Assembly (NCBI GenBank): GCA_045564015.1
Contig: JBJLIB010000012.1
Location: 53,227 to 117,226, forward strand
Direction: 5' to 3'
Length of the DNA stretch: 64,000 bases
Source of the DNA: Gammaproteobacteria bacterium
Lineage (GTDB): Bacteria > Pseudomonadota > Gammaproteobacteria > Magnimaribacterales > D2472
Shown: in pieces, positions 1 through 64,000 of the stretch
Numbering within the stretch: the first letter of the stretch is position 1
Layout: every line of letters begins with the position of its first letter
The notes under the pieces: generated by a model
What the model was told of the DNA's origin: nothing
What the model saw: only the letters and a program-made list of their open reading frames with translations
Database searches by the model: none
Made by a program: the position numbers and the translations under genes

Positions 1-273
1 GAAAATATTTTTGAACAATCAGATGACTTAAAAGGGATCACAAGAAATCTAAAGAATAATGAAGGTGAGAATTTAGAGATTATAGATGAAGCTATTTTGT
101 GGCTTGGAATAGTGGAGATACGCGCTAATGAGCTGGCTCATCCTGTAGTTATTGATGAATGTATACGCCTAGCAAAGAAATTTTCTAATCCAAATTCTTA
201 TAAATTTGTAAATGCAAAACTCGACGATTGGTTAAAAACAAATCAAGCTGAATGGCTTAGGAAGGGTAGTTAA
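1..273 (+). CDS. nusB: Transcription antitermination factor NusB, 5'-truncated by the window edge
   Basis: Not in the ORF track. Frame 1 reads ...LEIIDEAILWLGIVEIRANELAHPVVIDECIRLAKKFSNPNSYKFVNAKLD..., matching the NusB C-terminus (IDxAILR...VVINEAIELAKxF...KFVNGVLD). TAA at 271-273. Confidence 0.85.
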   Translation, partial: ENIFEQSDDLKGITRNLKNNEGENLEIIDEAILWLGIVEIRANELAHPVVIDECIRLAKKFSNPNSYKFVNAKLDDWLKTNQAEWLRKGS

Positions 274-2488
274 CATAAATTGGGCTAGACCAAGCTCTAT
301 TTTCAGCTGGTGCAAGACAGTCTCCCCTATTCTCATGAACCCCCACTCTGCATATTTGAGTTTTAATGCATTTACCATTTTCATCAAATTCACATCCCAA
401 CGGATCAGCAGAAAGCTTTAGCGAGGGCTCTTCAATAGCCCTGACATAATAAACAGCATCTCTTCGACCAATTGAGAATTGCTCATCTTCAAATGACACC
501 TTGCAACTCGTACTATTGCAGGGGAAGGTCTTCCATACATCTTCTACAAGTCCTTCGACTGGTTCATTTTCATATTGTTGTGGCAAAATTTTAATAACCT
601 CAATTCGGGTAATCACTCTTCTTTCATTACTGGGGTTGTAACATTCTGAATTACAGATCTTCTCTAAACGCTCTTTTGTTAATCCATTGTTGCTATAGTC
701 AGGACAGCCAGGTTTTTGTTTAAGAGAGCCTGCTGCTTTTACAGTAAATACCGGTGATTGATTGCTCTCAACTTCTGAGCCCATTGATAAAGATTCAGAT
801 TGAGTTTCTGCATCAAACCATAAAAGAATTCTTGGTCCCGAGGTTGCATAAACTTCTTTTCTTTCTAGAGCATCCCAAATTGATTCTCTTTTTCGAGATG
901 TTGAGTGAGCAGCGACTAGTCCTCCTGACATAAAATATGCACTTTGTCTTTCAGCATCAGTGGCAATATTCAAATCCATAATGCTGGTCAAGTTAGTATT
1001 ACCTAAATCAACATAAGATGGTTCTAATTCACCTTTAGGGCGCCTTAAATCACTCATTTTTTCATAAAATGGATCATTGAAGCCATTAGCCTCAGTATTA
1101 AAAAGTCGATCAATTTCCTTGTATCCGGTACCAGGCCTAGCGCCATGATTATCGCTTGAGCCAATAAACCCAAACTTAAAACGTTGTGGGTTTTCTTTAT
1201 CAGTAAAATCACTTAATGCTAAAACATACTGAGCAGAGCCTAGAGGCCTATAGTTAAATGACGGCAAAAAACAATCATTGCATTGTCCAGCATTTAAGTA
1301 ATCATCTGGATTTGTTTCATTCACTGCAGCATATCCTGTTGAGCCCATTTGAGCCGCAAATAATTTTGTTTGATCTACTAAATACTTACAAGTTTGATCA
1401 TCCATCCCAGAGGTTTGACATCTTTCAGCCATAATATTGCCTGCTTGCTGGCAGGTTGGTAAGAAATCTTTAGTTTCATCAGGACAAAAAAGCTCAACGT
1501 TTAGATCAATGTCTGAATCATTCCAAGTTCTGTATTCTTCTGAGTTGCCATGACCAGAATATATCTCAAACAAAAATTGAGATTCATCATCCTTAAAATC
1601 TGTTAATTGTTTTTTCCAATCAGATGTTGGTGGAGTATAAAACCCCCAAGTAGTTCCATGCGGAATGACCATGTAGGGTGTATCCCAATCTTTCAATTTC
1701 TGGAACAAAATATTTGGATTGGTTGCCTCCTCATAACAATTTACAGGGAGATCTCTGGTATTTACTCCTTCAGGGCATATAGGTGTTGCTTGGATTTCGT
1801 CAAAGAATTTATCAAATGCAAAGAATCTGTCTCTATTTTTAAAATCTAAAGTTGCAGGCAAAGCTGACATGGTCCAAGGCAAGCCAAGTCTCATAACTAA
1901 TGGAGCAACTCCTCCTGAACCAATGGCTCTTGGTGGCACCACAGCATCATCGGTTTCTAAAAAAATAACGTTTTTATGCCCGTAATGATTTTCTGGATTC
2001 GGATCAACTTGAGTCCATTCCCATCCTAAGAAGCTAACCAAATCATCTGTTCCTTCTGATAAATTATTACATTGTTGAATGCTTTGTTTGGTATCCAACC
2101 ATTTTCTTGGGGTGCTTGCTTCAGCATGATCGTTAATGGACCAAAAATCTAAAGCTGAACAAAATCTTGCGTAATCACATGCATCAGCTAATGGCGAAGC
2201 CCCTTTACCGTTCATAAAGGGTAAAGACCACATGAATGCATCAGTTGAATAGGTTGTATGAACATGAAGATCGCCAAAGAGAATTTGTTTGTCATCCAAA
2301 ACCTCTAAATCTGATTTCACCACATTGATCCTAGTGGATCTATCTTGAATTGCTTGTTCTGGAAGAACTCTTCCTTCTATAACTCCAGGTCCATCCAATG
2401 TTCCAAAGACTTTTAAAACAGCGCCTCCAAAAAAAATAACTACAGTAAAAATACAAAGCAGAACGAGTGAAATTAGAAGGTTTTTCAT
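257..2488 (-). CDS. DUF3604-family PHP-like metallohydrolase with N-terminal membrane anchor/signal
   Basis: FGDLHVHT, INDHAE, GWEWT, IPHG, EIYSGHGNSE, SSDNHGARPG, EVYATSGPRI, YYVRAIE and RAWSSPI motifs; hydrophobic N-terminus; Cys-rich. Confidence 0.8.
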   Translation of the reverse strand: MKNLLISLVLLCIFTVVIFFGGAVLKVFGTLDGPGVIEGRVLPEQAIQDRSTRINVVKSDLEVLDDKQILFGDLHVHTTYSTDAFMWSLPFMNGKGASPLADACDYARFCSALDFWSINDHAEASTPRKWLDTKQSIQQCNNLSEGTDDLVSFLGWEWTQVDPNPENHYGHKNVIFLETDDAVVPPRAIGSGGVAPLVMRLGLPWTMSALPATLDFKNRDRFFAFDKFFDEIQATPICPEGVNTRDLPVNCYEEATNPNILFQKLKDWDTPYMVIPHGTTWGFYTPPTSDWKKQLTDFKDDESQFLFEIYSGHGNSEEYRTWNDSDIDLNVELFCPDETKDFLPTCQQAGNIMAERCQTSGMDDQTCKYLVDQTKLFAAQMGSTGYAAVNETNPDDYLNAGQCNDCFLPSFNYRPLGSAQYVLALSDFTDKENPQRFKFGFIGSSDNHGARPGTGYKEIDRLFNTEANGFNDPFYEKMSDLRRPKGELEPSYVDLGNTNLTSIMDLNIATDAERQSAYFMSGGLVAAHSTSRKRESIWDALERKEVYATSGPRILLWFDAETQSESLSMGSEVESNQSPVFTVKAAGSLKQKPGCPDYSNNGLTKERLEKICNSECYNPSNERRVITRIEVIKILPQQYENEPVEGLVEDVWKTFPCNSTSCKVSFEDEQFSIGRRDAVYYVRAIEEPSLKLSADPLGCEFDENGKCIKTQICRVGVHENRGDCLAPAENRAWSSPIYVNYPS

Positions 2489-2509
2489 GTCTCTCCAGAA
2501 TAGATAAAG

Positions 2510-3733
2510 CTAATCTCTATAAATTGTTTGATCTCTTGATGGTCCCACCGAAACTATGCCAACAGGACAATCCAAGGTTTCTTCAATAAATAGTATATAG
2601 TCCTGAGCAGCTTTAGGTAAATCATTAAAAGACCTAGCATTGGATGTATCCTGCTTCCAACCAGAAAATGTTTTATAAATAGGTTGCTGCTTTTGATCGT
2701 AGTCAATGCACACTTGAATTTCTTCAAAGCCATCTAGAACGTCTAATTTTGTGATGCATAGATTGGTAACAGAGTTGATAAAAACAATCGTTTCTAACGC
2801 TTTTAAATCCAACCATCCACATCTTCTTGGGCGTCCTGTTGTTGCACCAAATTCATGCCCAATCTTTGCCAGCTGGTCTGCGTTGGAATCAAATAACTCA
2901 GTAGCAAAAGGGCCCTCACCAACACGAGTAGTATATGCTTTGGTAATGCCCAAAATAGAATCAATATGTCGCGGGCCCACTCCCAAACCTGAAGATAAGC
3001 CACCTGCAGTAGTACTTGAAGAAGTGACATATGGATAGGTGCCATGATCAATGTCTAGCATAGAACCCTGCGCACCTTCAAAAAGGATGCTCTTGCCCTG
3101 TTTTACCCAAAGTTTTAAAAGATCCTGAGTTTTGCAATGATATTTATTATAAAGATCTATGTTGCCAGTCAGCTCTTCTAAAACATCCTCAAAAGCTATA
3201 GGTTGGGCATTATATAAATTCTGTAAAATTTGATTGTGATAATTAACCAATGTTGATAATTTTATCTTGAGCTCTTCAAGATTTTTTAAATCTCCAAAAC
3301 GCACTGCACGTCTAGCAATCTTGTCTTCATAGGCTGGGCCAATCCCTCTACCGGTTGTCCCAATACCTTCTTCTTTATCTCGAACCTGATCAATTGCTAT
3401 ATGAGTAGGCAAGATTAATGAGCAATCTTCACTGACATAAAAACGATCTTTAAAATTAATATCACTCTCTTGTAATTCCTTTATTTCTTTAGCTAAAGCT
3501 GGAAGAGATAAAACAAGACCATTACCCAAGACACAATGAACTGAAGGGTGAAGGATACCTGATGGGACTAAATGAAGGACTTTTTGTTCGCCATCAACTT
3601 TGAGTGTATGACCTGCGTTATGACCGCCTTGAAAACGACATACTGCCTCAGAACTTTCTGCCAAAGCATCTACAATTTTTCCTTTACCCTCATCACCCCA
3701 CTGCAAGCCCAAGATAAGGGTGTTATTGCTCAT
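2510..3733 (-). CDS. purA: Adenylosuccinate synthetase
   Basis: GLQWGDEGKGK, FQGGHNAGHT, GTTGRGIGPAYEDK, FEGAQG, GATTGRPRRCGW. Confidence 0.98.
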   Translation of the reverse strand: MSNNTLILGLQWGDEGKGKIVDALAESSEAVCRFQGGHNAGHTLKVDGEQKVLHLVPSGILHPSVHCVLGNGLVLSLPALAKEIKELQESDINFKDRFYVSEDCSLILPTHIAIDQVRDKEEGIGTTGRGIGPAYEDKIARRAVRFGDLKNLEELKIKLSTLVNYHNQILQNLYNAQPIAFEDVLEELTGNIDLYNKYHCKTQDLLKLWVKQGKSILFEGAQGSMLDIDHGTYPYVTSSSTTAGGLSSGLGVGPRHIDSILGITKAYTTRVGEGPFATELFDSNADQLAKIGHEFGATTGRPRRCGWLDLKALETIVFINSVTNLCITKLDVLDGFEEIQVCIDYDQKQQPIYKTFSGWKQDTSNARSFNDLPKAAQDYILFIEETLDCPVGIVSVGPSRDQTIYRD

Positions 3734-3739
3734 GGGATG

Positions 3740-4609
3740 TTAGTTATTGCCTTTTGACTTATTGAGGTATTTGAAGAAATCAGATTTAGGATCGATAACC
3801 AAAACATCTGACTTATTATTAAAAGTTGCATCATAAGCTTTCATGCTTCGAGTAAACTCATAAAATTCTGGATCTCTTGAGAATGATTCTGCATAGATTG
3901 CTGCTGCTGTAGCATCGCCCTCTCCTCTTATTTCTTCAGAGGTTTTGTAGGCTTCTGCAAGAATAATAACTCTTTCTTTATCCGCGGTTGAACGGATTTC
4001 ATTAGAAAGCTCATTTCCTTCAGCACGTAATTCTTCAGCTAATCTGTTTCTTTCAGAGCGCATTCTTTCATAAACAGAGTTACTTAGTTCAGGCGGCAAA
4101 TCGATTCTTTTAACTCTAAAATCAATAATCTCTATACCTAGATCAGATACAGAATTTCCTAAATTATCTCGCATGTCACTCATCAACTGATCTCTTTCTC
4201 CTGAAACTAATTCGGTCACTGTTCTTCGACCAAATTGATTTTTCAGCTCAAATGCAGTTCTTTGTCCAAGCAAATTATTTAAGTTAATAAAACTTCCACT
4301 GGTTGCATCATAAAAGGTTCGAACGTTTGTAATTCGATATTTTACAAACGAGTCAACAATAAGATATTTACTCTCAACTGTTAAGATTCTATTTGGCTCT
4401 TCATCTAGAGTCTGTAACCTTGAGTCATATTTTTTTACGTTTTGGATAATCGGTAATTTAAAATTTAAGCCAGTTGGAAGGTCGGATTTGATAGCTTCAC
4501 CAAACTGAAACACAATCCCATCTTCTTTTTCATCAATAACAAATATGCTGTTTAGTATTATTGCAAGAATAAGTCCCGCAAGAACTAAGAGATTCATTCC
4601 TTTAGTCAT
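3740..4609 (-). CDS. hflC: FtsH protease modulator HflC
   Basis: SPFH protein with N-terminal TM, VYERMRSER and DPEFYEFTRSM motifs; follows hflK. Confidence 0.95.
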   Translation of the reverse strand: MTKGMNLLVLAGLILAIILNSIFVIDEKEDGIVFQFGEAIKSDLPTGLNFKLPIIQNVKKYDSRLQTLDEEPNRILTVESKYLIVDSFVKYRITNVRTFYDATSGSFINLNNLLGQRTAFELKNQFGRRTVTELVSGERDQLMSDMRDNLGNSVSDLGIEIIDFRVKRIDLPPELSNSVYERMRSERNRLAEELRAEGNELSNEIRSTADKERVIILAEAYKTSEEIRGEGDATAAAIYAESFSRDPEFYEFTRSMKAYDATFNNKSDVLVIDPKSDFFKYLNKSKGNN

Positions 4610-5646
4610 TAGTCTTCCTCCTGTGATCTGTTTTGTTCAAGAATTTTATCTAATGGAAGGTACATCAAGTTATTGCCTCCCTCGACGTCCATCAATACTT
4701 TAGTTGAATTGCTGTATAGACCTTGCAAGGCATCTAAGTAAAGTCGATCCCGCGTCACTTTTGGTGCTTTTTCATACTCGGCTAATAGCTTATCAAAACG
4801 TACAGCTTCACCCTCTGCATTAGCTACAACCTCTTCTCTATATGCTTCAGCTGCTTGGATTCTAGCAAATGCTTGCCCTCGAGCTTCTGGGACAATAGAA
4901 AGGCCATATCTATCAGCTTCATTTTGCAATTTTTCTTTATCCTCTCTTGCTGCAACAACATCATCAAATGAAGCTTTGACAGCTGAAGGTGGATCAGTTT
5001 TTTCTATGTTGACCTGTTGCACTACAAGCCCAGTGGCATATAAATCGAGATAGCTTTGCAATCTTGAATCAACATCTTGAGCAATCATTTCACGGCCTGT
5101 TGTTAGTGTTTCCTCGAGGGTATTATCTCCAACAACATGACGTAATGAGCTTTCTGTCGCTTCTCTAAGGCTACTTTCTGGATCACGAACATTCAAAACA
5201 AAATCCTTTAAATTTTTTATTCGGTATTGCACAGAAATAGTTACATCAACTAGGTTTTCATCCTTGGTAAGCATGTTTGCTGTTTGTGAATAACGTCTAG
5301 TTAAGGCAACATTTTCTACATATCTTTCATCAACTCCAGCCAACATGAAGTTTAAGCCTTCTCCTGTCTCTTCATAATATTCACCAAACCTTAGAACAAC
5401 TGCTCTTTCTGGAGAGTCTAGCTGATAAATAGACATACTTGCGTAAATGACTAGTAATCCAAAAAAACCATACAAAAAAGCTTTTTTTGTTGGAAAATTA
5501 AATCCATTTCCGCCAGAAGATCCATTAGAGCCGGAACCTTGTTTTCCGAACATGACAGAAAACTTTTTTATTAAGTCATCAAACGAAACCTCGTCTTGAT
5601 CTTTTCTGCCCCAAGGGTCTTGATTATTTTGATTATCCCAATTCAC
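4609..5646 (-). CDS. hflK: FtsH protease modulator HflK (GTG start)
   Basis: MNW...DPWG N-terminus, MLTKDENLV, APKVTRDRLYLD, NNLMYLPLDK. Confidence 0.95.
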   Translation of the reverse strand: MNWDNQNNQDPWGRKDQDEVSFDDLIKKFSVMFGKQGSGSNGSSGGNGFNFPTKKAFLYGFFGLLVIYASMSIYQLDSPERAVVLRFGEYYEETGEGLNFMLAGVDERYVENVALTRRYSQTANMLTKDENLVDVTISVQYRIKNLKDFVLNVRDPESSLREATESSLRHVVGDNTLEETLTTGREMIAQDVDSRLQSYLDLYATGLVVQQVNIEKTDPPSAVKASFDDVVAAREDKEKLQNEADRYGLSIVPEARGQAFARIQAAEAYREEVVANAEGEAVRFDKLLAEYEKAPKVTRDRLYLDALQGLYSNSTKVLMDVEGGNNLMYLPLDKILEQNRSQEED

Positions 5647-5706
5647 GTAGATACCTATAATTGTAAAGTTTAATTATAAATTTAATTTGGGGGTAAATCC
5701 TAAGAA

Positions 5707-6660
5707 TTAAACGATTTCAAGCAAATTAAGTTGCTTTTTTAGTTGCTCAGCAGCTTCTTCACCTTGATGAAGATCAAAATAGATCAAATTTTCCCATCCT
5801 CTCATCCAAGTACATTGTCTTTTAGCAAATTGACGTGTAGCAAAAAGAGACTTTTCAAATAATTTAGACTGTTCCAACTTACCCTCAACCACTTGCAATC
5901 CTTGTCTATAATTTATTGCTTTCATTGCGGGATGTTCCGCAGAAATATCAAAAATATTTTGAATATTCACTATTTCCTCGAGCAAATTATCTCCAACCAA
6001 TGTCTCTTGTCTAGACTCTATTCTTGCATGAAGTTTTGCTCTTTCCACAGGAAAAATTCCAAACTCAATCAATGTGTGCTTTTCTTTTAATCCGCTAGTC
6101 TGTTCAGATGCAAGATTTTCACTCAAGCTCATGCCTGTTGAAGAGATAATCTCGATTGCTCTTATAATTCTTTGAGAGTCTTGAGAGTCAATAATTTTTG
6201 CTGCTTTAGGATCAAGCCTGGTTAGATCTGCATGCAGGGCATCCACTCCATCAGTAAGAATTTTTTTCTCTAACTCATCACGCAGAATCCGATCAGCCGA
6301 GGGAAGAGTGCTTATTCCTGTTTTCAAAAGATTAAAGTACATCATGCTGCCTCCAACCATTAATGGGATTTTATCTCTCGCATGTATGTCATCAATCAGC
6401 TTCATGGCTGAATCATAAAAATCTGCTACAGAAAATATAGAATCCAAAGAAACATGATTAACTAAATGATGAGGATGTTTTTTTAAGATTGCATTTGAAG
6501 GCTTAGCAGATCCAACATTGCATTCCTTATAAACCATGACTGAGTCTACGCTTATAATTTCTAGGGCTTCAAATTGATTTTGCCAGTTAATGGCCCAGTC
6601 GGTCTTCCCAGATGCAGTGGGACCTAGAAGAAATATTATGGGTTTCTTACTCAGTTTCAA
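5707..6660 (-). CDS. miaA: tRNA dimethylallyltransferase (TTG start)
   Basis: GPTASGKT, IISVDSVMVY, VGGSMMY, TRQFAKRQCTW. Confidence 0.96.
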   Translation of the reverse strand: MKLSKKPIIFLLGPTASGKTDWAINWQNQFEALEIISVDSVMVYKECNVGSAKPSNAILKKHPHHLVNHVSLDSIFSVADFYDSAMKLIDDIHARDKIPLMVGGSMMYFNLLKTGISTLPSADRILRDELEKKILTDGVDALHADLTRLDPKAAKIIDSQDSQRIIRAIEIISSTGMSLSENLASEQTSGLKEKHTLIEFGIFPVERAKLHARIESRQETLVGDNLLEEIVNIQNIFDISAEHPAMKAINYRQGLQVVEGKLEQSKLFEKSLFATRQFAKRQCTWMRGWENLIYFDLHQGEEAAEQLKKQLNLLEIV

Positions 6661-6665
6661 ATACT

Positions 6666-8236
<1,571 letters not shown>

Positions 8237-8297
8237 ATAAAAGGTATATCTAAATTAATGTAATAATACATTCTTTAATTTTTATGTACTCATAATA

Positions 8298-9152
8298 TTG
8301 ATCAGATTAATGATGACATTATGGCAAGGTCTTAGCCATCTACCAACTTCATGGCATCCGGCAATAGGAAGACTCTGTGGCAATCTCCTATTTATTTTAG
8401 CTAAGAGTAGAAAAAAAATTGCTCAAGCAAATATTGAAGCATGCTTTCCAAATCTCTCAAAAGCAGAGCGACAAGATCTCTTGCAGGATAATTTTTTGCA
8501 TCTGGGAAGATCATTCATTGAGACGGGCATCGCTTGGTTTTGGTCAGATAAGAAAATACAAAGCAAGGTTGATTATGATGTCATTGGGATAAATCATTTA
8601 TCTAACAATAACTCTAATAAAGGAAACTTAATCATTTTCAAGCACTCTCAACATTTAGAGTTGGATGCCCGACTTTTTGCCATGAATGCAGCGGTATATG
8701 GTGTAAGCAGAACACATAATTCCGCTTCAATGAATAAAATCCAAAATAAAGGTCGGCTTTCTAGCATTAAAGATACTGCAGATAAGAATAATCCACGAAA
8801 ATTTATGAAATGGCTGAAAGCAGGGAAGAATGTCATGTATGCAATAGATCAAGATTATGGATGGGATCATTCTGTGAAATTACAGTTTTTCAATCAAGAG
8901 GCTGCTACGATCACCACAACAAGAAAGATTATTGATGCTACTAATGCAAATTTATTATTTATAAATTCATATTACAAAAATAAAACATTAGTTCTTCAGA
9001 TAGAATTAATTGATCATGAAGGACTAAATTCAATAAAGTTGGCACAGAAAATTAATGACTTAATGGAAGAAAAGATTCTGCAACATCCAGCTGAATATCT
9101 TTGGATGCATAGAAGGTTTAAATCAACATTAGGAAAAAACTTTTATAAATAA
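8298..9152 (+). CDS. lpxL: Lipid A late acyltransferase (LpxL/LpxP family); start may be ATG 8310
   Basis: NIEACFP, ETGIAWFWS, HxxxxE motif (HSQHLE), DQDYG, YLWMHRRFKS; divergent from waaA. Confidence 0.88.
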   Translation: MIRLMMTLWQGLSHLPTSWHPAIGRLCGNLLFILAKSRKKIAQANIEACFPNLSKAERQDLLQDNFLHLGRSFIETGIAWFWSDKKIQSKVDYDVIGINHLSNNNSNKGNLIIFKHSQHLELDARLFAMNAAVYGVSRTHNSASMNKIQNKGRLSSIKDTADKNNPRKFMKWLKAGKNVMYAIDQDYGWDHSVKLQFFNQEAATITTTRKIIDATNANLLFINSYYKNKTLVLQIELIDHEGLNSIKLAQKINDLMEEKILQHPAEYLWMHRRFKSTLGKNFYK

Positions 9153-9153
9153 T

Positions 9154-9759
9154 ATGGACTTTGAACAATTAGATAATCTCAAAGGATTTATGCCTAGCCA
9201 TGAAGGCTTAGCATTAACAAAATGGGCAGAAAAATTTTCTCAATGTGGGCCTGCGCTTGAAATTGGTACCTTTGGTGCCAAGTCTGCTCTATACATCGCG
9301 GCTGGAAGTTCAATTCATGATGAGCTAGTTTATACAATAGATCATCATTCTGGTTCAGAAGAACACCAACTTGGTGAAGAGTATTTTGATCCAGAGATTT
9401 ATGATAAAAAATTAGGCCGAGTGAATACAGTGCCTTTGATGCAAGCTAATCTTCAGCAGTTTGATGAAAGTAAATGGGTGGTCCCCATTCTTGCAAATGC
9501 AAATTCTATTGCGCCTTCATGGAGGGCTGAATTAGGGCTTTTGTTTATTGATGGAAGTCATACTGAAATATCTGCACTGAATGATTATGATAATTGGAGC
9601 TCCAAGCTCCATTCTAATGGTGCATTGGTCATTCATGATATTTATGAAAAACCTGAAGACGGCGGACAAGCACCATATCTAATTTATCAAAAAGCTCTAA
9701 CAGAAGGTTTTCAACTTTACGAACGAGTTGATACGATTGTTTGCCTTACTAAAGCTTAA
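9154..9759 (+). CDS. Class I SAM methyltransferase (Methyltransf_24 type), MeT1-like 1-O-methyltransferase
   Basis: KGFM, LEIGTFGAKS, DHHSGSEEHQ, FIDGSHT, IHDIY...DGGQAPY motifs, as I recall them from actinobacterial MeT1 homologues. Confidence 0.8.
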   Translation: MDFEQLDNLKGFMPSHEGLALTKWAEKFSQCGPALEIGTFGAKSALYIAAGSSIHDELVYTIDHHSGSEEHQLGEEYFDPEIYDKKLGRVNTVPLMQANLQQFDESKWVVPILANANSIAPSWRAELGLLFIDGSHTEISALNDYDNWSSKLHSNGALVIHDIYEKPEDGGQAPYLIYQKALTEGFQLYERVDTIVCLTKA

Positions 9760-10792
9760 ATTGTTGCTTTATAAATAAATCTGCACCAGGGGTGAGTTGA
9801 TTGTTTGCATCGGCTGCAAGAATGCATGCCGCGGAAGTCCATGACGGCGTTTCTTCTGGCCAATAAATATTTTCATAAAATTGCCAGCCCATGTAAGGTA
9901 TGCCCTCTCTATCAACTATGGCAATAGCATTAAGAAGCAGTTCTGATGCAATCTTATCTTCACCAATTTTTTTGTATGCAATAGAGCATTCACTTGTCTC
10001 TGCAACAGTTACCCATGGTTCATCTGAAACACATTTGATTCCAAGGCCTTTAATCCAAAAAGAATCTTTAATGTTCTCTATTAGAGAGGTTATTCGTTGT
10101 TTAGAATTAATGCCGCCCAAGATTGGGTAATACCAGTCCATTGAAAACCTACTGCGATCTTTCTTTAGGTCAAAAATTTCTGCTGGATTTTCAAGCGCAA
10201 CTATCAATTTTGAATGCGAATCTCTCCATTCTGACTCAATGCTTTGATGCTCCAAAACTTGGCAAATTGCTATTGCACACTCTAGACTTTTCGCAATGGA
10301 GCTACAACCAGTTAATAAATAGTCTTCATCAATTTTTTCAGACTCATCAATATTCCATGCAATAGCTCCATTGCTATGTTGAAGAGAAAGAGAGAATAAA
10401 ATACCTTTTTTAACCGGCTCCCAAAAATTTTGAAGGAAATTAATATTGTTATTAAGCAAATAAAAGTGCCAAACTGCAACAGCAATATATGATGCATAAT
10501 TAGTCTGTTTATTTAGCTCTAATGGCTCTTCATCCTGATAGAGGTTATACCAACTGCCATCTTCATTTTGATTAGCTACCATCCACTGAAGACCATTAAG
10601 AGCTTGATCCCTAAAGCCTAAAGTAGTTAAGCCCATAACAGCTTCAAGATGATCCCAAGGATCATGTGAGCCATCCTGATTCGAGGGAATGGCACCAGAT
10701 AAAAGCTGAGAATCTTCTAAAAACTTGCCTAAATGGTTCAACCCATCCAAAGAACTAGGGTCAATATGAGATGTATTCGGAAATTCTTTCAT
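9749..10792 (-). CDS. (alpha/alpha)6-barrel protein usually annotated 'prenyltransferase/squalene oxidase repeat'; MmpH-like alpha-mannosidase candidate
   Basis: DPWDHLEA, QNEDGSW, YIAVAVWH, LLTGCSSI, RFSMDWYYPILGG, PWVTVAETSE, SWTSAACILAADA; context with a GT4 and two methyltransferases. Confidence 0.7.
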   Translation of the reverse strand: MKEFPNTSHIDPSSLDGLNHLGKFLEDSQLLSGAIPSNQDGSHDPWDHLEAVMGLTTLGFRDQALNGLQWMVANQNEDGSWYNLYQDEEPLELNKQTNYASYIAVAVWHFYLLNNNINFLQNFWEPVKKGILFSLSLQHSNGAIAWNIDESEKIDEDYLLTGCSSIAKSLECAIAICQVLEHQSIESEWRDSHSKLIVALENPAEIFDLKKDRSRFSMDWYYPILGGINSKQRITSLIENIKDSFWIKGLGIKCVSDEPWVTVAETSECSIAYKKIGEDKIASELLLNAIAIVDREGIPYMGWQFYENIYWPEETPSWTSAACILAADANNQLTPGADLFIKQQFKL

Positions 10793-11493
10793 TTTTTTTC
10801 AAAATAAAATGCAATGCTTTTTCCAAAAATAGGATTAAGAATTTTTTCAAGATTATTCAGCCATGCTGGACTTTGTAAAATTTGATATTCAAGAAATTTT
10901 TTATATATCTTTACTAGGTAATTTGAATCTTGAGTTTTCCAAAAAATACATCTTAGCCACCAATAGGCACTGTGCAGGCCATGAAATCTTTCAGCATGAT
11001 CATACTTAAATCCATGATCTAAGATTTCATTGATCAATTGACGCTTTTTAAAAATTCTTACATGGCCGCCAGGCATATTTTGATAGCCTGTTGAGAGAGA
11101 CCAGCAAATTTTTTCAGGCCAATATGAAGGAACGCTAGGTAGAAATTTACCTTCCGGTTTTAGAACTCTAAAAATTTCATCAATTGCTGCATGGTAATCA
11201 TCAAGATGCTCTAGAACCTCTGAACAAATTACAAGATCAAAAGTATTATCATCAAATGGAAGTCTATACACTGAGCCTTGCATAAACATAGTAGAGCCAG
11301 AATTCAGCTCCTTAAAAAACTCTAAACCTTCCTTACATTTATTTAATGAAGGGACATCCTGGTCCAATCCAACACAATGGACATCAGGAAATTCATGCAA
11401 AGATCCAAAAATATGACGTCCCTCTCCACACCCAACATCTAAAACTTTTGAGTGTGGCTCAAGCGCTATCTCATGCAAGCTAAAAGTTAACAT
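10789..11493 (-). CDS. Class I SAM methyltransferase, MeT3-like putative 3-O-methyltransferase
   Basis: VLDVGCGEGRH, FDLVICSEVLEH, WPEKICW...GGHVRI, LHSAYWWLRC, LNPIFGKS. Confidence 0.8.
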   Translation of the reverse strand: MLTFSLHEIALEPHSKVLDVGCGEGRHIFGSLHEFPDVHCVGLDQDVPSLNKCKEGLEFFKELNSGSTMFMQGSVYRLPFDDNTFDLVICSEVLEHLDDYHAAIDEIFRVLKPEGKFLPSVPSYWPEKICWSLSTGYQNMPGGHVRIFKKRQLINEILDHGFKYDHAERFHGLHSAYWWLRCIFWKTQDSNYLVKIYKKFLEYQILQSPAWLNNLEKILNPIFGKSIAFYFEKK

Positions 11494-12731
11494 TTGAATT
11501 CATCTATCGTTTTGTAAATTAAGTCTTCGTATAACTTTGCAATTTTTTGCCAATTAAAGTTCTCTATTATATGCATTCTGCCAGCATCTGCTCTCAATTG
11601 ATTGGTTTGAGGATTTGTAAAAATCTGTCTAATAGCTAATTCTATTGCATCTGCGCTCTCGGCTGGGATGAGTTCAGCAAAAGACTCAGTGATTTCTGGA
11701 ATAGATGCAACATTGGTTGCTATAAGAGGTATAGCACATGACATAGCTTCCCCAACAGGAAACCCAAAACCTTCATAGAGAGAGCTAACTATAGCAATAT
11801 TACTTTTTGCATATTCAACAGCTATCTCATCTCTAGTAAGGTTTGATCTATATAAAATGTTTTGATCAATTTTCAATTTTTTGATTAGTCTCTCTGTATG
11901 GCCGCCAGGTCTGGGCGCGCCAATAATCACTAATTTTAATTTTGGATAATCGGCTTTTAATCTAGCAACAGCATGAAGGGTAAAATCTAGACCTTTAAGT
12001 GGAACATCTGCGCTAGCTGTTGTAATAATTTGTGATGGAACTCTTTTAATATCCTGCATGGGAACAAAACTTGCATGATCTATGCCATTGGGTATGACTG
12101 AGATATTTTTTTCGAGCACACCGAAATCCTTTGCAATGTCTTTTTTTGAATTATGTGATGGTGTAGAAATCACCTTTAACTCTATAGATACCTTTTTTTG
12201 CATTTTTAAAAAAGAAAACCATCTCCATTTAGAAATTTTTTGGATAAAGCCCTTAGAAAATTGAATATCATAACGATAATCTTTTGTAATGGGGTGATGA
12301 ATAATTTCAATTAGGGGCATATTTTTTTGAACCTCGATCATTCCATGGCTAAGCGATTGATTATCGATCACGACATCATATGAAGATTCATTGAGAATGG
12401 TTTGAGCCCTGTTTCCAAATGTCTTTAGTTCTGGGAACCCTCCCAGCAGTGCTGAAATAAATTCATACCAATCATCTGCAGACTTACTCTTTTTTTCTAA
12501 AAAAATTTTTAGTCTTTCTTGAAAGTTAAAAGTACTAAATAAATTTAAACCTGGAGATTTAATTAACTTTATGCTGTTTTCAAGGTGGGGGTATGGCGGT
12601 CCTGAAATAACATCTACTTTATGACCTAGATTATTCAATGCCTTGGATAATTCAAAAACAAATATGCCTTGGCCACCTCCAAAAGGTGCACTTCGATAGC
12701 TGCAAATAGCAATGTTTAATTTTTGATCCAA
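11487..12731 (-). CDS. GT4 glycosyltransferase, ManT-like alpha-mannosyltransferase (TTG start)
   Basis: SYRS...GGQG, SGPPYP, GFPE, DNQSL, HHPITKD, ASADVPLKG, SLYEGFGFPVGEAM (GT-B EX7E motif). Confidence 0.85.
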   Translation of the reverse strand: MDQKLNIAICSYRSAPFGGGQGIFVFELSKALNNLGHKVDVISGPPYPHLENSIKLIKSPGLNLFSTFNFQERLKIFLEKKSKSADDWYEFISALLGGFPELKTFGNRAQTILNESSYDVVIDNQSLSHGMIEVQKNMPLIEIIHHPITKDYRYDIQFSKGFIQKISKWRWFSFLKMQKKVSIELKVISTPSHNSKKDIAKDFGVLEKNISVIPNGIDHASFVPMQDIKRVPSQIITTASADVPLKGLDFTLHAVARLKADYPKLKLVIIGAPRPGGHTERLIKKLKIDQNILYRSNLTRDEIAVEYAKSNIAIVSSLYEGFGFPVGEAMSCAIPLIATNVASIPEITESFAELIPAESADAIELAIRQIFTNPQTNQLRADAGRMHIIENFNWQKIAKLYEDLIYKTIDEFKC

Positions 12732-12743
12732 TTTTTAATAAGA

Positions 12744-13664
12744 CTAAATTGCAGTGAGCCAATGTGAATAGCTTGCATCACGCCCATAAACTATATCGGA
12801 ATAATTGCCTTGGAGTTGATCGGTGATTGGTCCAATGGAGCCACTGCCTATTTTTGATCCATCAACAGTTGTTATGGGTGTAATCTCAACTGCTGTACCT
12901 GAATAAAAAGCCTCATCTGCAGATAACAAATCTTCAAAGGTTAAATTCTTCTCCTCTACAGTTAATTTGAGATTTTTAGCAATAGTTATAACACTTTGCC
13001 TGGTAATTCCATTCAAACAATAATCTGTTGTGGGTGTCATTAACTTTGAATTTTTAACTATAAATAAGTTTTCACCACTACCCTCTGAGATAAAACCATT
13101 TTTATCCAGCAATATCGCTTCTTCCGCTCCTTTTGAAATTGCATCATTAACAGCCATAATCGAATTAACATATGTACCAATAATTTTATTGTTTGAATAT
13201 AAGGGATTGTCATATTGCTGAAATGGAGATTTAACAACTGAAATACCATTCCTCTTGGCCTCTGGATCCATATATGATGGCCATTCCCAACACGCAATTG
13301 CAACATTTACCGAAAGAGCGTCTTGAGATCTTAAGCCCATTGATTCACTACCCAAAAAGACAATCGGACGAATATAGCCCTCCTGAAGATTATTTTTAAT
13401 CATTGCTGCTTTCTGCGCTTGAGTTAAATCAGGAATCGAATAAGGAATTGAAATATTAATTTTGGATGCAGCATCAAATAGTCTTTTGGTATGATCATCT
13501 AATCTGAAGATGGCACCGCCATCTGCTGTTTCATAGGCTCGCACACCCTCAAAAACACCCATTCCATAATGCAGCGTATTAGACAAAAGATGGATATTTG
13601 TTTCATTGAATGGCTGAAAACTTCCATTAAGCCAGATGAATTTTGAGTCAGTATTAAGAAACAT
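12744..13664 (-). CDS. ilvE: Branched-chain amino acid aminotransferase
   Basis: LHYGMGVFEGVRAY, YIRP, EGSGENLF, GITRQS, DEAFYSGTAVEITP. Confidence 0.95.
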   Translation of the reverse strand: MFLNTDSKFIWLNGSFQPFNETNIHLLSNTLHYGMGVFEGVRAYETADGGAIFRLDDHTKRLFDAASKINISIPYSIPDLTQAQKAAMIKNNLQEGYIRPIVFLGSESMGLRSQDALSVNVAIACWEWPSYMDPEAKRNGISVVKSPFQQYDNPLYSNNKIIGTYVNSIMAVNDAISKGAEEAILLDKNGFISEGSGENLFIVKNSKLMTPTTDYCLNGITRQSVITIAKNLKLTVEEKNLTFEDLLSADEAFYSGTAVEITPITTVDGSKIGSGSIGPITDQLQGNYSDIVYGRDASYSHWLTAI

Positions 13665-13730
13665 GTTGTGTATGGTTTTAAGTCTCAGTTATTATGACAA
13701 AACAACCCCGATAATGAAATTAAAATTCCT

Positions 13731-15104
13731 ATGATTGACGAATCCATTTTCAGAGAATATGACATCAGGGGAATTGTGCCCTCTCAAGTAAACGAAGCTT
13801 CGATTAAATCCATTGCCCGTGCAATTGCAAAAAAATGCAATGAAGAAAATATCAATGAGCTGGCTCTTGGCAGAGATGGCAGACTGTCAGGAGAAGAGAT
13901 ATTAAAACTCCTTTCTTCACAACTTCAAACCAATGGAATCAATGTTGTGAATATTGGGATAGTTACAAGCCCTTTACTATATTATGCGGCTAAACAACTG
14001 CCTTCAAAATCTGGAATCATGATTACCGGGAGTCATAATCCAAAGAACTATAATGGATTTAAAATAGTAATTAACGATTCCCCTATATCAGGTCTTGAGA
14101 TCTTGGGTTTTCTATCTGATGAGCCAATCAATAAAAGAAATGCTGGCAAGGAAATCTATAAGAAAAATTTAATGGATGAGTACATTGAAGAAGTATCATC
14201 ACAAAGCACGAAGAAACCAAAAAAAATTAAAGTTGTTCTAGATTGTGGAAATGGTGCAGCTGGTGAAATTGCTCCCAAACTAATACGTTCATTAGGTTAT
14301 GAAGTGATTGAGCTATATTGCGAGATTGATGGGAACTTCCCCAATCATCACCCTGATCCTGGAAAAGAAGAGAACCTCCAAGATTTAATTCAGGCAGTAA
14401 AAGAAAATTCCGCTGATGTTGGAATAGCCTTTGATGGAGATGGAGATAGGCTAGGAGTTGTAACTGAAGAAGGAGACATTATCTTTCCAGATCAACTCAT
14501 GATGATCTTTGCTAAAGATATTTTAAAAAATTATCCTGGCAAAGAAATAATTTTTGACGTGAAGTGTACAAATTTACTTAGCAATATTATCAATCAGGCT
14601 GGGGGTATCCCATTAATGTCTGCAACAGGTCATTTTCATATTAAAAATACTCTTAAAAAAACCAATGCTCCACTCGCCGGCGAGATGAGTGGTCATATTT
14701 TTTTTAATGATAAGTGGCATGGTTTTGATGATGGTCATTATTCCGCTTTTAGATTATTAGAAATTATGAATAGTTTAGACATGCCGCTCTCTTCTATGCT
14801 CAATGAACTTCCCAAAGCCTGCTCTACCCCTGAATTAAATATTAATGTTGAAGAAGAAAAGAAATTTAAAATAGTAAAAGATTTTGTAAATAAAGCTCAA
14901 TTTAAGGGAGGCTCTAAAGTTACCATTGATGGGTTGAGAGTCGATTTTGATGATGGATGGGGCTTAATCAGGGCGTCCAATACAACTCCGAAACTTGTCC
15001 TTAGGTTTGAAGCTAAAACTTCTTCTAGATTAAAGGAAATAAAAAATATGTTTCTTAATCAATTAAAATTAATTGATGAAACAATTAAGGTTGATATAAG
15101 CTAA
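13731..15104 (+). CDS. algC: Phosphomannomutase/phosphoglucomutase
   Basis: IFREYDIRG, MITGSHNP, FDGDGDR, GEMSGH, RASNTTP. Confidence 0.95.
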   Translation: MIDESIFREYDIRGIVPSQVNEASIKSIARAIAKKCNEENINELALGRDGRLSGEEILKLLSSQLQTNGINVVNIGIVTSPLLYYAAKQLPSKSGIMITGSHNPKNYNGFKIVINDSPISGLEILGFLSDEPINKRNAGKEIYKKNLMDEYIEEVSSQSTKKPKKIKVVLDCGNGAAGEIAPKLIRSLGYEVIELYCEIDGNFPNHHPDPGKEENLQDLIQAVKENSADVGIAFDGDGDRLGVVTEEGDIIFPDQLMMIFAKDILKNYPGKEIIFDVKCTNLLSNIINQAGGIPLMSATGHFHIKNTLKKTNAPLAGEMSGHIFFNDKWHGFDDGHYSAFRLLEIMNSLDMPLSSMLNELPKACSTPELNINVEEEKKFKIVKDFVNKAQFKGGSKVTIDGLRVDFDDGWGLIRASNTTPKLVLRFEAKTSSRLKEIKNMFLNQLKLIDETIKVDIS

Positions 15105-15108
15105 AGCT

Positions 15109-15681
15109 ATGTCAAAAGACAGAAAACAAATTATTCTTCAGAGTTTAGCAAAGCTTTTAGAAGAAAGAGATGCAACAAAAGTTACAACAGCTGTTCTTGC
15201 AGCTGAAAGCGGGATAACTGAAGCTGCTCTCTATAGGCATTTTCCGAGTAAAAGGTCTATTTTCTTGGAGCTATTCACATTCTGCGATCAAACAATTTTT
15301 CAAAAAGTTGGAGAAATTAAAAAAGATAGCAAAATTGAGGCTGAAGAAAAAGTTAGATTAATATTCTTTTTTTATGCAATATTTCTAGAAAAAAATAAAG
15401 GTTTTGCGCGCATCTTATCTCGTGAGGCATTAGGACCAAGCGAGCAAAATGTAATAGACTCTGTGAATCAATTCTATGAAAGATTGGAGCTTTCGATCAA
15501 ACAATTACTAGCTTCAAAAAAAGATTCTTTGCAACTTACGGCAGGTCAAAGCGCCCATCTTATTACTTCAATAATGGAAGGAATTATCTCTAGGTTTATT
15601 AGAAATAAATTCAAGGAAATACCTAGCAGTTATATTGAGAATTATTGGTCACTCATTTCTAACAGTATTTTTAAAAGCTAA
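15109..15681 (+). CDS. slmA: Nucleoid occlusion factor SlmA (TetR family)
   Basis: RKQIILQSLAKLLE...VTTAVLA..GITEAALYRHFPSK; position downstream of algC is the usual slmA neighbourhood. Confidence 0.85.
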   Translation: MSKDRKQIILQSLAKLLEERDATKVTTAVLAAESGITEAALYRHFPSKRSIFLELFTFCDQTIFQKVGEIKKDSKIEAEEKVRLIFFFYAIFLEKNKGFARILSREALGPSEQNVIDSVNQFYERLELSIKQLLASKKDSLQLTAGQSAHLITSIMEGIISRFIRNKFKEIPSSYIENYWSLISNSIFKS

Positions 15682-18113
15682 ATTTCTTCATCTAAAAAAA
15701 GTTCAAAGTAAGAATTTTTGCTATTTTCATCAACTGGCTGGCCTGTTTCACGATCAACCCTCACATAAGAGAGACCTTTAGGAATTTTCCAATCTTCTTC
15801 AGGCAAGTTAGTAAGAGCTTTTTTCATAAAATCAACCCAAGTAGGCAAAGCGATGCTCGATCCAAATTCGTTATCTCCCAAAGAAGAGAAATCATCAGTT
15901 CCAACCCATACAGTGCTTACCAAATCATTGTGAAAACCTGAGAACCAAGTGCTGATCGCATCATTAGTTGTGCCAGTCTTTCCTGCAATGTCACTCCTTC
16001 TTAAGACTTGAGTTTTTCTTCCGTTGCTTCCTCTTGATAGAGCCTCACGTAAAATATCTTTTGTAATAAAAGTTACTCTAGGATCAATTGGTTCCAGTGA
16101 TTTCTTTGAGAGGGGGGGCAGTAAATAAAAAGGCTTTATTTCCTCTGTAAGCTGGGTTTGAAACCATGGAAAAGCATCAATATTTTTTTTCTTATTTTCT
16201 GTTTGAGGATTTTGAAAAATAGTCTTTCCATTTCTATCTTCTATTCGCTCTATAAAAAATAAATCTTTAGGATCCTCAGAGTTAGTCATAATGCTATACG
16301 CCCGCACCATCTCTGCTGGAGAAAAACTTGATGATCCAAGTGCCAATGATAAATCTGGAGCCAGCCTAGATGAAGAGAAGCCAAACCTTGATAAATAATT
16401 TTGCGTCAATGGAATTCCCATTTCTCGTAATAACTTTATAGAAACTAAGTTCACTGACTGAACTAAAGCTTCTCTGAGTCTAATAGGTCCATAAAATTTA
16501 CCTGTATAATTTTCAGGTCTCCAGCTACTCTCTAAATTAGAGTCTTCAAATATTATGGGGGCATCATTTATTTTATCTGATGCTTTATAGCCATTCGCAA
16601 AAGCAGAGGCATAAATAAATGGCTTAAAGCTCGAGCCCGCTTGAGGATATGATTGTTTTACTCTATCAAAGTTACTTTTTGAGAAATTCAATCCACCAAT
16701 ATAAGTCTTAATTGCACCATTAGATGGATCTGTAGAAATAAATGCAACTTCAGCATCAGGGACTTGGTCAAGATAGTAATTTCCATTTTGCTCAGATAGA
16801 TAGATCAAATCTCCCTTACGAAGAATGTCATAAAAATTTTGAGGTCTGGGACCAAGTTTATTAATATCAATTTTTCTTCTAGCCCATTTGTATGATTCAT
16901 CCCAAAATAAACTTTCTAATTGAAAGGAATTATTAAGATAGATAATCCTTTCAGGCTTTACATCAATGACTATTCCACCCGAATGTTGATCTAAATTCAC
17001 AAACTCTTCAAAAAAATCTCTAATAACTGATACATTGAGCTGCTTCATGCTCAGCTCATCTAGGGTATTGGATTCTTCATACAGAATGTCTAAATTACCA
17101 GTTTGTAATTCTTCAAATATTGAATCAGAAATTTTTGATAGGAGGTTTATAGGCTCTCTCCAGCCATGACGTTTATCATAGTCATATAAGTTTTTTGCTA
17201 CGCTCTCAAGGGCAGCCTGCTGGAGTGAGGAATCTATTGTGGTGATAACTGATAATCCATCCTTGTAGACTGATAAGCCATATCTTTCAATCATTGCTTG
17301 CCTAGCGATTTCAGCAATATATCGTCCATCTAATGAAAAGTTTGAATCTAATTGAGTTAGGTTTATTGGCTCAGATTTTGCAAGTAAAAACTGCGCCCTA
17401 CCAATATATCCAAGCTTATACATCCTTCCTAAAATCCAGTTACGCCTGATAATAGATCTGTCAGGAGAGCGAATAGGATTAATTCTTGAGGGAAGTTGGG
17501 CTGATGATGCAATTAATGCAGATTCGGCAAGAGTTAACTCATTGATAGATTTAGAAAAATATTTATTTGCTGCAGCCTCCACCCCATATGCTCGATTGCC
17601 TAAAAAGATAGTATTTAAATATAAGGAAAAAATTTCTTCTTTTGTTGCAGAACTTTCTAATTCAAAAGCTAGATAGATTTCTTTAATTTTTCGAATAATT
17701 TTTTGCTCTCTAGATAATAAATACCCCCTGACAACCTGCATTGTAATTGTGCCGCCACCGCTCACAATTTCTCCAGATTGAATCATCTGGTAAAAAGCTC
17801 TAATAAACGATGGGATCCTTACGCCACCATGCTCAAAAAATTGATCGTCTTCTGCTGCTAAAAATGCATTTTTAAGATTCTGTGGAATTTGCTCATACTC
17901 TATCGTTCTTCTTTTTTGATCTCCAAACTCCCCGATTAATATCCCATCAGACGTTAAGACTTTTAAAGGTATTTGCAATACATCTTCATCAACTAAGTTA
18001 ATTTCAGGAAGACTGGGTTTAATAAGAAAATATCCCATGCCAATGGTCAAGATTGCTGCAAGGGTGCCAATAAGTGCAGCAACTAATGCCCAATTTATTA
18101 ATCTAACAAACAT
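15678..18113 (-). CDS. mrcA: Penicillin-binding protein 1A
   Basis: EDDQFFEHGG, GGGTITMQ, RKIKE (transglycosylase); SSFK, SVN, KTG (transpeptidase). Confidence 0.95.
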   Translation of the reverse strand: MFVRLINWALVAALIGTLAAILTIGMGYFLIKPSLPEINLVDEDVLQIPLKVLTSDGILIGEFGDQKRRTIEYEQIPQNLKNAFLAAEDDQFFEHGGVRIPSFIRAFYQMIQSGEIVSGGGTITMQVVRGYLLSREQKIIRKIKEIYLAFELESSATKEEIFSLYLNTIFLGNRAYGVEAAANKYFSKSINELTLAESALIASSAQLPSRINPIRSPDRSIIRRNWILGRMYKLGYIGRAQFLLAKSEPINLTQLDSNFSLDGRYIAEIARQAMIERYGLSVYKDGLSVITTIDSSLQQAALESVAKNLYDYDKRHGWREPINLLSKISDSIFEELQTGNLDILYEESNTLDELSMKQLNVSVIRDFFEEFVNLDQHSGGIVIDVKPERIIYLNNSFQLESLFWDESYKWARRKIDINKLGPRPQNFYDILRKGDLIYLSEQNGNYYLDQVPDAEVAFISTDPSNGAIKTYIGGLNFSKSNFDRVKQSYPQAGSSFKPFIYASAFANGYKASDKINDAPIIFEDSNLESSWRPENYTGKFYGPIRLREALVQSVNLVSIKLLREMGIPLTQNYLSRFGFSSSRLAPDLSLALGSSSFSPAEMVRAYSIMTNSEDPKDLFFIERIEDRNGKTIFQNPQTENKKKNIDAFPWFQTQLTEEIKPFYLLPPLSKKSLEPIDPRVTFITKDILREALSRGSNGRKTQVLRRSDIAGKTGTTNDAISTWFSGFHNDLVSTVWVGTDDFSSLGDNEFGSSIALPTWVDFMKKALTNLPEEDWKIPKGLSYVRVDRETGQPVDENSKNSYFELFLDEEI

Positions 18114-18221
18114 ACAAATTAAATGATTATGTTTTTACCTTAACTCAAAAATATTTTGATACATGAATTAGAATTATTTTACCCCTATAAATGATAGAAT
18201 CAGCAACTTAAAAAACTAAGT

Positions 18222-18731
18222 ATGAATATTTTTATTGTTGGCCCCATGGGCTCGGGAAAAACCACTGTAGGAAAGATTGTGGCTGGCGAGCTATTTTTAG
18301 ATTTTCATGATACTGATGCAAAGATTGAGGATAGTACAGGCGTCACAATAGATTGGATTTTTGATATTGAGGGTGAAGCAGGTTTTAGAAAACGAGAAAC
18401 TGCCACATTAAAGGAAATGGTTGCCTTGAATTCTATAGTTCTTGCTACGGGTGGCGGCATTGTAATTGAGGAAGAAAATAGAGAACTATTAGCATCAAGA
18501 GGCACTGTTTTCTATCTACATACTCCATTAAACACTCAAGTTGAAAGAACAGCTAAAGATAAAGATAGGCCTTTATTAAAAGATAAAGATCCAGAAAAAG
18601 TCCTCGCGGATCTCCAGAAATCTAGACAATCTCTTTATGAAGAGGTTGCGGATCACATAATCAATACTGAGAATAAGAGTGGCTCTGATGTTGCAAATGA
18701 AATTGTTAAGCTAGTTAAAAATTATGGCTAA
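18222..18731 (+). CDS. aroK: Shikimate kinase
   Basis: GPMGSGKTT, EGEAGFRKRE, ATGGG, RPLL. Confidence 0.97.
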   Translation: MNIFIVGPMGSGKTTVGKIVAGELFLDFHDTDAKIEDSTGVTIDWIFDIEGEAGFRKRETATLKEMVALNSIVLATGGGIVIEEENRELLASRGTVFYLHTPLNTQVERTAKDKDRPLLKDKDPEKVLADLQKSRQSLYEEVADHIINTENKSGSDVANEIVKLVKNYG

Positions 18732-19797
18732 AGAGCTATTTGCAGGTCAAAGAAAAAATAAATACAGGATTGTGATTAGCAAGAATGCTATTTCTAAAAA
18801 AAATCTTGCCCCTCTTCTTAAAAACCATAATAAAACTCTTCTCATTTCAGATGATGGAGTGCCTTCAAAGATAGTGAGAGAAGTTGCTGCCGTTTGCAAA
18901 CCATCAACTAAAGTTTTTAAGATCATCCTCAAGCATGGAGAACAGGCTAAATCTGTTCAAAACTTTCAAAAAATACTTAATTTTTTAGCAGATAATAATT
19001 TTGATAGAACAGATCTAATAGTGGCTGTTGGTGGCGGAGTGGTTGGAGATATCTCGGGTTTTGTTGCCAGCTCTTACCTAAGAGGCATTCAATTTATACA
19101 AATACCGACAACTCTTCTTGCTCAGGTGGATTCTTCTGTGGGAGGCAAGACTGCTATTAATATAGTAGCGGGCAAGAATCTTGTTGGAGCATTTTATAAC
19201 CCAAAAGGTGTCATTATCGATACAACTGTACTTAACTCACTTCCGAACAGAGAGTTCAAGGCTGGATTAGCAGAGGTCATTAAATATGCCTTCATTCAAA
19301 ATAAATCTCTTTTTTCATTACTTAAAAAATATACTAAAAAAATATTATTAAAGGATCAAAAAATTATTGAAGAGATAATTTTTTTATCTCTTCAAACCAA
19401 AGCAATGATTGTGAACAAGGATGAGAAGGAAAATGGTATTCGTGCAATACTAAATTTTGGACATACGTTTGGGCATGCCATTGAAGCACATGGTAAATAT
19501 AAGAAAATCCTTCATGGAGAGGCTGTTGCCAAAGGAATGAAGGTGGCTTCTAAAATTTCCTATTTAGAAAATCTGATTTCTGAAAAAGAACACAAGGAAG
19601 TTATTGCTTTATTGCAAAATTTTGAATTTGATTTATCTCTCGAGCAATATAAATACAGAGAACTAAAACCATATATATTTAGAGATAAAAAAATTAAAGC
19701 AGGGAAATTAAATCTTGTCCTGCTGAATAAATTATCAAATGCAGTTGTGACAAATTCATTTGATGCCAAGAGTCTACAGAAAGGCCTTCAAGATTAA
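18724..19797 (+). CDS. aroB: 3-dehydroquinate synthase
   Basis: GGGVVGD, PTTLLAQVDSSVGGKT, LNFGHTFGHAIE, HGEAV. Confidence 0.97.
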   Translation: MAKELFAGQRKNKYRIVISKNAISKKNLAPLLKNHNKTLLISDDGVPSKIVREVAAVCKPSTKVFKIILKHGEQAKSVQNFQKILNFLADNNFDRTDLIVAVGGGVVGDISGFVASSYLRGIQFIQIPTTLLAQVDSSVGGKTAINIVAGKNLVGAFYNPKGVIIDTTVLNSLPNREFKAGLAEVIKYAFIQNKSLFSLLKKYTKKILLKDQKIIEEIIFLSLQTKAMIVNKDEKENGIRAILNFGHTFGHAIEAHGKYKKILHGEAVAKGMKVASKISYLENLISEKEHKEVIALLQNFEFDLSLEQYKYRELKPYIFRDKKIKAGKLNLVLLNKLSNAVVTNSFDAKSLQKGLQD

Positions 19798-19798
19798 A

Positions 19799-22700
19799 TT
19801 AAGCAGCATTAGCTGTGGTTGCTTTTAATAGATCTTGGATATTTAAGGCAGCAGGTGACACCAACCAAAATGATGGCTCATATCTATCAAATTCATCTAA
19901 TATTAATTTCGCCCTCTCACTTTTAGTTTCTTTAATATGACGAGCAAGGATTTGTTTTAAAAATTTTCTATGAGATTCCATTTCTTCGCTCACAATTCTA
20001 TCTAAGTTAATAAGACTGCGATTGCATTGATCAAAAAATCTTCTATTGGTATCTAGAACGTATGCGAAACCGCCAGTCATTCCTGCTCCAAAATTAGAAC
20101 CTACATTTCCTAGAACAGTTACATGTCCACCCGTCATATATTCGCAACAATGATCTCCTGCACCTTCGATTACAGCAGAGGCTCCAGAATTTCTTACCGC
20201 GAATCTTTCACCAACACAGCCACCAACGTAAAGCTCGCCACCGGTTGCGCCATACAATGCAGTATTGCCAACTAAAACAGTTGGGGAATCTTGGGAGGCA
20301 TATTCAGCAGAGCTTGAAATGACAATCTTTCCGCCATTCATGCCTTTGCCAACATAATCATTGGCATCGCCATTTAATTTTAAATTTAGGCCAGCAGCAT
20401 TCCACACACCAAAGCTTTGGCCTGCAGAGCCAGTAAAATTTAGGTTTTGTTTTTGTTTCAACCCCTTTTCACCATATAAAGATGCGATCAAGCCAGAAGC
20501 TTGAGCTCCAACGGATCTATCGCGATTTGAAATATCATAGGAAAAATCAGATGAATGCTCCTTTGAGATTGAAGATCTCACATCTTGCAGAATCTTTGCA
20601 TTTAAATTGCCTTTATCCCACGGGTCATTTGAAGAAGTATTGCAGTAATGAGGGGCAGTTGATTTTTTATCAGAATACAAAATTGGAGATAAATCTATAT
20701 TTTCTGTAGAAGGATTTTCTTGTGTAATATCTTTTAAGTATTGTGTTTGGCCAATAATGGATTCGAGGTTAGGAACTCCCAATTTTAATAAAATTTCTTG
20801 GACTTCATTTGCAATAAATGTGAAGTAGTTGATAACTCGCTCTTTCTCACCGATGTAGTGATGGTCAATAATATCTCTTCTTTGAGTTGCAACTCCAGTA
20901 GCACAATTATTAAGATGGCAAATTCGTAAATATTTACAACCCATTGCAATCATTGGCCCGGTTCCAAAACCAAAGGATTCTGCGCCAAGAATTGCTGCCT
21001 TAACTACATCTAAGCCTGTTTTCAATCCACCATCAGCTTGTAATCTAACTTTATGTCGTAAATTGCTTGCTCTTAAAGCTTGATGGGCCTCAGATAAACC
21101 AAGCTCCCATGGAGAACCTGCATAACGAATTGAAGATAGCGGACTTGCGCCCGTTCCACCATCATGACCAGATATAGTGATCAGATCTGCATATGCCTTA
21201 GCAACACCAGCTGCAATTGTTCCTACGCCTGGCTCAGATACCAATTTTACTGAAACCAATGCTTTTGGATTTACTTGTTTAAGATCAAAGATTAATTGAG
21301 CCAAATCCTCAATTGAGTAGATATCATGATGAGGTGGAGGTGAAATCAAAGTGATGCCAGGAGTTGAATATCTGAGCTTAGCAATTAAGGCATTGACTTT
21401 GCCTCCTGGAAGTTGTCCACCCTCTCCTGGTTTAGCGCCTTGCGCTATTTTAATTTGCAAAACCTCTGCATTTACTAGGTACTCAGGGGTGACACCAAAG
21501 CGACCAGATGCAACTTGTTTTATTTTTGACATCTTAGAAGTGCCATATCTTTCTTTGGCTTCGCCACCCTCTCCAGAATTTGATCTTGCTCCCATGCTAT
21601 TCATGGCCTCAGCCAATGTTTCATGAGCATCTGGAGATAAAGCACCAAGGCTCATGCCTGCGGAATCAAATTTCTTTAATAAATGTTTTGTATCGTATGG
21701 CTTAACCTTTTTTGGTTTTGAGGGAAAGTGAAGTTTCATTAAATCTCTAAGCATTGCAGGATCTCTATGATTCACTAGGTCAGCATACTCTCGATATACT
21801 TTATTAGATCCTGTGCTAACTGCTTCTTGGAGTTTTTTTACAACCTCAGGATTATAGGTGTGATATTCACCACCATGGACAAATTTTAATAGTCCGCCCA
21901 GGCCAATTTCACTTACATTTGAATTTGCATATTTATTTAAAGATCGCATTTCAATATCAAGATCTTCAAAAGTTTTGCCCCCCACCCTGCTAACAGTATT
22001 GGTAAAAGATAAATCTACGATATCCGAGCTTAAGCCAACAATCTCATGCAATTGAGATCCGCGATAACTGGATATTGTAGAGATGCCTATTTTAGAAATA
22101 ATTTTTAAAAGGCCTTTATTAATACCTTTGCGATATTTTGCGCAATTTGCTGTTGGACTACCCTTAAGTTCCTTGCGGTGTGTTAAATCTAGAATTGTTT
22201 GAAAAGCCAGCCATGGAAAAACAGCCGTTGCTCCAAAACTCAGCAAGCATGCAATTTGATGAGTATCTCTGGCGGTAGCAGAACTTACTATTAAGTTAGC
22301 ATCTGATCTGAGACCCAGTCTTACCAACTCTTGATGTATGCAGCCTACTGCAAGTAAAGCATTGATTGAAAGCTTATTGCCATCTGGCAACTTCTCATTT
22401 AAATGAATAATAATTTCTCCCTTGCGCACAGCAGAAACTACTTTTTTTGTTAGTGTGTTCAAAGCATCCTTGAGATTTGACTTGGGTGAATATTGCAAAT
22501 CAAAGTTTTTGGAAGAGAAATATGGATTTTTTAATAACGCTGAAAGTTTTTTGTGTGAAAGAACAGGAGATGTGCTGACAATTCTCCTGGCATGATCTTT
22601 AGATTCTTCAAAGATATTCAACTCAGGACCAAAACATGCCTCCAATGACATAACGCTGGACTCTCTGAGAGAGTCAATCGGCGGATTTGTTACTTGGGCA

Positions 22701-24259
22701 AACTGTTGTCTAAAATAGTCATATATAGATCTCGGCATTGAGCTTAACATTGCTAAAGCAGTGTCATCGCCCATTGAGCCTGTGCCCTCAAGACCATCGA
22801 GTGCAAGAGGTTTTATTACAGAGACTCTTTCTTCATTAAATAAAGAAAAAAGTTTTGATGACTTGATAAATTCAGAATGTGGAATTTTCTTTATGCCCGG
22901 ACCCTCAAATGCATCAAGAGTGGATTCAAGATAAATCGCAGATTTTTTTAACCAATCCCTATAAGGTTTACCCTGTTTAAGTTGGTCATCAATAATCTTT
23001 TGATCTAAGATTTCTCCAGATTCAGTATTTACTGCAAAAATTCCACCAGGACTAAGACGTCCTTTTTGCAGAATCTCCTCATCAGCAACGGGATAAATGC
23101 CAGTTTCAGAGGCTACGGTAATCATTCCATTGGATAACACTTGGTATCTCGCAGGCCGCAATCCATTTCTGTCCAAAACGCAGATTGCCCACTCTCCATC
23201 TGACATGACAATTCCAGCAGGACCATCCCAAGCTTCCATGTGCATTGAATTATATTCATGGAAAGCTCTAACTTCAGGATCCATTGTATGAATGTTTTGC
23301 CAAGCGGGCGGCAAGACCATTCGAATAGATCTAAAGAAATTAATCCCGCCCTTCACTAACAATTCAATCATGTTATCCAGAGCTGATGAATCAGATCCTG
23401 TTTCATTAACGAGAGATTTGAACTGACTGATGCCTGGAATAAGGGGAGTGGAAAATTTAGAGGCTCGAGCTTTAACCCAATTTCTATTTCCTCTGATTGC
23501 ATTGATTTCACCATTGTGCGCAAGAAGCCTAAAAGGTTGGGCTAAATGCCATCTTGGCTGAGTATTTGTAGAGAATCGTTGATGAAATAAACAAACCTTG
23601 GCAGTAAATGATTTTTTAGCAATATCTTTATAAAAATTACTTATTGCATCCGGCAGCATCAAGCCTTTGTAAACAATTGTTTGGCTCGACATGCTGCAGA
23701 TGTATAGCTTTTCATCATTGTTATGCAATTCTTCAATCTTCTTTCTAGCCTGCAGAAGACAGGATTCAAATCTTTCCTTGTTAAAATCTTTTGAAATGGG
23801 CGTTATAAATATCTGATTAATTTTTGGCAATGATTCAAGCGCTATTTCTCCAAGAACAGATGTGTTGATGGGTACCTCTCTAACGCACTCAAAAACTAGA
23901 TTTTCAGATTGAAGAATTTCTTTGATTGCTGGCAAGTCTTTTTTTAGTGCAGCCGATGAAAAAATTTGGGCAATACCAAATAATTCAGGCAATTTGATCT
24001 TTAGCTCTTTTCTGAGTTGCTTTTGAAAAAAGGTTTGGTTTAAATCAAACAAAAGACCGCAACCGTCTCCAGTTTTGCCATCAGCTCCGATTGCTCCTCT
24101 GTGTGTCATACTCGTTAGACCAGCAATAGAACGTTTTACAACATCTCTATTTTGAGTTCCATGTCGGTTAACTATGAGCCCAAAGCCACAATTATCCTTA
24201 GCTTGAGATTCGTGATATAGCGATATATTTGTATTTTGTTGCGGCATTAAGTTATACAT
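19799..24259 (-). CDS. gltB: Glutamate synthase large subunit (start may be ATG 24247)
   Basis: DNCGFG amidotransferase N-terminus, HQRFSTNT, AQGAKPGEGGQLPG, CKYLRICHLNNCATG 3Fe-4S motif, GXGXG C-terminal domain. Confidence 0.98.
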   Translation of the reverse strand: MYNLMPQQNTNISLYHESQAKDNCGFGLIVNRHGTQNRDVVKRSIAGLTSMTHRGAIGADGKTGDGCGLLFDLNQTFFQKQLRKELKIKLPELFGIAQIFSSAALKKDLPAIKEILQSENLVFECVREVPINTSVLGEIALESLPKINQIFITPISKDFNKERFESCLLQARKKIEELHNNDEKLYICSMSSQTIVYKGLMLPDAISNFYKDIAKKSFTAKVCLFHQRFSTNTQPRWHLAQPFRLLAHNGEINAIRGNRNWVKARASKFSTPLIPGISQFKSLVNETGSDSSALDNMIELLVKGGINFFRSIRMVLPPAWQNIHTMDPEVRAFHEYNSMHMEAWDGPAGIVMSDGEWAICVLDRNGLRPARYQVLSNGMITVASETGIYPVADEEILQKGRLSPGGIFAVNTESGEILDQKIIDDQLKQGKPYRDWLKKSAIYLESTLDAFEGPGIKKIPHSEFIKSSKLFSLFNEERVSVIKPLALDGLEGTGSMGDDTALAMLSSMPRSIYDYFRQQFAQVTNPPIDSLRESSVMSLEACFGPELNIFEESKDHARRIVSTSPVLSHKKLSALLKNPYFSSKNFDLQYSPKSNLKDALNTLTKKVVSAVRKGEIIIHLNEKLPDGNKLSINALLAVGCIHQELVRLGLRSDANLIVSSATARDTHQIACLLSFGATAVFPWLAFQTILDLTHRKELKGSPTANCAKYRKGINKGLLKIISKIGISTISSYRGSQLHEIVGLSSDIVDLSFTNTVSRVGGKTFEDLDIEMRSLNKYANSNVSEIGLGGLLKFVHGGEYHTYNPEVVKKLQEAVSTGSNKVYREYADLVNHRDPAMLRDLMKLHFPSKPKKVKPYDTKHLLKKFDSAGMSLGALSPDAHETLAEAMNSMGARSNSGEGGEAKERYGTSKMSKIKQVASGRFGVTPEYLVNAEVLQIKIAQGAKPGEGGQLPGGKVNALIAKLRYSTPGITLISPPPHHDIYSIEDLAQLIFDLKQVNPKALVSVKLVSEPGVGTIAAGVAKAYADLITISGHDGGTGASPLSSIRYAGSPWELGLSEAHQALRASNLRHKVRLQADGGLKTGLDVVKAAILGAESFGFGTGPMIAMGCKYLRICHLNNCATGVATQRRDIIDHHYIGEKERVINYFTFIANEVQEILLKLGVPNLESIIGQTQYLKDITQENPSTENIDLSPILYSDKKSTAPHYCNTSSNDPWDKGNLNAKILQDVRSSISKEHSSDFSYDISNRDRSVGAQASGLIASLYGEKGLKQKQNLNFTGSAGQSFGVWNAAGLNLKLNGDANDYVGKGMNGGKIVISSSAEYASQDSPTVLVGNTALYGATGGELYVGGCVGERFAVRNSGASAVIEGAGDHCCEYMTGGHVTVLGNVGSNFGAGMTGGFAYVLDTNRRFFDQCNRSLINLDRIVSEEMESHRKFLKQILARHIKETKSERAKLILDEFDRYEPSFWLVSPAALNIQDLLKATTANAA

Positions 24260-24293
24260 ATTAACACAATAATGTCATACTATGTCATACATA
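24251..24293. repeat. Direct repeats in the gltB/gltD divergent region: ATGTCATAC at 24272-24280 and 24282-24290, plus a degenerate GTTATACATA at 24251-24260 (cf. GTCATACATA 24284-24293)
   Basis: Read directly from gttatacata ttaacacaat aatgtcatac tatgtcatac ata; 10-bp period. Confidence 0.8.
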
Positions 24294-24307
24294 CCACGCA
24301 GAACTAA

Positions 24308-25984
<1,677 letters not shown>

Positions 25985-27016
25985 ATGAAAAATTCTAAAT
26001 TTATAAAGGCGCTTAACCTTCAAGATAACTCAATTCCACCAGTATGGTTTATGCGACAAGCAGGCAGGTACCTGCCGGAATATCAAGAAATTAGAAAAAA
26101 TTACACCAATTTTTTAGATATGTGCAAACAGCCTAAAACATGCGCAGAACTTGCATTGCAACCAATTGATCGCTTTGATTTAGATGCATCAATCCTCTTC
26201 TCAGATATTTTAACTATTCCTGATGCTCTAAATCTTGGTTTGTCATTTCATGAGGGAGAAGGTCCTAAATTCAGCAATCCCATTTCGTCACCTCAAGATA
26301 TTAAAAGATTAACTCGATTTGACGTCAATTCTCTCGATTATGTTTTTAAGGCAGTGGAAGAAACCAAAAAACTTTTGCCGAATAACCTTCCTTTAATTGG
26401 ATTCTGCGGGAGCCCATGGACACTAGCTGCATATTCAATTGAAGGCGGAGGTTCGAAAGATTTTAATAAAACAAAAAGTTTCATGAAAGAACATCCAAAA
26501 GAGCTGCATGAGTTTTTGGAAATTCTCAGCAATGCTTGTTACGAATATTTAAGACAGCAAGTTTTGAGTGGAGTAAATGCACTGCAGATTTTTGATTCAT
26601 GGGCAGATTTATTGTTAGAGAATGAGTTAGAAAAATTTTCGTTGCAATATACTCAAAAGCTTACCAGCCTTCTCAAAGCCGACCCAGTTACATCAAATAT
26701 TCCTATCATTTTGTTTGAAAAAGCTCCAAAGATAAAAATTGATGACTTGGTTTTTGCAGATATTTCTTGCGTGAGCCTATATTGGCAAGAGGATATTGAT
26801 AGGGTTGCTAGAAAATTAAAAAATCAATATGCAATTCAAGGAAATCTTGATCCAAAAGTGTTACTTGAATCTGATGAATTGATCTGGAATGAAACACAAA
26901 AAATTTGCAGTATCATGAGTGAATACCCAGGATTTATTTTCAATCTTGGTCATGGCATTACACCTGACATTAACCCAAGCAAGGTGAAGGTTATGATTGA
27001 TGCAATAAGGCAATAG
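25985..27016 (+). CDS. hemE: Uroporphyrinogen decarboxylase
   Basis: PVWFMRQAGRYLPEY, ILFSDIL, GSPWTLAAY, QIFDSW, FNLGHGI; ATG directly after the gltD stop. Confidence 0.97.
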   Translation: MKNSKFIKALNLQDNSIPPVWFMRQAGRYLPEYQEIRKNYTNFLDMCKQPKTCAELALQPIDRFDLDASILFSDILTIPDALNLGLSFHEGEGPKFSNPISSPQDIKRLTRFDVNSLDYVFKAVEETKKLLPNNLPLIGFCGSPWTLAAYSIEGGGSKDFNKTKSFMKEHPKELHEFLEILSNACYEYLRQQVLSGVNALQIFDSWADLLLENELEKFSLQYTQKLTSLLKADPVTSNIPIILFEKAPKIKIDDLVFADISCVSLYWQEDIDRVARKLKNQYAIQGNLDPKVLLESDELIWNETQKICSIMSEYPGFIFNLGHGITPDINPSKVKVMIDAIRQ

Positions 27017-27068
27017 ATCCTTAAAATTTAACTTTATAGTAAAAAAAATATTTCATTCTATATTCCTT

Positions 27069-27083
27069 TGGTATGATTAATTT
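27069..27083 (+). promoter_or_regulatory. Putative extended -10 (TGg TATGAT) 6 nt before the psiE ATG; leaderless type
   Basis: tgg TATGAT taattt ATG; no SD sequence. Confidence 0.5.
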
Positions 27084-27512
27084 ATGAATGACACGCAATC
27101 AAAACTTACAAAAAGTTTGCACTGGACAACCATTGCAAGTGAAAAATTACTTTTAGCTATTATTGGAATAGCTACCTGCATTGCATCTGCTTTGTATATT
27201 TTTGACATGGTCTTGGCGCAAGAAATTACTCTGCCAGATTTATTTATGCTGTTTATATATGCAGAAATTATTGGAATGGTGGGAGCTTTTTATAGCACCA
27301 ATAGAATTCCTGTTACTCTTCCAATCATTATTGCAATTACAGCTTTATGCAGATTAATTGTTATGCAGAGCAAAGAAATGGGTGCTTTGATTGTTCTAGG
27401 TGAAGCTGGCGCTATATTAATATTATCTATAGCTGCAATAATTATGAGTTTTAAAGATAAGGTTAGCTTAGAAAAAATCAAAGAACTTAGAGATTCAGTC
27501 TCTTCAGAGTAA
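27084..27512 (+). CDS. psiE: Phosphate-starvation-inducible PsiE family membrane protein
   Basis: Four TM segments, DLFMLFIYAEIIGMV, RIPVTLPIIIAITALCRLI. Confidence 0.8.
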   Translation: MNDTQSKLTKSLHWTTIASEKLLLAIIGIATCIASALYIFDMVLAQEITLPDLFMLFIYAEIIGMVGAFYSTNRIPVTLPIIIAITALCRLIVMQSKEMGALIVLGEAGAILILSIAAIIMSFKDKVSLEKIKELRDSVSSE

Positions 27513-27565
27513 GCCTGGCCAAGAGAACTGTAATCTTTATCCTTTTAAATTATCGCAAATAATTA

Positions 27566-27856
27566 ATGCAGGCCTATACCTTTAATCAGCGAGTTGAGAA
27601 TCTGTATAAATCTTATTTTTCAACATACGAAAATATCAGCATTATATTAGATGAAGACCAGATTAAAATTTATTTAATAGATGAGCAAAATCTAGATTCA
27701 GCTTCTTTGGAATTAAAAAAATTTAAACAATATGATCAAATAACTTTTTGGGATGGGTATTCTCAGTCTGAGGTCATTGAAACAACCAGTGAAAGGGAAT
27801 CTGCAAAAACATTAAAACGTTTTATGAAAAAAATTCTTAAAATTCTTAATCGATAA
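27566..27856 (+). CDS. Hypothetical protein (96 aa)
   Basis: Open frame filling the space, ordinary composition, stop abuts the next ATG; no family recognised. Confidence 0.6.
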   Translation: MQAYTFNQRVENLYKSYFSTYENISIILDEDQIKIYLIDEQNLDSASLELKKFKQYDQITFWDGYSQSEVIETTSERESAKTLKRFMKKILKILNR

Positions 27857-28033
27857 ATGAAAAATTTAATAAAAAAAACATTTCGAAAATTATTAAAAGA
27901 AAGCCCAAGCAAACTTTCAACCAAGGCTTTGGATCGGGCTAGCAAAATGGAAAAACCCAGAGCAGGAACTCCTCACGATTGGGAAGACTATGAGAAATAT
28001 CTAAAAGAGTTTGAAAAGAATGCTAAGGATTAA
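27857..28033 (+). CDS. Small hypothetical protein, 58 aa, below the ORF-track cutoff
   Basis: ATG directly follows the TAA of the upstream ORF. MKNLIKKTFRKLLKESPSKLSTKALDRASKMEKPRAGTPHDWEDYEKYLKEFEKNAKD; its stop is 1 nt from the convergent gene's stop. Confidence 0.65.
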   Translation: MKNLIKKTFRKLLKESPSKLSTKALDRASKMEKPRAGTPHDWEDYEKYLKEFEKNAKD

Positions 28034-28034
28034 A

Positions 28035-28547
28035 TTAATTAGAAATCAAGCTAATCTCTTTAATTGCTAGATCTACTTTAAAGTCTCTTCCGAATCCTGC
28101 AATACTCAAATCTCTAATATTTTTTGCCTTCATTGGTGCGGCTGAGAATCCAGAACTTCTCTTCAAATCTTTAAAAAATATTTCGTACTCTTGCCAATCA
28201 TCATTTACATCAAATCCTTGACTGAAATATGACCATGGAGGAATTTTTAAACCCTTCAGAGTTACATGAATTTCGTAAGTTTCATTATTACCTTTGGCTT
28301 TGAACTTGATGCCCTTGAAATCATTGCTATTAATATTGATTCTATTTGAAAGTCTCACAAAGCCACCATTGTTATCGGTTGAAACATTGCCGCTCATATA
28401 AAATACTCCATCAGCATGTCTGATAGCTAAATTAGATACTCCACCCATAACCTGATCAGTAACTCCTTGCCAGGCTTGAGGCTCATCTAAGGGCATCGCA
28501 TGGGTATTCATTGAAAATAATATTAAAAGAATTAAAGCTCGCTTCAT
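28035..28547 (-). CDS. CIA30-family protein with signal peptide
   Basis: W..VTDQVMGGVS, SGNVSTDNNGGFV, W...EIFFKDL motifs; AGGTG 6 nt upstream of ATG 28547. Confidence 0.85.
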   Translation of the reverse strand: MKRALILLILFSMNTHAMPLDEPQAWQGVTDQVMGGVSNLAIRHADGVFYMSGNVSTDNNGGFVRLSNRININSNDFKGIKFKAKGNNETYEIHVTLKGLKIPPWSYFSQGFDVNDDWQEYEIFFKDLKRSSGFSAAPMKAKNIRDLSIAGFGRDFKVDLAIKEISLISN

Positions 28548-28603
28548 GCTCATCACCTAAAAAATAATTAAGTAACTACTAGCTTAATTGATCTGTACAT
28601 AAT

Positions 28604-29791
28604 TTATAGAGGTCCTTCAAAGTTTATTCCTACTCTCTTAAGTCTTGCGATCAACGATTCACCTAAACCAGAGGCGCTTGTAAGAATGCCACCATATTCG
28701 CCTCCACCGGGCAGCGTGTCCTGATCTTCAATTAAACATAGTGCGCATTCAGAAACTAATTTTGAAGTAACTTTATATCCTGGATCTCCTTTTCCATTCA
28801 TATTAAAAACTGATTTAGTGCCATCATTTGCTTCAACAATAAATTTACAATCAAACCATCCATTCTCTTGGACAGTCTCAGACGGCCCCTCTCCAGGCTT
28901 TGGCAAGAAAGGCTTTACCAATCTCTTCAAGGGAGACAGAAGTATTAAAACTGAGAGTCCAGTTAAGACAAGTGATTTTGCGGCACTCCACCAACTCTTG
29001 TGAAAGGCATGTTCTTGATAAGTAAAATCAGGGCCATAAGATTCCTGCCTTAATGCAAGTAATGCCTCCGTTCTTCTTACGACTCTAGTGTTTGCAGTGG
29101 CCATGATAAAAGGCCCAGACCATGCATTAATTTCAGATTTTTTTGCAATGCCTACTCTGTCACTGCTCAGTTGCATTTGCTCATCAGAGTAAGAGTCTTC
29201 TGGATTGAGTAAAAATGGATTTGTGAGATCATCACCAAGATCTAATTCTCCCATTGAGAACATTGTCTCAAGAGTTCCTCCTGATGCGCCTCCCTCATAA
29301 GAATGAAATGATTCAATTCTTTTAATTGGTTTACCAATAGCTTGAGCTGAAAAAAATGCTCCTAAATCAGATGGTATGGAATCAAATCCACATGAAGGAA
29401 TAATTCTGATACCTTTTGCTGATGCCTCTGCATGATGCTTCTCTATTAAACCCTTAACCCAAAAGTTTTCACCAGTAATATCTACATAATGAGCATGATT
29501 CTTGATACAAGATGCTACCAATTTAGATCCATATCTATGAAAAGGTCCGGTTGTCGATAAAATCACCCTTGCTCTTGAAGTTAAGTTATCTAAAGCACTT
29601 TCATCATCTGAATCAGCTAATAAAATTTCTACTTTTGCTTGATGATCATCAGCAACCTTTTGCAGCTTTATTAAGTTTCTTCCAGCCATTGCCCAGGTGA
29701 CTGTTGTATTTATTGATTGAAAATATTTAACACAAAGTTTTCCAGTAAACCCGGTGGCCCCATAAATGATAATGTCTATATCTTTTTCCAT
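28604..29791 (-). CDS. Saccharopine dehydrogenase-like oxidoreductase (SCCPDH / trans-acting enoyl reductase type)
   Basis: IIYGATGFTG, AMAGRN, TTGPF..YG, HYVDITGE, SCGFDSIPSDLG, SGGT, GDPGY. Confidence 0.85.
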   Translation of the reverse strand: MEKDIDIIIYGATGFTGKLCVKYFQSINTTVTWAMAGRNLIKLQKVADDHQAKVEILLADSDDESALDNLTSRARVILSTTGPFHRYGSKLVASCIKNHAHYVDITGENFWVKGLIEKHHAEASAKGIRIIPSCGFDSIPSDLGAFFSAQAIGKPIKRIESFHSYEGGASGGTLETMFSMGELDLGDDLTNPFLLNPEDSYSDEQMQLSSDRVGIAKKSEINAWSGPFIMATANTRVVRRTEALLALRQESYGPDFTYQEHAFHKSWWSAAKSLVLTGLSVLILLSPLKRLVKPFLPKPGEGPSETVQENGWFDCKFIVEANDGTKSVFNMNGKGDPGYKVTSKLVSECALCLIEDQDTLPGGGEYGGILTSASGLGESLIARLKRVGINFEGPL

Positions 29792-29853
29792 AATAAAAAA
29801 TTGTTGAGTTATTTATTACCTGATAATAAAGTGAATAAGGTTTGGAGTAAATT

Positions 29854-31053
29854 ATGAAAATACTTGCAATAGGCGGTTGTGGAAGCATGGGTCGTTATGC
29901 CATGAGAGCCATACAAAACTTTAGCGCTATTGAAGAAATCATCATCGCCGATATAAATAAGGAGACTGCCGAAGTTTTTGCGGATAGTTTAAATCACAAA
30001 GTTTCTGCCATTCGGCTTGATGTCAATGATGCTAGTGCGCTTAAACAAGCCATGGAACATATTAATATTGTGGTAAATACATGTGGCCCCTATTTTAAGT
30101 TTGGAGCTCCAATCCTTTCAGCAGCAATATCTTCAGGTTGTAACTACATTGATATTTGTGACGATTGGGAACCAACGATCGATATGATGAAGCTTGATGC
30201 GAAAGCTAAATCCGCTGGCGTGTCAGCTACGATTGGATTGGGTGCAAGCCCTGGACTAACGAATTTGATGGCGCTCATTGCTATACGCGAATTAGATGAA
30301 GTAACTAAGGTCTATACAGGGTGGGATATTGGTGGAACCTCACTAGATGAAAATGCAATGCAACAATCTGAAAATGCAGCCATGATGCATGGAGTTGAAC
30401 AGATGACGGGGCGAGTTAAAGTATTCCAAGACGGAGACTTTAAAATGGTCAGACCCCTTAAGAAAATTTACGTCAAATATCCAGGATTAACTAATTTTAA
30501 TGGGAATATATTTGGCCATCCTGAGGCAGTAACTTTCCCACATTATTTTCCTAAACTACAAGACTCAATCAATCTCGCTCATGGGGGTCATGCTGACTTT
30601 TTCATCCTCAAATTTATCATGAGTTTAGTAAACTTGAGATTGCTCAGCAAGGAAAAGGCAGCGCATTTATTTTCCTTTCTAGAAGGCGAGCAATCGAGTC
30701 AAAAGAGACATAAAGGCGTTGATTATCCTCCAGTGATGTATGGTTTTGCTCATGGCATCAAAAATGGAATGCCTGCAAGTGTGGGAGTTTGCATACCAAG
30801 TGATACAGAAGACTCAGATATGAATGAACAAATTAAAAATATAGGCATGGGAGAGATTACTGGCATTCCATTGGCTTGTGGTATTAAGATGCTGGCAGAG
30901 GGTCGAATAAATGAAGTTGGAGTATTAGCACCTGAAGCTGGTCACATAGAACCCAATGGATTCATAAGCGATGTTTTTGAAGAAATATCAAAGACACTAG
31001 GATTGCCAAGTGATAGTCTTAGCGACTCTATACAGATTACCCGCTCATGGTAA
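29854..31053 (+). CDS. Saccharopine dehydrogenase NAD(P)-binding family oxidoreductase
   Basis: IGGCGSMG, VVNTCGPY, YIDICDDW, GLGASPGLTN, GHPEAVT, GVLAPE; GGAG RBS. Confidence 0.82.
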   Translation: MKILAIGGCGSMGRYAMRAIQNFSAIEEIIIADINKETAEVFADSLNHKVSAIRLDVNDASALKQAMEHINIVVNTCGPYFKFGAPILSAAISSGCNYIDICDDWEPTIDMMKLDAKAKSAGVSATIGLGASPGLTNLMALIAIRELDEVTKVYTGWDIGGTSLDENAMQQSENAAMMHGVEQMTGRVKVFQDGDFKMVRPLKKIYVKYPGLTNFNGNIFGHPEAVTFPHYFPKLQDSINLAHGGHADFFILKFIMSLVNLRLLSKEKAAHLFSFLEGEQSSQKRHKGVDYPPVMYGFAHGIKNGMPASVGVCIPSDTEDSDMNEQIKNIGMGEITGIPLACGIKMLAEGRINEVGVLAPEAGHIEPNGFISDVFEEISKTLGLPSDSLSDSIQITRSW

Positions 31054-31138
31054 TTCTTTGAACATACTTTGAGTCAAGTATTACACCAACTTAAACTAAA
31101 AATTTGTTAGGATTGCTATTAAATAAATAGGGCTTCTT

Positions 31139-32557
31139 ATGAATGACAAATTAAATTTCTATATAAACGGTCAATGGGTTGAATCAGATTCAAAGGAAAG
31201 AATTGAGATTATCAATCCTGCAAATGAAGAGCTCATAGGGCATGTTACTTCTGGAACAAAAGAGGATATCAATAAAGCAGTATCAGCAGCATCTGATGCC
31301 TTTCAAACATATCAATTTAGCTCAAAAGAAGATCGCATCGAGATCTTAAATAATATTATTACCGAATATGAAAATCGCTACGATGATTTAGTCCAAGTTA
31401 TTACAGAAGAAATGGGTGCTCCTACCTGGTTATCACAAAAAGCCCAAGCATCAACAGGAATTAAAAATTTACATGAAACTTTGGATGCTCTAAAAGAATA
31501 TGAATTTGAAAAAAAAGAGGGTGACTACACATTAATAAGAGAGCCTATTGGTGTTATTGGAATGATAACCCCATGGAATTGGCCCATGAATCAAATTACT
31601 ACCAAAGCATCAGCTGCTCTTGCGGCTGGATGTTCTATGGTGTTGAAGCCTAGTGAAATTTCTCCATATTGTGCACTCCTGCTTGCCGAGATATTTGACA
31701 AAGCCGGAGTGCCAGCAGGTGTGTTTAATGTAGTGAATGGGTATGGTCCGATTGTAGGAGCTGCCTTATCAGACCATCCAGATGTTGCCATGATGTCTTT
31801 TACAGGATCAACCGAAGCTGGAATTGCAGTAGCGCAAGCATCTGCTGTTTCTGTGAAAAGAGTGCATCAAGAGCTTGGGGGCAAATCCTCAAATATTATT
31901 CTGGATGATGTTGCGGATCTTGAGAAATCTGTGAAAGGTGGTGCCGGGCATTGCTTCTTAAACTCAGGACAGTCATGTAATGCGCCAACAAAAATGTTGG
32001 TTTCTGAGAAAAATTATGAGAAAGCTGTCGAAGTTGCTGCTCAAACTGCAAATAGTACAACTGTTGGTGATCCACAGGGAGAATTTAGAATTGGCCCTAT
32101 TGCGAACAAACCTCAGTATGAAAAGATCCTTAGAATGATCAAAATAGGCATTGAGGAAGGGGCAACCTTGGTTGCTGGTGGCATTGAAAAGCCTGAGGGT
32201 TATGAAAAAGGGTACTATGTAAAACCAACTGTGTTTGCAAATGTCACCAATGACATGACCATTGCAAGAGAGGAAATTTTTGGTCCAGTCTTATCAATTC
32301 TAAAATATGATTCAGAAGAGCAAGCGATCGAGATGGCCAATGATACTGAATATGGGTTAGCTGGCTACGTTCAAGGTGAGCCTGCTCATGCTAATCAAGT
32401 TGCAAGAAAGATTAGAGCTGGACAAGTTATTATTAATGGAGGTGCGAGGGGAACAGGAGCGCCTTTTGGAGGTTATAAATCTTCTGGTAATGGCAGAGAG
32501 CACGGCCTTCATGGCTTAGAGGAATGCCTGGAGACCAAAGCAGTGATCATGCCATGA
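31139..32557 (+). CDS. Aldehyde dehydrogenase
   Basis: ITPWNWP, LKPSE, SFTGS, QELGGKS, NSGQSC, EEIFGPV, PFGGYKSSGNGRE. Confidence 0.95.
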   Translation: MNDKLNFYINGQWVESDSKERIEIINPANEELIGHVTSGTKEDINKAVSAASDAFQTYQFSSKEDRIEILNNIITEYENRYDDLVQVITEEMGAPTWLSQKAQASTGIKNLHETLDALKEYEFEKKEGDYTLIREPIGVIGMITPWNWPMNQITTKASAALAAGCSMVLKPSEISPYCALLLAEIFDKAGVPAGVFNVVNGYGPIVGAALSDHPDVAMMSFTGSTEAGIAVAQASAVSVKRVHQELGGKSSNIILDDVADLEKSVKGGAGHCFLNSGQSCNAPTKMLVSEKNYEKAVEVAAQTANSTTVGDPQGEFRIGPIANKPQYEKILRMIKIGIEEGATLVAGGIEKPEGYEKGYYVKPTVFANVTNDMTIAREEIFGPVLSILKYDSEEQAIEMANDTEYGLAGYVQGEPAHANQVARKIRAGQVIINGGARGTGAPFGGYKSSGNGREHGLHGLEECLETKAVIMP

Positions 32558-32596
32558 ACGCAAACTTTTTAAATCTTTAGGCATCATCCTAGTTCT

Positions 32597-32611
32597 TGGT
32601 ATCATAGAAAA
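32597..32611 (+). promoter_or_regulatory. Putative extended -10 (TGg TATCAT) 6 nt before the ATG; leaderless type
   Basis: tgg TATCAT agaaaa ATG; no SD sequence. Confidence 0.5.
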
Positions 32612-33085
32612 ATGAATATTAAATTTTTTAGTCAAATATTTTTTATATTTTCAATTGCATTCAGCGCTTTTGAAATTCAAAGTCAGGAGATAAATAACAA
32701 ATTTTCACTTTTAGTTCACAAAACCCCAACTTGTGGGTGCTGCAAGAAATGGATCAAGCACCTTGAAAGCAACGGTTTTGCTCCAGCTACAAAAGACCAT
32801 CAAAGCCTGGTGGAGATCAAAGGAAAATTTAATATTAAGCCAGAATATAGATCATGTCATACCGCGGTATCTGAAGATGGCTATATTTTTGAGGGGCATG
32901 TCCCAAGCAAATATATTGCTCAATTTCTCTCTGAGAAAAATACTAACGCCATTGGATTGTCAGTACCTGGTATGCCTATAGGATCCCCTGGAATGGAAGT
33001 CGGAGATCGATTTATGCCATACAAAGTTTTAATCCTCTTTAAGGATGGAACAAGCGAAGTGTACGCTGAAATAAACCAAAAATAA
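32612..33085 (+). CDS. DUF411 / CopG-like exported metal-binding protein
   Basis: Signal peptide, TPTCGCCKKW, SCHTA, EGHVP, VPGMPIGSPGME. Confidence 0.88.
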   Translation: MNIKFFSQIFFIFSIAFSAFEIQSQEINNKFSLLVHKTPTCGCCKKWIKHLESNGFAPATKDHQSLVEIKGKFNIKPEYRSCHTAVSEDGYIFEGHVPSKYIAQFLSEKNTNAIGLSVPGMPIGSPGMEVGDRFMPYKVLILFKDGTSEVYAEINQK

Positions 33086-33100
33086 TTTTGCTATTAGGAA

Positions 33101-33177
33101 TGGTGGGCCCGGGAGGACTCGAACCTCCGACCAATGGATTATGAGTCCACTGCTCTAACCAACTGAGCTACAGGCCC
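33101..33177 (-). tRNA. ileX: tRNA-Ile2 (anticodon CAU, lysidine-modified) with encoded CCA
   Basis: Reverse complement is GGGCCTGTAGCTCAGTTGGTTAGAGCAGTGGACTCATAATCCATTGGTCGGAGGTTCGAGTCCTCCCGGGCCCACCA: cloverleaf, CAT anticodon, G1:C72 pair, C4:G69 and C5:G68 (TilS determinants); lies near rpoD like E. coli ileX. Confidence 0.9.
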
Positions 33178-33197
33178 AAAAACATATATGTTTTAGA

Positions 33198-33233
33198 GCG
33201 AGTCATTATATAAGAATAAATCACTTAGGGAAG
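33198..33233 (-). promoter_or_regulatory. Putative sigma70 promoter of the tRNA
   Basis: Minus strand TTCCCT-16 nt-TATAAT (33205-33210) followed by GACTCGC; the -35 is weak. Confidence 0.45.
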
Positions 33234-33276
33234 TATTAGTAATGTTTCAGGTTTTATCATGAGTTATTATTCATAA

Positions 33277-33915
33277 ATGATTAACTTAAATGAGGTGCAA
33301 TCTTTTGCAGAAGGCGGAAACAGAAAATGTTATATCAATCCGAACAACCCCAAAAGATGCCTCAAGGTTCTTCATGAAGATCTCTTAGAAAATCTACAAA
33401 AAAATTCAGCATGGTATAAACGCTTGGGAAACAATGATGATCTTGATGATAATTTACGCGAAAGAAAAGCCTATGATCAAAAAGCTATTAGGTCTCCTAT
33501 AGATTCTTCTATTTGGGATCATTTGGCAAAGTGGTATGGAATGGTTGAAACAACTCTTGGGCCTGCTTCAGAGACTGAGCTCATTATAAATGAGGGTGAA
33601 ATTTCTGAAACTTTAGAAACTTATCTTTTTAGAGAAGGATTAACGCCAGAGATTAAAAAAGCATTAAGCACCTTTGAGATTTGGCTTAGGACCCACCTTG
33701 TACTAACAAAAAACATCATTCCACATAACGTTGTTATTAAAAAAGATAATGGGTTACTAATTCTCAAAATTATTGATGGATTGGGCAGTAAATCATTTAT
33801 ACCGCTTCCAGAATATAGCAAGTTTTTTGCAAAAATTTATGTAGAGAGGCGCATCAAGTTGATGTGGAGTAGAATCCACTGGGATCTAACCGGGCGAGTT
33901 GGAAATTGGAAATAA
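33277..33915 (+). CDS. YrbL family (PhoP-regulated, kinase-like) protein
   Basis: FAEGGNRKCYINP.NPKRCLKV, YGMVETTLG, IIDGLG. Confidence 0.75.
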   Translation: MINLNEVQSFAEGGNRKCYINPNNPKRCLKVLHEDLLENLQKNSAWYKRLGNNDDLDDNLRERKAYDQKAIRSPIDSSIWDHLAKWYGMVETTLGPASETELIINEGEISETLETYLFREGLTPEIKKALSTFEIWLRTHLVLTKNIIPHNVVIKKDNGLLILKIIDGLGSKSFIPLPEYSKFFAKIYVERRIKLMWSRIHWDLTGRVGNWK

Positions 33916-33921
33916 GGGATC

Positions 33922-35727
33922 TTACTCGTCTAAAAAATTCTTTAAGTGACTAGAACGACTAGGATGTCTTAGCTTTCGCAAAGCCTTCGCTTCTATTTGA
34001 CGAATCCTTTCCCTAGTAACATCAAATTGCTTTCCAACTTCCTCCAAGGTGTGATCAGTGTTCATGCCAATTCCAAACCTCATTCTTAAGACCTTAGCTT
34101 CTCTAGCAGTTAATGATGAAAGAACGTCATCTGTGGCAAAGTGAAGGCTGCCTTCAGTTGCATTCTTTAATGGAGAATGGATCACTGTATCTTCTATAAA
34201 ATCACCCAAGTTTGAATCTTCGTCATCACCAATAGGTGTTTCCATTGAAATTGGCTCTTTAGCAATTTTAAGCACTTTTCTGACTTTATCTTCTGGCATA
34301 TCTAGCTCTTTACTCAATTCTTCTGGAGTTGGCTCTCTGCCCATATCTTGCATCATCTGTCTAGATACACGATTCAGTTTATTAATAGTCTCGATCATGT
34401 GAACAGGAATTCTGATTGTTCTTGCCTGATCAGCAATAGATCTAGTAATTGCTTGTCTAATCCACCAAGTTGCGTAAGTGGAAAATTTGTAACCTCTTCG
34501 GTACTCAAACTTATCTACTGCTTTCATCAATCCAATGTTGCCTTCTTGAATTAAATCTAAGAACTGCAGGCCTCTGTTTGTGTATTTTTTAGCAATTGAA
34601 ATAACAAGCCTAAGGTTAGCTTCAACCATATCTTTTTTAGCTCGCCTCATTTTTGTTTCGCCCATAGACATGGCGCGATTGATTTCTTTTATATCTTTAA
34701 CACTTAAACCCACTCTCTCCTCAATAGCTTTAATCGCCTTTTGTGCTATGACTACGTCAGGTTTAATATGCTCTAATGATTTTTTGGAGTACTTCTTATT
34801 GCTCATCAAAGAATCAACCCATTTCACTTTTGTTATATTGTCTTTGTACATTGCAATAAAGTCTTTACGAGGAATTCGCGCTGATTTTACAAACAAAAAC
34901 TGAATTCTTTTTTCATGTAAACGGATTTCAGCCAGGTCACTGCGTGCAAAGAAAGCCAAGTCTTCAAACATTTTTGGTGAAAATTTAAGAAACTGGAAGA
35001 TTAAGCCGAGTTTTGTAAATTCAGCTTTAGCTTCTTTAGAATGTCTGCCTTTTGATTCAAGAACTTTGTATGTTTTGTTGAATTGACGCTTTAAATTTGT
35101 CATGCGTCTTTGAACTTCAGCAAGATCCGGCCCATTATCGACCTCTTCGTCACTCTCTTCTAACTGTTTGGCTTTTTCGCTTCCAGGTCCAGCTGAAGGA
35201 ACTTCTTCCATTTCTTCAAGAAATCCTGTCAGTAGCTCGCTGAGTTTTTTATCTTCGCTTTTTACTAAATCATAAAAATCAATAATATGCTCAACAATGC
35301 CTGGGTAATGAACGCTTGCATTAAGCAAATCACGCATTCCTTCTTCAATACGTTTGGCAATTTCAATTTCGCCTTCTCGAGTTAGCAAATCTACTGTGCC
35401 CATTTCTCGCATGTACATTCTTACTGGATCGGTTGTTCGACCAGTTTCATTTTCAACAGCAGCTAAAGCTTCAGCAGCTTGCTCAAGAGCAATATCATCT
35501 TGATCATCAGATGACTCAGAAAGCATGAGAGTATCTGCATCAGGCGCAGTCTCATGCACTTGCAGACCTAAATCATTGATCATGCCAATGATTTCATCAA
35601 CCTGATCAGGATCAGAAATATCTTCTGGTAAATGATCGTTTACATCTGCATAAGTTAAATAGCCTTGTTCGCGGCCTTTCTCAATTAACTCTGCAATTCT
35701 TGAACCTTGTTTTTTTAACTTATCCAC
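33922..35727 (-). CDS. rpoD: RNA polymerase sigma-70 factor (GTG start)
   Basis: Region 1.1 [67 protein letters not shown]. Confidence 0.99.
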
Positions 35728-35779
35728 TCAATGCCTCTTTCTAAATCGTTCACTATATGTGATGCCAAATTTGATTTTT

Positions 35780-37540
35780 TCAATCTTGTTTTGAACTTAA
35801 TTTTTTTAACCAATTTCGATCATCGTCAGTGATTTCTTGCTTTTTTAAGATGATTTGCTGTAAATCTCTTCTTTCTGCTGGCGTAATCGATCTGACATTA
35901 TACTTGTCTTTGAGTGTTTGCTCTCTATCTTTTTGATTTTTTAATAAAATATCCATGCAATCATTTACAAGCTTAAATGCGTTCTTTTCAGACAATTCAA
36001 GTCCTGCTACTACAGCTTCTGAGAAATATCCCTTGATTTGATCTGATTCAAGACTTTCAATAACTCTGGACGGTTTGATATCTGGCGTTTGTCTATATAA
36101 ATCAAGAATTACAAATAAAAAGTTAAATTTGGGGTCATCTTTCAGTTCGTCGAATATAGATTCATGAGCAATTGCAGGAAAAGCTAGCAGAGCGCTAAAA
36201 ATGTTAATGACAGCTTTTACTCTGACTGGAATATTTGCATTTGATCTCATTGCATTATCTGATTCAGCTTTTCTAATTTCTGGACCCTTAGGCGCATCCA
36301 TAGTCTTAATGTCCATGCCACATAATTTAGATATCTCGTTGGCATACACCTCTTTAATGACAGAATTATTTATCTTATTAATTATGGGAATGGCAAAAGC
36401 AGCTGCCTGCGCTCTGCCCTCCAATGTTTCTAAGTTAAATTCTTTGACCTTCGATAAAAAGAATGACGAAAGCGAAATAGACTCATCTAAAAGTTTTTGA
36501 AAAGCTTTTAATCCATGTTCATTAATGTATGAATCTGGGTCATGGCCTTGTTCAAAAAAAACAAAATGGATATTAATGTCTTCTCTAATAATTGGAAAAG
36601 TATTTTCCACTGCTTTCCAAGCCGCTTTTCCTCCAGCCAGATCTCCATCAAATGCAAAAAATATTTTATTTGTATAACGCATGATTTTAGAAACATGATT
36701 TGGAGTTACAGCAGTCCCCAGTGTTGCAACTGCGTTTTTGATGCCATGTTCATAAAGGCCTATTACATCCATGTATCCCTCGACAACGATCAAAGAAGCA
36801 ATATTTTTCTCTCGTTCTTTAACCTCATACAAACCAAACAACTCATTTGATTTATTAAAAAAAGAAGTTTCTGGAGAATTAAGATACTTAGGCTCTCCCT
36901 CATCTATGATTCTTCCCCCCATGGCAATAAAATCACCTTTTATATTCCTAATGGGGAAAATAACCCTGCCTCTAAATCGATCATAGAATCTGTCATCCTT
37001 CTTGCTAAATAACCCTGATTCATCTAGTTCTTTGTGAGGAATATCAGAACCGAAATGATTTAAAAGACCATCCCACTTATCCTGCGCATAGCCAATGTTA
37101 AATTTCTTAGCAGTCGCTCCGGTAATCTTTCGATCTTTAAGATATTCCACAGCTTTGGGTGCTGTTTTTTCATTTAAATTGCCTTGGTAAAATTTAACTG
37201 CCTTTTCTACCAAGCCACTAGGTTTTGATTTTTCCAATCTATTGTTTTCATAAGGCACTGTCATGCCTGCTGCACTTGCAAGAGTTTCGATTGCGTCAAC
37301 AAATTCTAAATTTTCATAACGCCTAATAAAATGAATTGCATTACCAGATTCTTGGCAAACGAAACAATAAAAAAACTGCTTATCCTGATTAACAGCCATG
37401 GAGGGGTTTGAATCATCATGAAATGGACATTGGCACCAAAAATTTGATCCCTTTTTGTTTAAGGGTATGCGCCTACCTACGACATCAACGATATCTGTTT
37501 GATCTAATAACTGATCAATAAAACTAGTTGGAATTGACAT
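35780..37540 (-). CDS. dnaG: DNA primase
   Basis: CPFHDD...CFVC zinc finger, YDRFRGRVIFPI, PKYLNSPET, VEGYMDV, FDGDLAG, DPD. Confidence 0.97.
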   Translation of the reverse strand: MSIPTSFIDQLLDQTDIVDVVGRRIPLNKKGSNFWCQCPFHDDSNPSMAVNQDKQFFYCFVCQESGNAIHFIRRYENLEFVDAIETLASAAGMTVPYENNRLEKSKPSGLVEKAVKFYQGNLNEKTAPKAVEYLKDRKITGATAKKFNIGYAQDKWDGLLNHFGSDIPHKELDESGLFSKKDDRFYDRFRGRVIFPIRNIKGDFIAMGGRIIDEGEPKYLNSPETSFFNKSNELFGLYEVKEREKNIASLIVVEGYMDVIGLYEHGIKNAVATLGTAVTPNHVSKIMRYTNKIFFAFDGDLAGGKAAWKAVENTFPIIREDINIHFVFFEQGHDPDSYINEHGLKAFQKLLDESISLSSFFLSKVKEFNLETLEGRAQAAAFAIPIINKINNSVIKEVYANEISKLCGMDIKTMDAPKGPEIRKAESDNAMRSNANIPVRVKAVINIFSALLAFPAIAHESIFDELKDDPKFNFLFVILDLYRQTPDIKPSRVIESLESDQIKGYFSEAVVAGLELSEKNAFKLVNDCMDILLKNQKDREQTLKDKYNVRSITPAERRDLQQIILKKQEITDDDRNWLKKLSSKQD

Positions 37541-37931
37541 GATGTTCGATCCAGTTGTCTAAAAATATTTTGGCTGCTAAATCATCGATGCGATCATCTT
37601 TTGAATCTACATGCATTAACTGCTTTGCCTCAAACGAGGTTAGTCTCTCATCAACTAATTCACAAGGGATGCTGCTAATCTTTTGAAGTTTCTTGAAAAA
37701 TGGATCAACTTTTTTCATCATTTCGCTAGGAGTCCCATCCATATTTAAGGGCTTACCAACTAATAATTGGTCAGGTTTCCATTCATCAATGAGCGTGGAA
37801 ATTGTATTCCAAATTTCCTTACCTTCACGAGCAACATTAAGTACGACTAAGGGAGAAGATGTCTTCGTAACAGTTTGTCCAACAGCCACGCCAATATGAT
37901 GAGTGCCAAAATCAAAAGCTAAAATCTGCAT
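37524..37931 (-). CDS. yqgF: YqgF/RuvX pre-16S rRNA nuclease
   Basis: LAFDFGTHHIGVAVG, PLNMDGT, VDERLTSFEAK, IDDLAA. Confidence 0.93.
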   Translation of the reverse strand: MQILAFDFGTHHIGVAVGQTVTKTSSPLVVLNVAREGKEIWNTISTLIDEWKPDQLLVGKPLNMDGTPSEMMKKVDPFFKKLQKISSIPCELVDERLTSFEAKQLMHVDSKDDRIDDLAAKIFLDNWIEHHVNSN

Positions 37932-38549
37932 TTAAGAATTCGTGAAATTCCAGTCTCGAACAATTTCAAGCTGTTGATAGTTTGCAACCATATCTTCTGG
38001 AAAAGGTTCAAATGGAGCTGATTGATATAAAATCCTTAATGCCAAAGCATCTAACATCGAATTCCCTGAGGACCGAAGAATGTCAGCGTCTATTAAATTT
38101 CCCATGTGGTCTATTATTGACTTAATTTGAACTCTAAAATTACCTTGAATAATATCTGAGCGAGAAATTTCATAGTATCCTGCTGTCTCAACCTGTCTTT
38201 GCCACGCATTTAAATAGATGGTTTCAAAACTTTGCAAGGATGAGTTAGATTCTAAACGTCTCACGCTAAACTGAGATTCATCTTGAAGATTAACATCTTG
38301 AGAAACCATTGCAGCTTGTTGAGTGGCTTGCTGAATAAATTCCTTACCATCAAGAGAACTGCCCTGCATATCAAACTCTCCATCAGCAAATTTAATATTC
38401 ACGATAGCTTCTTTGTTAAATTCCCATGGTTGCTGAATAACAACGAAACTGATTCCAAAAATAACCACTCCATGGAACATTAAAGATGCAAGCATGGATT
38501 TTCTAAATCCCCATCTTTGAATTCTTTGTTTATAGATCAGTGGTTGCAT
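37932..38549 (-). CDS. TonB C-terminal domain membrane protein
   Basis: TM segment with SLMFH motif, YLNAW...VE, RSSG..LD..A..I...APFEPFP. Likely start is ATG 38549, 1 nt after the gshB stop; usual gshB-tonB-yqgF neighbourhood. Confidence 0.8.
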   Translation of the reverse strand: MQPLIYKQRIQRWGFRKSMLASLMFHGVVIFGISFVVIQQPWEFNKEAIVNIKFADGEFDMQGSSLDGKEFIQQATQQAAMVSQDVNLQDESQFSVRRLESNSSLQSFETIYLNAWQRQVETAGYYEISRSDIIQGNFRVQIKSIIDHMGNLIDADILRSSGNSMLDALALRILYQSAPFEPFPEDMVANYQQLEIVRDWNFTNS

Positions 38550-38550
38550 T

Positions 38551-39483
38551 TTATATCGATTGGAGCAATGTTTTGATTGGATTTTTTCCCGTTTGAGCAA
38601 GAATCTCTCTTGCGCCTGTAGGGCTTGTGATATTAATTTCAGTCAAATAATTACCAATCATATCAATTCCTGCAAACAAAATGCCCTCATCCATAAGCAC
38701 CTTACCAATCTCTAGACTGACTTTCAGTTGATCATCAGATAATTCACGAGCCTCACCTATGCCGCCAGCTGCAAGATTGCCTTTAAAGCTTCCTCCTTGA
38801 GGAATTCTTGCTAATGCAATAGGAAAAGGTTTCCCGTGAATGATAAGTATTCGATAATCCCCAGCATAGATTTCAGGCAAGAAATTTTGAACCATAACCA
38901 TGGTTTGATAATGATTGGTGAGTGATTTAAAAATTTCTATATGATCTGTTGAACTTTCATCAAATTTATAAATTGACTCTCCTCCCATGCCATCAAGAGG
39001 CTTTAAAATAATAGTAGAGTATTTATTTTTAAATAATTTAAAGTCTTCCTCTTTGCAAATCACACTTGTATCAGGCATCCAATTAGAAAATTGGAGGGCA
39101 AAAATCTTTTCATTAAATTTCTTTAAAGCTGCAGGTCGATTAATAACATTGGCACCCTCAGATTCAGCCTGAGATAATAAATGCAAGGCATTCATATAGT
39201 CTTCATCTACTGGTGGGTCCTTTCTCATAAATATATAATCAATGTCTTTCAGCGGTTTAATATCATCAACTTTCTCACTAATTTGCGGATGCTGATTGGG
39301 ATCTTGAATTTCAACGCAGTTGGCAAAAGTTTGTTGGTCTTTATAAATTAAATCTTTCATCTCGCATTGAAGAATTTGGCCGCCCATCTCATAGACCTCT
39401 TGCATCCATACAATAGTTGTATCTTTTTTTGGATTGAGTTCATTTAGAGGGTCAGTAATAAATAGTGAGGAAGTCCCTTGCAT
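38551..39483 (-). CDS. gshB: Glutathione synthetase
   Basis: KKDTT, MRKDPP, NEK, KPLDGMGG, GNLAAGG, EINITSPTG. Confidence 0.97.
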   Translation of the reverse strand: MQGTSSLFITDPLNELNPKKDTTIVWMQEVYEMGGQILQCEMKDLIYKDQQTFANCVEIQDPNQHPQISEKVDDIKPLKDIDYIFMRKDPPVDEDYMNALHLLSQAESEGANVINRPAALKKFNEKIFALQFSNWMPDTSVICKEEDFKLFKNKYSTIILKPLDGMGGESIYKFDESSTDHIEIFKSLTNHYQTMVMVQNFLPEIYAGDYRILIIHGKPFPIALARIPQGGSFKGNLAAGGIGEARELSDDQLKVSLEIGKVLMDEGILFAGIDMIGNYLTEINITSPTGAREILAQTGKNPIKTLLQSI

Positions 39484-40223
39484 TAGTATTCTCCAAATAA
39501 GCTATGGAACTTAGACAATCCAACTACAGGAGCTGTTTCTGCACGAAGGACATAATGGCCTATCTTTAGAGACCGCAGGCCCAATTCACTCATGGTCTCA
39601 CGCTCAGCTGATGAGTAACCCGATTCGGGTCCTGTGATAATACTAATACTTTTTAAACTCAAAATTTCATGATCTTTGATGAATTGATTAGCAATTGTAT
39701 CAAGAACAAATAATCCCTCGAAATCTGAATTTAACTTTGTGCTTTGAAGACATTCTTTAAGGTCATCAAAATAATCAATAGCGGGGAAATGATTGCAGCC
39801 AGATTGCTCACAAGCGCTAACCATGGCTTCTTCCAACCGAAGATTTAATTTAGATAAATCTTTTTTTGCTAGTGATTGATCAAGATGATCTGGTTTATAG
39901 ATAAGAATTGAGTTAACGCCCAATTCAATAAGCTTTTGCAATGAATAAATTAAATTCTCCTTTTTAATGTATGGGATGATTGCTTGATACGACTTTTGAT
40001 AAGGATTTTGAACTAATAAAATATCGCCAACATGAAAAGATATATAAGCTTTATCAATTTCCCCAATGGTTCCGTTTGCCATAAAGCCGCAACCATCGAA
40101 TAACTCCACAGGATCATTTGGTTTTAGCCTGAGCACCTTGGCAAGATGATGTATTTGTTTTATGTTGGTGCACTTATAACTTGGTGCAGATAGTTTAGGA
40201 CAATAAATTCTTGGCTTTCTCAT
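39483..40223 (-). CDS. rsmE: 16S rRNA m3U1498 methyltransferase
   Basis: HHLAKVLRL, QKLIELGV, ACEQSG, GPESGY, LRAETA. Confidence 0.93.
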   Translation of the reverse strand: MRKPRIYCPKLSAPSYKCTNIKQIHHLAKVLRLKPNDPVELFDGCGFMANGTIGEIDKAYISFHVGDILLVQNPYQKSYQAIIPYIKKENLIYSLQKLIELGVNSILIYKPDHLDQSLAKKDLSKLNLRLEEAMVSACEQSGCNHFPAIDYFDDLKECLQSTKLNSDFEGLFVLDTIANQFIKDHEILSLKSISIITGPESGYSSAERETMSELGLRSLKIGHYVLRAETAPVVGLSKFHSLFGEY

Positions 40224-40251
40224 CAAATAATTATAATTGGTATTTTTTATA

Positions 40252-40812
40252 ATGAGTGAAAGTCACATTATTCTTGTTAGACATGGGGAGGCATCCGCAG
40301 GATGGTCTGTGCATCCTGATCCGGGTTTAAGCGCACAAGGTCGTGGACAAGCTGAAAATTCTGGCAAGAGTTTAATTAATGAACTGTCATACTATCAACT
40401 GCTTTCTAGTCCAAAGAAAAGAGCCATTGAGACAATGGAAATAATGAACCAAGGAGATAAAAACTCTTTTAAATTAGATCCTAGATTTATTGAAATACCC
40501 TCAGGCAATATTAATGCTGATAAAAAAAAAGAGTGGCTGGTAAATATTTTTACAACTCCAATTGAAGAGCTGCCTGAAGCAGTCAAAAAATGGCGCAATG
40601 AATTAATAAACTGGCTTAAAGATGCTGAGGGTAATTTTATTGTGACGACACACTTCATGGTGATCAATGCATTGGTGTCTCATATCACAAGCAATAATGC
40701 AATTTCATATTTTCATCCTGATTATGCGTCTAGGACGGAAATATTCATAAGAAATGGAGAATTAACTCAATTAATTCTTGGCGATGATAAAAAAACTGTA
40801 ATTAATCTCTAA
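40252..40812 (+). CDS. Histidine phosphatase (phosphoglycerate mutase-like) family protein
   Basis: LVRHGE, DPGLS..G..QA, SSPKKRAIET, THFMVIN; ATG 40252 preferred as start. Confidence 0.85.
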   Translation: MSESHIILVRHGEASAGWSVHPDPGLSAQGRGQAENSGKSLINELSYYQLLSSPKKRAIETMEIMNQGDKNSFKLDPRFIEIPSGNINADKKKEWLVNIFTTPIEELPEAVKKWRNELINWLKDAEGNFIVTTHFMVINALVSHITSNNAISYFHPDYASRTEIFIRNGELTQLILGDDKKTVINL

Positions 40813-40875
40813 AATCAGTTGAGCAATTTTTAATCAGCTGTAGAATTTATATTTTGCAGAAAAAATCTCTACTTA

Positions 40876-41142
40876 ATGACTAAAGCAGTCTCACAAAAAC
40901 CTAAAAATAAATCTCTTAGTGAGCAAGTAAGAAAGGCTATGAAGAAATACTTTGCAACTCTTGGGGATACCAACCCAGCAAATGTTCATGAAATGGTTAT
41001 GGCTGAGGTTGAGCCTGAACTCTTGAAGGCAGTCATGGAGTACACAAACAACAATCAATCTAAGGCTGCAAATGTTCTAGGATTAAATAGAGCTACCCTT
41101 AGGAAAAAATTATATCGATATAACATCATACAAAAATCATGA
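40876..41142 (+). CDS. fis: DNA-binding protein Fis
   Basis: MVMAEVEPELL..VMEYT.NNQSKAA.VLGLNRATLRKKL; upstream of purH. Confidence 0.92.
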   Translation: MTKAVSQKPKNKSLSEQVRKAMKKYFATLGDTNPANVHEMVMAEVEPELLKAVMEYTNNNQSKAANVLGLNRATLRKKLYRYNIIQKS

Positions 41143-42677
41143 GCCTCATTACCCCAAAAACTGCCCTTATTAGCCTTTCAGATAAATCTAATTTAGACGA
41201 ATTAATAAAGTTTTTGCTTGTTCAAAAAGTAAAAATTATTTCAACTGGAGGGACTTATAATGCCATCAAAAAAATTACAGATGAGGTCATAGAGGTTTCA
41301 GAATTTACTGGGTTTGAAGAAATGATGGATGGTCGCGTCAAAACTTTACATCCAAAAATTCATGCTGGTATTTTGGCCAGAAGAGAAACAGATTTAGAGA
41401 TTTTGACTGAGCGAGGGTATGAGGTCATAGACATGGTCATTGTTAATCTTTACCCATTCCAAGAGACAGTCGCCTCGGGGTGTGAATTTGATGAGGCTAT
41501 AGAAAAAATTGATATAGGCGGACCCACGATGATTAGGTCAGCAGCAAAAAACTTCAAAGACGTTGCAGTTATTTCTGACCCAGGTGACTACGGTCGCTTA
41601 ATAAATGAATGGGAAAATCAAGGAGGTATCAGTTACGAATTTAGAAAAGAGCTTTCGCAAAAAGTTTTTCAGCTCATGGCCGAATACAATTCCGCCATTG
41701 CAAATTATCTTAAAGACATCTCGTCCAACGCACATCAATATAACTTCAGCAAGAGTGAATCTCTAAGATATGGAGAAAATCCTCATCAAACTGCAGATTT
41801 ATTAACTTTTTCTAATTTAGAGCATAAAAATATTGCCAATGCAGATGTTCTTCAAGGCAAAGAACTTTCATACAATAATATTGTAGATGCTGATGCTGCC
41901 TGGGAATGTGTTAGAGCATTTGACGAACCAGCTTGTGTGATTGTAAAACATGCAAACCCTTGCGGAGTTGCTGAAGCAAACTCTATCTTTGATGCTTATG
42001 ACCTAGCATTCAAAACTGATCCAACGTCTGCCTTTGGCGGCATTATTGCGTTTAACAGAGAGCTAGATAAAAAAACTGCTGAAGAAATTAATGCTCGTCA
42101 ATTTGTTGAGGTTGTTCTCGCTACCAGTTTTGAAGAAGCTGCATTGGCGGAGCTGGCTAAAAAGAAAAATGTTCGAGTTTTATGCGTGGATTTAAAGCAA
42201 GATAATCCATATCCCGGCGTCATTAAAAAAGTGTCTGGGGGAGTATTAATTCAAAGCGATGACACCTTTATTGTTCCTAAAACAGACCTGCAGTGCGTTA
42301 CTAAAAGACAGCCGACCGCTGAAGAAATAAATGATCTTATGTTTGCATGGAAGGTTGCTAAATTTGTTAAATCAAATGCTATCGTTTATGTCAAAAATAA
42401 ACAGACTATTGGCATTGGTGCTGGTCAAATGAGTAGAGTTATTAGTGCTGAGATTGCCAATCTAAAAGCCAAAGAGGAAGGTTTAGAGGTCAAAGGTGCG
42501 GCAATGGCCTCAGATGCATTTTTTCCATTTAGGGATGGCATTGATAAAGCTGCTTCGAGCGGAATAGCAACAATTATTCAGCCTGGTGGATCGATTAGAG
42601 ATGAGGAAGTAATTGCAGCGGCTGATGAAAATAACATTGCTATGGTCTTTACCGCAACGCGTCACTTTAGACATTAA
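41139..42677 (+). CDS. purH: Bifunctional AICAR transformylase / IMP cyclohydrolase
   Basis: ISTGGT, GRVKTLHP, IDIGGP, LRYGENPHQ, KHANPCG, ASDAFFPF, RHFRH. Confidence 0.98.
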   Translation: MSLITPKTALISLSDKSNLDELIKFLLVQKVKIISTGGTYNAIKKITDEVIEVSEFTGFEEMMDGRVKTLHPKIHAGILARRETDLEILTERGYEVIDMVIVNLYPFQETVASGCEFDEAIEKIDIGGPTMIRSAAKNFKDVAVISDPGDYGRLINEWENQGGISYEFRKELSQKVFQLMAEYNSAIANYLKDISSNAHQYNFSKSESLRYGENPHQTADLLTFSNLEHKNIANADVLQGKELSYNNIVDADAAWECVRAFDEPACVIVKHANPCGVAEANSIFDAYDLAFKTDPTSAFGGIIAFNRELDKKTAEEINARQFVEVVLATSFEEAALAELAKKKNVRVLCVDLKQDNPYPGVIKKVSGGVLIQSDDTFIVPKTDLQCVTKRQPTAEEINDLMFAWKVAKFVKSNAIVYVKNKQTIGIGAGQMSRVISAEIANLKAKEEGLEVKGAAMASDAFFPFRDGIDKAASSGIATIIQPGGSIRDEEVIAAADENNIAMVFTATRHFRH

Positions 42678-42679
42678 AT

Positions 42680-43948
42680 ATGTACATTTTGGTTGTTGGA
42701 TCAGGCGGCAGAGAACATGCCTTAGCTTGGAAATGTGCGCAAGATAAATCTGTATCAGAGGTTTTTGTTTGCCCAGGAAACGCAGGCACTGCTCTAGAAA
42801 ATAAAGTATCTAATGTCGCTATTAATGTTGATGACTTTACAGCAGTTAAAGATTTTTGTATTGAAAAGAATATTGCTCTTGTAATTGTTGGACCAGAACA
42901 GCCTCTTGTTGATGGGCTCGTAGATTACTTGCATTCTCATAATATTAGAACCTTTGGACCTTCTAGCGCTGCAGCTCAGTTAGAGGGCTCTAAAAAATTC
43001 TCAAAAGACTTTTTTATTAAATATGGTATTCCTACAGCCACTTATGCAGCCTTCGATAATTTTGATAATGCAAAAGAGTACTTAAAACAGATTCCCTATC
43101 CAACAGTAGTAAAGGCAGATGGTTTAGCAGCAGGCAAGGGAGTGATTATTTGCCAAACTGAAAGTGAAGCTCTGGAAGCCTTAGTTAGTATTTTTAAAGA
43201 CCAAGCATTTGGAGATGCTGGAACAAGTGTGGTTATTGAAGATTTCTTAGTTGGAGAAGAGGCAAGTTTTATTGCGGTGGTGAGTAAAGATAAAATTATC
43301 CCTCTTGCAACCAGCCAGGATCATAAAGCCGTGGGTGACGGTGATGTGGGATTAAATACAGGTGGCATGGGTGCATATTCACCTGCGCCAATAGTTGATG
43401 AAGAACTTCACCAAAAAATTATTGATGAGGTTATGAAACCAACCATGCGAGGTTTAATTATTGAGGATTCGCCCTATCTTGGATTTTTGTATGCCGGACT
43501 TATGATAAATAATGGGGAATTAAAGGTACTAGAATTTAATTGCAGATTTGGAGATCCTGAAACTCAACCTATTCTGCTGAGATTAAAATCAAGTCTTGTT
43601 GAACTTTGTCTTGCAGCAATCGATGATAAGTTAAACGATTATCAAATTCAGTGGACTGATGAACATGCCTGCGGGGTGGTGATTGCGAGTCAAGGCTATC
43701 CAGAGGAGTATACAAAAAATAATGAGGTAACATTTGAATCATCTGACATGGATGGAAAGAAACTATTCCATGCAGGTACAAAACTTCAAGATGATAAAGT
43801 TTTAACCTCAGGAGGCAGAGTTTTTTGTGCAACTGCTTTAGGAAAAGATCTGCAAGAAGCTCAATCAAAAGCGTATGATCTGGTAGAATCTGTATCCTTT
43901 AATGGAGCTTTTTGTCGAAAAGATATTGGAAATAAAGGAATGAAATGA
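42680..43948 (+). CDS. purD: Phosphoribosylamine-glycine ligase
   Basis: GSGGREHALAW, KADGLAAGKGV, NTGGMGAYSP, EFNCRFGDPE, GGRV. Confidence 0.98.
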   Translation: MYILVVGSGGREHALAWKCAQDKSVSEVFVCPGNAGTALENKVSNVAINVDDFTAVKDFCIEKNIALVIVGPEQPLVDGLVDYLHSHNIRTFGPSSAAAQLEGSKKFSKDFFIKYGIPTATYAAFDNFDNAKEYLKQIPYPTVVKADGLAAGKGVIICQTESEALEALVSIFKDQAFGDAGTSVVIEDFLVGEEASFIAVVSKDKIIPLATSQDHKAVGDGDVGLNTGGMGAYSPAPIVDEELHQKIIDEVMKPTMRGLIIEDSPYLGFLYAGLMINNGELKVLEFNCRFGDPETQPILLRLKSSLVELCLAAIDDKLNDYQIQWTDEHACGVVIASQGYPEEYTKNNEVTFESSDMDGKKLFHAGTKLQDDKVLTSGGRVFCATALGKDLQEAQSKAYDLVESVSFNGAFCRKDIGNKGMK

Positions 43949-44571
43949 ATCTATTAGATAATTTTATAAACGAGTGTGACATTGCTTTGAAAACATTATC
44001 ATTCAAAAAGAGTGGTACTGGCAGATCGTATCCAGCTAATGAAACCTCCTCCTCCCTCTCAAAAAAAGAGAAAAGTTTGTCAGCGCAACTAATGCGAGTA
44101 AATTTAGCTGGCGAAGTAGCAGCACAAGCCCTTTATAGAGGTCAAGCAATGGTCTGCAAAGATGCTGAGATAAAAAATCATCTTGTGCAAGCTGGAGAAG
44201 AAGAAACAGATCATTTAATTTGGTGCAAAAAACGTCTTGAGGAGTTAAACGGAAAACCATCAATCCTCAATCCTGTTTGGTATGCAGGATCATTTGCCAT
44301 TGGTGCAATATTTGGAAGCTTTGGAGAAAAAACTAGTTTGGGATTTGTTGAAGAGACAGAAAAACAGGTAGTGAAACATCTTGAAAAACATTTGGATAAA
44401 GTTTCTAAGAACGATACTGAGACAATTGAAATTTTAAAGACTATGCGAGCTGATGAAGATGAGCATGCTCAAGAGGCGATAGAAAATGGAAGTGAATCAT
44501 TGTCTGAGCCAACAAAAAAAGTTATGAGTTTCACTGCAAAGGTGATGACTTCATCAAGTGCTTATATTTAA
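43945..44571 (+). CDS. coq7: Demethoxyubiquinone hydroxylase (di-iron)
   Basis: LMRVNLAGEVAAQALYRGQ, EETDHLIWC, ETEKQV..HL, DEDEH. Confidence 0.93.
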   Translation: MNLLDNFINECDIALKTLSFKKSGTGRSYPANETSSSLSKKEKSLSAQLMRVNLAGEVAAQALYRGQAMVCKDAEIKNHLVQAGEEETDHLIWCKKRLEELNGKPSILNPVWYAGSFAIGAIFGSFGEKTSLGFVEETEKQVVKHLEKHLDKVSKNDTETIEILKTMRADEDEHAQEAIENGSESLSEPTKKVMSFTAKVMTSSSAYI

Positions 44572-45314
44572 AAAGAGCCCCTCATTAAGCTTTCTCCAAT
44601 AAGAAATACTTTAATGTTGTTAAGTTTTAAATAATTAATATCTTCCCTAGATTTAATTCCTGATTCTGCAATAAAGACATTTTTTTGTTTGAATACATTT
44701 CTTAAGCGAACAGAATTATCTAGATCAACTTCAAACGTTTTTAAATTTCTGTTATTTATCCCTATCAAAGCATCTTCAAAATGCTCAACTCTGCGAAGCT
44801 CATTTTCATCATGTACCTCAATTAAGTAATCCAGCTCTAGCTGTTGAGCGACATTAATAAAATCGTCGATTTGCTGATCAGAAAGAATCGATGCAATCAA
44901 TAAAATACAATCCGCGCCAATCAATTTAGATTCATAAATTTGGTATTCATCGATCATGAAATCTTTTCTTAAAATTGGTAAGGCAGTAATCTTCTTAACC
45001 TCTTTTAAATAATCAACGCTGCCCATAAAAAAATCTTCTTCGGTTAAAATTGATAATGCAGATGCTCCAAAAGCCTCATATTCAATTGCTTTTTTCACTG
45101 GATCAAATTCTTCTGCAATGACTCCTGCGCTTGGTGAAGCTTTTTTTATTTCTGCAATAATGGCTTCATCACTATTGGAGATATTTTCTTTAAATTTACT
45201 CTTAGGAAGATCTAGACTTTCTAGAGAAAGTTTCATTTGCTTCAAAGGTAATTCTGCCTTTTTGTGAACAAGGCCAGCTTTTGTATTTGCGACAATTTTT
45301 TCTAGAATACTCAT
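44568..45314 (-). CDS. trpC: Indole-3-glycerol phosphate synthase
   Basis: IIAEIKKASPSAG, LSILTE, LRKDF, GINNRNL, AESGI, LIGESLM. Confidence 0.97.
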   Translation of the reverse strand: MSILEKIVANTKAGLVHKKAELPLKQMKLSLESLDLPKSKFKENISNSDEAIIAEIKKASPSAGVIAEEFDPVKKAIEYEAFGASALSILTEEDFFMGSVDYLKEVKKITALPILRKDFMIDEYQIYESKLIGADCILLIASILSDQQIDDFINVAQQLELDYLIEVHDENELRRVEHFEDALIGINNRNLKTFEVDLDNSVRLRNVFKQKNVFIAESGIKSREDINYLKLNNIKVFLIGESLMRGSF

Positions 45315-46324
45315 CAACTATTGGATACTCGAACATATGAAGCTAATTTATCTGCAGCCATACCGTTATTCATCAGTTCAAACGAAAGCTCTATACCATT
45401 TGCAATTGAATCTACTTTTTTAGCTAGATATAAAGCTGCGCCAGCATTAAGAGCAATCATATCTTGAACAGCTGATTTATCACCTGAGAAGGCTTCTCTA
45501 ATTAATTGCAAACTGTCATCCGGTGAAGTGGCTGAGATTTCAGGCAGTGTTCCAAGAGATAAACCAAAATCCTTTGGAGAAATTTCATATTCAGAAATAG
45601 TATTATCCTTTAGCTCTGCAACATATGTGGAGTCGGTGATAGTAATTTCATCTAAACCATCGAAACCATGAACAATAAGAACATGTTCCATAGATAAATT
45701 CTTTGCAACCGATGCAAAAGTTCTCACCAAATCTTTTTGGTAAACGCCTAGGATTTGCCTTTTTGCACCACATGGATTTGTATGAGGGCCTAGCAAATTA
45801 AACAAGGTTTTCTTTCCAATTTTTTGCCTTGCCGGCATCACATATTTCATTGACTCATGATGCAAAGGGGCAAACAAAAAAACAAAACCCACTCTCTTAA
45901 AAATATTTTCCAGCTTTGTTCGATCATGGGCTATGTCAGCTCCAGCGGCTAACAACAAATCTGCGCTACCAGACTTACTGGATACTGCCTTATTACCATG
46001 CTTGGTTACTGCGGCTCCTCCAGCAGCAGCCACAAAAGATGAAGCCGTAGAGCAATTAAAAGTATGAAGGCCTGAACCTCCTGTGCCACAAGTATCTATG
46101 TGATCTCCATCTCCTAATGGGTAAGTTAAAGATTTTTCTTTCATGACTCTAGCTGCAGCAGTAATCTCAGTTTCTTGAATCCCTTTTTCATTCAAGGCCA
46201 GCAAAAATGCTTCAATAGAGAGATCATCAACCTCTCCAGTCATGATTGATTCAATCGCAGACTGCATTGAATGGAAATCAAGGTCCTCTTTTCTTTCTAG
46301 CTGATTAATAAAATCTTGAATCAT
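45314..46324 (-). CDS. trpD: Anthranilate phosphoribosyltransferase
   Basis: DTCGTGGSG..TFNCST, KHGNKAVSSKSGSAD, DGLDEI. Confidence 0.97.
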   Translation of the reverse strand: MIQDFINQLERKEDLDFHSMQSAIESIMTGEVDDLSIEAFLLALNEKGIQETEITAAARVMKEKSLTYPLGDGDHIDTCGTGGSGLHTFNCSTASSFVAAAGGAAVTKHGNKAVSSKSGSADLLLAAGADIAHDRTKLENIFKRVGFVFLFAPLHHESMKYVMPARQKIGKKTLFNLLGPHTNPCGAKRQILGVYQKDLVRTFASVAKNLSMEHVLIVHGFDGLDEITITDSTYVAELKDNTISEYEISPKDFGLSLGTLPEISATSPDDSLQLIREAFSGDKSAVQDMIALNAGAALYLAKKVDSIANGIELSFELMNNGMAADKLASYVRVSNS

Positions 46325-46884
46325 ATATTTAAAAAATTATTAATTAATTGCATTCCATGATCAGTATCAATGGATTCAGGATGAAATTGAACACCATATA
46401 TCGGTCTAGAGACATGCTCTACCCCCATAATAATTGAAGGATCATCAGCAATTGTAGAGATTACCTTTAAATCTTTTGGCAAACTGAAGCTATCAATAAT
46501 GAGACTGTGATACCTCACCACTGAATATGGGTCAGGAATATTATTAAACAATCCTGAATTGGAATGATTGATATTAGATTTTTTGCCATGAAAAACTTCG
46601 GGAGCTTTAATAATCTTAGCTCCAAAGGCCGCACCAATTGACTGATGACCTAAGCAAACTCCTAATAATGGTACTTGAGATTCTTTAACAATCTCAATAG
46701 AAATTCCAGCCTCATTTGGTGTGCAGGGACCTGGAGAAATAACAATTTTTTCAGGGTTAAGAGAATGGATTTCAGCTATGGTTAATGCATCATTTCTTTT
46801 AACTAAAACCTCATGACCGCATTCTCCAATATAATGAACCAAGTTGTAGGTAAAAGAATCATAATTATCAATTACTAAAATCAT
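46321..46884 (-). CDS. trpG: Anthranilate synthase component II
   Basis: IDNYDSFTYNL, ISPGPCTP, GVCLGHQ, RYHSL, QFHPES. Confidence 0.96.
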   Translation of the reverse strand: MILVIDNYDSFTYNLVHYIGECGHEVLVKRNDALTIAEIHSLNPEKIVISPGPCTPNEAGISIEIVKESQVPLLGVCLGHQSIGAAFGAKIIKAPEVFHGKKSNINHSNSGLFNNIPDPYSVVRYHSLIIDSFSLPKDLKVISTIADDPSIIMGVEHVSRPIYGVQFHPESIDTDHGMQLINNFLNI

Positions 46885-48347
46885 GAGATCATCTCCATGG
46901 CGTCCATGAATACTTTAGATTTTTGCCTACATTCCAACCATTCATTTTCTGGCACAGAGTCAGCAACGACTCCAGCTCCAGCTCCTACATGGATCGTTTT
47001 GTCTTTAATTACAGCTGTTCTAATTGCTATGGCTGTATCCATGTTTCCATTCCACCCTATATATCCTATTGCCCCGCCATAAATGCCTCTTGAGCTTGGT
47101 TCTAGCTCATGGATTATTTCCATCGCTCTTATTTTAGGCGCGCCGGATAATGTTCCAGCAGGCAATGCTGCTTTTAAAACATCAAAATAATTTAATCCTG
47201 ATATCAATCTTCCCACCACATTCGATACTATATGCATTACATGAGAGTACTTTTCGACAATCATTTTAGCTGTTACCTTCACTGATCCGATTTCAGATAC
47301 GCGCCCAACATCATTTCTGCCCAGATCAATAAGCATAAGATGCTCGGCTATTTCTTTTGGATCATTGAGTAATTCAGATTGATTGGATTTATCTTCTACT
47401 AAATTTTTTCCTCTCTTTCGTGTACCTGCCATGGGTCTGAGTGTTACTTCTTGATTTTCTAGTCTTACTAAGATTTCTGGAGATGCACCTACAATCTGAC
47501 ATTCATCTAAATTTAAATAATACATGTATGGAGAAGGGTTCAACTCTCTTATTGCTTTGTATAAATCAAAGGGGTCAAGATCAAAATTTGCTGAAAAATC
47601 TTGAGCTAAAACAACCTGCATCACATCGCCTTCTGCGATGTAATTTTTTATGGTACTGACAGCAGCAAGATATTCTGCCTTTGTAAAATTTGAGTGAAAT
47701 TCAAATGTGTTTGTTATCTCTTTAAAGTTATCAGCCTCTAAAGATATTGGTTTAGAGATAAGGTTTTCAATTTCATCTAATTGTGAGCAAGCAAACTCAT
47801 AAGTCATGCTTTGAAGACAGGCATTAAAAATAATTTGGGTTGAATTATTTAAATTATCAAAGACTATAAGCTTTTCAGCTTTAACTAACATGATATCGGG
47901 CATGTGCTCGGCAAATTTAGATCCCTTTTCAGGCAGCATGGCTATTTTAGCTTCTGCATATTGAGAGCTTTCATAGGCAAAAAAACCAACATAGCCCCCA
48001 TGAAATCTTGGCAGGTGTTCTAAGTTTGGTGATAGATGTTGAGAAGTTATTTCTTGAATAGCTAACAAAGGATTTTCAGCTTTACATTTATTACTGACTC
48101 CATTTATTAATGTTTCAATTGTGTTGCCTGAAACTTTAATGGTATCAAGGCAGCCAAATCCAATAATTGAATACTGAGCCCATCTCTCTCCCCCTTCTAC
48201 TGATTCTAATAAAAAATTATTTTTTTGATCTGATATTTTTGAATACAAAGATAGAGGCGTATCTCCAGGAGCTGAAACTGTTCTACTAATAGGAAGAACC
48301 GTAAAATTAGCATCTTTAAAGTTGTTATATTCTTCTTTTGTAATCAT
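46881..48347 (-). CDS. trpE: Anthranilate synthase component I
   Basis: LLESVEGGERW, NPSPYMY, ASPEILV, EHLMLIDLGRND, PAGTLSGAPK, IAIRT. Confidence 0.97.
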   Translation of the reverse strand: MITKEEYNNFKDANFTVLPISRTVSAPGDTPLSLYSKISDQKNNFLLESVEGGERWAQYSIIGFGCLDTIKVSGNTIETLINGVSNKCKAENPLLAIQEITSQHLSPNLEHLPRFHGGYVGFFAYESSQYAEAKIAMLPEKGSKFAEHMPDIMLVKAEKLIVFDNLNNSTQIIFNACLQSMTYEFACSQLDEIENLISKPISLEADNFKEITNTFEFHSNFTKAEYLAAVSTIKNYIAEGDVMQVVLAQDFSANFDLDPFDLYKAIRELNPSPYMYYLNLDECQIVGASPEILVRLENQEVTLRPMAGTRKRGKNLVEDKSNQSELLNDPKEIAEHLMLIDLGRNDVGRVSEIGSVKVTAKMIVEKYSHVMHIVSNVVGRLISGLNYFDVLKAALPAGTLSGAPKIRAMEIIHELEPSSRGIYGGAIGYIGWNGNMDTAIAIRTAVIKDKTIHVGAGAGVVADSVPENEWLECRQKSKVFMDAMEMIS

Positions 48348-48358
48348 TAGATTTATTT

Positions 48359-48787
48359 TTAAAGATTGATTTTATCGCCCTCAGAAATTTGATTCTTAGA
48401 AAACCACCCCTGATTCACTTCAACAGCCATTCTGGCCTTTTTCGAAGAGCAAATAGACTCCTCTGAAAAGGGGACCATATCATAAATCTCTAAAACTCTA
48501 CCATCGGTTGAGAGATAGGCAACGCTTAAAGGAATTGAGGTATTTTTCATCCACATACATTGCTTTTTACTTAGTGGCCAAATGAAAATCATTCCATGAT
48601 TTTTTTCAAGAGACTCCTGAAACATTAAGCCTTTGCTGCGAGATTCATTGGTATTTGCAACTATCAAAGAGAGCTTAGCTAGCTTTCCCTCAAAAGTCGC
48701 TTCTATATTCCCATATGAGTAGGTAGAAAGAATGATTAAGCTTAAGCTAAGAAATTTTTTGACGGAAACTCTGAATAGTTTCTTCAT
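48359..48787 (-). CDS. DUF192 family exported protein
   Basis: RSKGLMF..SL....GMIF, WMKNTSIPLSVAY, EVNQGWF. Start ATG 48787 preferred; the longer frame runs deep into rpe. Confidence 0.85.
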   Translation of the reverse strand: MKKLFRVSVKKFLSLSLIILSTYSYGNIEATFEGKLAKLSLIVANTNESRSKGLMFQESLEKNHGMIFIWPLSKKQCMWMKNTSIPLSVAYLSTDGRVLEIYDMVPFSEESICSSKKARMAVEVNQGWFSKNQISEGDKINL

Positions 48788-49412
48788 AATCTGGTGATCC
48801 AAAAATTGCTGATCCTGCAACAAATACATTAGCTCCAGCCTCAGAGACACTAGCAATAGTATCAAGATTAATGCCCCCATCAACCTCTAAATAGATCAGT
48901 TTATCTTGGAGATCAATCATCGCTTTAACGTCTTGTATTTTTTTTAATGTGCTTGGAATGAATTTCTGTCCACCAAATCCTGGGTTTACACTCATTAATA
49001 AAACTAAATCGATGTCCTGAATAATATTATCTAAAACAGATACTGAGGTGGCTGGATTTAATGCAATGCCAACTTTGCAGCCAAGGCTTTTAATTAAATC
49101 TATAGTTCTTGCAACATGTTTAGTGGCTTCAGGATGAAAACTAATTAAGTCTGCACCCGCATTAGCAAAACTTTTTGCAATTTCATCAACCGGCTCAACC
49201 ATTAAATGAACGTCAATAAAGTTTTTAATGCCGTCATCTCTTAGAGATTTACACACCATAGGGCCAATAGTTAAGTTTGGTACATAATGATTATCCATAA
49301 CATCAAAATGAATCCAATCGGCTCCAGCATGCATAACGGAGTTTACTTCTTCTCCCAACCGTGCAAAGTTTGCAGATAGGATAGATGGCGCAATGAGTGA
49401 TTGATTTTCCAT
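48747..49412 (-). CDS. rpe: Ribulose-phosphate 3-epimerase
   Basis: IAPSILSANF, HFDVMDNHYVPNLT, DVHLMV, MSVNPGFGGQ, EVDGG. Confidence 0.98.
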   Translation of the reverse strand: MENQSLIAPSILSANFARLGEEVNSVMHAGADWIHFDVMDNHYVPNLTIGPMVCKSLRDDGIKNFIDVHLMVEPVDEIAKSFANAGADLISFHPEATKHVARTIDLIKSLGCKVGIALNPATSVSVLDNIIQDIDLVLLMSVNPGFGGQKFIPSTLKKIQDVKAMIDLQDKLIYLEVDGGINLDTIASVSEAGANVFVAGSAIFGSPDYEETIQSFRQKIS

Positions 49413-49418
49413 AATTAA

Positions 49419-50090
49419 TTAATTTTCTTCTTTTAGTGATGCCCTTGCAAGCTCTAACCTCTCAATAGTTCCAATATCTATCCACAATGAGGTGTCTTGA
49501 TGAGCGGTAATTTTTTGTGCTTTGATTAGAGGCCTCATTATCGTATTCCAAATATCAAATGGAAAATCTAAGTTTAAATACTCTTTCAAAATTACAGGAT
49601 TGATTAATGAGATACCTGACCAAGTCAAATCATTTGCCTTCTCATTAATAATTACTGAGCTGCCTAGCAAAGAGAAATCTCCATCTTGATTGTGATTTGG
49701 ATTTGAAATACCGATTAAATGTGCTGCATCAGTTGAACTGGGCAGTTTGGATAGATCAATTTCAGAAAAAATATCTGCATTACATAATATAAATGGATCA
49801 TCTCCTAGGTGATCAATAGCATTAACCAAGGCACCACCAGTCCCATAAGGGTATGGCTCCTCAATAAAACAGATATTTTGATGGTGTGAATGATTTTTTA
49901 AGGATTCTTTTATTTGTTCACCCAAGTATGAAATATTTATAACAAAATCATTGATGCCGAGATTTAATAATCTATTAATCTGATCTTCGATTAAGGAAGA
50001 TGATCCAACTTTTAGTAGGGGTTTAGGGATTTTTAAGGTTAAAGGCTGAAGTCTTTTTCCTTCTCCAGCTGCCAGAATCATTGCTTTCAT
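49419..50090 (-). CDS. murU: MurNAc-1-phosphate uridylyltransferase
   Basis: KAMILAAGEGKRLQPLT..PKPL, NPNHNQDGDF, WIDIGT; overlaps the amgK stop. Confidence 0.85.
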   Translation of the reverse strand: MKAMILAAGEGKRLQPLTLKIPKPLLKVGSSSLIEDQINRLLNLGINDFVINISYLGEQIKESLKNHSHHQNICFIEEPYPYGTGGALVNAIDHLGDDPFILCNADIFSEIDLSKLPSSTDAAHLIGISNPNHNQDGDFSLLGSSVIINEKANDLTWSGISLINPVILKEYLNLDFPFDIWNTIMRPLIKAQKITAHQDTSLWIDIGTIERLELARASLKEEN

Positions 50091-51040
50091 ATCATTGAGA
50101 GTTTGTTTTTTAATTTTGGTTGAATTTTTTCTATTAGATATTCTTTACAAGTCCAATTATCAGGAACAATGGAAATTAGATTTTTTAAAATTAAAGGCAT
50201 ATCCATTAGACGAAAATCTTTATCTTCATGAAGGTAAAGTCTTGATAAAACCCCCAAAATCCTTAAATTTCTTTGCACGCCTCCCCATCTAAAAAGTTCA
50301 AATGGATCAATCGAGCCATCAATAAAATATGATTTCTCTTGATAATATTTCAGGGCCTGATTTATTGCATCATGATCAGCCAAGCTATAATGATCCAGTA
50401 AAATTCCAGCTAAATCTATACCAATTGGTCCTCTAGATAAATCTTGGAAATCTATTACAAAAATTTCATTTCTCTCCGATAAAATTAAATTTCTTCTTTC
50501 AAAATCAAAGTGGCAATTAACATGTGGCTGAGCTGATAATTCGGACGAAGCTTTTTCTATTAATTTTTCTATTGAGGGATCAGCCTCTACATCTAAAAAC
50601 TCTTTACAAAAAATCTTATTAAATAACATCATTTGATTTATAAGATCAGCACTTTCTAATGATGGAATATTTAAATTTGGGATGGCCTGAATTTCTACCA
50701 ACAAGTCTAAACACTTTAGAGTCAATTCCTTGAAATCATTTCTATCTTCGACTTCCAATAGACTCAAATCCCCAAGATCGTTTTGAATAGTAATGCCCAA
50801 TTCAGGAAAGCTATCTAATACTTTGGAAGAATTAATTTGATGCTCTGAAAAAATATTTGCAATTTTAATAAATTGAGCATGACTTCCCTTTTGGGGATCT
50901 AAATAACACAAGATAAAGCTGGCATTCTGCCGAGTGAGTCGCCAATATTCTCTTCCGCTTGCTTCAGTTTTTAAGGCTATGGCTTGCTGAGATGGGTAAC
51001 CACATCTTTCGCCAAGCTCTAAAATATCTTTTTCGTTCAA
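50087..51040 (-). CDS. amgK: Anomeric MurNAc/GlcNAc kinase (APH fold, TTG start)
   Basis: EASGREYWR, DLGD, HFDFERRNL (cf. HRDY..RNL), IDFQD...GP, QRNLRILGVLSRL; paired with murU. Confidence 0.82.
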   Translation of the reverse strand: MNEKDILELGERCGYPSQQAIALKTEASGREYWRLTRQNASFILCYLDPQKGSHAQFIKIANIFSEHQINSSKVLDSFPELGITIQNDLGDLSLLEVEDRNDFKELTLKCLDLLVEIQAIPNLNIPSLESADLINQMMLFNKIFCKEFLDVEADPSIEKLIEKASSELSAQPHVNCHFDFERRNLILSERNEIFVIDFQDLSRGPIGIDLAGILLDHYSLADHDAINQALKYYQEKSYFIDGSIDPFELFRWGGVQRNLRILGVLSRLYLHEDKDFRLMDMPLILKNLISIVPDNWTCKEYLIEKIQPKLKNKLSMI

Positions 51041-51041
51041 A

Positions 51042-51899
51042 CTAGCTATTTTTTATTTCATCTGGCAAAGGTGTTTCATCGGGTAAAAAGAAATCAAGGG
51101 CCAACTGATCAAAGGGAACATCAGCGTAATGACTAAAATCTTTTACCCCAGCATCATGCAAGACCAAATCATCTATACAAAAATTGCCAGAAAAATTCTC
51201 TGAGTTTTTATTAAAAATTTCGTACGCTGCATCGGCCATAATTTCAGGCTTTCTTGAAATATTCATTAACTCCTCGCCGCCTAAAATATTTTTTACAGCT
51301 GCCGTTGCAATTGCAGTTCTGGGCCACAAACCGTTAACCGCTATACCGTCTGGTTTTAATTCTTCTGCCATGCCCAAAACACACATACTCATTGTAAATT
51401 TTGCCATTGTGTATGCTAGATGAGGACCAAACCATTTAGGCTTCATGTCTAGAGGTGGGGCTAGATTTAATATATGGGCATTATTAGATTGTTTTAGATG
51501 AGGAATGCAATATTTGCTTACAAGATATGTTCCCCTACCATTAATTTGATGCATTAAATCATATCTTTTCATATCTGTGTCTGGGGTAGTGGTCAATGAA
51601 ATGGCAGATGCATTATTCACACAAATATCAATACCGCCAAAATGGCTAATGGTTTGCTCAACCGCCTCCCTGACATTAACTTCATCACGCACATCAAGAA
51701 TAATTGGCAATGCTTCTCCACCCGCTGCCACAATCTCATCTGCTGCAGTGTATATAGTGCCAGCAAGTTTTGGATGAGGTTCTGCTGTTTTTGCGGCCAA
51801 TACAACCTTTGCGCCATCTTGCGCAGCTCTTTTGCCTATTTCAAGACCTATTCCCCTGCTGCCGCCAGTAATAAATAATACTCTGCCTTTTAAACTCAT
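51042..51899 (-). CDS. SDR oxidoreductase, HSDL2-like
   Basis: ITGGSRGIG, AKTAEPHPKL.GTIY, NNASAI, YTMAK, LWPRTAIATAA; GGAG RBS before ATG 51899. Confidence 0.88.
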   Translation of the reverse strand: MSLKGRVLFITGGSRGIGLEIGKRAAQDGAKVVLAAKTAEPHPKLAGTIYTAADEIVAAGGEALPIILDVRDEVNVREAVEQTISHFGGIDICVNNASAISLTTTPDTDMKRYDLMHQINGRGTYLVSKYCIPHLKQSNNAHILNLAPPLDMKPKWFGPHLAYTMAKFTMSMCVLGMAEELKPDGIAVNGLWPRTAIATAAVKNILGGEELMNISRKPEIMADAAYEIFNKNSENFSGNFCIDDLVLHDAGVKDFSHYADVPFDQLALDFFLPDETPLPDEIKNS

Positions 51900-52002
51900 T
51901 TTATGTCTCCAACTTTTATAATAATTATTGGTTGATGTTGCATTTTTATACTGGTTGATGCAAGTTAAGGGATTATTATAAGCTTTAGAAGTGAGGACGA
52001 CC

Positions 52003-52599
52003 ATGAATGTAGATTTTATTTTTGACTTTGCAAGTCCAAATGCCTACCTATGTCATAAGGCAATTCAAAACCTTGAAACAACACATGATATAAAATTTAA
52101 CTATGTGCCCTGCCTTCTTGGAGGGATCATGAAGCTATCTAACAACCAGCCGCCTATGGTCACCTTGGCTGAAATTCCTAATAAAATGAAATATGAATTT
52201 GATACTGCTTTCAATAGATTCATGAGAGAACACAGCATCACAAAGTTTAAAATGAATGAACATTTTCCTGTCAATACTATCTCACTCATCAGAGGTGCAA
52301 TAGTTGCCCAAAAAAATGATTTTTTTGATTCTTATGTTGAAATCGTTTTAAGTGGGCTGTGGGAGCAATCTCTTAAACTTGACTCCCCCGAAGCTCTTCA
52401 TGCGCTATTAATAGAGCATGATTGTCATGCTGATCTTGTCATTGAGGGCATTGCAAAAGATGAGATTAAAGAAGAATTAATTGCCAATACTAGTGAAGCT
52501 GCTGAGAAGGGAGCTTTTGGGATTCCAACGTTTTTCGTAAAAGATGAGATGTTTTATGGAAAAGACACCTTGAGAGAACTCAAAGAAATGGCTTCTTGA
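52003..52599 (+). CDS. 2-hydroxychromene-2-carboxylate isomerase / kappa-class GST (DsbA-like)
   Basis: FIFDFASPNAY, PCLLGGI, FPVNT, GAFGIPTFFV..EMFYGKD; GAGGA RBS before ATG 52003. Confidence 0.88.
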   Translation: MNVDFIFDFASPNAYLCHKAIQNLETTHDIKFNYVPCLLGGIMKLSNNQPPMVTLAEIPNKMKYEFDTAFNRFMREHSITKFKMNEHFPVNTISLIRGAIVAQKNDFFDSYVEIVLSGLWEQSLKLDSPEALHALLIEHDCHADLVIEGIAKDEIKEELIANTSEAAEKGAFGIPTFFVKDEMFYGKDTLRELKEMAS

Positions 52600-52607
52600 A
52601 GCTTTAA

Positions 52608-54929
52608 TTGTTGAAATTTAAAGGACCAAAACATAACTCTACCAAGAAGTTTGTATTTCTCCTGGGTTTATTTTCAGCTATGCAAGCAAGCGCAGCCTCA
52701 CTTGATCAATTAAACTCACTAACGCAGGAGCAATTTCAAGGTTGCGCTAATGCAGCTTATCCAAAACTAATTAATAAATTTGCATCTGATTCTATTGATG
52801 CTGGAACAATAGATATTCAATCAAACGGAGATATTTCACTTGATAATAATGTGTTGATTACCTTAAATGATGGGCAAATTCAGGCCTCTAGCGCTACTTA
52901 TCTTCAAAATCAGAACGTTGTTAAAGATATTAAGAATGGGGATATTTATCATTCTAATAATTATTTTAAATTTTTAAGCGGCTCTCTAGTAAAAGATTCT
53001 GGCGAGTTAGAACTTGATCATGGAAAAGCTTACTTAAGAGATAGAAATTTATTAATTGACTATCAATCCTTGACTGGTAATTTAGGCCAAAACCTTATAT
53101 TTAAAAATGCTAGTCTTAGCTCTTGCAATGATGTCTCAGTGGGCTGGGAAATCAAGGCTAAGTCTATCAATATAAATGAAGAGACAGATCGTGGTTACAT
53201 TGAGGATCTAAGTCTTAAAGTGCTTGATAGAACAATTTTAAAACTCCCTTATTTACCCTTCCCGGCAACAACCAATAGGTTAAGTGGCTTCCTAGAACCT
53301 GAACTAAGCCTTACATCTGATGGAGCTGATCTTTTTGTACCCTACTTTTGGGTGCTATCTGATACATCTGATCTCACGATTGCTCCAAGAGCTCTAAAAG
53401 ATAGAGGTATAGGTTTTGAAGGAAATTATAGATATTTAACTAAATCAAATTCAGGTGCAGTAAATTATTTAGATTTGCTATTTTTTCCAAAAGATAAAGA
53501 ATTCAAAAAAGACCATGATCGAGATGACAATGAAAGATGGGCATTTCGAATAAAAGAAAATAGAAGTTTTACCAATATTGAAACTTCTATTGATTGGGCT
53601 AAATCATCTGACTCAATGGTGTTGCTTGATTTACCTTCTAGTCTGACAAACATAGCCAATCAAAGAGATCATTATCTGACGCAATCTGTATCAATGAGTA
53701 TGCTGGTTAACAATTTGTCACTTAGCATTATGAGAGAAGGTTTTCAAAGCTTGAATCCATTTATAACTAATGGGTATATTAAAAAGCCCGAATTAAATCT
53801 GGAGTATAAACAATATGGCTCTTCATTTTCATATTTTGCTAGAGCAAATTATGCAAACTTTGATATTAATAATAATCAGCATTTACCTTTTAATAACCAA
53901 AGAATTCATCAGAGTGGAAAAAGGTTCATCACAGAAATTGGAGCAGAAACTCTTCATGGCTTTCAGTATTTTGACGTATCAATAGATGGATTATTTTTAC
54001 ATAAAAAATATAACCTTGATGATAAAGAAATAAATACCCAATCTACTTCAATCCCTTCAATTAAAATCAAAATTTCATCTTTATTAAGAAGCTCATCTAT
54101 AGGTAGCTTCTCATTGCTGATGCCTGAGTTTATATATCAAAAAACAAATTATAAAGATCAATCCATGGATCCTATTTTTGACCTTCACCAACGCAATCTT
54201 GGAAACTTTAATAGACTTAATACAAGATATTTTTTTGGTAAAGATAGAGTGCCTGATACTGAGTTTTTACTTGCAAGATTAAAGTGGCAAAAAAGAATAA
54301 AAAATAACTCAGCAATAAATTTCCAGATAATCAAAAAAAATGAATTGAAAGAAAGTCAGGTCATTAATTCAATGTTGGACAAGCCCATTGGAAAAGATAG
54401 CCAAATTGGCACGCATCTATCATTTGAAAATCAGATTCTTCGAGCATTTGTTAAGGCTAACTACTCCCAGAAAAGAAATACACTCAATTTTGGTCAAACA
54501 GGAGTAGACATTCAGCTTCCGGAAACACGTTTAACATTTTCAAGAAACTTTCAAAGCAATATTCCTCTATTGCATACTGTAAGTGAATTAGACTATGCAG
54601 AATTTTCAATTGAAAGAATAATGCCTGGAGGTTATAAATTCATTGGTGGAATAAGCAAGGATTTAGATTCAAAGAAAAATTTAGAGAGTTATTTTGGTTT
54701 TGGATATGAGAACTGCTGTATAGCCTTTAAAATTTATGCATCAGATAAAAGATTGTCTAAATATAATCTTCTTAATTTTAAGTCTATGCAATTTGATGAT
54801 GCAAGTTGGGATAAAATGATTTCTATCGAAAACAAAAGTAGAATAAATTTTGAGTTTGAGCTCAAGGGACTGACGGGAGGAAACAAAAGGATTAATCAGT
54901 TTTTCTCTAATGCTTTTTCGAACCTTTGA
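52608..54929 (+). CDS. lptD: LPS assembly outer-membrane protein LptD (divergent; start uncertain)
   Basis: SSC.....WEIKA..I, LPYLPFP....RLSGFL.P, VPYFW, DLTIAP, YENCC, FELKGL; upstream of surA. Confidence 0.88.
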   Translation: MLKFKGPKHNSTKKFVFLLGLFSAMQASAASLDQLNSLTQEQFQGCANAAYPKLINKFASDSIDAGTIDIQSNGDISLDNNVLITLNDGQIQASSATYLQNQNVVKDIKNGDIYHSNNYFKFLSGSLVKDSGELELDHGKAYLRDRNLLIDYQSLTGNLGQNLIFKNASLSSCNDVSVGWEIKAKSININEETDRGYIEDLSLKVLDRTILKLPYLPFPATTNRLSGFLEPELSLTSDGADLFVPYFWVLSDTSDLTIAPRALKDRGIGFEGNYRYLTKSNSGAVNYLDLLFFPKDKEFKKDHDRDDNERWAFRIKENRSFTNIETSIDWAKSSDSMVLLDLPSSLTNIANQRDHYLTQSVSMSMLVNNLSLSIMREGFQSLNPFITNGYIKKPELNLEYKQYGSSFSYFARANYANFDINNNQHLPFNNQRIHQSGKRFITEIGAETLHGFQYFDVSIDGLFLHKKYNLDDKEINTQSTSIPSIKIKISSLLRSSSIGSFSLLMPEFIYQKTNYKDQSMDPIFDLHQRNLGNFNRLNTRYFFGKDRVPDTEFLLARLKWQKRIKNNSAINFQIIKKNELKESQVINSMLDKPIGKDSQIGTHLSFENQILRAFVKANYSQKRNTLNFGQTGVDIQLPETRLTFSRNFQSNIPLLHTVSELDYAEFSIERIMPGGYKFIGGISKDLDSKKNLESYFGFGYENCCIAFKIYASDKRLSKYNLLNFKSMQFDDASWDKMISIENKSRINFEFELKGLTGGNKRINQFFSNAFSNL

Positions 54930-55005
54930 TGAAATAAAGTGTCTTAGCTAGTAGAAAATATTCTTTTTGTTCAATACCTCTGCAAACATTTAATTAAGTA
55001 CAATA

Positions 55006-56256
55006 ATGATTATGAAAAAAAATATATACATAGCCCTGACGATCCTGCTGACTCTTCCAGTGAGCGCCAAAATTGAAGTTTTGGATAGGGTTGCAATTAT
55101 TGTAGGGGAAGGAGTTGTCCTCGAATCACAAGTTAATAACATGCTTGAAAATATTAAAACAAGATATCAAGAGCAAGGTGCTCCAATGCCACCTCAAGAG
55201 GTGATGTTAGAACAAGTGCAAGAGCGACTAATTATTGAAGAACTGCAATTACAAATGGGAAGACAGGCTGGAATTAGAGTTGGTGATGGAGAATTAAATC
55301 AAGCATTTGAAAATATTGCGCAAAGTAATGGATTGTCTCTTGAAAGATTTATTGAAACGCTTGAAGCAGAGGGTGAATCTTATGAGGAACTAAGATCACA
55401 AGTCAGAAAAGAGATGATTATTCAGAGAGTTCAAAGAGGTAAAGTGGGAAGAGAGGTGGATATTACTGAACAAGAATTAGATGGCTTCTTAGCTACTGAA
55501 GGGGCTGTTAAAGAGCTATCTCCTGAATTATTTGTGCGTCAAATTCTTGTTTCAGATCAAAACAAAGCTAACTCATTACTAATGGACATAGAGAATGGTG
55601 CAGATTTTGCAAATCTAGCGAAAGAAAATTCGACAAGCAGCAATGCCTCATCTGGCGGTGAAATGGGTTGGAGAAATCTTGCTGATCTGCCAAGTCTATT
55701 TGCAGATGCTCTTAAAAATAAGAAAAAAGGATACATCTCTCCTCCATTAAAGGGTGGCTCAGGTTACTTCATACTAAAACTTGAAGATAAACGAGGAGAT
55801 CTTGTCCGTTTTGAAGATCAATGGAATGTCCGCCATATATTAATGATGACAACAAAACTAAGAGACGAAACTTTTACAAAAAAAGAACTAGAAGAAGTGA
55901 GAGCAAGGGTTGTAGGTGGAGAGGATTTTAGTTTGTTAGCTAAAGAATATTCTGAAGATCCAGGTTCAGCTAGCCGAGGTGGTGATTTGGATTGGCTTAG
56001 CCTAGGTAAAACTGCTCCAGCTTTTGAAAAAATGATGATTGAATCTCCAGTCAATGAAATCTCCCCTGTTTTTGAATCCGAATTTGGCTTTCATTTTCTT
56101 CAGGTACTAGAGACTAGAACGGAAGACTTAACTGAAGAAGTTATTAAAGACAGAGCCTATGGCATTTTGTTTGCAAGAAAATTTGATGAAGAACTAGAAA
56201 ATTCTCTTCGTACTACAAGAGCTGAAGCATTTATAGAATTTAAAGAGCTAGATTGA
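55006..56256 (+). CDS. surA: Periplasmic chaperone/PPIase SurA (start may be ATG 55012)
   Basis: LDRVAIIV..GVVLES, two parvulin domains (FANLAK..S, RHIL, SEDPGSASRGGDLDW, SEFGFH). Confidence 0.95.
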   Translation: MIMKKNIYIALTILLTLPVSAKIEVLDRVAIIVGEGVVLESQVNNMLENIKTRYQEQGAPMPPQEVMLEQVQERLIIEELQLQMGRQAGIRVGDGELNQAFENIAQSNGLSLERFIETLEAEGESYEELRSQVRKEMIIQRVQRGKVGREVDITEQELDGFLATEGAVKELSPELFVRQILVSDQNKANSLLMDIENGADFANLAKENSTSSNASSGGEMGWRNLADLPSLFADALKNKKKGYISPPLKGGSGYFILKLEDKRGDLVRFEDQWNVRHILMMTTKLRDETFTKKELEEVRARVVGGEDFSLLAKEYSEDPGSASRGGDLDWLSLGKTAPAFEKMMIESPVNEISPVFESEFGFHFLQVLETRTEDLTEEVIKDRAYGILFARKFDEELENSLRTTRAEAFIEFKELD

Positions 56257-57236
56257 AGCGACTCCTCTACTCTCATGGTGAGCCAGCAGGAATAGGTATT
56301 GATTTAATTCTTTACCTATCAAAATCAAAATTCTGGCAAGGCATGGAGTCCCCTCTAGTCTGTATTGTTGATATAGATTTATTAGAATCAAGGTCTAAGA
56401 TTCTAAACCTAAATATCAATTTTACTGAAATTCAAAGCTTGAAAGCAGCAAAGGAAAATAGACTAGGTACAGTGCAATTCATTCAAGCTGGAAAATGCAA
56501 AGATTTATCACCTGGCACTCTAAACCCAAAAAATTCAAAATATATTTTAGATAATCTCAATTTTGGAATTGCGCAGAGCCTAAAAAATAAAAAAGTTGGC
56601 TTGGTCACAGGGCCAATCCAAAAAAGCAATATTATTGATGGAGGATTTAAAAGTTTCCAAGGTCATACCGAGTGGATTAAAAAGAAAACACGGTCCAATC
56701 ATGTGGTCATGCTTCTCTCTTCAAAAAAAATTAAAGTTGCGCTTGCAACCACTCATATTCCATTAACAGAAGTTCCAAAAAATATTAAGAAATCAAAATT
56801 GGTTGAGATAATCAAAATCTTGCATTTGGGCTTAAAAACAAAATTTAAAATTAAGCACCCAGCAATAACTGTACTTGGATTAAACCCTCATGCTGGTGAG
56901 GATGGAAAAATGGGGGCAGAAGAGATCAAAATAATTAATCCAGCAGTTCAAATTTGCAGAGATATGGGTATAAATGCGTCATATGCAATTTCAGCTGATA
57001 CAGCCTTTAATAAAAAAAAATTAAATACAACTGATGCATACCTTGCAATGTATCATGATCAAGCCCTACCAGTTTTAAAAGCCTTAAGTTTTGGCGAAGC
57101 GGTAAATATCACACTAGGAACATCAATTGTAAGAACATCTGTAGATCACGGAACAGCATTAGATATTGCTGGAAAAATGAAGCCAAATCTTGGATCAATC
57201 AAAGAGGCAATTAAATCAGCAGAAATTCAGCTTTAA
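56253..57236 (+). CDS. pdxA: 4-hydroxythreonine-4-phosphate dehydrogenase (TTG start)
   Basis: GEPAGIG, VTGPIQK, GHTE, GLNPHAGE, AMYHDQ, RTSVDHGTA. Confidence 0.96.
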   Translation: MKRLLYSHGEPAGIGIDLILYLSKSKFWQGMESPLVCIVDIDLLESRSKILNLNINFTEIQSLKAAKENRLGTVQFIQAGKCKDLSPGTLNPKNSKYILDNLNFGIAQSLKNKKVGLVTGPIQKSNIIDGGFKSFQGHTEWIKKKTRSNHVVMLLSSKKIKVALATTHIPLTEVPKNIKKSKLVEIIKILHLGLKTKFKIKHPAITVLGLNPHAGEDGKMGAEEIKIINPAVQICRDMGINASYAISADTAFNKKKLNTTDAYLAMYHDQALPVLKALSFGEAVNITLGTSIVRTSVDHGTALDIAGKMKPNLGSIKEAIKSAEIQL

Positions 57237-58003
57237 TGAATGATAGAGCACATAGACGAAGGTTGGGTCAAAACTATCTGATTGATCCAGTTATTTTATT
57301 TGAAATAGAAAGAGCAATCAGCCCTCAAAAAAATAATCTTTTTTTCGAGATTGGCCCTGGAACAGGCGCCCTAACCGATCACTTGATGGGTCACAATAGA
57401 AAAATAATAGCTATGGATCTTGATCAAAAAAATATCATCGCCCTCTCAGAAAGATTCGCAAAAACTGAGCATGAATTTATTCACGGTGACGTGCTAAAAG
57501 AGCCTCTAGAATTTTTACACAAAACCAAGCATAGAGTCGTTGGGAATCTTCCATACAATATTTCTACACAAATAATTCTTAAGTTAATCAATTACTTGAA
57601 TGGAATTGAAGATATGCATTTTTTAGTCCAAAAGGAAGTGGCGCAAAGGATCTGTGCTTCAAATCAATTTGGGGATTGGGGCAGGCTTGGGGTAAAAATT
57701 GCTGCATTGTTTGAAACAGCTATTTTGTTTGATGTCCCCCCTGAATCCTTTGATATTAGACCCAAAGTTCAATCGTCATTTATCAGGCTCATCCCACGAG
57801 CTAATCCAATGATTGCTCTAAATAAATTTTTAGGGTTTTCAAATTTAGTTGACCAATCTTTTGCTAATAAAAGAAAAGGAATTAAAAATAATCTTAAAAA
57901 ATTAGAAATTGATTTTGAAAAGCTGAAGATTAATCCGCTTGCAAGAGCAGAGGAATTATCTATTGAAGATTTTATTTCAGTTTTTCAAACCATAGATATA
58001 TAG
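57236..58003 (+). CDS. rsmA: 16S rRNA dimethyladenosine transferase
   Basis: LGQNYL, EIGPGTGALT, VGNLPYNIST, QKEVA, RAEELS. Confidence 0.96.
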   Translation: MNDRAHRRRLGQNYLIDPVILFEIERAISPQKNNLFFEIGPGTGALTDHLMGHNRKIIAMDLDQKNIIALSERFAKTEHEFIHGDVLKEPLEFLHKTKHRVVGNLPYNISTQIILKLINYLNGIEDMHFLVQKEVAQRICASNQFGDWGRLGVKIAALFETAILFDVPPESFDIRPKVQSSFIRLIPRANPMIALNKFLGFSNLVDQSFANKRKGIKNNLKKLEIDFEKLKINPLARAEELSIEDFISVFQTIDI

Positions 58004-58807
58004 ATGAGCACATATGTAATTGGGGATGTACACGGCTGTTTTGATCAGTTGATTAACTTATTAGATAAAATTGATTACGACTCCCAAAAGGACAAAATTA
58101 TCCTAACGGGAGATCTAGTGAACAGGGGCCCGGAATCTCTTGCGGTTTTAAATTACTGCATGGCAGATAAAAATATTACCTCTGTATTGGGTAATCATGA
58201 TCTCTATTTACTTTACTTGATGAGCATCAATCAAGGTAAAGGTGAGTTAAAGCCAGTGGTTGATGCGGAAAATAATATGCAAATTTTTGAATGGCTCATC
58301 ACACGCCCTTTGCTCATTCAAATTTCTGATCAATCTAATCAAAATAAATTTGCTATTACGCATGCGGGGATTCCCGAAATTTGGCCTATAGAAAAAGCAT
58401 GTGAACTGGCAGAAGAAGTTTCAATGGCGCTGACTGAAAATGCATCTAAAATACTCCGGACCATGTGGGGAGATGACCCAAATACCTGGAATGAATCGTT
58501 GGTTGGCAATGATAGGTATCGAGTTATTATTAACTACTTAACTAGAATGAGATTTCTAGGCAATGCCGCAAGTCTGGACTTAAAGAATACAAGTGCAAAA
58601 GCCAGAGAAGGTTTTAAACCTTGGTTTAATTATGATTCTAAATCCTATCAAAGAATGAACCAATATTATGTATTTGGTCATTGGGCATCTTTAACTGGTC
58701 AAACCAATAACCCTCACTTTATTGGTTTAGATACTGGGTGCGTTTGGAAAGACAGGCTTACAGCCCTAAGGATTGATGATTTAGAAAAAATTTCGGTACA
58801 GTATTAG
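58004..58807 (+). CDS. apaH: Symmetrical diadenosine tetraphosphatase
   Basis: IGDVHGC, GDLVNRGPES, LGNHD, HAGI, TRMR, FGHWA, LDTGCVW. Confidence 0.95.
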   Translation: MSTYVIGDVHGCFDQLINLLDKIDYDSQKDKIILTGDLVNRGPESLAVLNYCMADKNITSVLGNHDLYLLYLMSINQGKGELKPVVDAENNMQIFEWLITRPLLIQISDQSNQNKFAITHAGIPEIWPIEKACELAEEVSMALTENASKILRTMWGDDPNTWNESLVGNDRYRVIINYLTRMRFLGNAASLDLKNTSAKAREGFKPWFNYDSKSYQRMNQYYVFGHWASLTGQTNNPHFIGLDTGCVWKDRLTALRIDDLEKISVQY

Positions 58808-58808
58808 C

Positions 58809-59825
58809 ATGAAAGTTTTTCAAGTTGGCGGGTCAGTAAGAGACGAGTTGCTTGGGGCTGAACCCAAGGATCGTGATTGGGTTGTAGTAAATTCCAGCCC
58901 TGAAGAAATGGTAGCAAATGGTTTCAAACCAATAGGTAAAGATTTTCCAGTTTTTTTGCATCCAGAAACAAATGAGGAATATGCCTTGGCTAGAACTGAA
59001 AGAAAGTCTGGTGTTGGTTATAAAGGTTTTGAATTTTATTTTGATTCAAGCGTCACTCTTGAAGACGATTTAAAGCGAAGAGATTTCACAATTAATTCAA
59101 TAGCCAAAGATGAGAATGGGAATATCATTGATCCTTTTGCAGGAAGGCTAGATTTACAGAACAAGAAATTCAAACACACCTCACCTGCTTTTGAAGAAGA
59201 TCCTCTTAGAGTCCTAAGGTTTGCAAGATTCAAAGCATATGAACGACTCCATGACTTTAATCTTCATGAGGAAACAGAGGTTTATTTTGAAAAGATTGTT
59301 GCTTCGAGCGAATTGAAAGACCTGTCACGGGAAAGAGTTTGGATGGAAACTAAAAAAGCTCTTGAAAACAAGTTTAGTAATGAATTTTTTAAGGCTGTAC
59401 TTGATTATCATTTAACCGATCCATGGTTTGTTGGCCTGAAGAGTATTTCTTGTGATGGAAATTTACCAGAACTTAAATGGGCTGATATGCAAAGAATAAA
59501 TAACTTTCAGTTGTGTGCATCATTGCCAACCCCTAACTCATTTCTAAGAATACAGGAATCTTTAAATCTAGTGATGGATTTGATTGCCTGTGAGAACAAA
59601 TCAGAAAAATTGAAATTACTTGAAAAGATAAACGTGCATCGTAATTATGAAATATTGATGCACTTCAAACAATATGATTCTTTGGAGGAGCATTGGAGCT
59701 ACTTAGAGAAAATATTTAAATTGGTGATGACAATAGACTTTTCAGTATTGGCAAGTGTTGACGCATCTAAAGTTTCGCATCAAAAACAATTGCTTTATTA
59801 TGAAGCCTTACAAGAGAGCATATGA
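58809..59825 (+). CDS. cca: tRNA nucleotidyltransferase (CCA-adding), short form
   Basis: VGGSVRDELLG...DRDWVV, GKDFPVFLHP, EYALARTERK, DLKRRDFTIN, EDPLRVLR; no HD-domain motif seen. Confidence 0.9.
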   Translation: MKVFQVGGSVRDELLGAEPKDRDWVVVNSSPEEMVANGFKPIGKDFPVFLHPETNEEYALARTERKSGVGYKGFEFYFDSSVTLEDDLKRRDFTINSIAKDENGNIIDPFAGRLDLQNKKFKHTSPAFEEDPLRVLRFARFKAYERLHDFNLHEETEVYFEKIVASSELKDLSRERVWMETKKALENKFSNEFFKAVLDYHLTDPWFVGLKSISCDGNLPELKWADMQRINNFQLCASLPTPNSFLRIQESLNLVMDLIACENKSEKLKLLEKINVHRNYEILMHFKQYDSLEEHWSYLEKIFKLVMTIDFSVLASVDASKVSHQKQLLYYEALQESI

Positions 59826-60547
59826 ACAAAACAATTCTTATTACTGGAGCAGCAAAAAGGATAGGCAAGGAGATGGCCTTATCATTTTTCAATAAAGGTT
59901 GGGATATTGTGATTCACTACAATGGCTCAAAAGAAGAGGCTGAAGCTCTGGCAGATAAAATGAATTCTGAAAGAAGCAATAGCGCAATGATTGCTCAAGC
60001 AAATCTTGACAATGCTGATGAAGTTACAAAATTAGTTGATAAAACACTTTCAAAAAATTCTCGTATTGATGCATTGATTAACAATGCCTCAACCTTCTAC
60101 CCTACCCCAATTGGAACCTTCTCTGAAGAAAGTTGGAATGCTCTCATGGGAAGTAATTTAAAAGCGCCGCTCTTTTTAATTCAGGCATTTCATAAAGAGC
60201 TAGAAAAGAATAAAGGTTTTATTATTAACATCACTGATATTAATGTTGATAAAGCTTTGGTCAATCATTCAATTTATCTTGCTGCCAAGTCTGGGTTACA
60301 AACTCTCACAAAATCCCTAGCAAAAGAATTAGCTCCCAGCATTAGAGTCAATGCAATAGCTCCCGGCGCCATCCTAGAGCCACCCAATGTAGAATGGACA
60401 ACAGAGCAGAAAAATAACATTATTAATGCTGTTCCAATGAAGAGAATGGGAACTGAAAAAGATATTGTAGATGCCGCAATATATTTATCTGAAGCAGAAT
60501 ATGTGACGGGTCAGATATTAAATATAGATGGAGGAAAATCTCTCTAA
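59822..60547 (+). CDS. Pteridine reductase (FolM/PTR1-like SDR)
   Basis: TGAAKRIG, IHYNGS, NNASTFYPTP, NLKAP, YLAAK, VNAIAPG. Confidence 0.88.
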   Translation: MNKTILITGAAKRIGKEMALSFFNKGWDIVIHYNGSKEEAEALADKMNSERSNSAMIAQANLDNADEVTKLVDKTLSKNSRIDALINNASTFYPTPIGTFSEESWNALMGSNLKAPLFLIQAFHKELEKNKGFIINITDINVDKALVNHSIYLAAKSGLQTLTKSLAKELAPSIRVNAIAPGAILEPPNVEWTTEQKNNIINAVPMKRMGTEKDIVDAAIYLSEAEYVTGQILNIDGGKSL

Positions 60548-61620
60548 TGAATGACTCTAATTCAAATAATCCAGATGGTAATGTAATTTTTTCAGGAACT
60601 AAGGAAGTTGCCGAGAACCTTAAGTTTAACGAAGCAGGCTTGCAAGAATGGTTTGGAGACAGCATTTCCTCAGCAGGAAAAATTTTAAAGATTGCGCAAT
60701 TTAAAGGCGGCCAATCAAATCCAACATACAAAATTACTACTGAAAAACAGCAATTTGTTCTGCGCAGAAAACCACCGGGTATCTTATTGCCATCTGCCCA
60801 TGCTGTAGATAGAGAATACAAGGTGATGACTGCTCTTCAACAAACCGAAGTTCCAGTGCCAAAAACTTATGGACTGTGTGAAGATGAAGACGTAATAGGA
60901 ACTCCGTTTTTTGTAATGGATTTTCTCGATGGCAATATTTACTGGGACTTGTTATTAGGTGATAAATCGCCAGCTGAAAGATCTGATATTTATGCAAGTA
61001 AAAACAATGTAATTGCTCAACTTCACATGGTTGATTATGAATCAGTGGGATTATCTGATTATGGTAAACCTGGTAATTATATTGCAAGACAGGTTTCTAG
61101 ATGGACCAAACAATACATAGCTTCAGAAACTCAGGACATCCCTGCAATGAACAAGCTGATAGATTGGCTGCCGTCGAATATTCCTGATGAAGATGAGACA
61201 TCAATTGTGCATGGAGATTATCGACTAGATAACATGGTTTTTAACGCAGCGAATAATGTTATGGGCGTTTTAGATTGGGAGCTTTCAACACTGGGACACC
61301 CTATTGCTGACTTTAATTATCATTGTATTAGCTGGAGAAATATTCCTGATCTAGCCAATGAAAAATTCTGCAATGAAAATGGCATTCCAACTGAAAAAGA
61401 ATACAGAAATATGTATTCTGAGATTACTGGTAAAAACCTTGATGAACATTGGGAGTTTTATACTATCTTTAACATCTTTAAACTTGCTGGAATATTGCAG
61501 GGAATCTTGGGAAGGGTTAGAGATGGAACTGCTGCAAGTAAGCATGCTGAAGATCGAGGCAATCAAGTGGCTCCTCTGGCTGAAGCAGCCTGGGACCTAG
61601 TAGAAAAGAACTATAAATAA
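60547..61620 (+). CDS. APH-family phosphotransferase, ACAD10/11 kinase-domain (LvaA-like)
   Basis: QFKGGQSNPTY, LRRKPPG.LLPSAHAVDREY, IGTPFFVM, VHGDYRLDN, VLDWELSTLGHP, GTAAS. Confidence 0.88.
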   Translation: MNDSNSNNPDGNVIFSGTKEVAENLKFNEAGLQEWFGDSISSAGKILKIAQFKGGQSNPTYKITTEKQQFVLRRKPPGILLPSAHAVDREYKVMTALQQTEVPVPKTYGLCEDEDVIGTPFFVMDFLDGNIYWDLLLGDKSPAERSDIYASKNNVIAQLHMVDYESVGLSDYGKPGNYIARQVSRWTKQYIASETQDIPAMNKLIDWLPSNIPDEDETSIVHGDYRLDNMVFNAANNVMGVLDWELSTLGHPIADFNYHCISWRNIPDLANEKFCNENGIPTEKEYRNMYSEITGKNLDEHWEFYTIFNIFKLAGILQGILGRVRDGTAASKHAEDRGNQVAPLAEAAWDLVEKNYK

Positions 61621-61622
61621 AC

Positions 61623-62000
61623 TCATAATAATTCTTCGAGCGGCTCAGAAACAAAACGATATTTAGCTATCTCATCGCTCTCAAAAAGTATCTCCTCATC
61701 ATCGTTAAGCTGCAATACAATATCTATATCAAGGGTTCTCGATGAAAATTTTTGAGCATTTCGATCTCTACCAGAGCTATCTTCAATAGCTTTTAGCTTC
61801 TTGTTAAGATTGTCAAAGGTAAGAGAAGATATCCCAGAAAAAATAAGATTCAAAAAATCATCACCATCAAAGCCCTCTGCTTGAGTTTTGTATACTGATG
61901 AGCACTCTGTTTCAGTAAGAATTTTATTCAATGCAGAAAGAGCCATCTCAAGATTTGATTCCGGATTAATATTACTTCCAAGGGAAAGATAGTACTTCAT
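61623..62000 (-). CDS. folK: 6-hydroxymethyl-7,8-dihydropterin pyrophosphokinase
   Basis: YLSLGSNI, SSVY.T, DFLN, RTLDIDI. Confidence 0.9.
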   Translation of the reverse strand: MKYYLSLGSNINPESNLEMALSALNKILTETECSSVYKTQAEGFDGDDFLNLIFSGISSLTFDNLNKKLKAIEDSSGRDRNAQKFSSRTLDIDIVLQLNDDEEILFESDEIAKYRFVSEPLEELL

Positions 62001-62347
62001 TATCTATGAATAATAACCCCGACATCCTCGGCATGCCTCAATGCACCTGGCTTAGAAACCCTTAGCTTAAGTGAATTAACTTTATATTTATTCTTTACGA
62101 GCTCGGCAATGCTTTCTGCCAAAGTTTCTTGCAGTTGAAATTCAGATTCTTCAACAAACTTAATAATTCCTTTGGTAATTTTTTTGTAATCAATAGTATC
62201 TTCAATAGCATCTGTTTTTGCAGCTCTCTTGCAATCGAATGCCATCTCTAAATCAATGCTTACTTCTTGGCGAACCTCTCGCTCCCAACCAAATATTCCT
62301 ATAATGGCTTGAACTCTGAGATCTTTAATATAAATGATATCTTGCAT
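62000..62347 (-). CDS. folB: Dihydroneopterin aldolase
   Basis: DIIYIKDL....IIGIFGWERE.RQ, IDY, ETLAE, KPGAL..A.DVGV. Confidence 0.94.
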   Translation of the reverse strand: MQDIIYIKDLRVQAIIGIFGWEREVRQEVSIDLEMAFDCKRAAKTDAIEDTIDYKKITKGIIKFVEESEFQLQETLAESIAELVKNKYKVNSLKLRVSKPGALRHAEDVGVIIHR

Positions 62348-62348
62348 T

Positions 62349-63347
62349 CTATTTCATCCCTAAAGGCCATCGCGGTCTTGCATGCGATTGCAACTGATGT
62401 GTTGCCTCATCGGTCTTCAGGCTTCCTAGATACGCAATCATTGCAGCATTGTCTGTGCAATGCGCAATTGGTGGATATAGCACTTTAATATTAAATGATT
62501 TCTGAAGAGTAGAAATTTTTTCTCTGAGCAATTTGTTTGCTGCTACTCCTCCAGCCAAAATAATTCCTTCTCTACCTGTGTCCTTTAAAGCTTTAGATAT
62601 TTTTTTGACTAATACCTCTGTAGCTGCATATTGAAAAGATGCGCAGATATCCGCCTGATCTTGCTCAGTGATTTCATTTAGATTTTGAACAGCGTAAAGC
62701 ACTGAGGTCTTTAAACCACTAAAACTAAAATCATAATCATCGCTATGAAGCATTGGCTGAGGGAACTTGAATTTTTTAGGATCACCTCGTTGAGCCATCT
62801 TTTCTATCTCGGGACCGCCTGGATAACCTAGACCAATCAGCTTGGCCACTTTGTCAAAGGCTTCTCCAACAGCATCATCCCTAGACTGACCTAGAATCTC
62901 ATAATCATTTAAGCCCTTTACATCAATAATTAGTGAATGGCCTCCAGATACTAGAAGGGTTAAGAAAGGAAACTCTAGTTTTTCTCCACTAAGAAAAGGA
63001 GCCATTAAATGACCCTCAAGATGATTAATCGGAATTAATGGTTTATTAAGAGCAAGCGCTAGACCTTGAGCAAAATTTTCACCAATTAACAATGTTCCCA
63101 ATAATCCAGGACCTGCTGTATATGCTATTTGATCAATGTTACTGGAATCTATATCTCCCAGAGCTTTTTTGTATATATGAGTTATTTTTTGGCAATGATC
63201 CCTAGAAGCAAGTTCTGGTATAACACCACCATACTCTCCATGAAGCTCTATCTGAGAAAAAACTGCCTCACCAATTAACCCTTTATTAGAATCATAAAGG
63301 GCTATCGCAGTTTCATCGCATGATGTTTCAATACCTAAAGTAATCAT
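62349..63347 (-). CDS. tsaD: tRNA t6A synthesis protein TsaD
   Basis: LGIETSCDET, GGVIPELASRDH, NHLEGH, LVSGGH, DDAVGEAFDK, CTDNAAMIA; start ATG 63347. Confidence 0.97.
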   Translation of the reverse strand: MITLGIETSCDETAIALYDSNKGLIGEAVFSQIELHGEYGGVIPELASRDHCQKITHIYKKALGDIDSSNIDQIAYTAGPGLLGTLLIGENFAQGLALALNKPLIPINHLEGHLMAPFLSGEKLEFPFLTLLVSGGHSLIIDVKGLNDYEILGQSRDDAVGEAFDKVAKLIGLGYPGGPEIEKMAQRGDPKKFKFPQPMLHSDDYDFSFSGLKTSVLYAVQNLNEITEQDQADICASFQYAATEVLVKKISKALKDTGREGIILAGGVAANKLLREKISTLQKSFNIKVLYPPIAHCTDNAAMIAYLGSLKTDEATHQLQSHARPRWPLGMK

Positions 63348-63397
63348 AAAAAAGTTTTTGCATTCACTCCATAAAAAGAATAAACTACCCAGCAATT

Positions 63398-63616
63398 ATG
63401 CCTTCTATAATAATAAAAGATACAGAATACTTCGACGTTGGTCTAAGAAAATTTAAGCGTGCTTGTGAAAAAGCTGCGATCGTTCCAGAGATCCGCGCTA
63501 GAGAATTCTATGAAAAACCAACAGCCGTAAGAAAGAGAAAAATGGCAGCTGCAGTCAAGCGAGCTCATAAAACTAATAGAAAATTTAGTTTCTCAAGGCA
63601 AAGATCCTATCGCTAA
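63398..63616 (+). CDS. rpsU: 30S ribosomal protein S21
   Basis: [33 protein letters not shown]. Confidence 0.96.
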
Positions 63617-63617
63617 T

Positions 63618-64000
63618 TTGTCTCTCTTAGACACCATTAATCAAGATTTAAAGGCGGCCATGCTAAGCAAGGACGTTGTCACGCGTGATACTTTACGAAT
63701 GTTAATTTCAGACATCAAAAAATTTGAGATCGATGAAAGAGTTGAGGCTGATGATGCCAAAATTTCTAATTTAATTAACAAGAATGTAAAACAACGAAGG
63801 GACTCAATAGAGCAGTTTAAAAATGGGGGTCGTGATGACCTTGTTGCTACCGAACAAAGCCAGCTTGATGTAATCCTAAAGTACTTACCAAAGCAATTAT
63901 CAGAAGAAGAGATCCAGTCGCTCATCCAAGAAGGGATTGCAGCAGTCTCTGCAGAAGGCATGCAAGATATGGGCAAACTAATGGGCCATCTCAAGCCAAA
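63618..64000 (+). CDS. yqeY: GatB/YqeY domain protein, runs off the window
   Basis: Not in the ORF track. TTG 63618 gives MSLLDTINQDLKAAMLSKD..RDTLRML...KQRRDSIEQFKNGGRDDL...YLPKQLSEEEI...DMGKLMG. Confidence 0.92.
   Translation, partial: MSLLDTINQDLKAAMLSKDVVTRDTLRMLISDIKKFEIDERVEADDAKISNLINKNVKQRRDSIEQFKNGGRDDLVATEQSQLDVILKYLPKQLSEEEIQSLIQEGIAAVSAEGMQDMGKLMGHLKP

Follow-up and report, generated by a model that had tools for sequence, protein, structure and literature searches.

A gene cluster of the mycobacterial methylmannose polysaccharide type in a small-genome marine gammaproteobacterium

Do four adjoining genes in a marine gammaproteobacterial genome encode the pathway to methylmannose polysaccharide (MMP), which has so far been studied as a mycobacterial oddity linked to FAS-I and cell-envelope lipids? 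An earlier note on this DNA, a 64,000-nucleotide stretch that we call the window, had described four MMP-type genes at 9154-12731, with overlapping minus-strand genes for a GT4 glycosyltransferase, a methyltransferase and an (α/α)6 protein converging on a second methyltransferase. Our listing of open reading frames confirmed this observation and this layout, and all four genes are intact (Table 1). The overlaps among the three minus-strand genes are 4 and 7 nt. Since the MeT1-like gene shares 11 nt with the 3′ end of the MmpH-like gene on the opposite strand, these two genes are convergent.

Table 1. Genes of the cluster and the adjoining phosphomannomutase gene, in window coordinates, with predicted roles
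Feature	Position	Strand	Product	Predicted role
MeT1-like SAM-dependent methyltransferase	9154..9759	+	201 aa	predicted to cap the reducing end by 1-O-methylation
MmpH-like (α/α)6-barrel endo-hydrolase	9749..10792	-	347 aa	predicted to convert mature polymer to primers
pMeT3-like class I SAM methyltransferase	10789..11493	-	234 aa	predicted 3-O-methyltransferase
ManT-like GT4 glycosyltransferase	11487..12731	-	414 aa, TTG start	predicted α-1,4-mannosyltransferase for chain elongation
Phosphomannomutase/phosphoglucomutase	13731..15104	+	four PGM_PMM Pfam domains	

In the source lineage, the cluster is flanked by lpxL and waaA on one side and by the phosphomannomutase gene on the other. The latter adjoins the cluster in both own-lineage and order-level loci and is thus a conserved neighbor; its product scored 481.5 bits to the NCBIfam model PgmG, under the 600-bit cut-off. 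It is a possible supplier of hexose-1-phosphate and a candidate member of the pathway only. Within ~9 kb on each side lie purA, hflKC-like genes, miaA and genes for P-II, ilvE, a SlmA-like protein, PBP1A, aroK and aroB. Scanning for promoters and terminators was uninformative (31 promoter-like sites versus 34.9 expected, and 4 terminator-like sites versus 6.0 expected).

We determined how the four proteins relate to the mycobacterial enzymes. Pfam returned generic families only (Methyltransf_24 for the 201-aa protein, Methyltransf_11 for the 234-aa protein, and Glycos_transf_1/Glyco_transf_4 for the 414-aa protein) and no match for the 347-aa MmpH-like protein, while no NCBIfam model reached cut-off for any of the four, leaving generic names. 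Since these calls are generic, specific assignment rests on direct comparison with characterized enzymes. The sole PDB match of the MmpH-like protein was 7qsj (E = 1e-58), and the ManT-like protein matched 7qsg at 3.5e-73 versus 5.4e-15 for the runner-up; these entries are described as MmpH and ManT, respectively, in the text of PMC9883506. The top match of the MeT1-like protein was 6g7d (E = 9.4e-45, residues 5-185). For the pMeT3-like protein, PDB matches were generic only, and MeT3 has no solved structure.

For reciprocal comparison, the anchor locus was from a mycobacterial genome closely related to M. hassiacum, which was itself absent among the 30 loci obtained with two 8-residue motifs. 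In the anchor genome, MmpH scored 640.9 bits to 7qsj and MeT1 scored 385.6 bits to 6g7d, and 6g7d corresponds to the cluster's MeT1 in this close relative of M. hassiacum. Gene order, strands and convergent overlap are identical between the anchor and window loci. In forward searches of the mycobacterial genome, the ManT-like protein found the cluster gene at 3.7e-73 (next match, 3.5e-13), and the pMeT3-like protein found the cluster pMeT3 over its full length at 3e-47 (next match, 1.5e-10). In the reverse direction, the best matches of all four mycobacterial proteins in the source genome, which is 60% complete, were the window genes. MeT1, MmpH, pMeT3 and ManT are therefore all reciprocal best hits, with identities of 40, 37, 37 and 34%; the earlier note had proposed reciprocal searches of this kind. 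By these comparisons, the window proteins are orthologues, not paralogues, of the characterized MMP enzymes.

We next compared residues important for function. In the mycobacterial enzymes, D47, D50 and E262 of MmpH and K240, E313 and E321 of ManT are reported to be required for activity (PMC9883506). All the residues with mutagenesis support in the text of that paper are kept in the window proteins, and aligned homologues are invariant at MmpH E262 (98 rows) and at ManT K240, E313 and E321 (93 rows). The alignment revealed that the MmpH-like protein keeps D47, W49, D50, T163, M215, Y219, E262 and E265 of MmpH (window D44, W46, D47, T161, M218, Y222, E265 and E268). The single substitution among the catalytic and subsite positions compared was F102 of MmpH to Y99. 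Similarly, the ManT-like protein keeps G15, H142, K240, E313, G314, F315 and E321 of ManT, with G15, H142, K240, E313 and E321 corresponding to window G19, H145, K246, E320 and E328. Of the proposed guanine contacts of ManT, L291 and D293 (PMC9883506, text), L291 is kept and D293 is replaced by R300, at a column where just 21 of 93 homologues have D.

For the methyltransferases, the three motifs that had been noted in the second enzyme are all present in the 201-aa translation: DHHSGSEEHQ (residues 63-72), FIDGSH (131-136) and HD...DGGQAP (161-174). Among 70 homologues, 32 columns reach a conservation of 95% or more, and the MeT1-like protein keeps 30 of them, with the columns of DHHxGSEEHQ, FIDGxH and HD...GGxxP among those kept; catalytic and metal positions of MeT1 were judged from conservation alone. 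In the pMeT3-like protein, all 38 columns conserved at this level in 93 homologues are kept. A crude test (19-residue Kyte-Doolittle windows) detected no membrane segments or signal-like N-termini in any of the four proteins, as maximal hydropathy was 0.47-1.42, compared to 2.40 for the N-terminal anchor of WaaA, and we predict that all four enzymes are cytoplasmic and soluble. Together, the reciprocal best hits, PDB matches and functional residues agree with the earlier claim that gene content, order and motifs are those of the MMP cluster.

We also examined whether the cluster is peculiar to the source genome. Of 80 related loci, 74 had the ManT, MeT3 and MmpH genes as a collinear block, which is far beyond chance; MeT1 was present in 57 of these and convergent within 400 nt in 35. 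The MmpH gene was found in 38 of 40 genomes from four families of the small-genome marine order and in all 17 of its high-quality genomes, compared to only 10 of 401 genomes in an even sample of the class Gammaproteobacteria. The same gene block was also detected in Alphaproteobacteria, Syntrophales and Actinomycetota; the cluster is widespread in Proteobacteria and Syntrophales and is no peculiarity of the source genome. A concatenated tree (FastTree only, with long-branch and composition warnings) tracked taxonomy and placed the gammaproteobacterial genes outside the actinobacterial clade, and on this tree we rejected recent transfer from Actinobacteria.

Comparison with a second locus (L004) gave dN/dS values of 0.066 for MmpH, 0.081 for MeT3 and 0.095 for ManT, with 0.049 and 0.112 for the neighboring IlvE and phosphomannomutase genes. 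Thus, purifying selection on MmpH matches in strength that on neighboring housekeeping genes. Retention in a small genome, which had been suggested from the sequence, is borne out both by these values (0.07-0.10) and by the presence of MmpH across the order. A lipid-catabolizing host, also suggested previously, fits the 11 acyl-CoA dehydrogenase domains encoded in the 0.98 Mb source genome. Metatranscriptome contigs from four marine runs (four studies) cover parts of all four genes, although this support is weak, since the contigs carry neither strand nor level and RNA libraries may hold DNA.

A model that accommodates these data, and that we consider probable, is that the four genes encode a pathway functionally orthologous to that for MMP in mycobacteria, and that it would yield a small, polymethylated glycan in the cytoplasm. 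By analogy with the characterized enzymes, we infer the enzymatic steps, sugar, linkage and physiological role as follows. The ManT-like glycosyltransferase would extend short α-1,4 oligomannosides using a nucleotide-mannose donor, and the pMeT3-like methyltransferase would methylate the newly added units at O-3. The MeT1-like enzyme would methylate the reducing-end 1-OH, so that the glycan would remain a free, capped and soluble oligomer. Mature chains would be cut by the MmpH-like hydrolase to yield primers for new chains.

Proteobacteria use type II fatty acid synthesis and have no FAS-I, and thus the mycobacterial rationale for MMP is not directly transferable. Most likely, the glycan would shelter long acyl chains, as acyl-CoA, in an organism that subsists largely on lipids, or would be of benefit at low temperature. 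In the literature searched, we found no report of chemical evidence for an MMP producer outside Actinobacteria and no paper on the cluster outside this group; the homologue lists in the supplement of PMC9883506 (150 MmpH and 149 ManT sequences) may include non-actinobacterial members.

The earlier note had called the MMP gene set complete. This holds for the four cluster genes but has to be qualified for the supply of donor, as searches of the source family with TIGR01479, PF00483 and NF052502 yielded no canonical GDP-mannose pyrophosphorylase over cut-off. In one family of the order, 5 of 6 genomes gave a match to the guanylyltransferase part of TIGR01479; the remaining three families, which include the source family, gave none (0 of 24, 0 of 5 and 0 of 5 genomes). 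Genes of the NTP_transferase fold in the source family are GalU, GlmU and MurU-like only, plus an RmlA-like gene in one genome. We considered the MurU-like gene (window 49419-50090) as a substitute pyrophosphorylase and rejected it, as its best PDB matches were MurU over the full length (6e-41 and 4e-39).

Six genomes without full-length ManC carry a GDP-mannose 4,6-dehydratase above its cut-off, which argues that GDP-mannose arises there by another route. The lack of a canonical enzyme draws attention to a large protein family that has no name (no fewer than 7992 clusters at 90% identity), a member of which, encoded in the source genome, fuses a heptose-adenylyltransferase-like domain (PF01467) to a phosphomannose isomerase cupin (PF01050). 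The N-terminal domain of the fusion is closest to heptose-1-phosphate adenylyltransferase. In a genome from the source genus, the gene for the fusion adjoins gmd, while in the source genome its neighbors (a TonB receptor, DoxX and a fatty acid desaturase) give no functional clue. This uncharacterized fusion is a candidate substitute for GDP-mannose pyrophosphorylase, and its family may represent a second route to activated mannose.

The same gap bears on the identity of the sugar. A soluble α-1,4 glycan could be built, methylated, capped and recut in the same way from a donor other than GDP-mannose, such as an ADP- or UDP-hexose, giving a related but chemically distinct product. Consistent with this, the canonical pyrophosphorylase was not found in three of the order's four families, GalU and PGM/PMM are both present, and the N-terminal domain of the candidate substitute is nearest to a heptose-1-phosphate adenylyltransferase. 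Moreover, the ManT D293 column reads E/E/Q/E in the family with ManC, whereas the three families in which ManC was not found have K/R, F and K/N/K. However, this pattern tracks kinship and breaks outside the order, where genomes with ManC have A, P or N. A change of sugar would also require four enzymes to shift specificity jointly, yet the MmpH subsite residues are retained, as are the conserved columns of MeT1 and MeT3; the GDP-mannose 4,6-dehydratase genes, the mannose-6-phosphate isomerase domain of the fusion and its proximity to gmd all favor mannose. We therefore regard another sugar or donor as improbable, though the strongest of the alternatives.

We assign a still lower probability to the idea that the cluster adds a methylated mannan to LPS or to some other glycolipid of the envelope. 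The location of the genes is suggestive, as waaA and an lpxL-like gene directly adjoin the cluster, MeT1 begins 2 nt downstream of this lpxL-like gene and may share its transcript, and the neighborhood from lpxL/waaA to phosphomannomutase is conserved across the order. There is also a precedent in the O-polysaccharide of Oligotropha carboxidovorans, described as an α-1,2 homopolymer of 3-O-methylmannose (PMC9883506, text). Yet LpxL or WaaA lies beside the cluster in only 8 of 80 loci, all own-lineage, and the same block occurs in Actinomycetota, which lack LPS. None of the four proteins has membrane segments, and window 257-19797 (~9 kb on each side) yielded no domains of an ABC exporter, flippase, polymerase or ligase. 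A reducing-end cap and a cytoplasmic endo-hydrolase would, in addition, poorly suit a glycan attached through its reducing end. The locus thus has no link to export or ligation, no membrane transferases and no general association with LPS genes of the kind seen in LPS core or O-antigen glycosylation systems. Least probable, and in our view very unlikely, is that the genes scavenge or remodel imported methylated mannosides or are a conserved relic that makes no polymer. Although MmpH is a hydrolase and the origin of the first primer is not evident in the sequence, the other three enzymes, a glycosyltransferase and two methyltransferases, are anabolic, the cluster has no adjoining transporter genes, and a relic is at odds with purifying selection on all genes tested and with presence throughout the order.

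Returning to an MMP-type pathway, the finding of all four genes, intact and in the same order, in a small-genome marine Gram-negative suggests that the polymer, supposedly a product of actinobacteria, probably occurs far more widely. An orthologous cluster that is conserved, under selection and apparently expressed in Gram-negatives would indicate a more general function for it, either in the handling of hydrophobic acyl chains or in adaptation to cold, and small-genome marine hosts would offer far simpler genetic backgrounds for testing the role of MMP. It would also bring a new intracellular glycan into the biology of abundant ocean bacteria. More speculatively, and with confidence well short of even, polymethylated mannose oligomers may be a core cytoplasmic component throughout this abundant small-genome marine gammaproteobacterial order, as well as in marine Alphaproteobacteria and in Syntrophales, chaperoning acyl chains during lipid catabolism in the absence of FAS-I and fed, in most of the order, by the heptose-adenylyltransferase-like/PMI-cupin fusion as a mannose-activating enzyme. 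If so, these bacteria would be a further source of methylated sugars in the sea.

The closest known system is the mycobacterial cluster meT1-mmpH-pmeT3-manT, as described for M. hassiacum and M. smegmatis (Maranha et al., 2023; PMC9883506, text). The window has equal gene content and order and a convergent MeT1, and the two systems share reciprocal best hits, the residues that this text supports by mutagenesis, and soluble proteins. In contrast, the window proteins are only 34-40% identical to the mycobacterial enzymes, their host is a Gram-negative with type II fatty acid synthesis, and their genes are embedded between lipid A/Kdo genes and phosphomannomutase. The canonical GDP-mannose pyrophosphorylase was not found in the source family, the guanine-contact Asp of ManT is replaced, and in the tree the gammaproteobacterial genes fall outside the actinobacterial clade. 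6-O-methylglucose lipopolysaccharide (MGLP) is presented in the same text as the other cytoplasmic polymethylated α-1,4 glycan proposed to sequester acyl-CoA (PMC9883506). However, the MGLP pathway genes differ and are non-orthologous, and it is specifically the MMP enzymes that the window proteins match. Gram-negative O-polysaccharides containing 3-O-methylmannose, such as the Oligotropha carboxidovorans homopolymer, likewise place methylated mannose in a Gram-negative. A further example is E. coli O8/O9a, in which terminal methylation is carried out by WbdD. These are exported, lipid-linked, α-1,2/1,3 surface polymers, whereas the window cluster has no export genes or membrane segments and, unlike them, includes a predicted reducing-end capping enzyme and a predicted recycling hydrolase.

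Four intact open reading frames make up the cluster (table). Those on the minus strand overlap by 4 and 7 nt, and the plus-strand MeT1-like frame shares 11 nt with the 347-aa gene at the latter's 3′ end. Translation located all three motifs that the earlier note had claimed in the 201-aa protein. Since Pfam and NCBIfam gave generic names to the four proteins, with no curated cut-off reached, identification rests on direct comparison with characterised enzymes of the pathway for 3-O-methylmannose polysaccharide (MMP).

Table. Genes of the cluster (window coordinates) and copies of a candidate mannose-activating fusion (locus coordinates)
Feature	Position	Strand	State
MeT1-like methyltransferase, 201 aa	9154-9759	+	intact ORF
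MmpH-like protein, 347 aa	9749-10792	-	intact ORF
pMeT3-like methyltransferase, 234 aa	10789-11493	-	intact ORF
ManT-like GT4, 414 aa	11487-12731	-	intact ORF
PF01467-PF01050 fusion, ~258 aa	window's own genome, contig C9, L140:1483-2256	-	both domains
PF01467-PF01050 fusion	L158:8866-9645	-	both domains

In a search of the complete set of PDB sequences, matches were limited to 6g7d, 6g80 and 6h40 (9.4e-45) for the 201-aa protein and to 7qsj (1e-58) for the 347-aa protein; the GT4 matched 7qsg at 3.5e-73, with the runner-up chain at 5.4e-15. According to Maranha et al. (2023, PMC9883506), 7QSJ is the methylmannose polysaccharide hydrolase MmpH and 7QSG is ManT. The 234-aa methyltransferase found generic PDB matches only, because no MeT3 structure exists. 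For a reference cluster, we searched the Dietzia-containing family, in which 145 of 301 genomes have MmpH-like genes (genome G511 is included in this count and in no other result). The reference genome, a close relative of M. hassiacum, was picked by its MmpH and MeT1 scores (640.9 bits to 7qsj and 385.6 bits to 6g7d). A reciprocal-best-hit check paired all four window proteins with those of the reference locus, at identities of 40, 37, 37 and 34%. The ManT match in the reference genome scored 3.7e-73 (next GT4, 3.5e-13) and the pMeT3 match 3e-47 (next methyltransferase, 1.5e-10). As the window's genome, used for the reverse search, is 60% complete, a better reverse match could sit in its unassembled part. 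The earlier claim of a four-gene MMP cluster thus held for gene set, order, strands and reciprocal best hits. Judged by these sequence comparisons, the window cluster is conserved and genuinely orthologous to the MMP cluster, and its host group is new.

Functional residues were compared in alignments of homologues from loci L003-L097 and L133-L135 with query coverage of at least 80% (98 rows for MmpH, 93 for ManT, 70 for MeT1 and 93 for MeT3); locus L002, 99% identical to the window, was excluded. Residue roles for MmpH and ManT were taken from PMC9883506, with M. hassiacum numbering. In agreement with the earlier MmpH assignment, D47, W49, D50, T163, M215, Y219, E262 and E265 are retained in the window, and F102 is Y. 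ManT retains G15, H142, K240, E313, G314, F315 and E321, with L317 replaced by F and D293 by R (window R300). Near-invariant columns are retained at 30 of 32 positions in MeT1 (70 rows) and at all 38 in MeT3 (93 rows). At residues 41-42 of MeT1, in the glycine-rich loop, a near-invariant C (68/70) is G and a near-invariant G (69/70) is A.

With each species represented by a single genome, a scan recovered at least 572 relatives of the MmpH-like protein, and the best 80 of these loci were analysed. They include uncultured marine Gammaproteobacteria, Smithella and other Syntrophales, Alphaproteobacteria (OCS116, PS1, Parvibaculales and IMCC14465), Cellvibrionales-like MAGs, one Bacteriovoracaceae MAG and Actinomycetota. 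ManT, MeT3 and MmpH are collinear on a single strand in 74 of these best 80, and five of the other six loci are interrupted by contig ends. MeT1 is present in 57, convergent within 400 nt in 35. Within the window's order, Magnimaribacterales, the MmpH gene occurs in 38 of 40 genomes from four families (genome sizes 0.9-1.8 Mb) and in all 17 high-quality genomes; the PMM, ilvE, lpxL and waaA neighbours and the whole block are conserved at order level. An even sample of the class had the gene in just 10 of 401 genomes. Among 1.84 billion representative proteins, the MmpH-like protein had 119 matches at 1e-30 and 543 at 1e-10. Metagenome runs of marine, seawater or aquatic origin, 14 in number and drawn from eight studies, contain nearly the entire stretch.

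Several loci vary this arrangement. In Syntrophales, as in a Smithellaceae chromosome (L012:3360-12050), the gene order is PHP-domain protein, ManT, MeT3 and MmpH, followed by a hexapeptide acyltransferase and then a B12-binding radical SAM enzyme, with MeT1 2.5-5 kb beyond the block. This block suggests a form of the polymer that is acylated and may also be C-methylated. In two congeneric genomes of the window's order, the MmpH match includes a single in-frame TAG (G034:C1:246168-247175 and G037:C2:183871-184875), for which pseudogenisation, misassembly or recoding could account. A Desulfobacteraceae MAG (L072) has an MmpH-like gene with neither ManT nor MeT3 within 12.5 kb. Some MmpH-like frames or proteins of 519-762 aa, in several actinobacterial genomes and in database proteins P0015, P0031 and P0107, carry the MmpH part C-terminally and may be fusions.

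A FastTree tree of three concatenated proteins (91 rows, no outgroup, with long-branch and composition warnings) resolved Actinomycetota as a single clade (support 100), with the Syntrophales group as its sister (support 99). Sequences of the window's order share one side of a branch (support 99), and the window falls outside the actinobacterial clade. This topology argues against recent transfer from Actinobacteria and favours no particular root. Compared with the relative L004, dN/dS was 0.066 for MmpH, 0.081 for MeT3 and 0.095 for ManT; for the neighbouring genes it was 0.049 (ilvE) and 0.112 (PMM). Each of the four genes is covered in part by metatranscriptome contigs (four runs, from as many studies), a weak hint that the cluster is expressed. 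The window's genome (0.98-Mb assembly) encodes 11 acyl-CoA dehydrogenase domains, two of them a short way upstream of the window (C12:45458-47024), a count in keeping with strong dependence on fatty-acid or acyl-CoA catabolism.

The lpxL and waaA neighbours hint that the cluster might instead decorate LPS. However, that association occurs in only 8 of the best 80 of at least 572 loci, all in the window's lineage, and there are no export or ligation genes within ~9 kb of the cluster. The four proteins are also predicted to be soluble, lacking hydrophobic segments and signal-like N-termini. We regard LPS decoration as very improbable. That the lineage uses a changed sugar or nucleotide donor is also unlikely, since all four enzymes would have had to shift specificity jointly. 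ManT takes GDP-mannose as its donor (PMC9883506), and the order's genomes were searched for the enzyme that supplies it. One family had the guanylyltransferase part of TIGR01479 (bifunctional ManC, the canonical GDP-mannose pyrophosphorylase) in five of six genomes. The other three families of the order had it in no genome (0/24, including the window's genome, 0/5 and 0/5), and matches there were limited to a short C-terminal cupin piece. PF00483 in the window's family, a search that took in one 96%-complete genome, returned GalU, GlmU, a MurU-like gene and one RmlA-like gene, and nothing else; the mycobacterial-type model NF052502 gave no match above its cut-off. All five cluster-bearing genomes outside the order have ManC (four full-length, one as a split gene). 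Since six genomes of the order without ManC have GDP-mannose 4,6-dehydratase above cut-off, GDP-mannose must be made there by another route. The column of ManT D293 reads E/E/Q/E in the family with canonical ManC; the three families that lack canonical ManC show K/R, F and K/N/K. As this pattern tracks kinship and breaks down outside the order, it is a mere hint of changed nucleotide preference.

The gene next to the GDP-mannose 4,6-dehydratase gene (gmd) in one same-genus genome encodes a 259-aa fusion. The N-terminal PF01467 (cytidylyltransferase-like) domain most resembles heptose-1-phosphate adenylyltransferase, with a score short of the cut-off for that model, and the C-terminal domain is a PF01050 mannose-6-phosphate isomerase (PMI) cupin. 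The copy in the window's genome aligns with it end to end, and this copy's reading frame lacks an ATG, GTG or TTG at its 5′ end. The family is large and unnamed, with at least 7992 matches at 1e-10 among 8000 scored candidates. The fusion is a candidate non-canonical enzyme for the missing mannose-activating step. Separately, the MurU-like nucleotidyltransferase and an adjoining APH-family kinase occupy 49419-51040 (-) in the window. The nucleotidyltransferase scored 189.5 bits, with the cut-off at 250 bits (6e-41 to PDB MurU), and the kinase weakly resembles AmgK (95 bits, with the cut-off at 550 bits). In so small a genome, a bypass for peptidoglycan recycling would be surprising.

In the account of PMC9883506, MMP was isolated solely from mycobacteria, with an acetylated form from Streptomyces griseus, and the genome survey described there was confined to mycobacteria and related actinobacteria. 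Among the papers that our full-text searches listed, none reported the cluster or polymer in Proteobacteria. The MMP-like product in the new host group, like the donor of its sugar and the role it would play, is a prediction. The orthologous cluster extends the known gene set to this group with its architecture intact: in the mycobacterial MMP locus, MeT1 lies on the plus strand and MmpH, pMeT3 and ManT on the minus strand, with convergent ends overlapping, and the layout in the window is identical.
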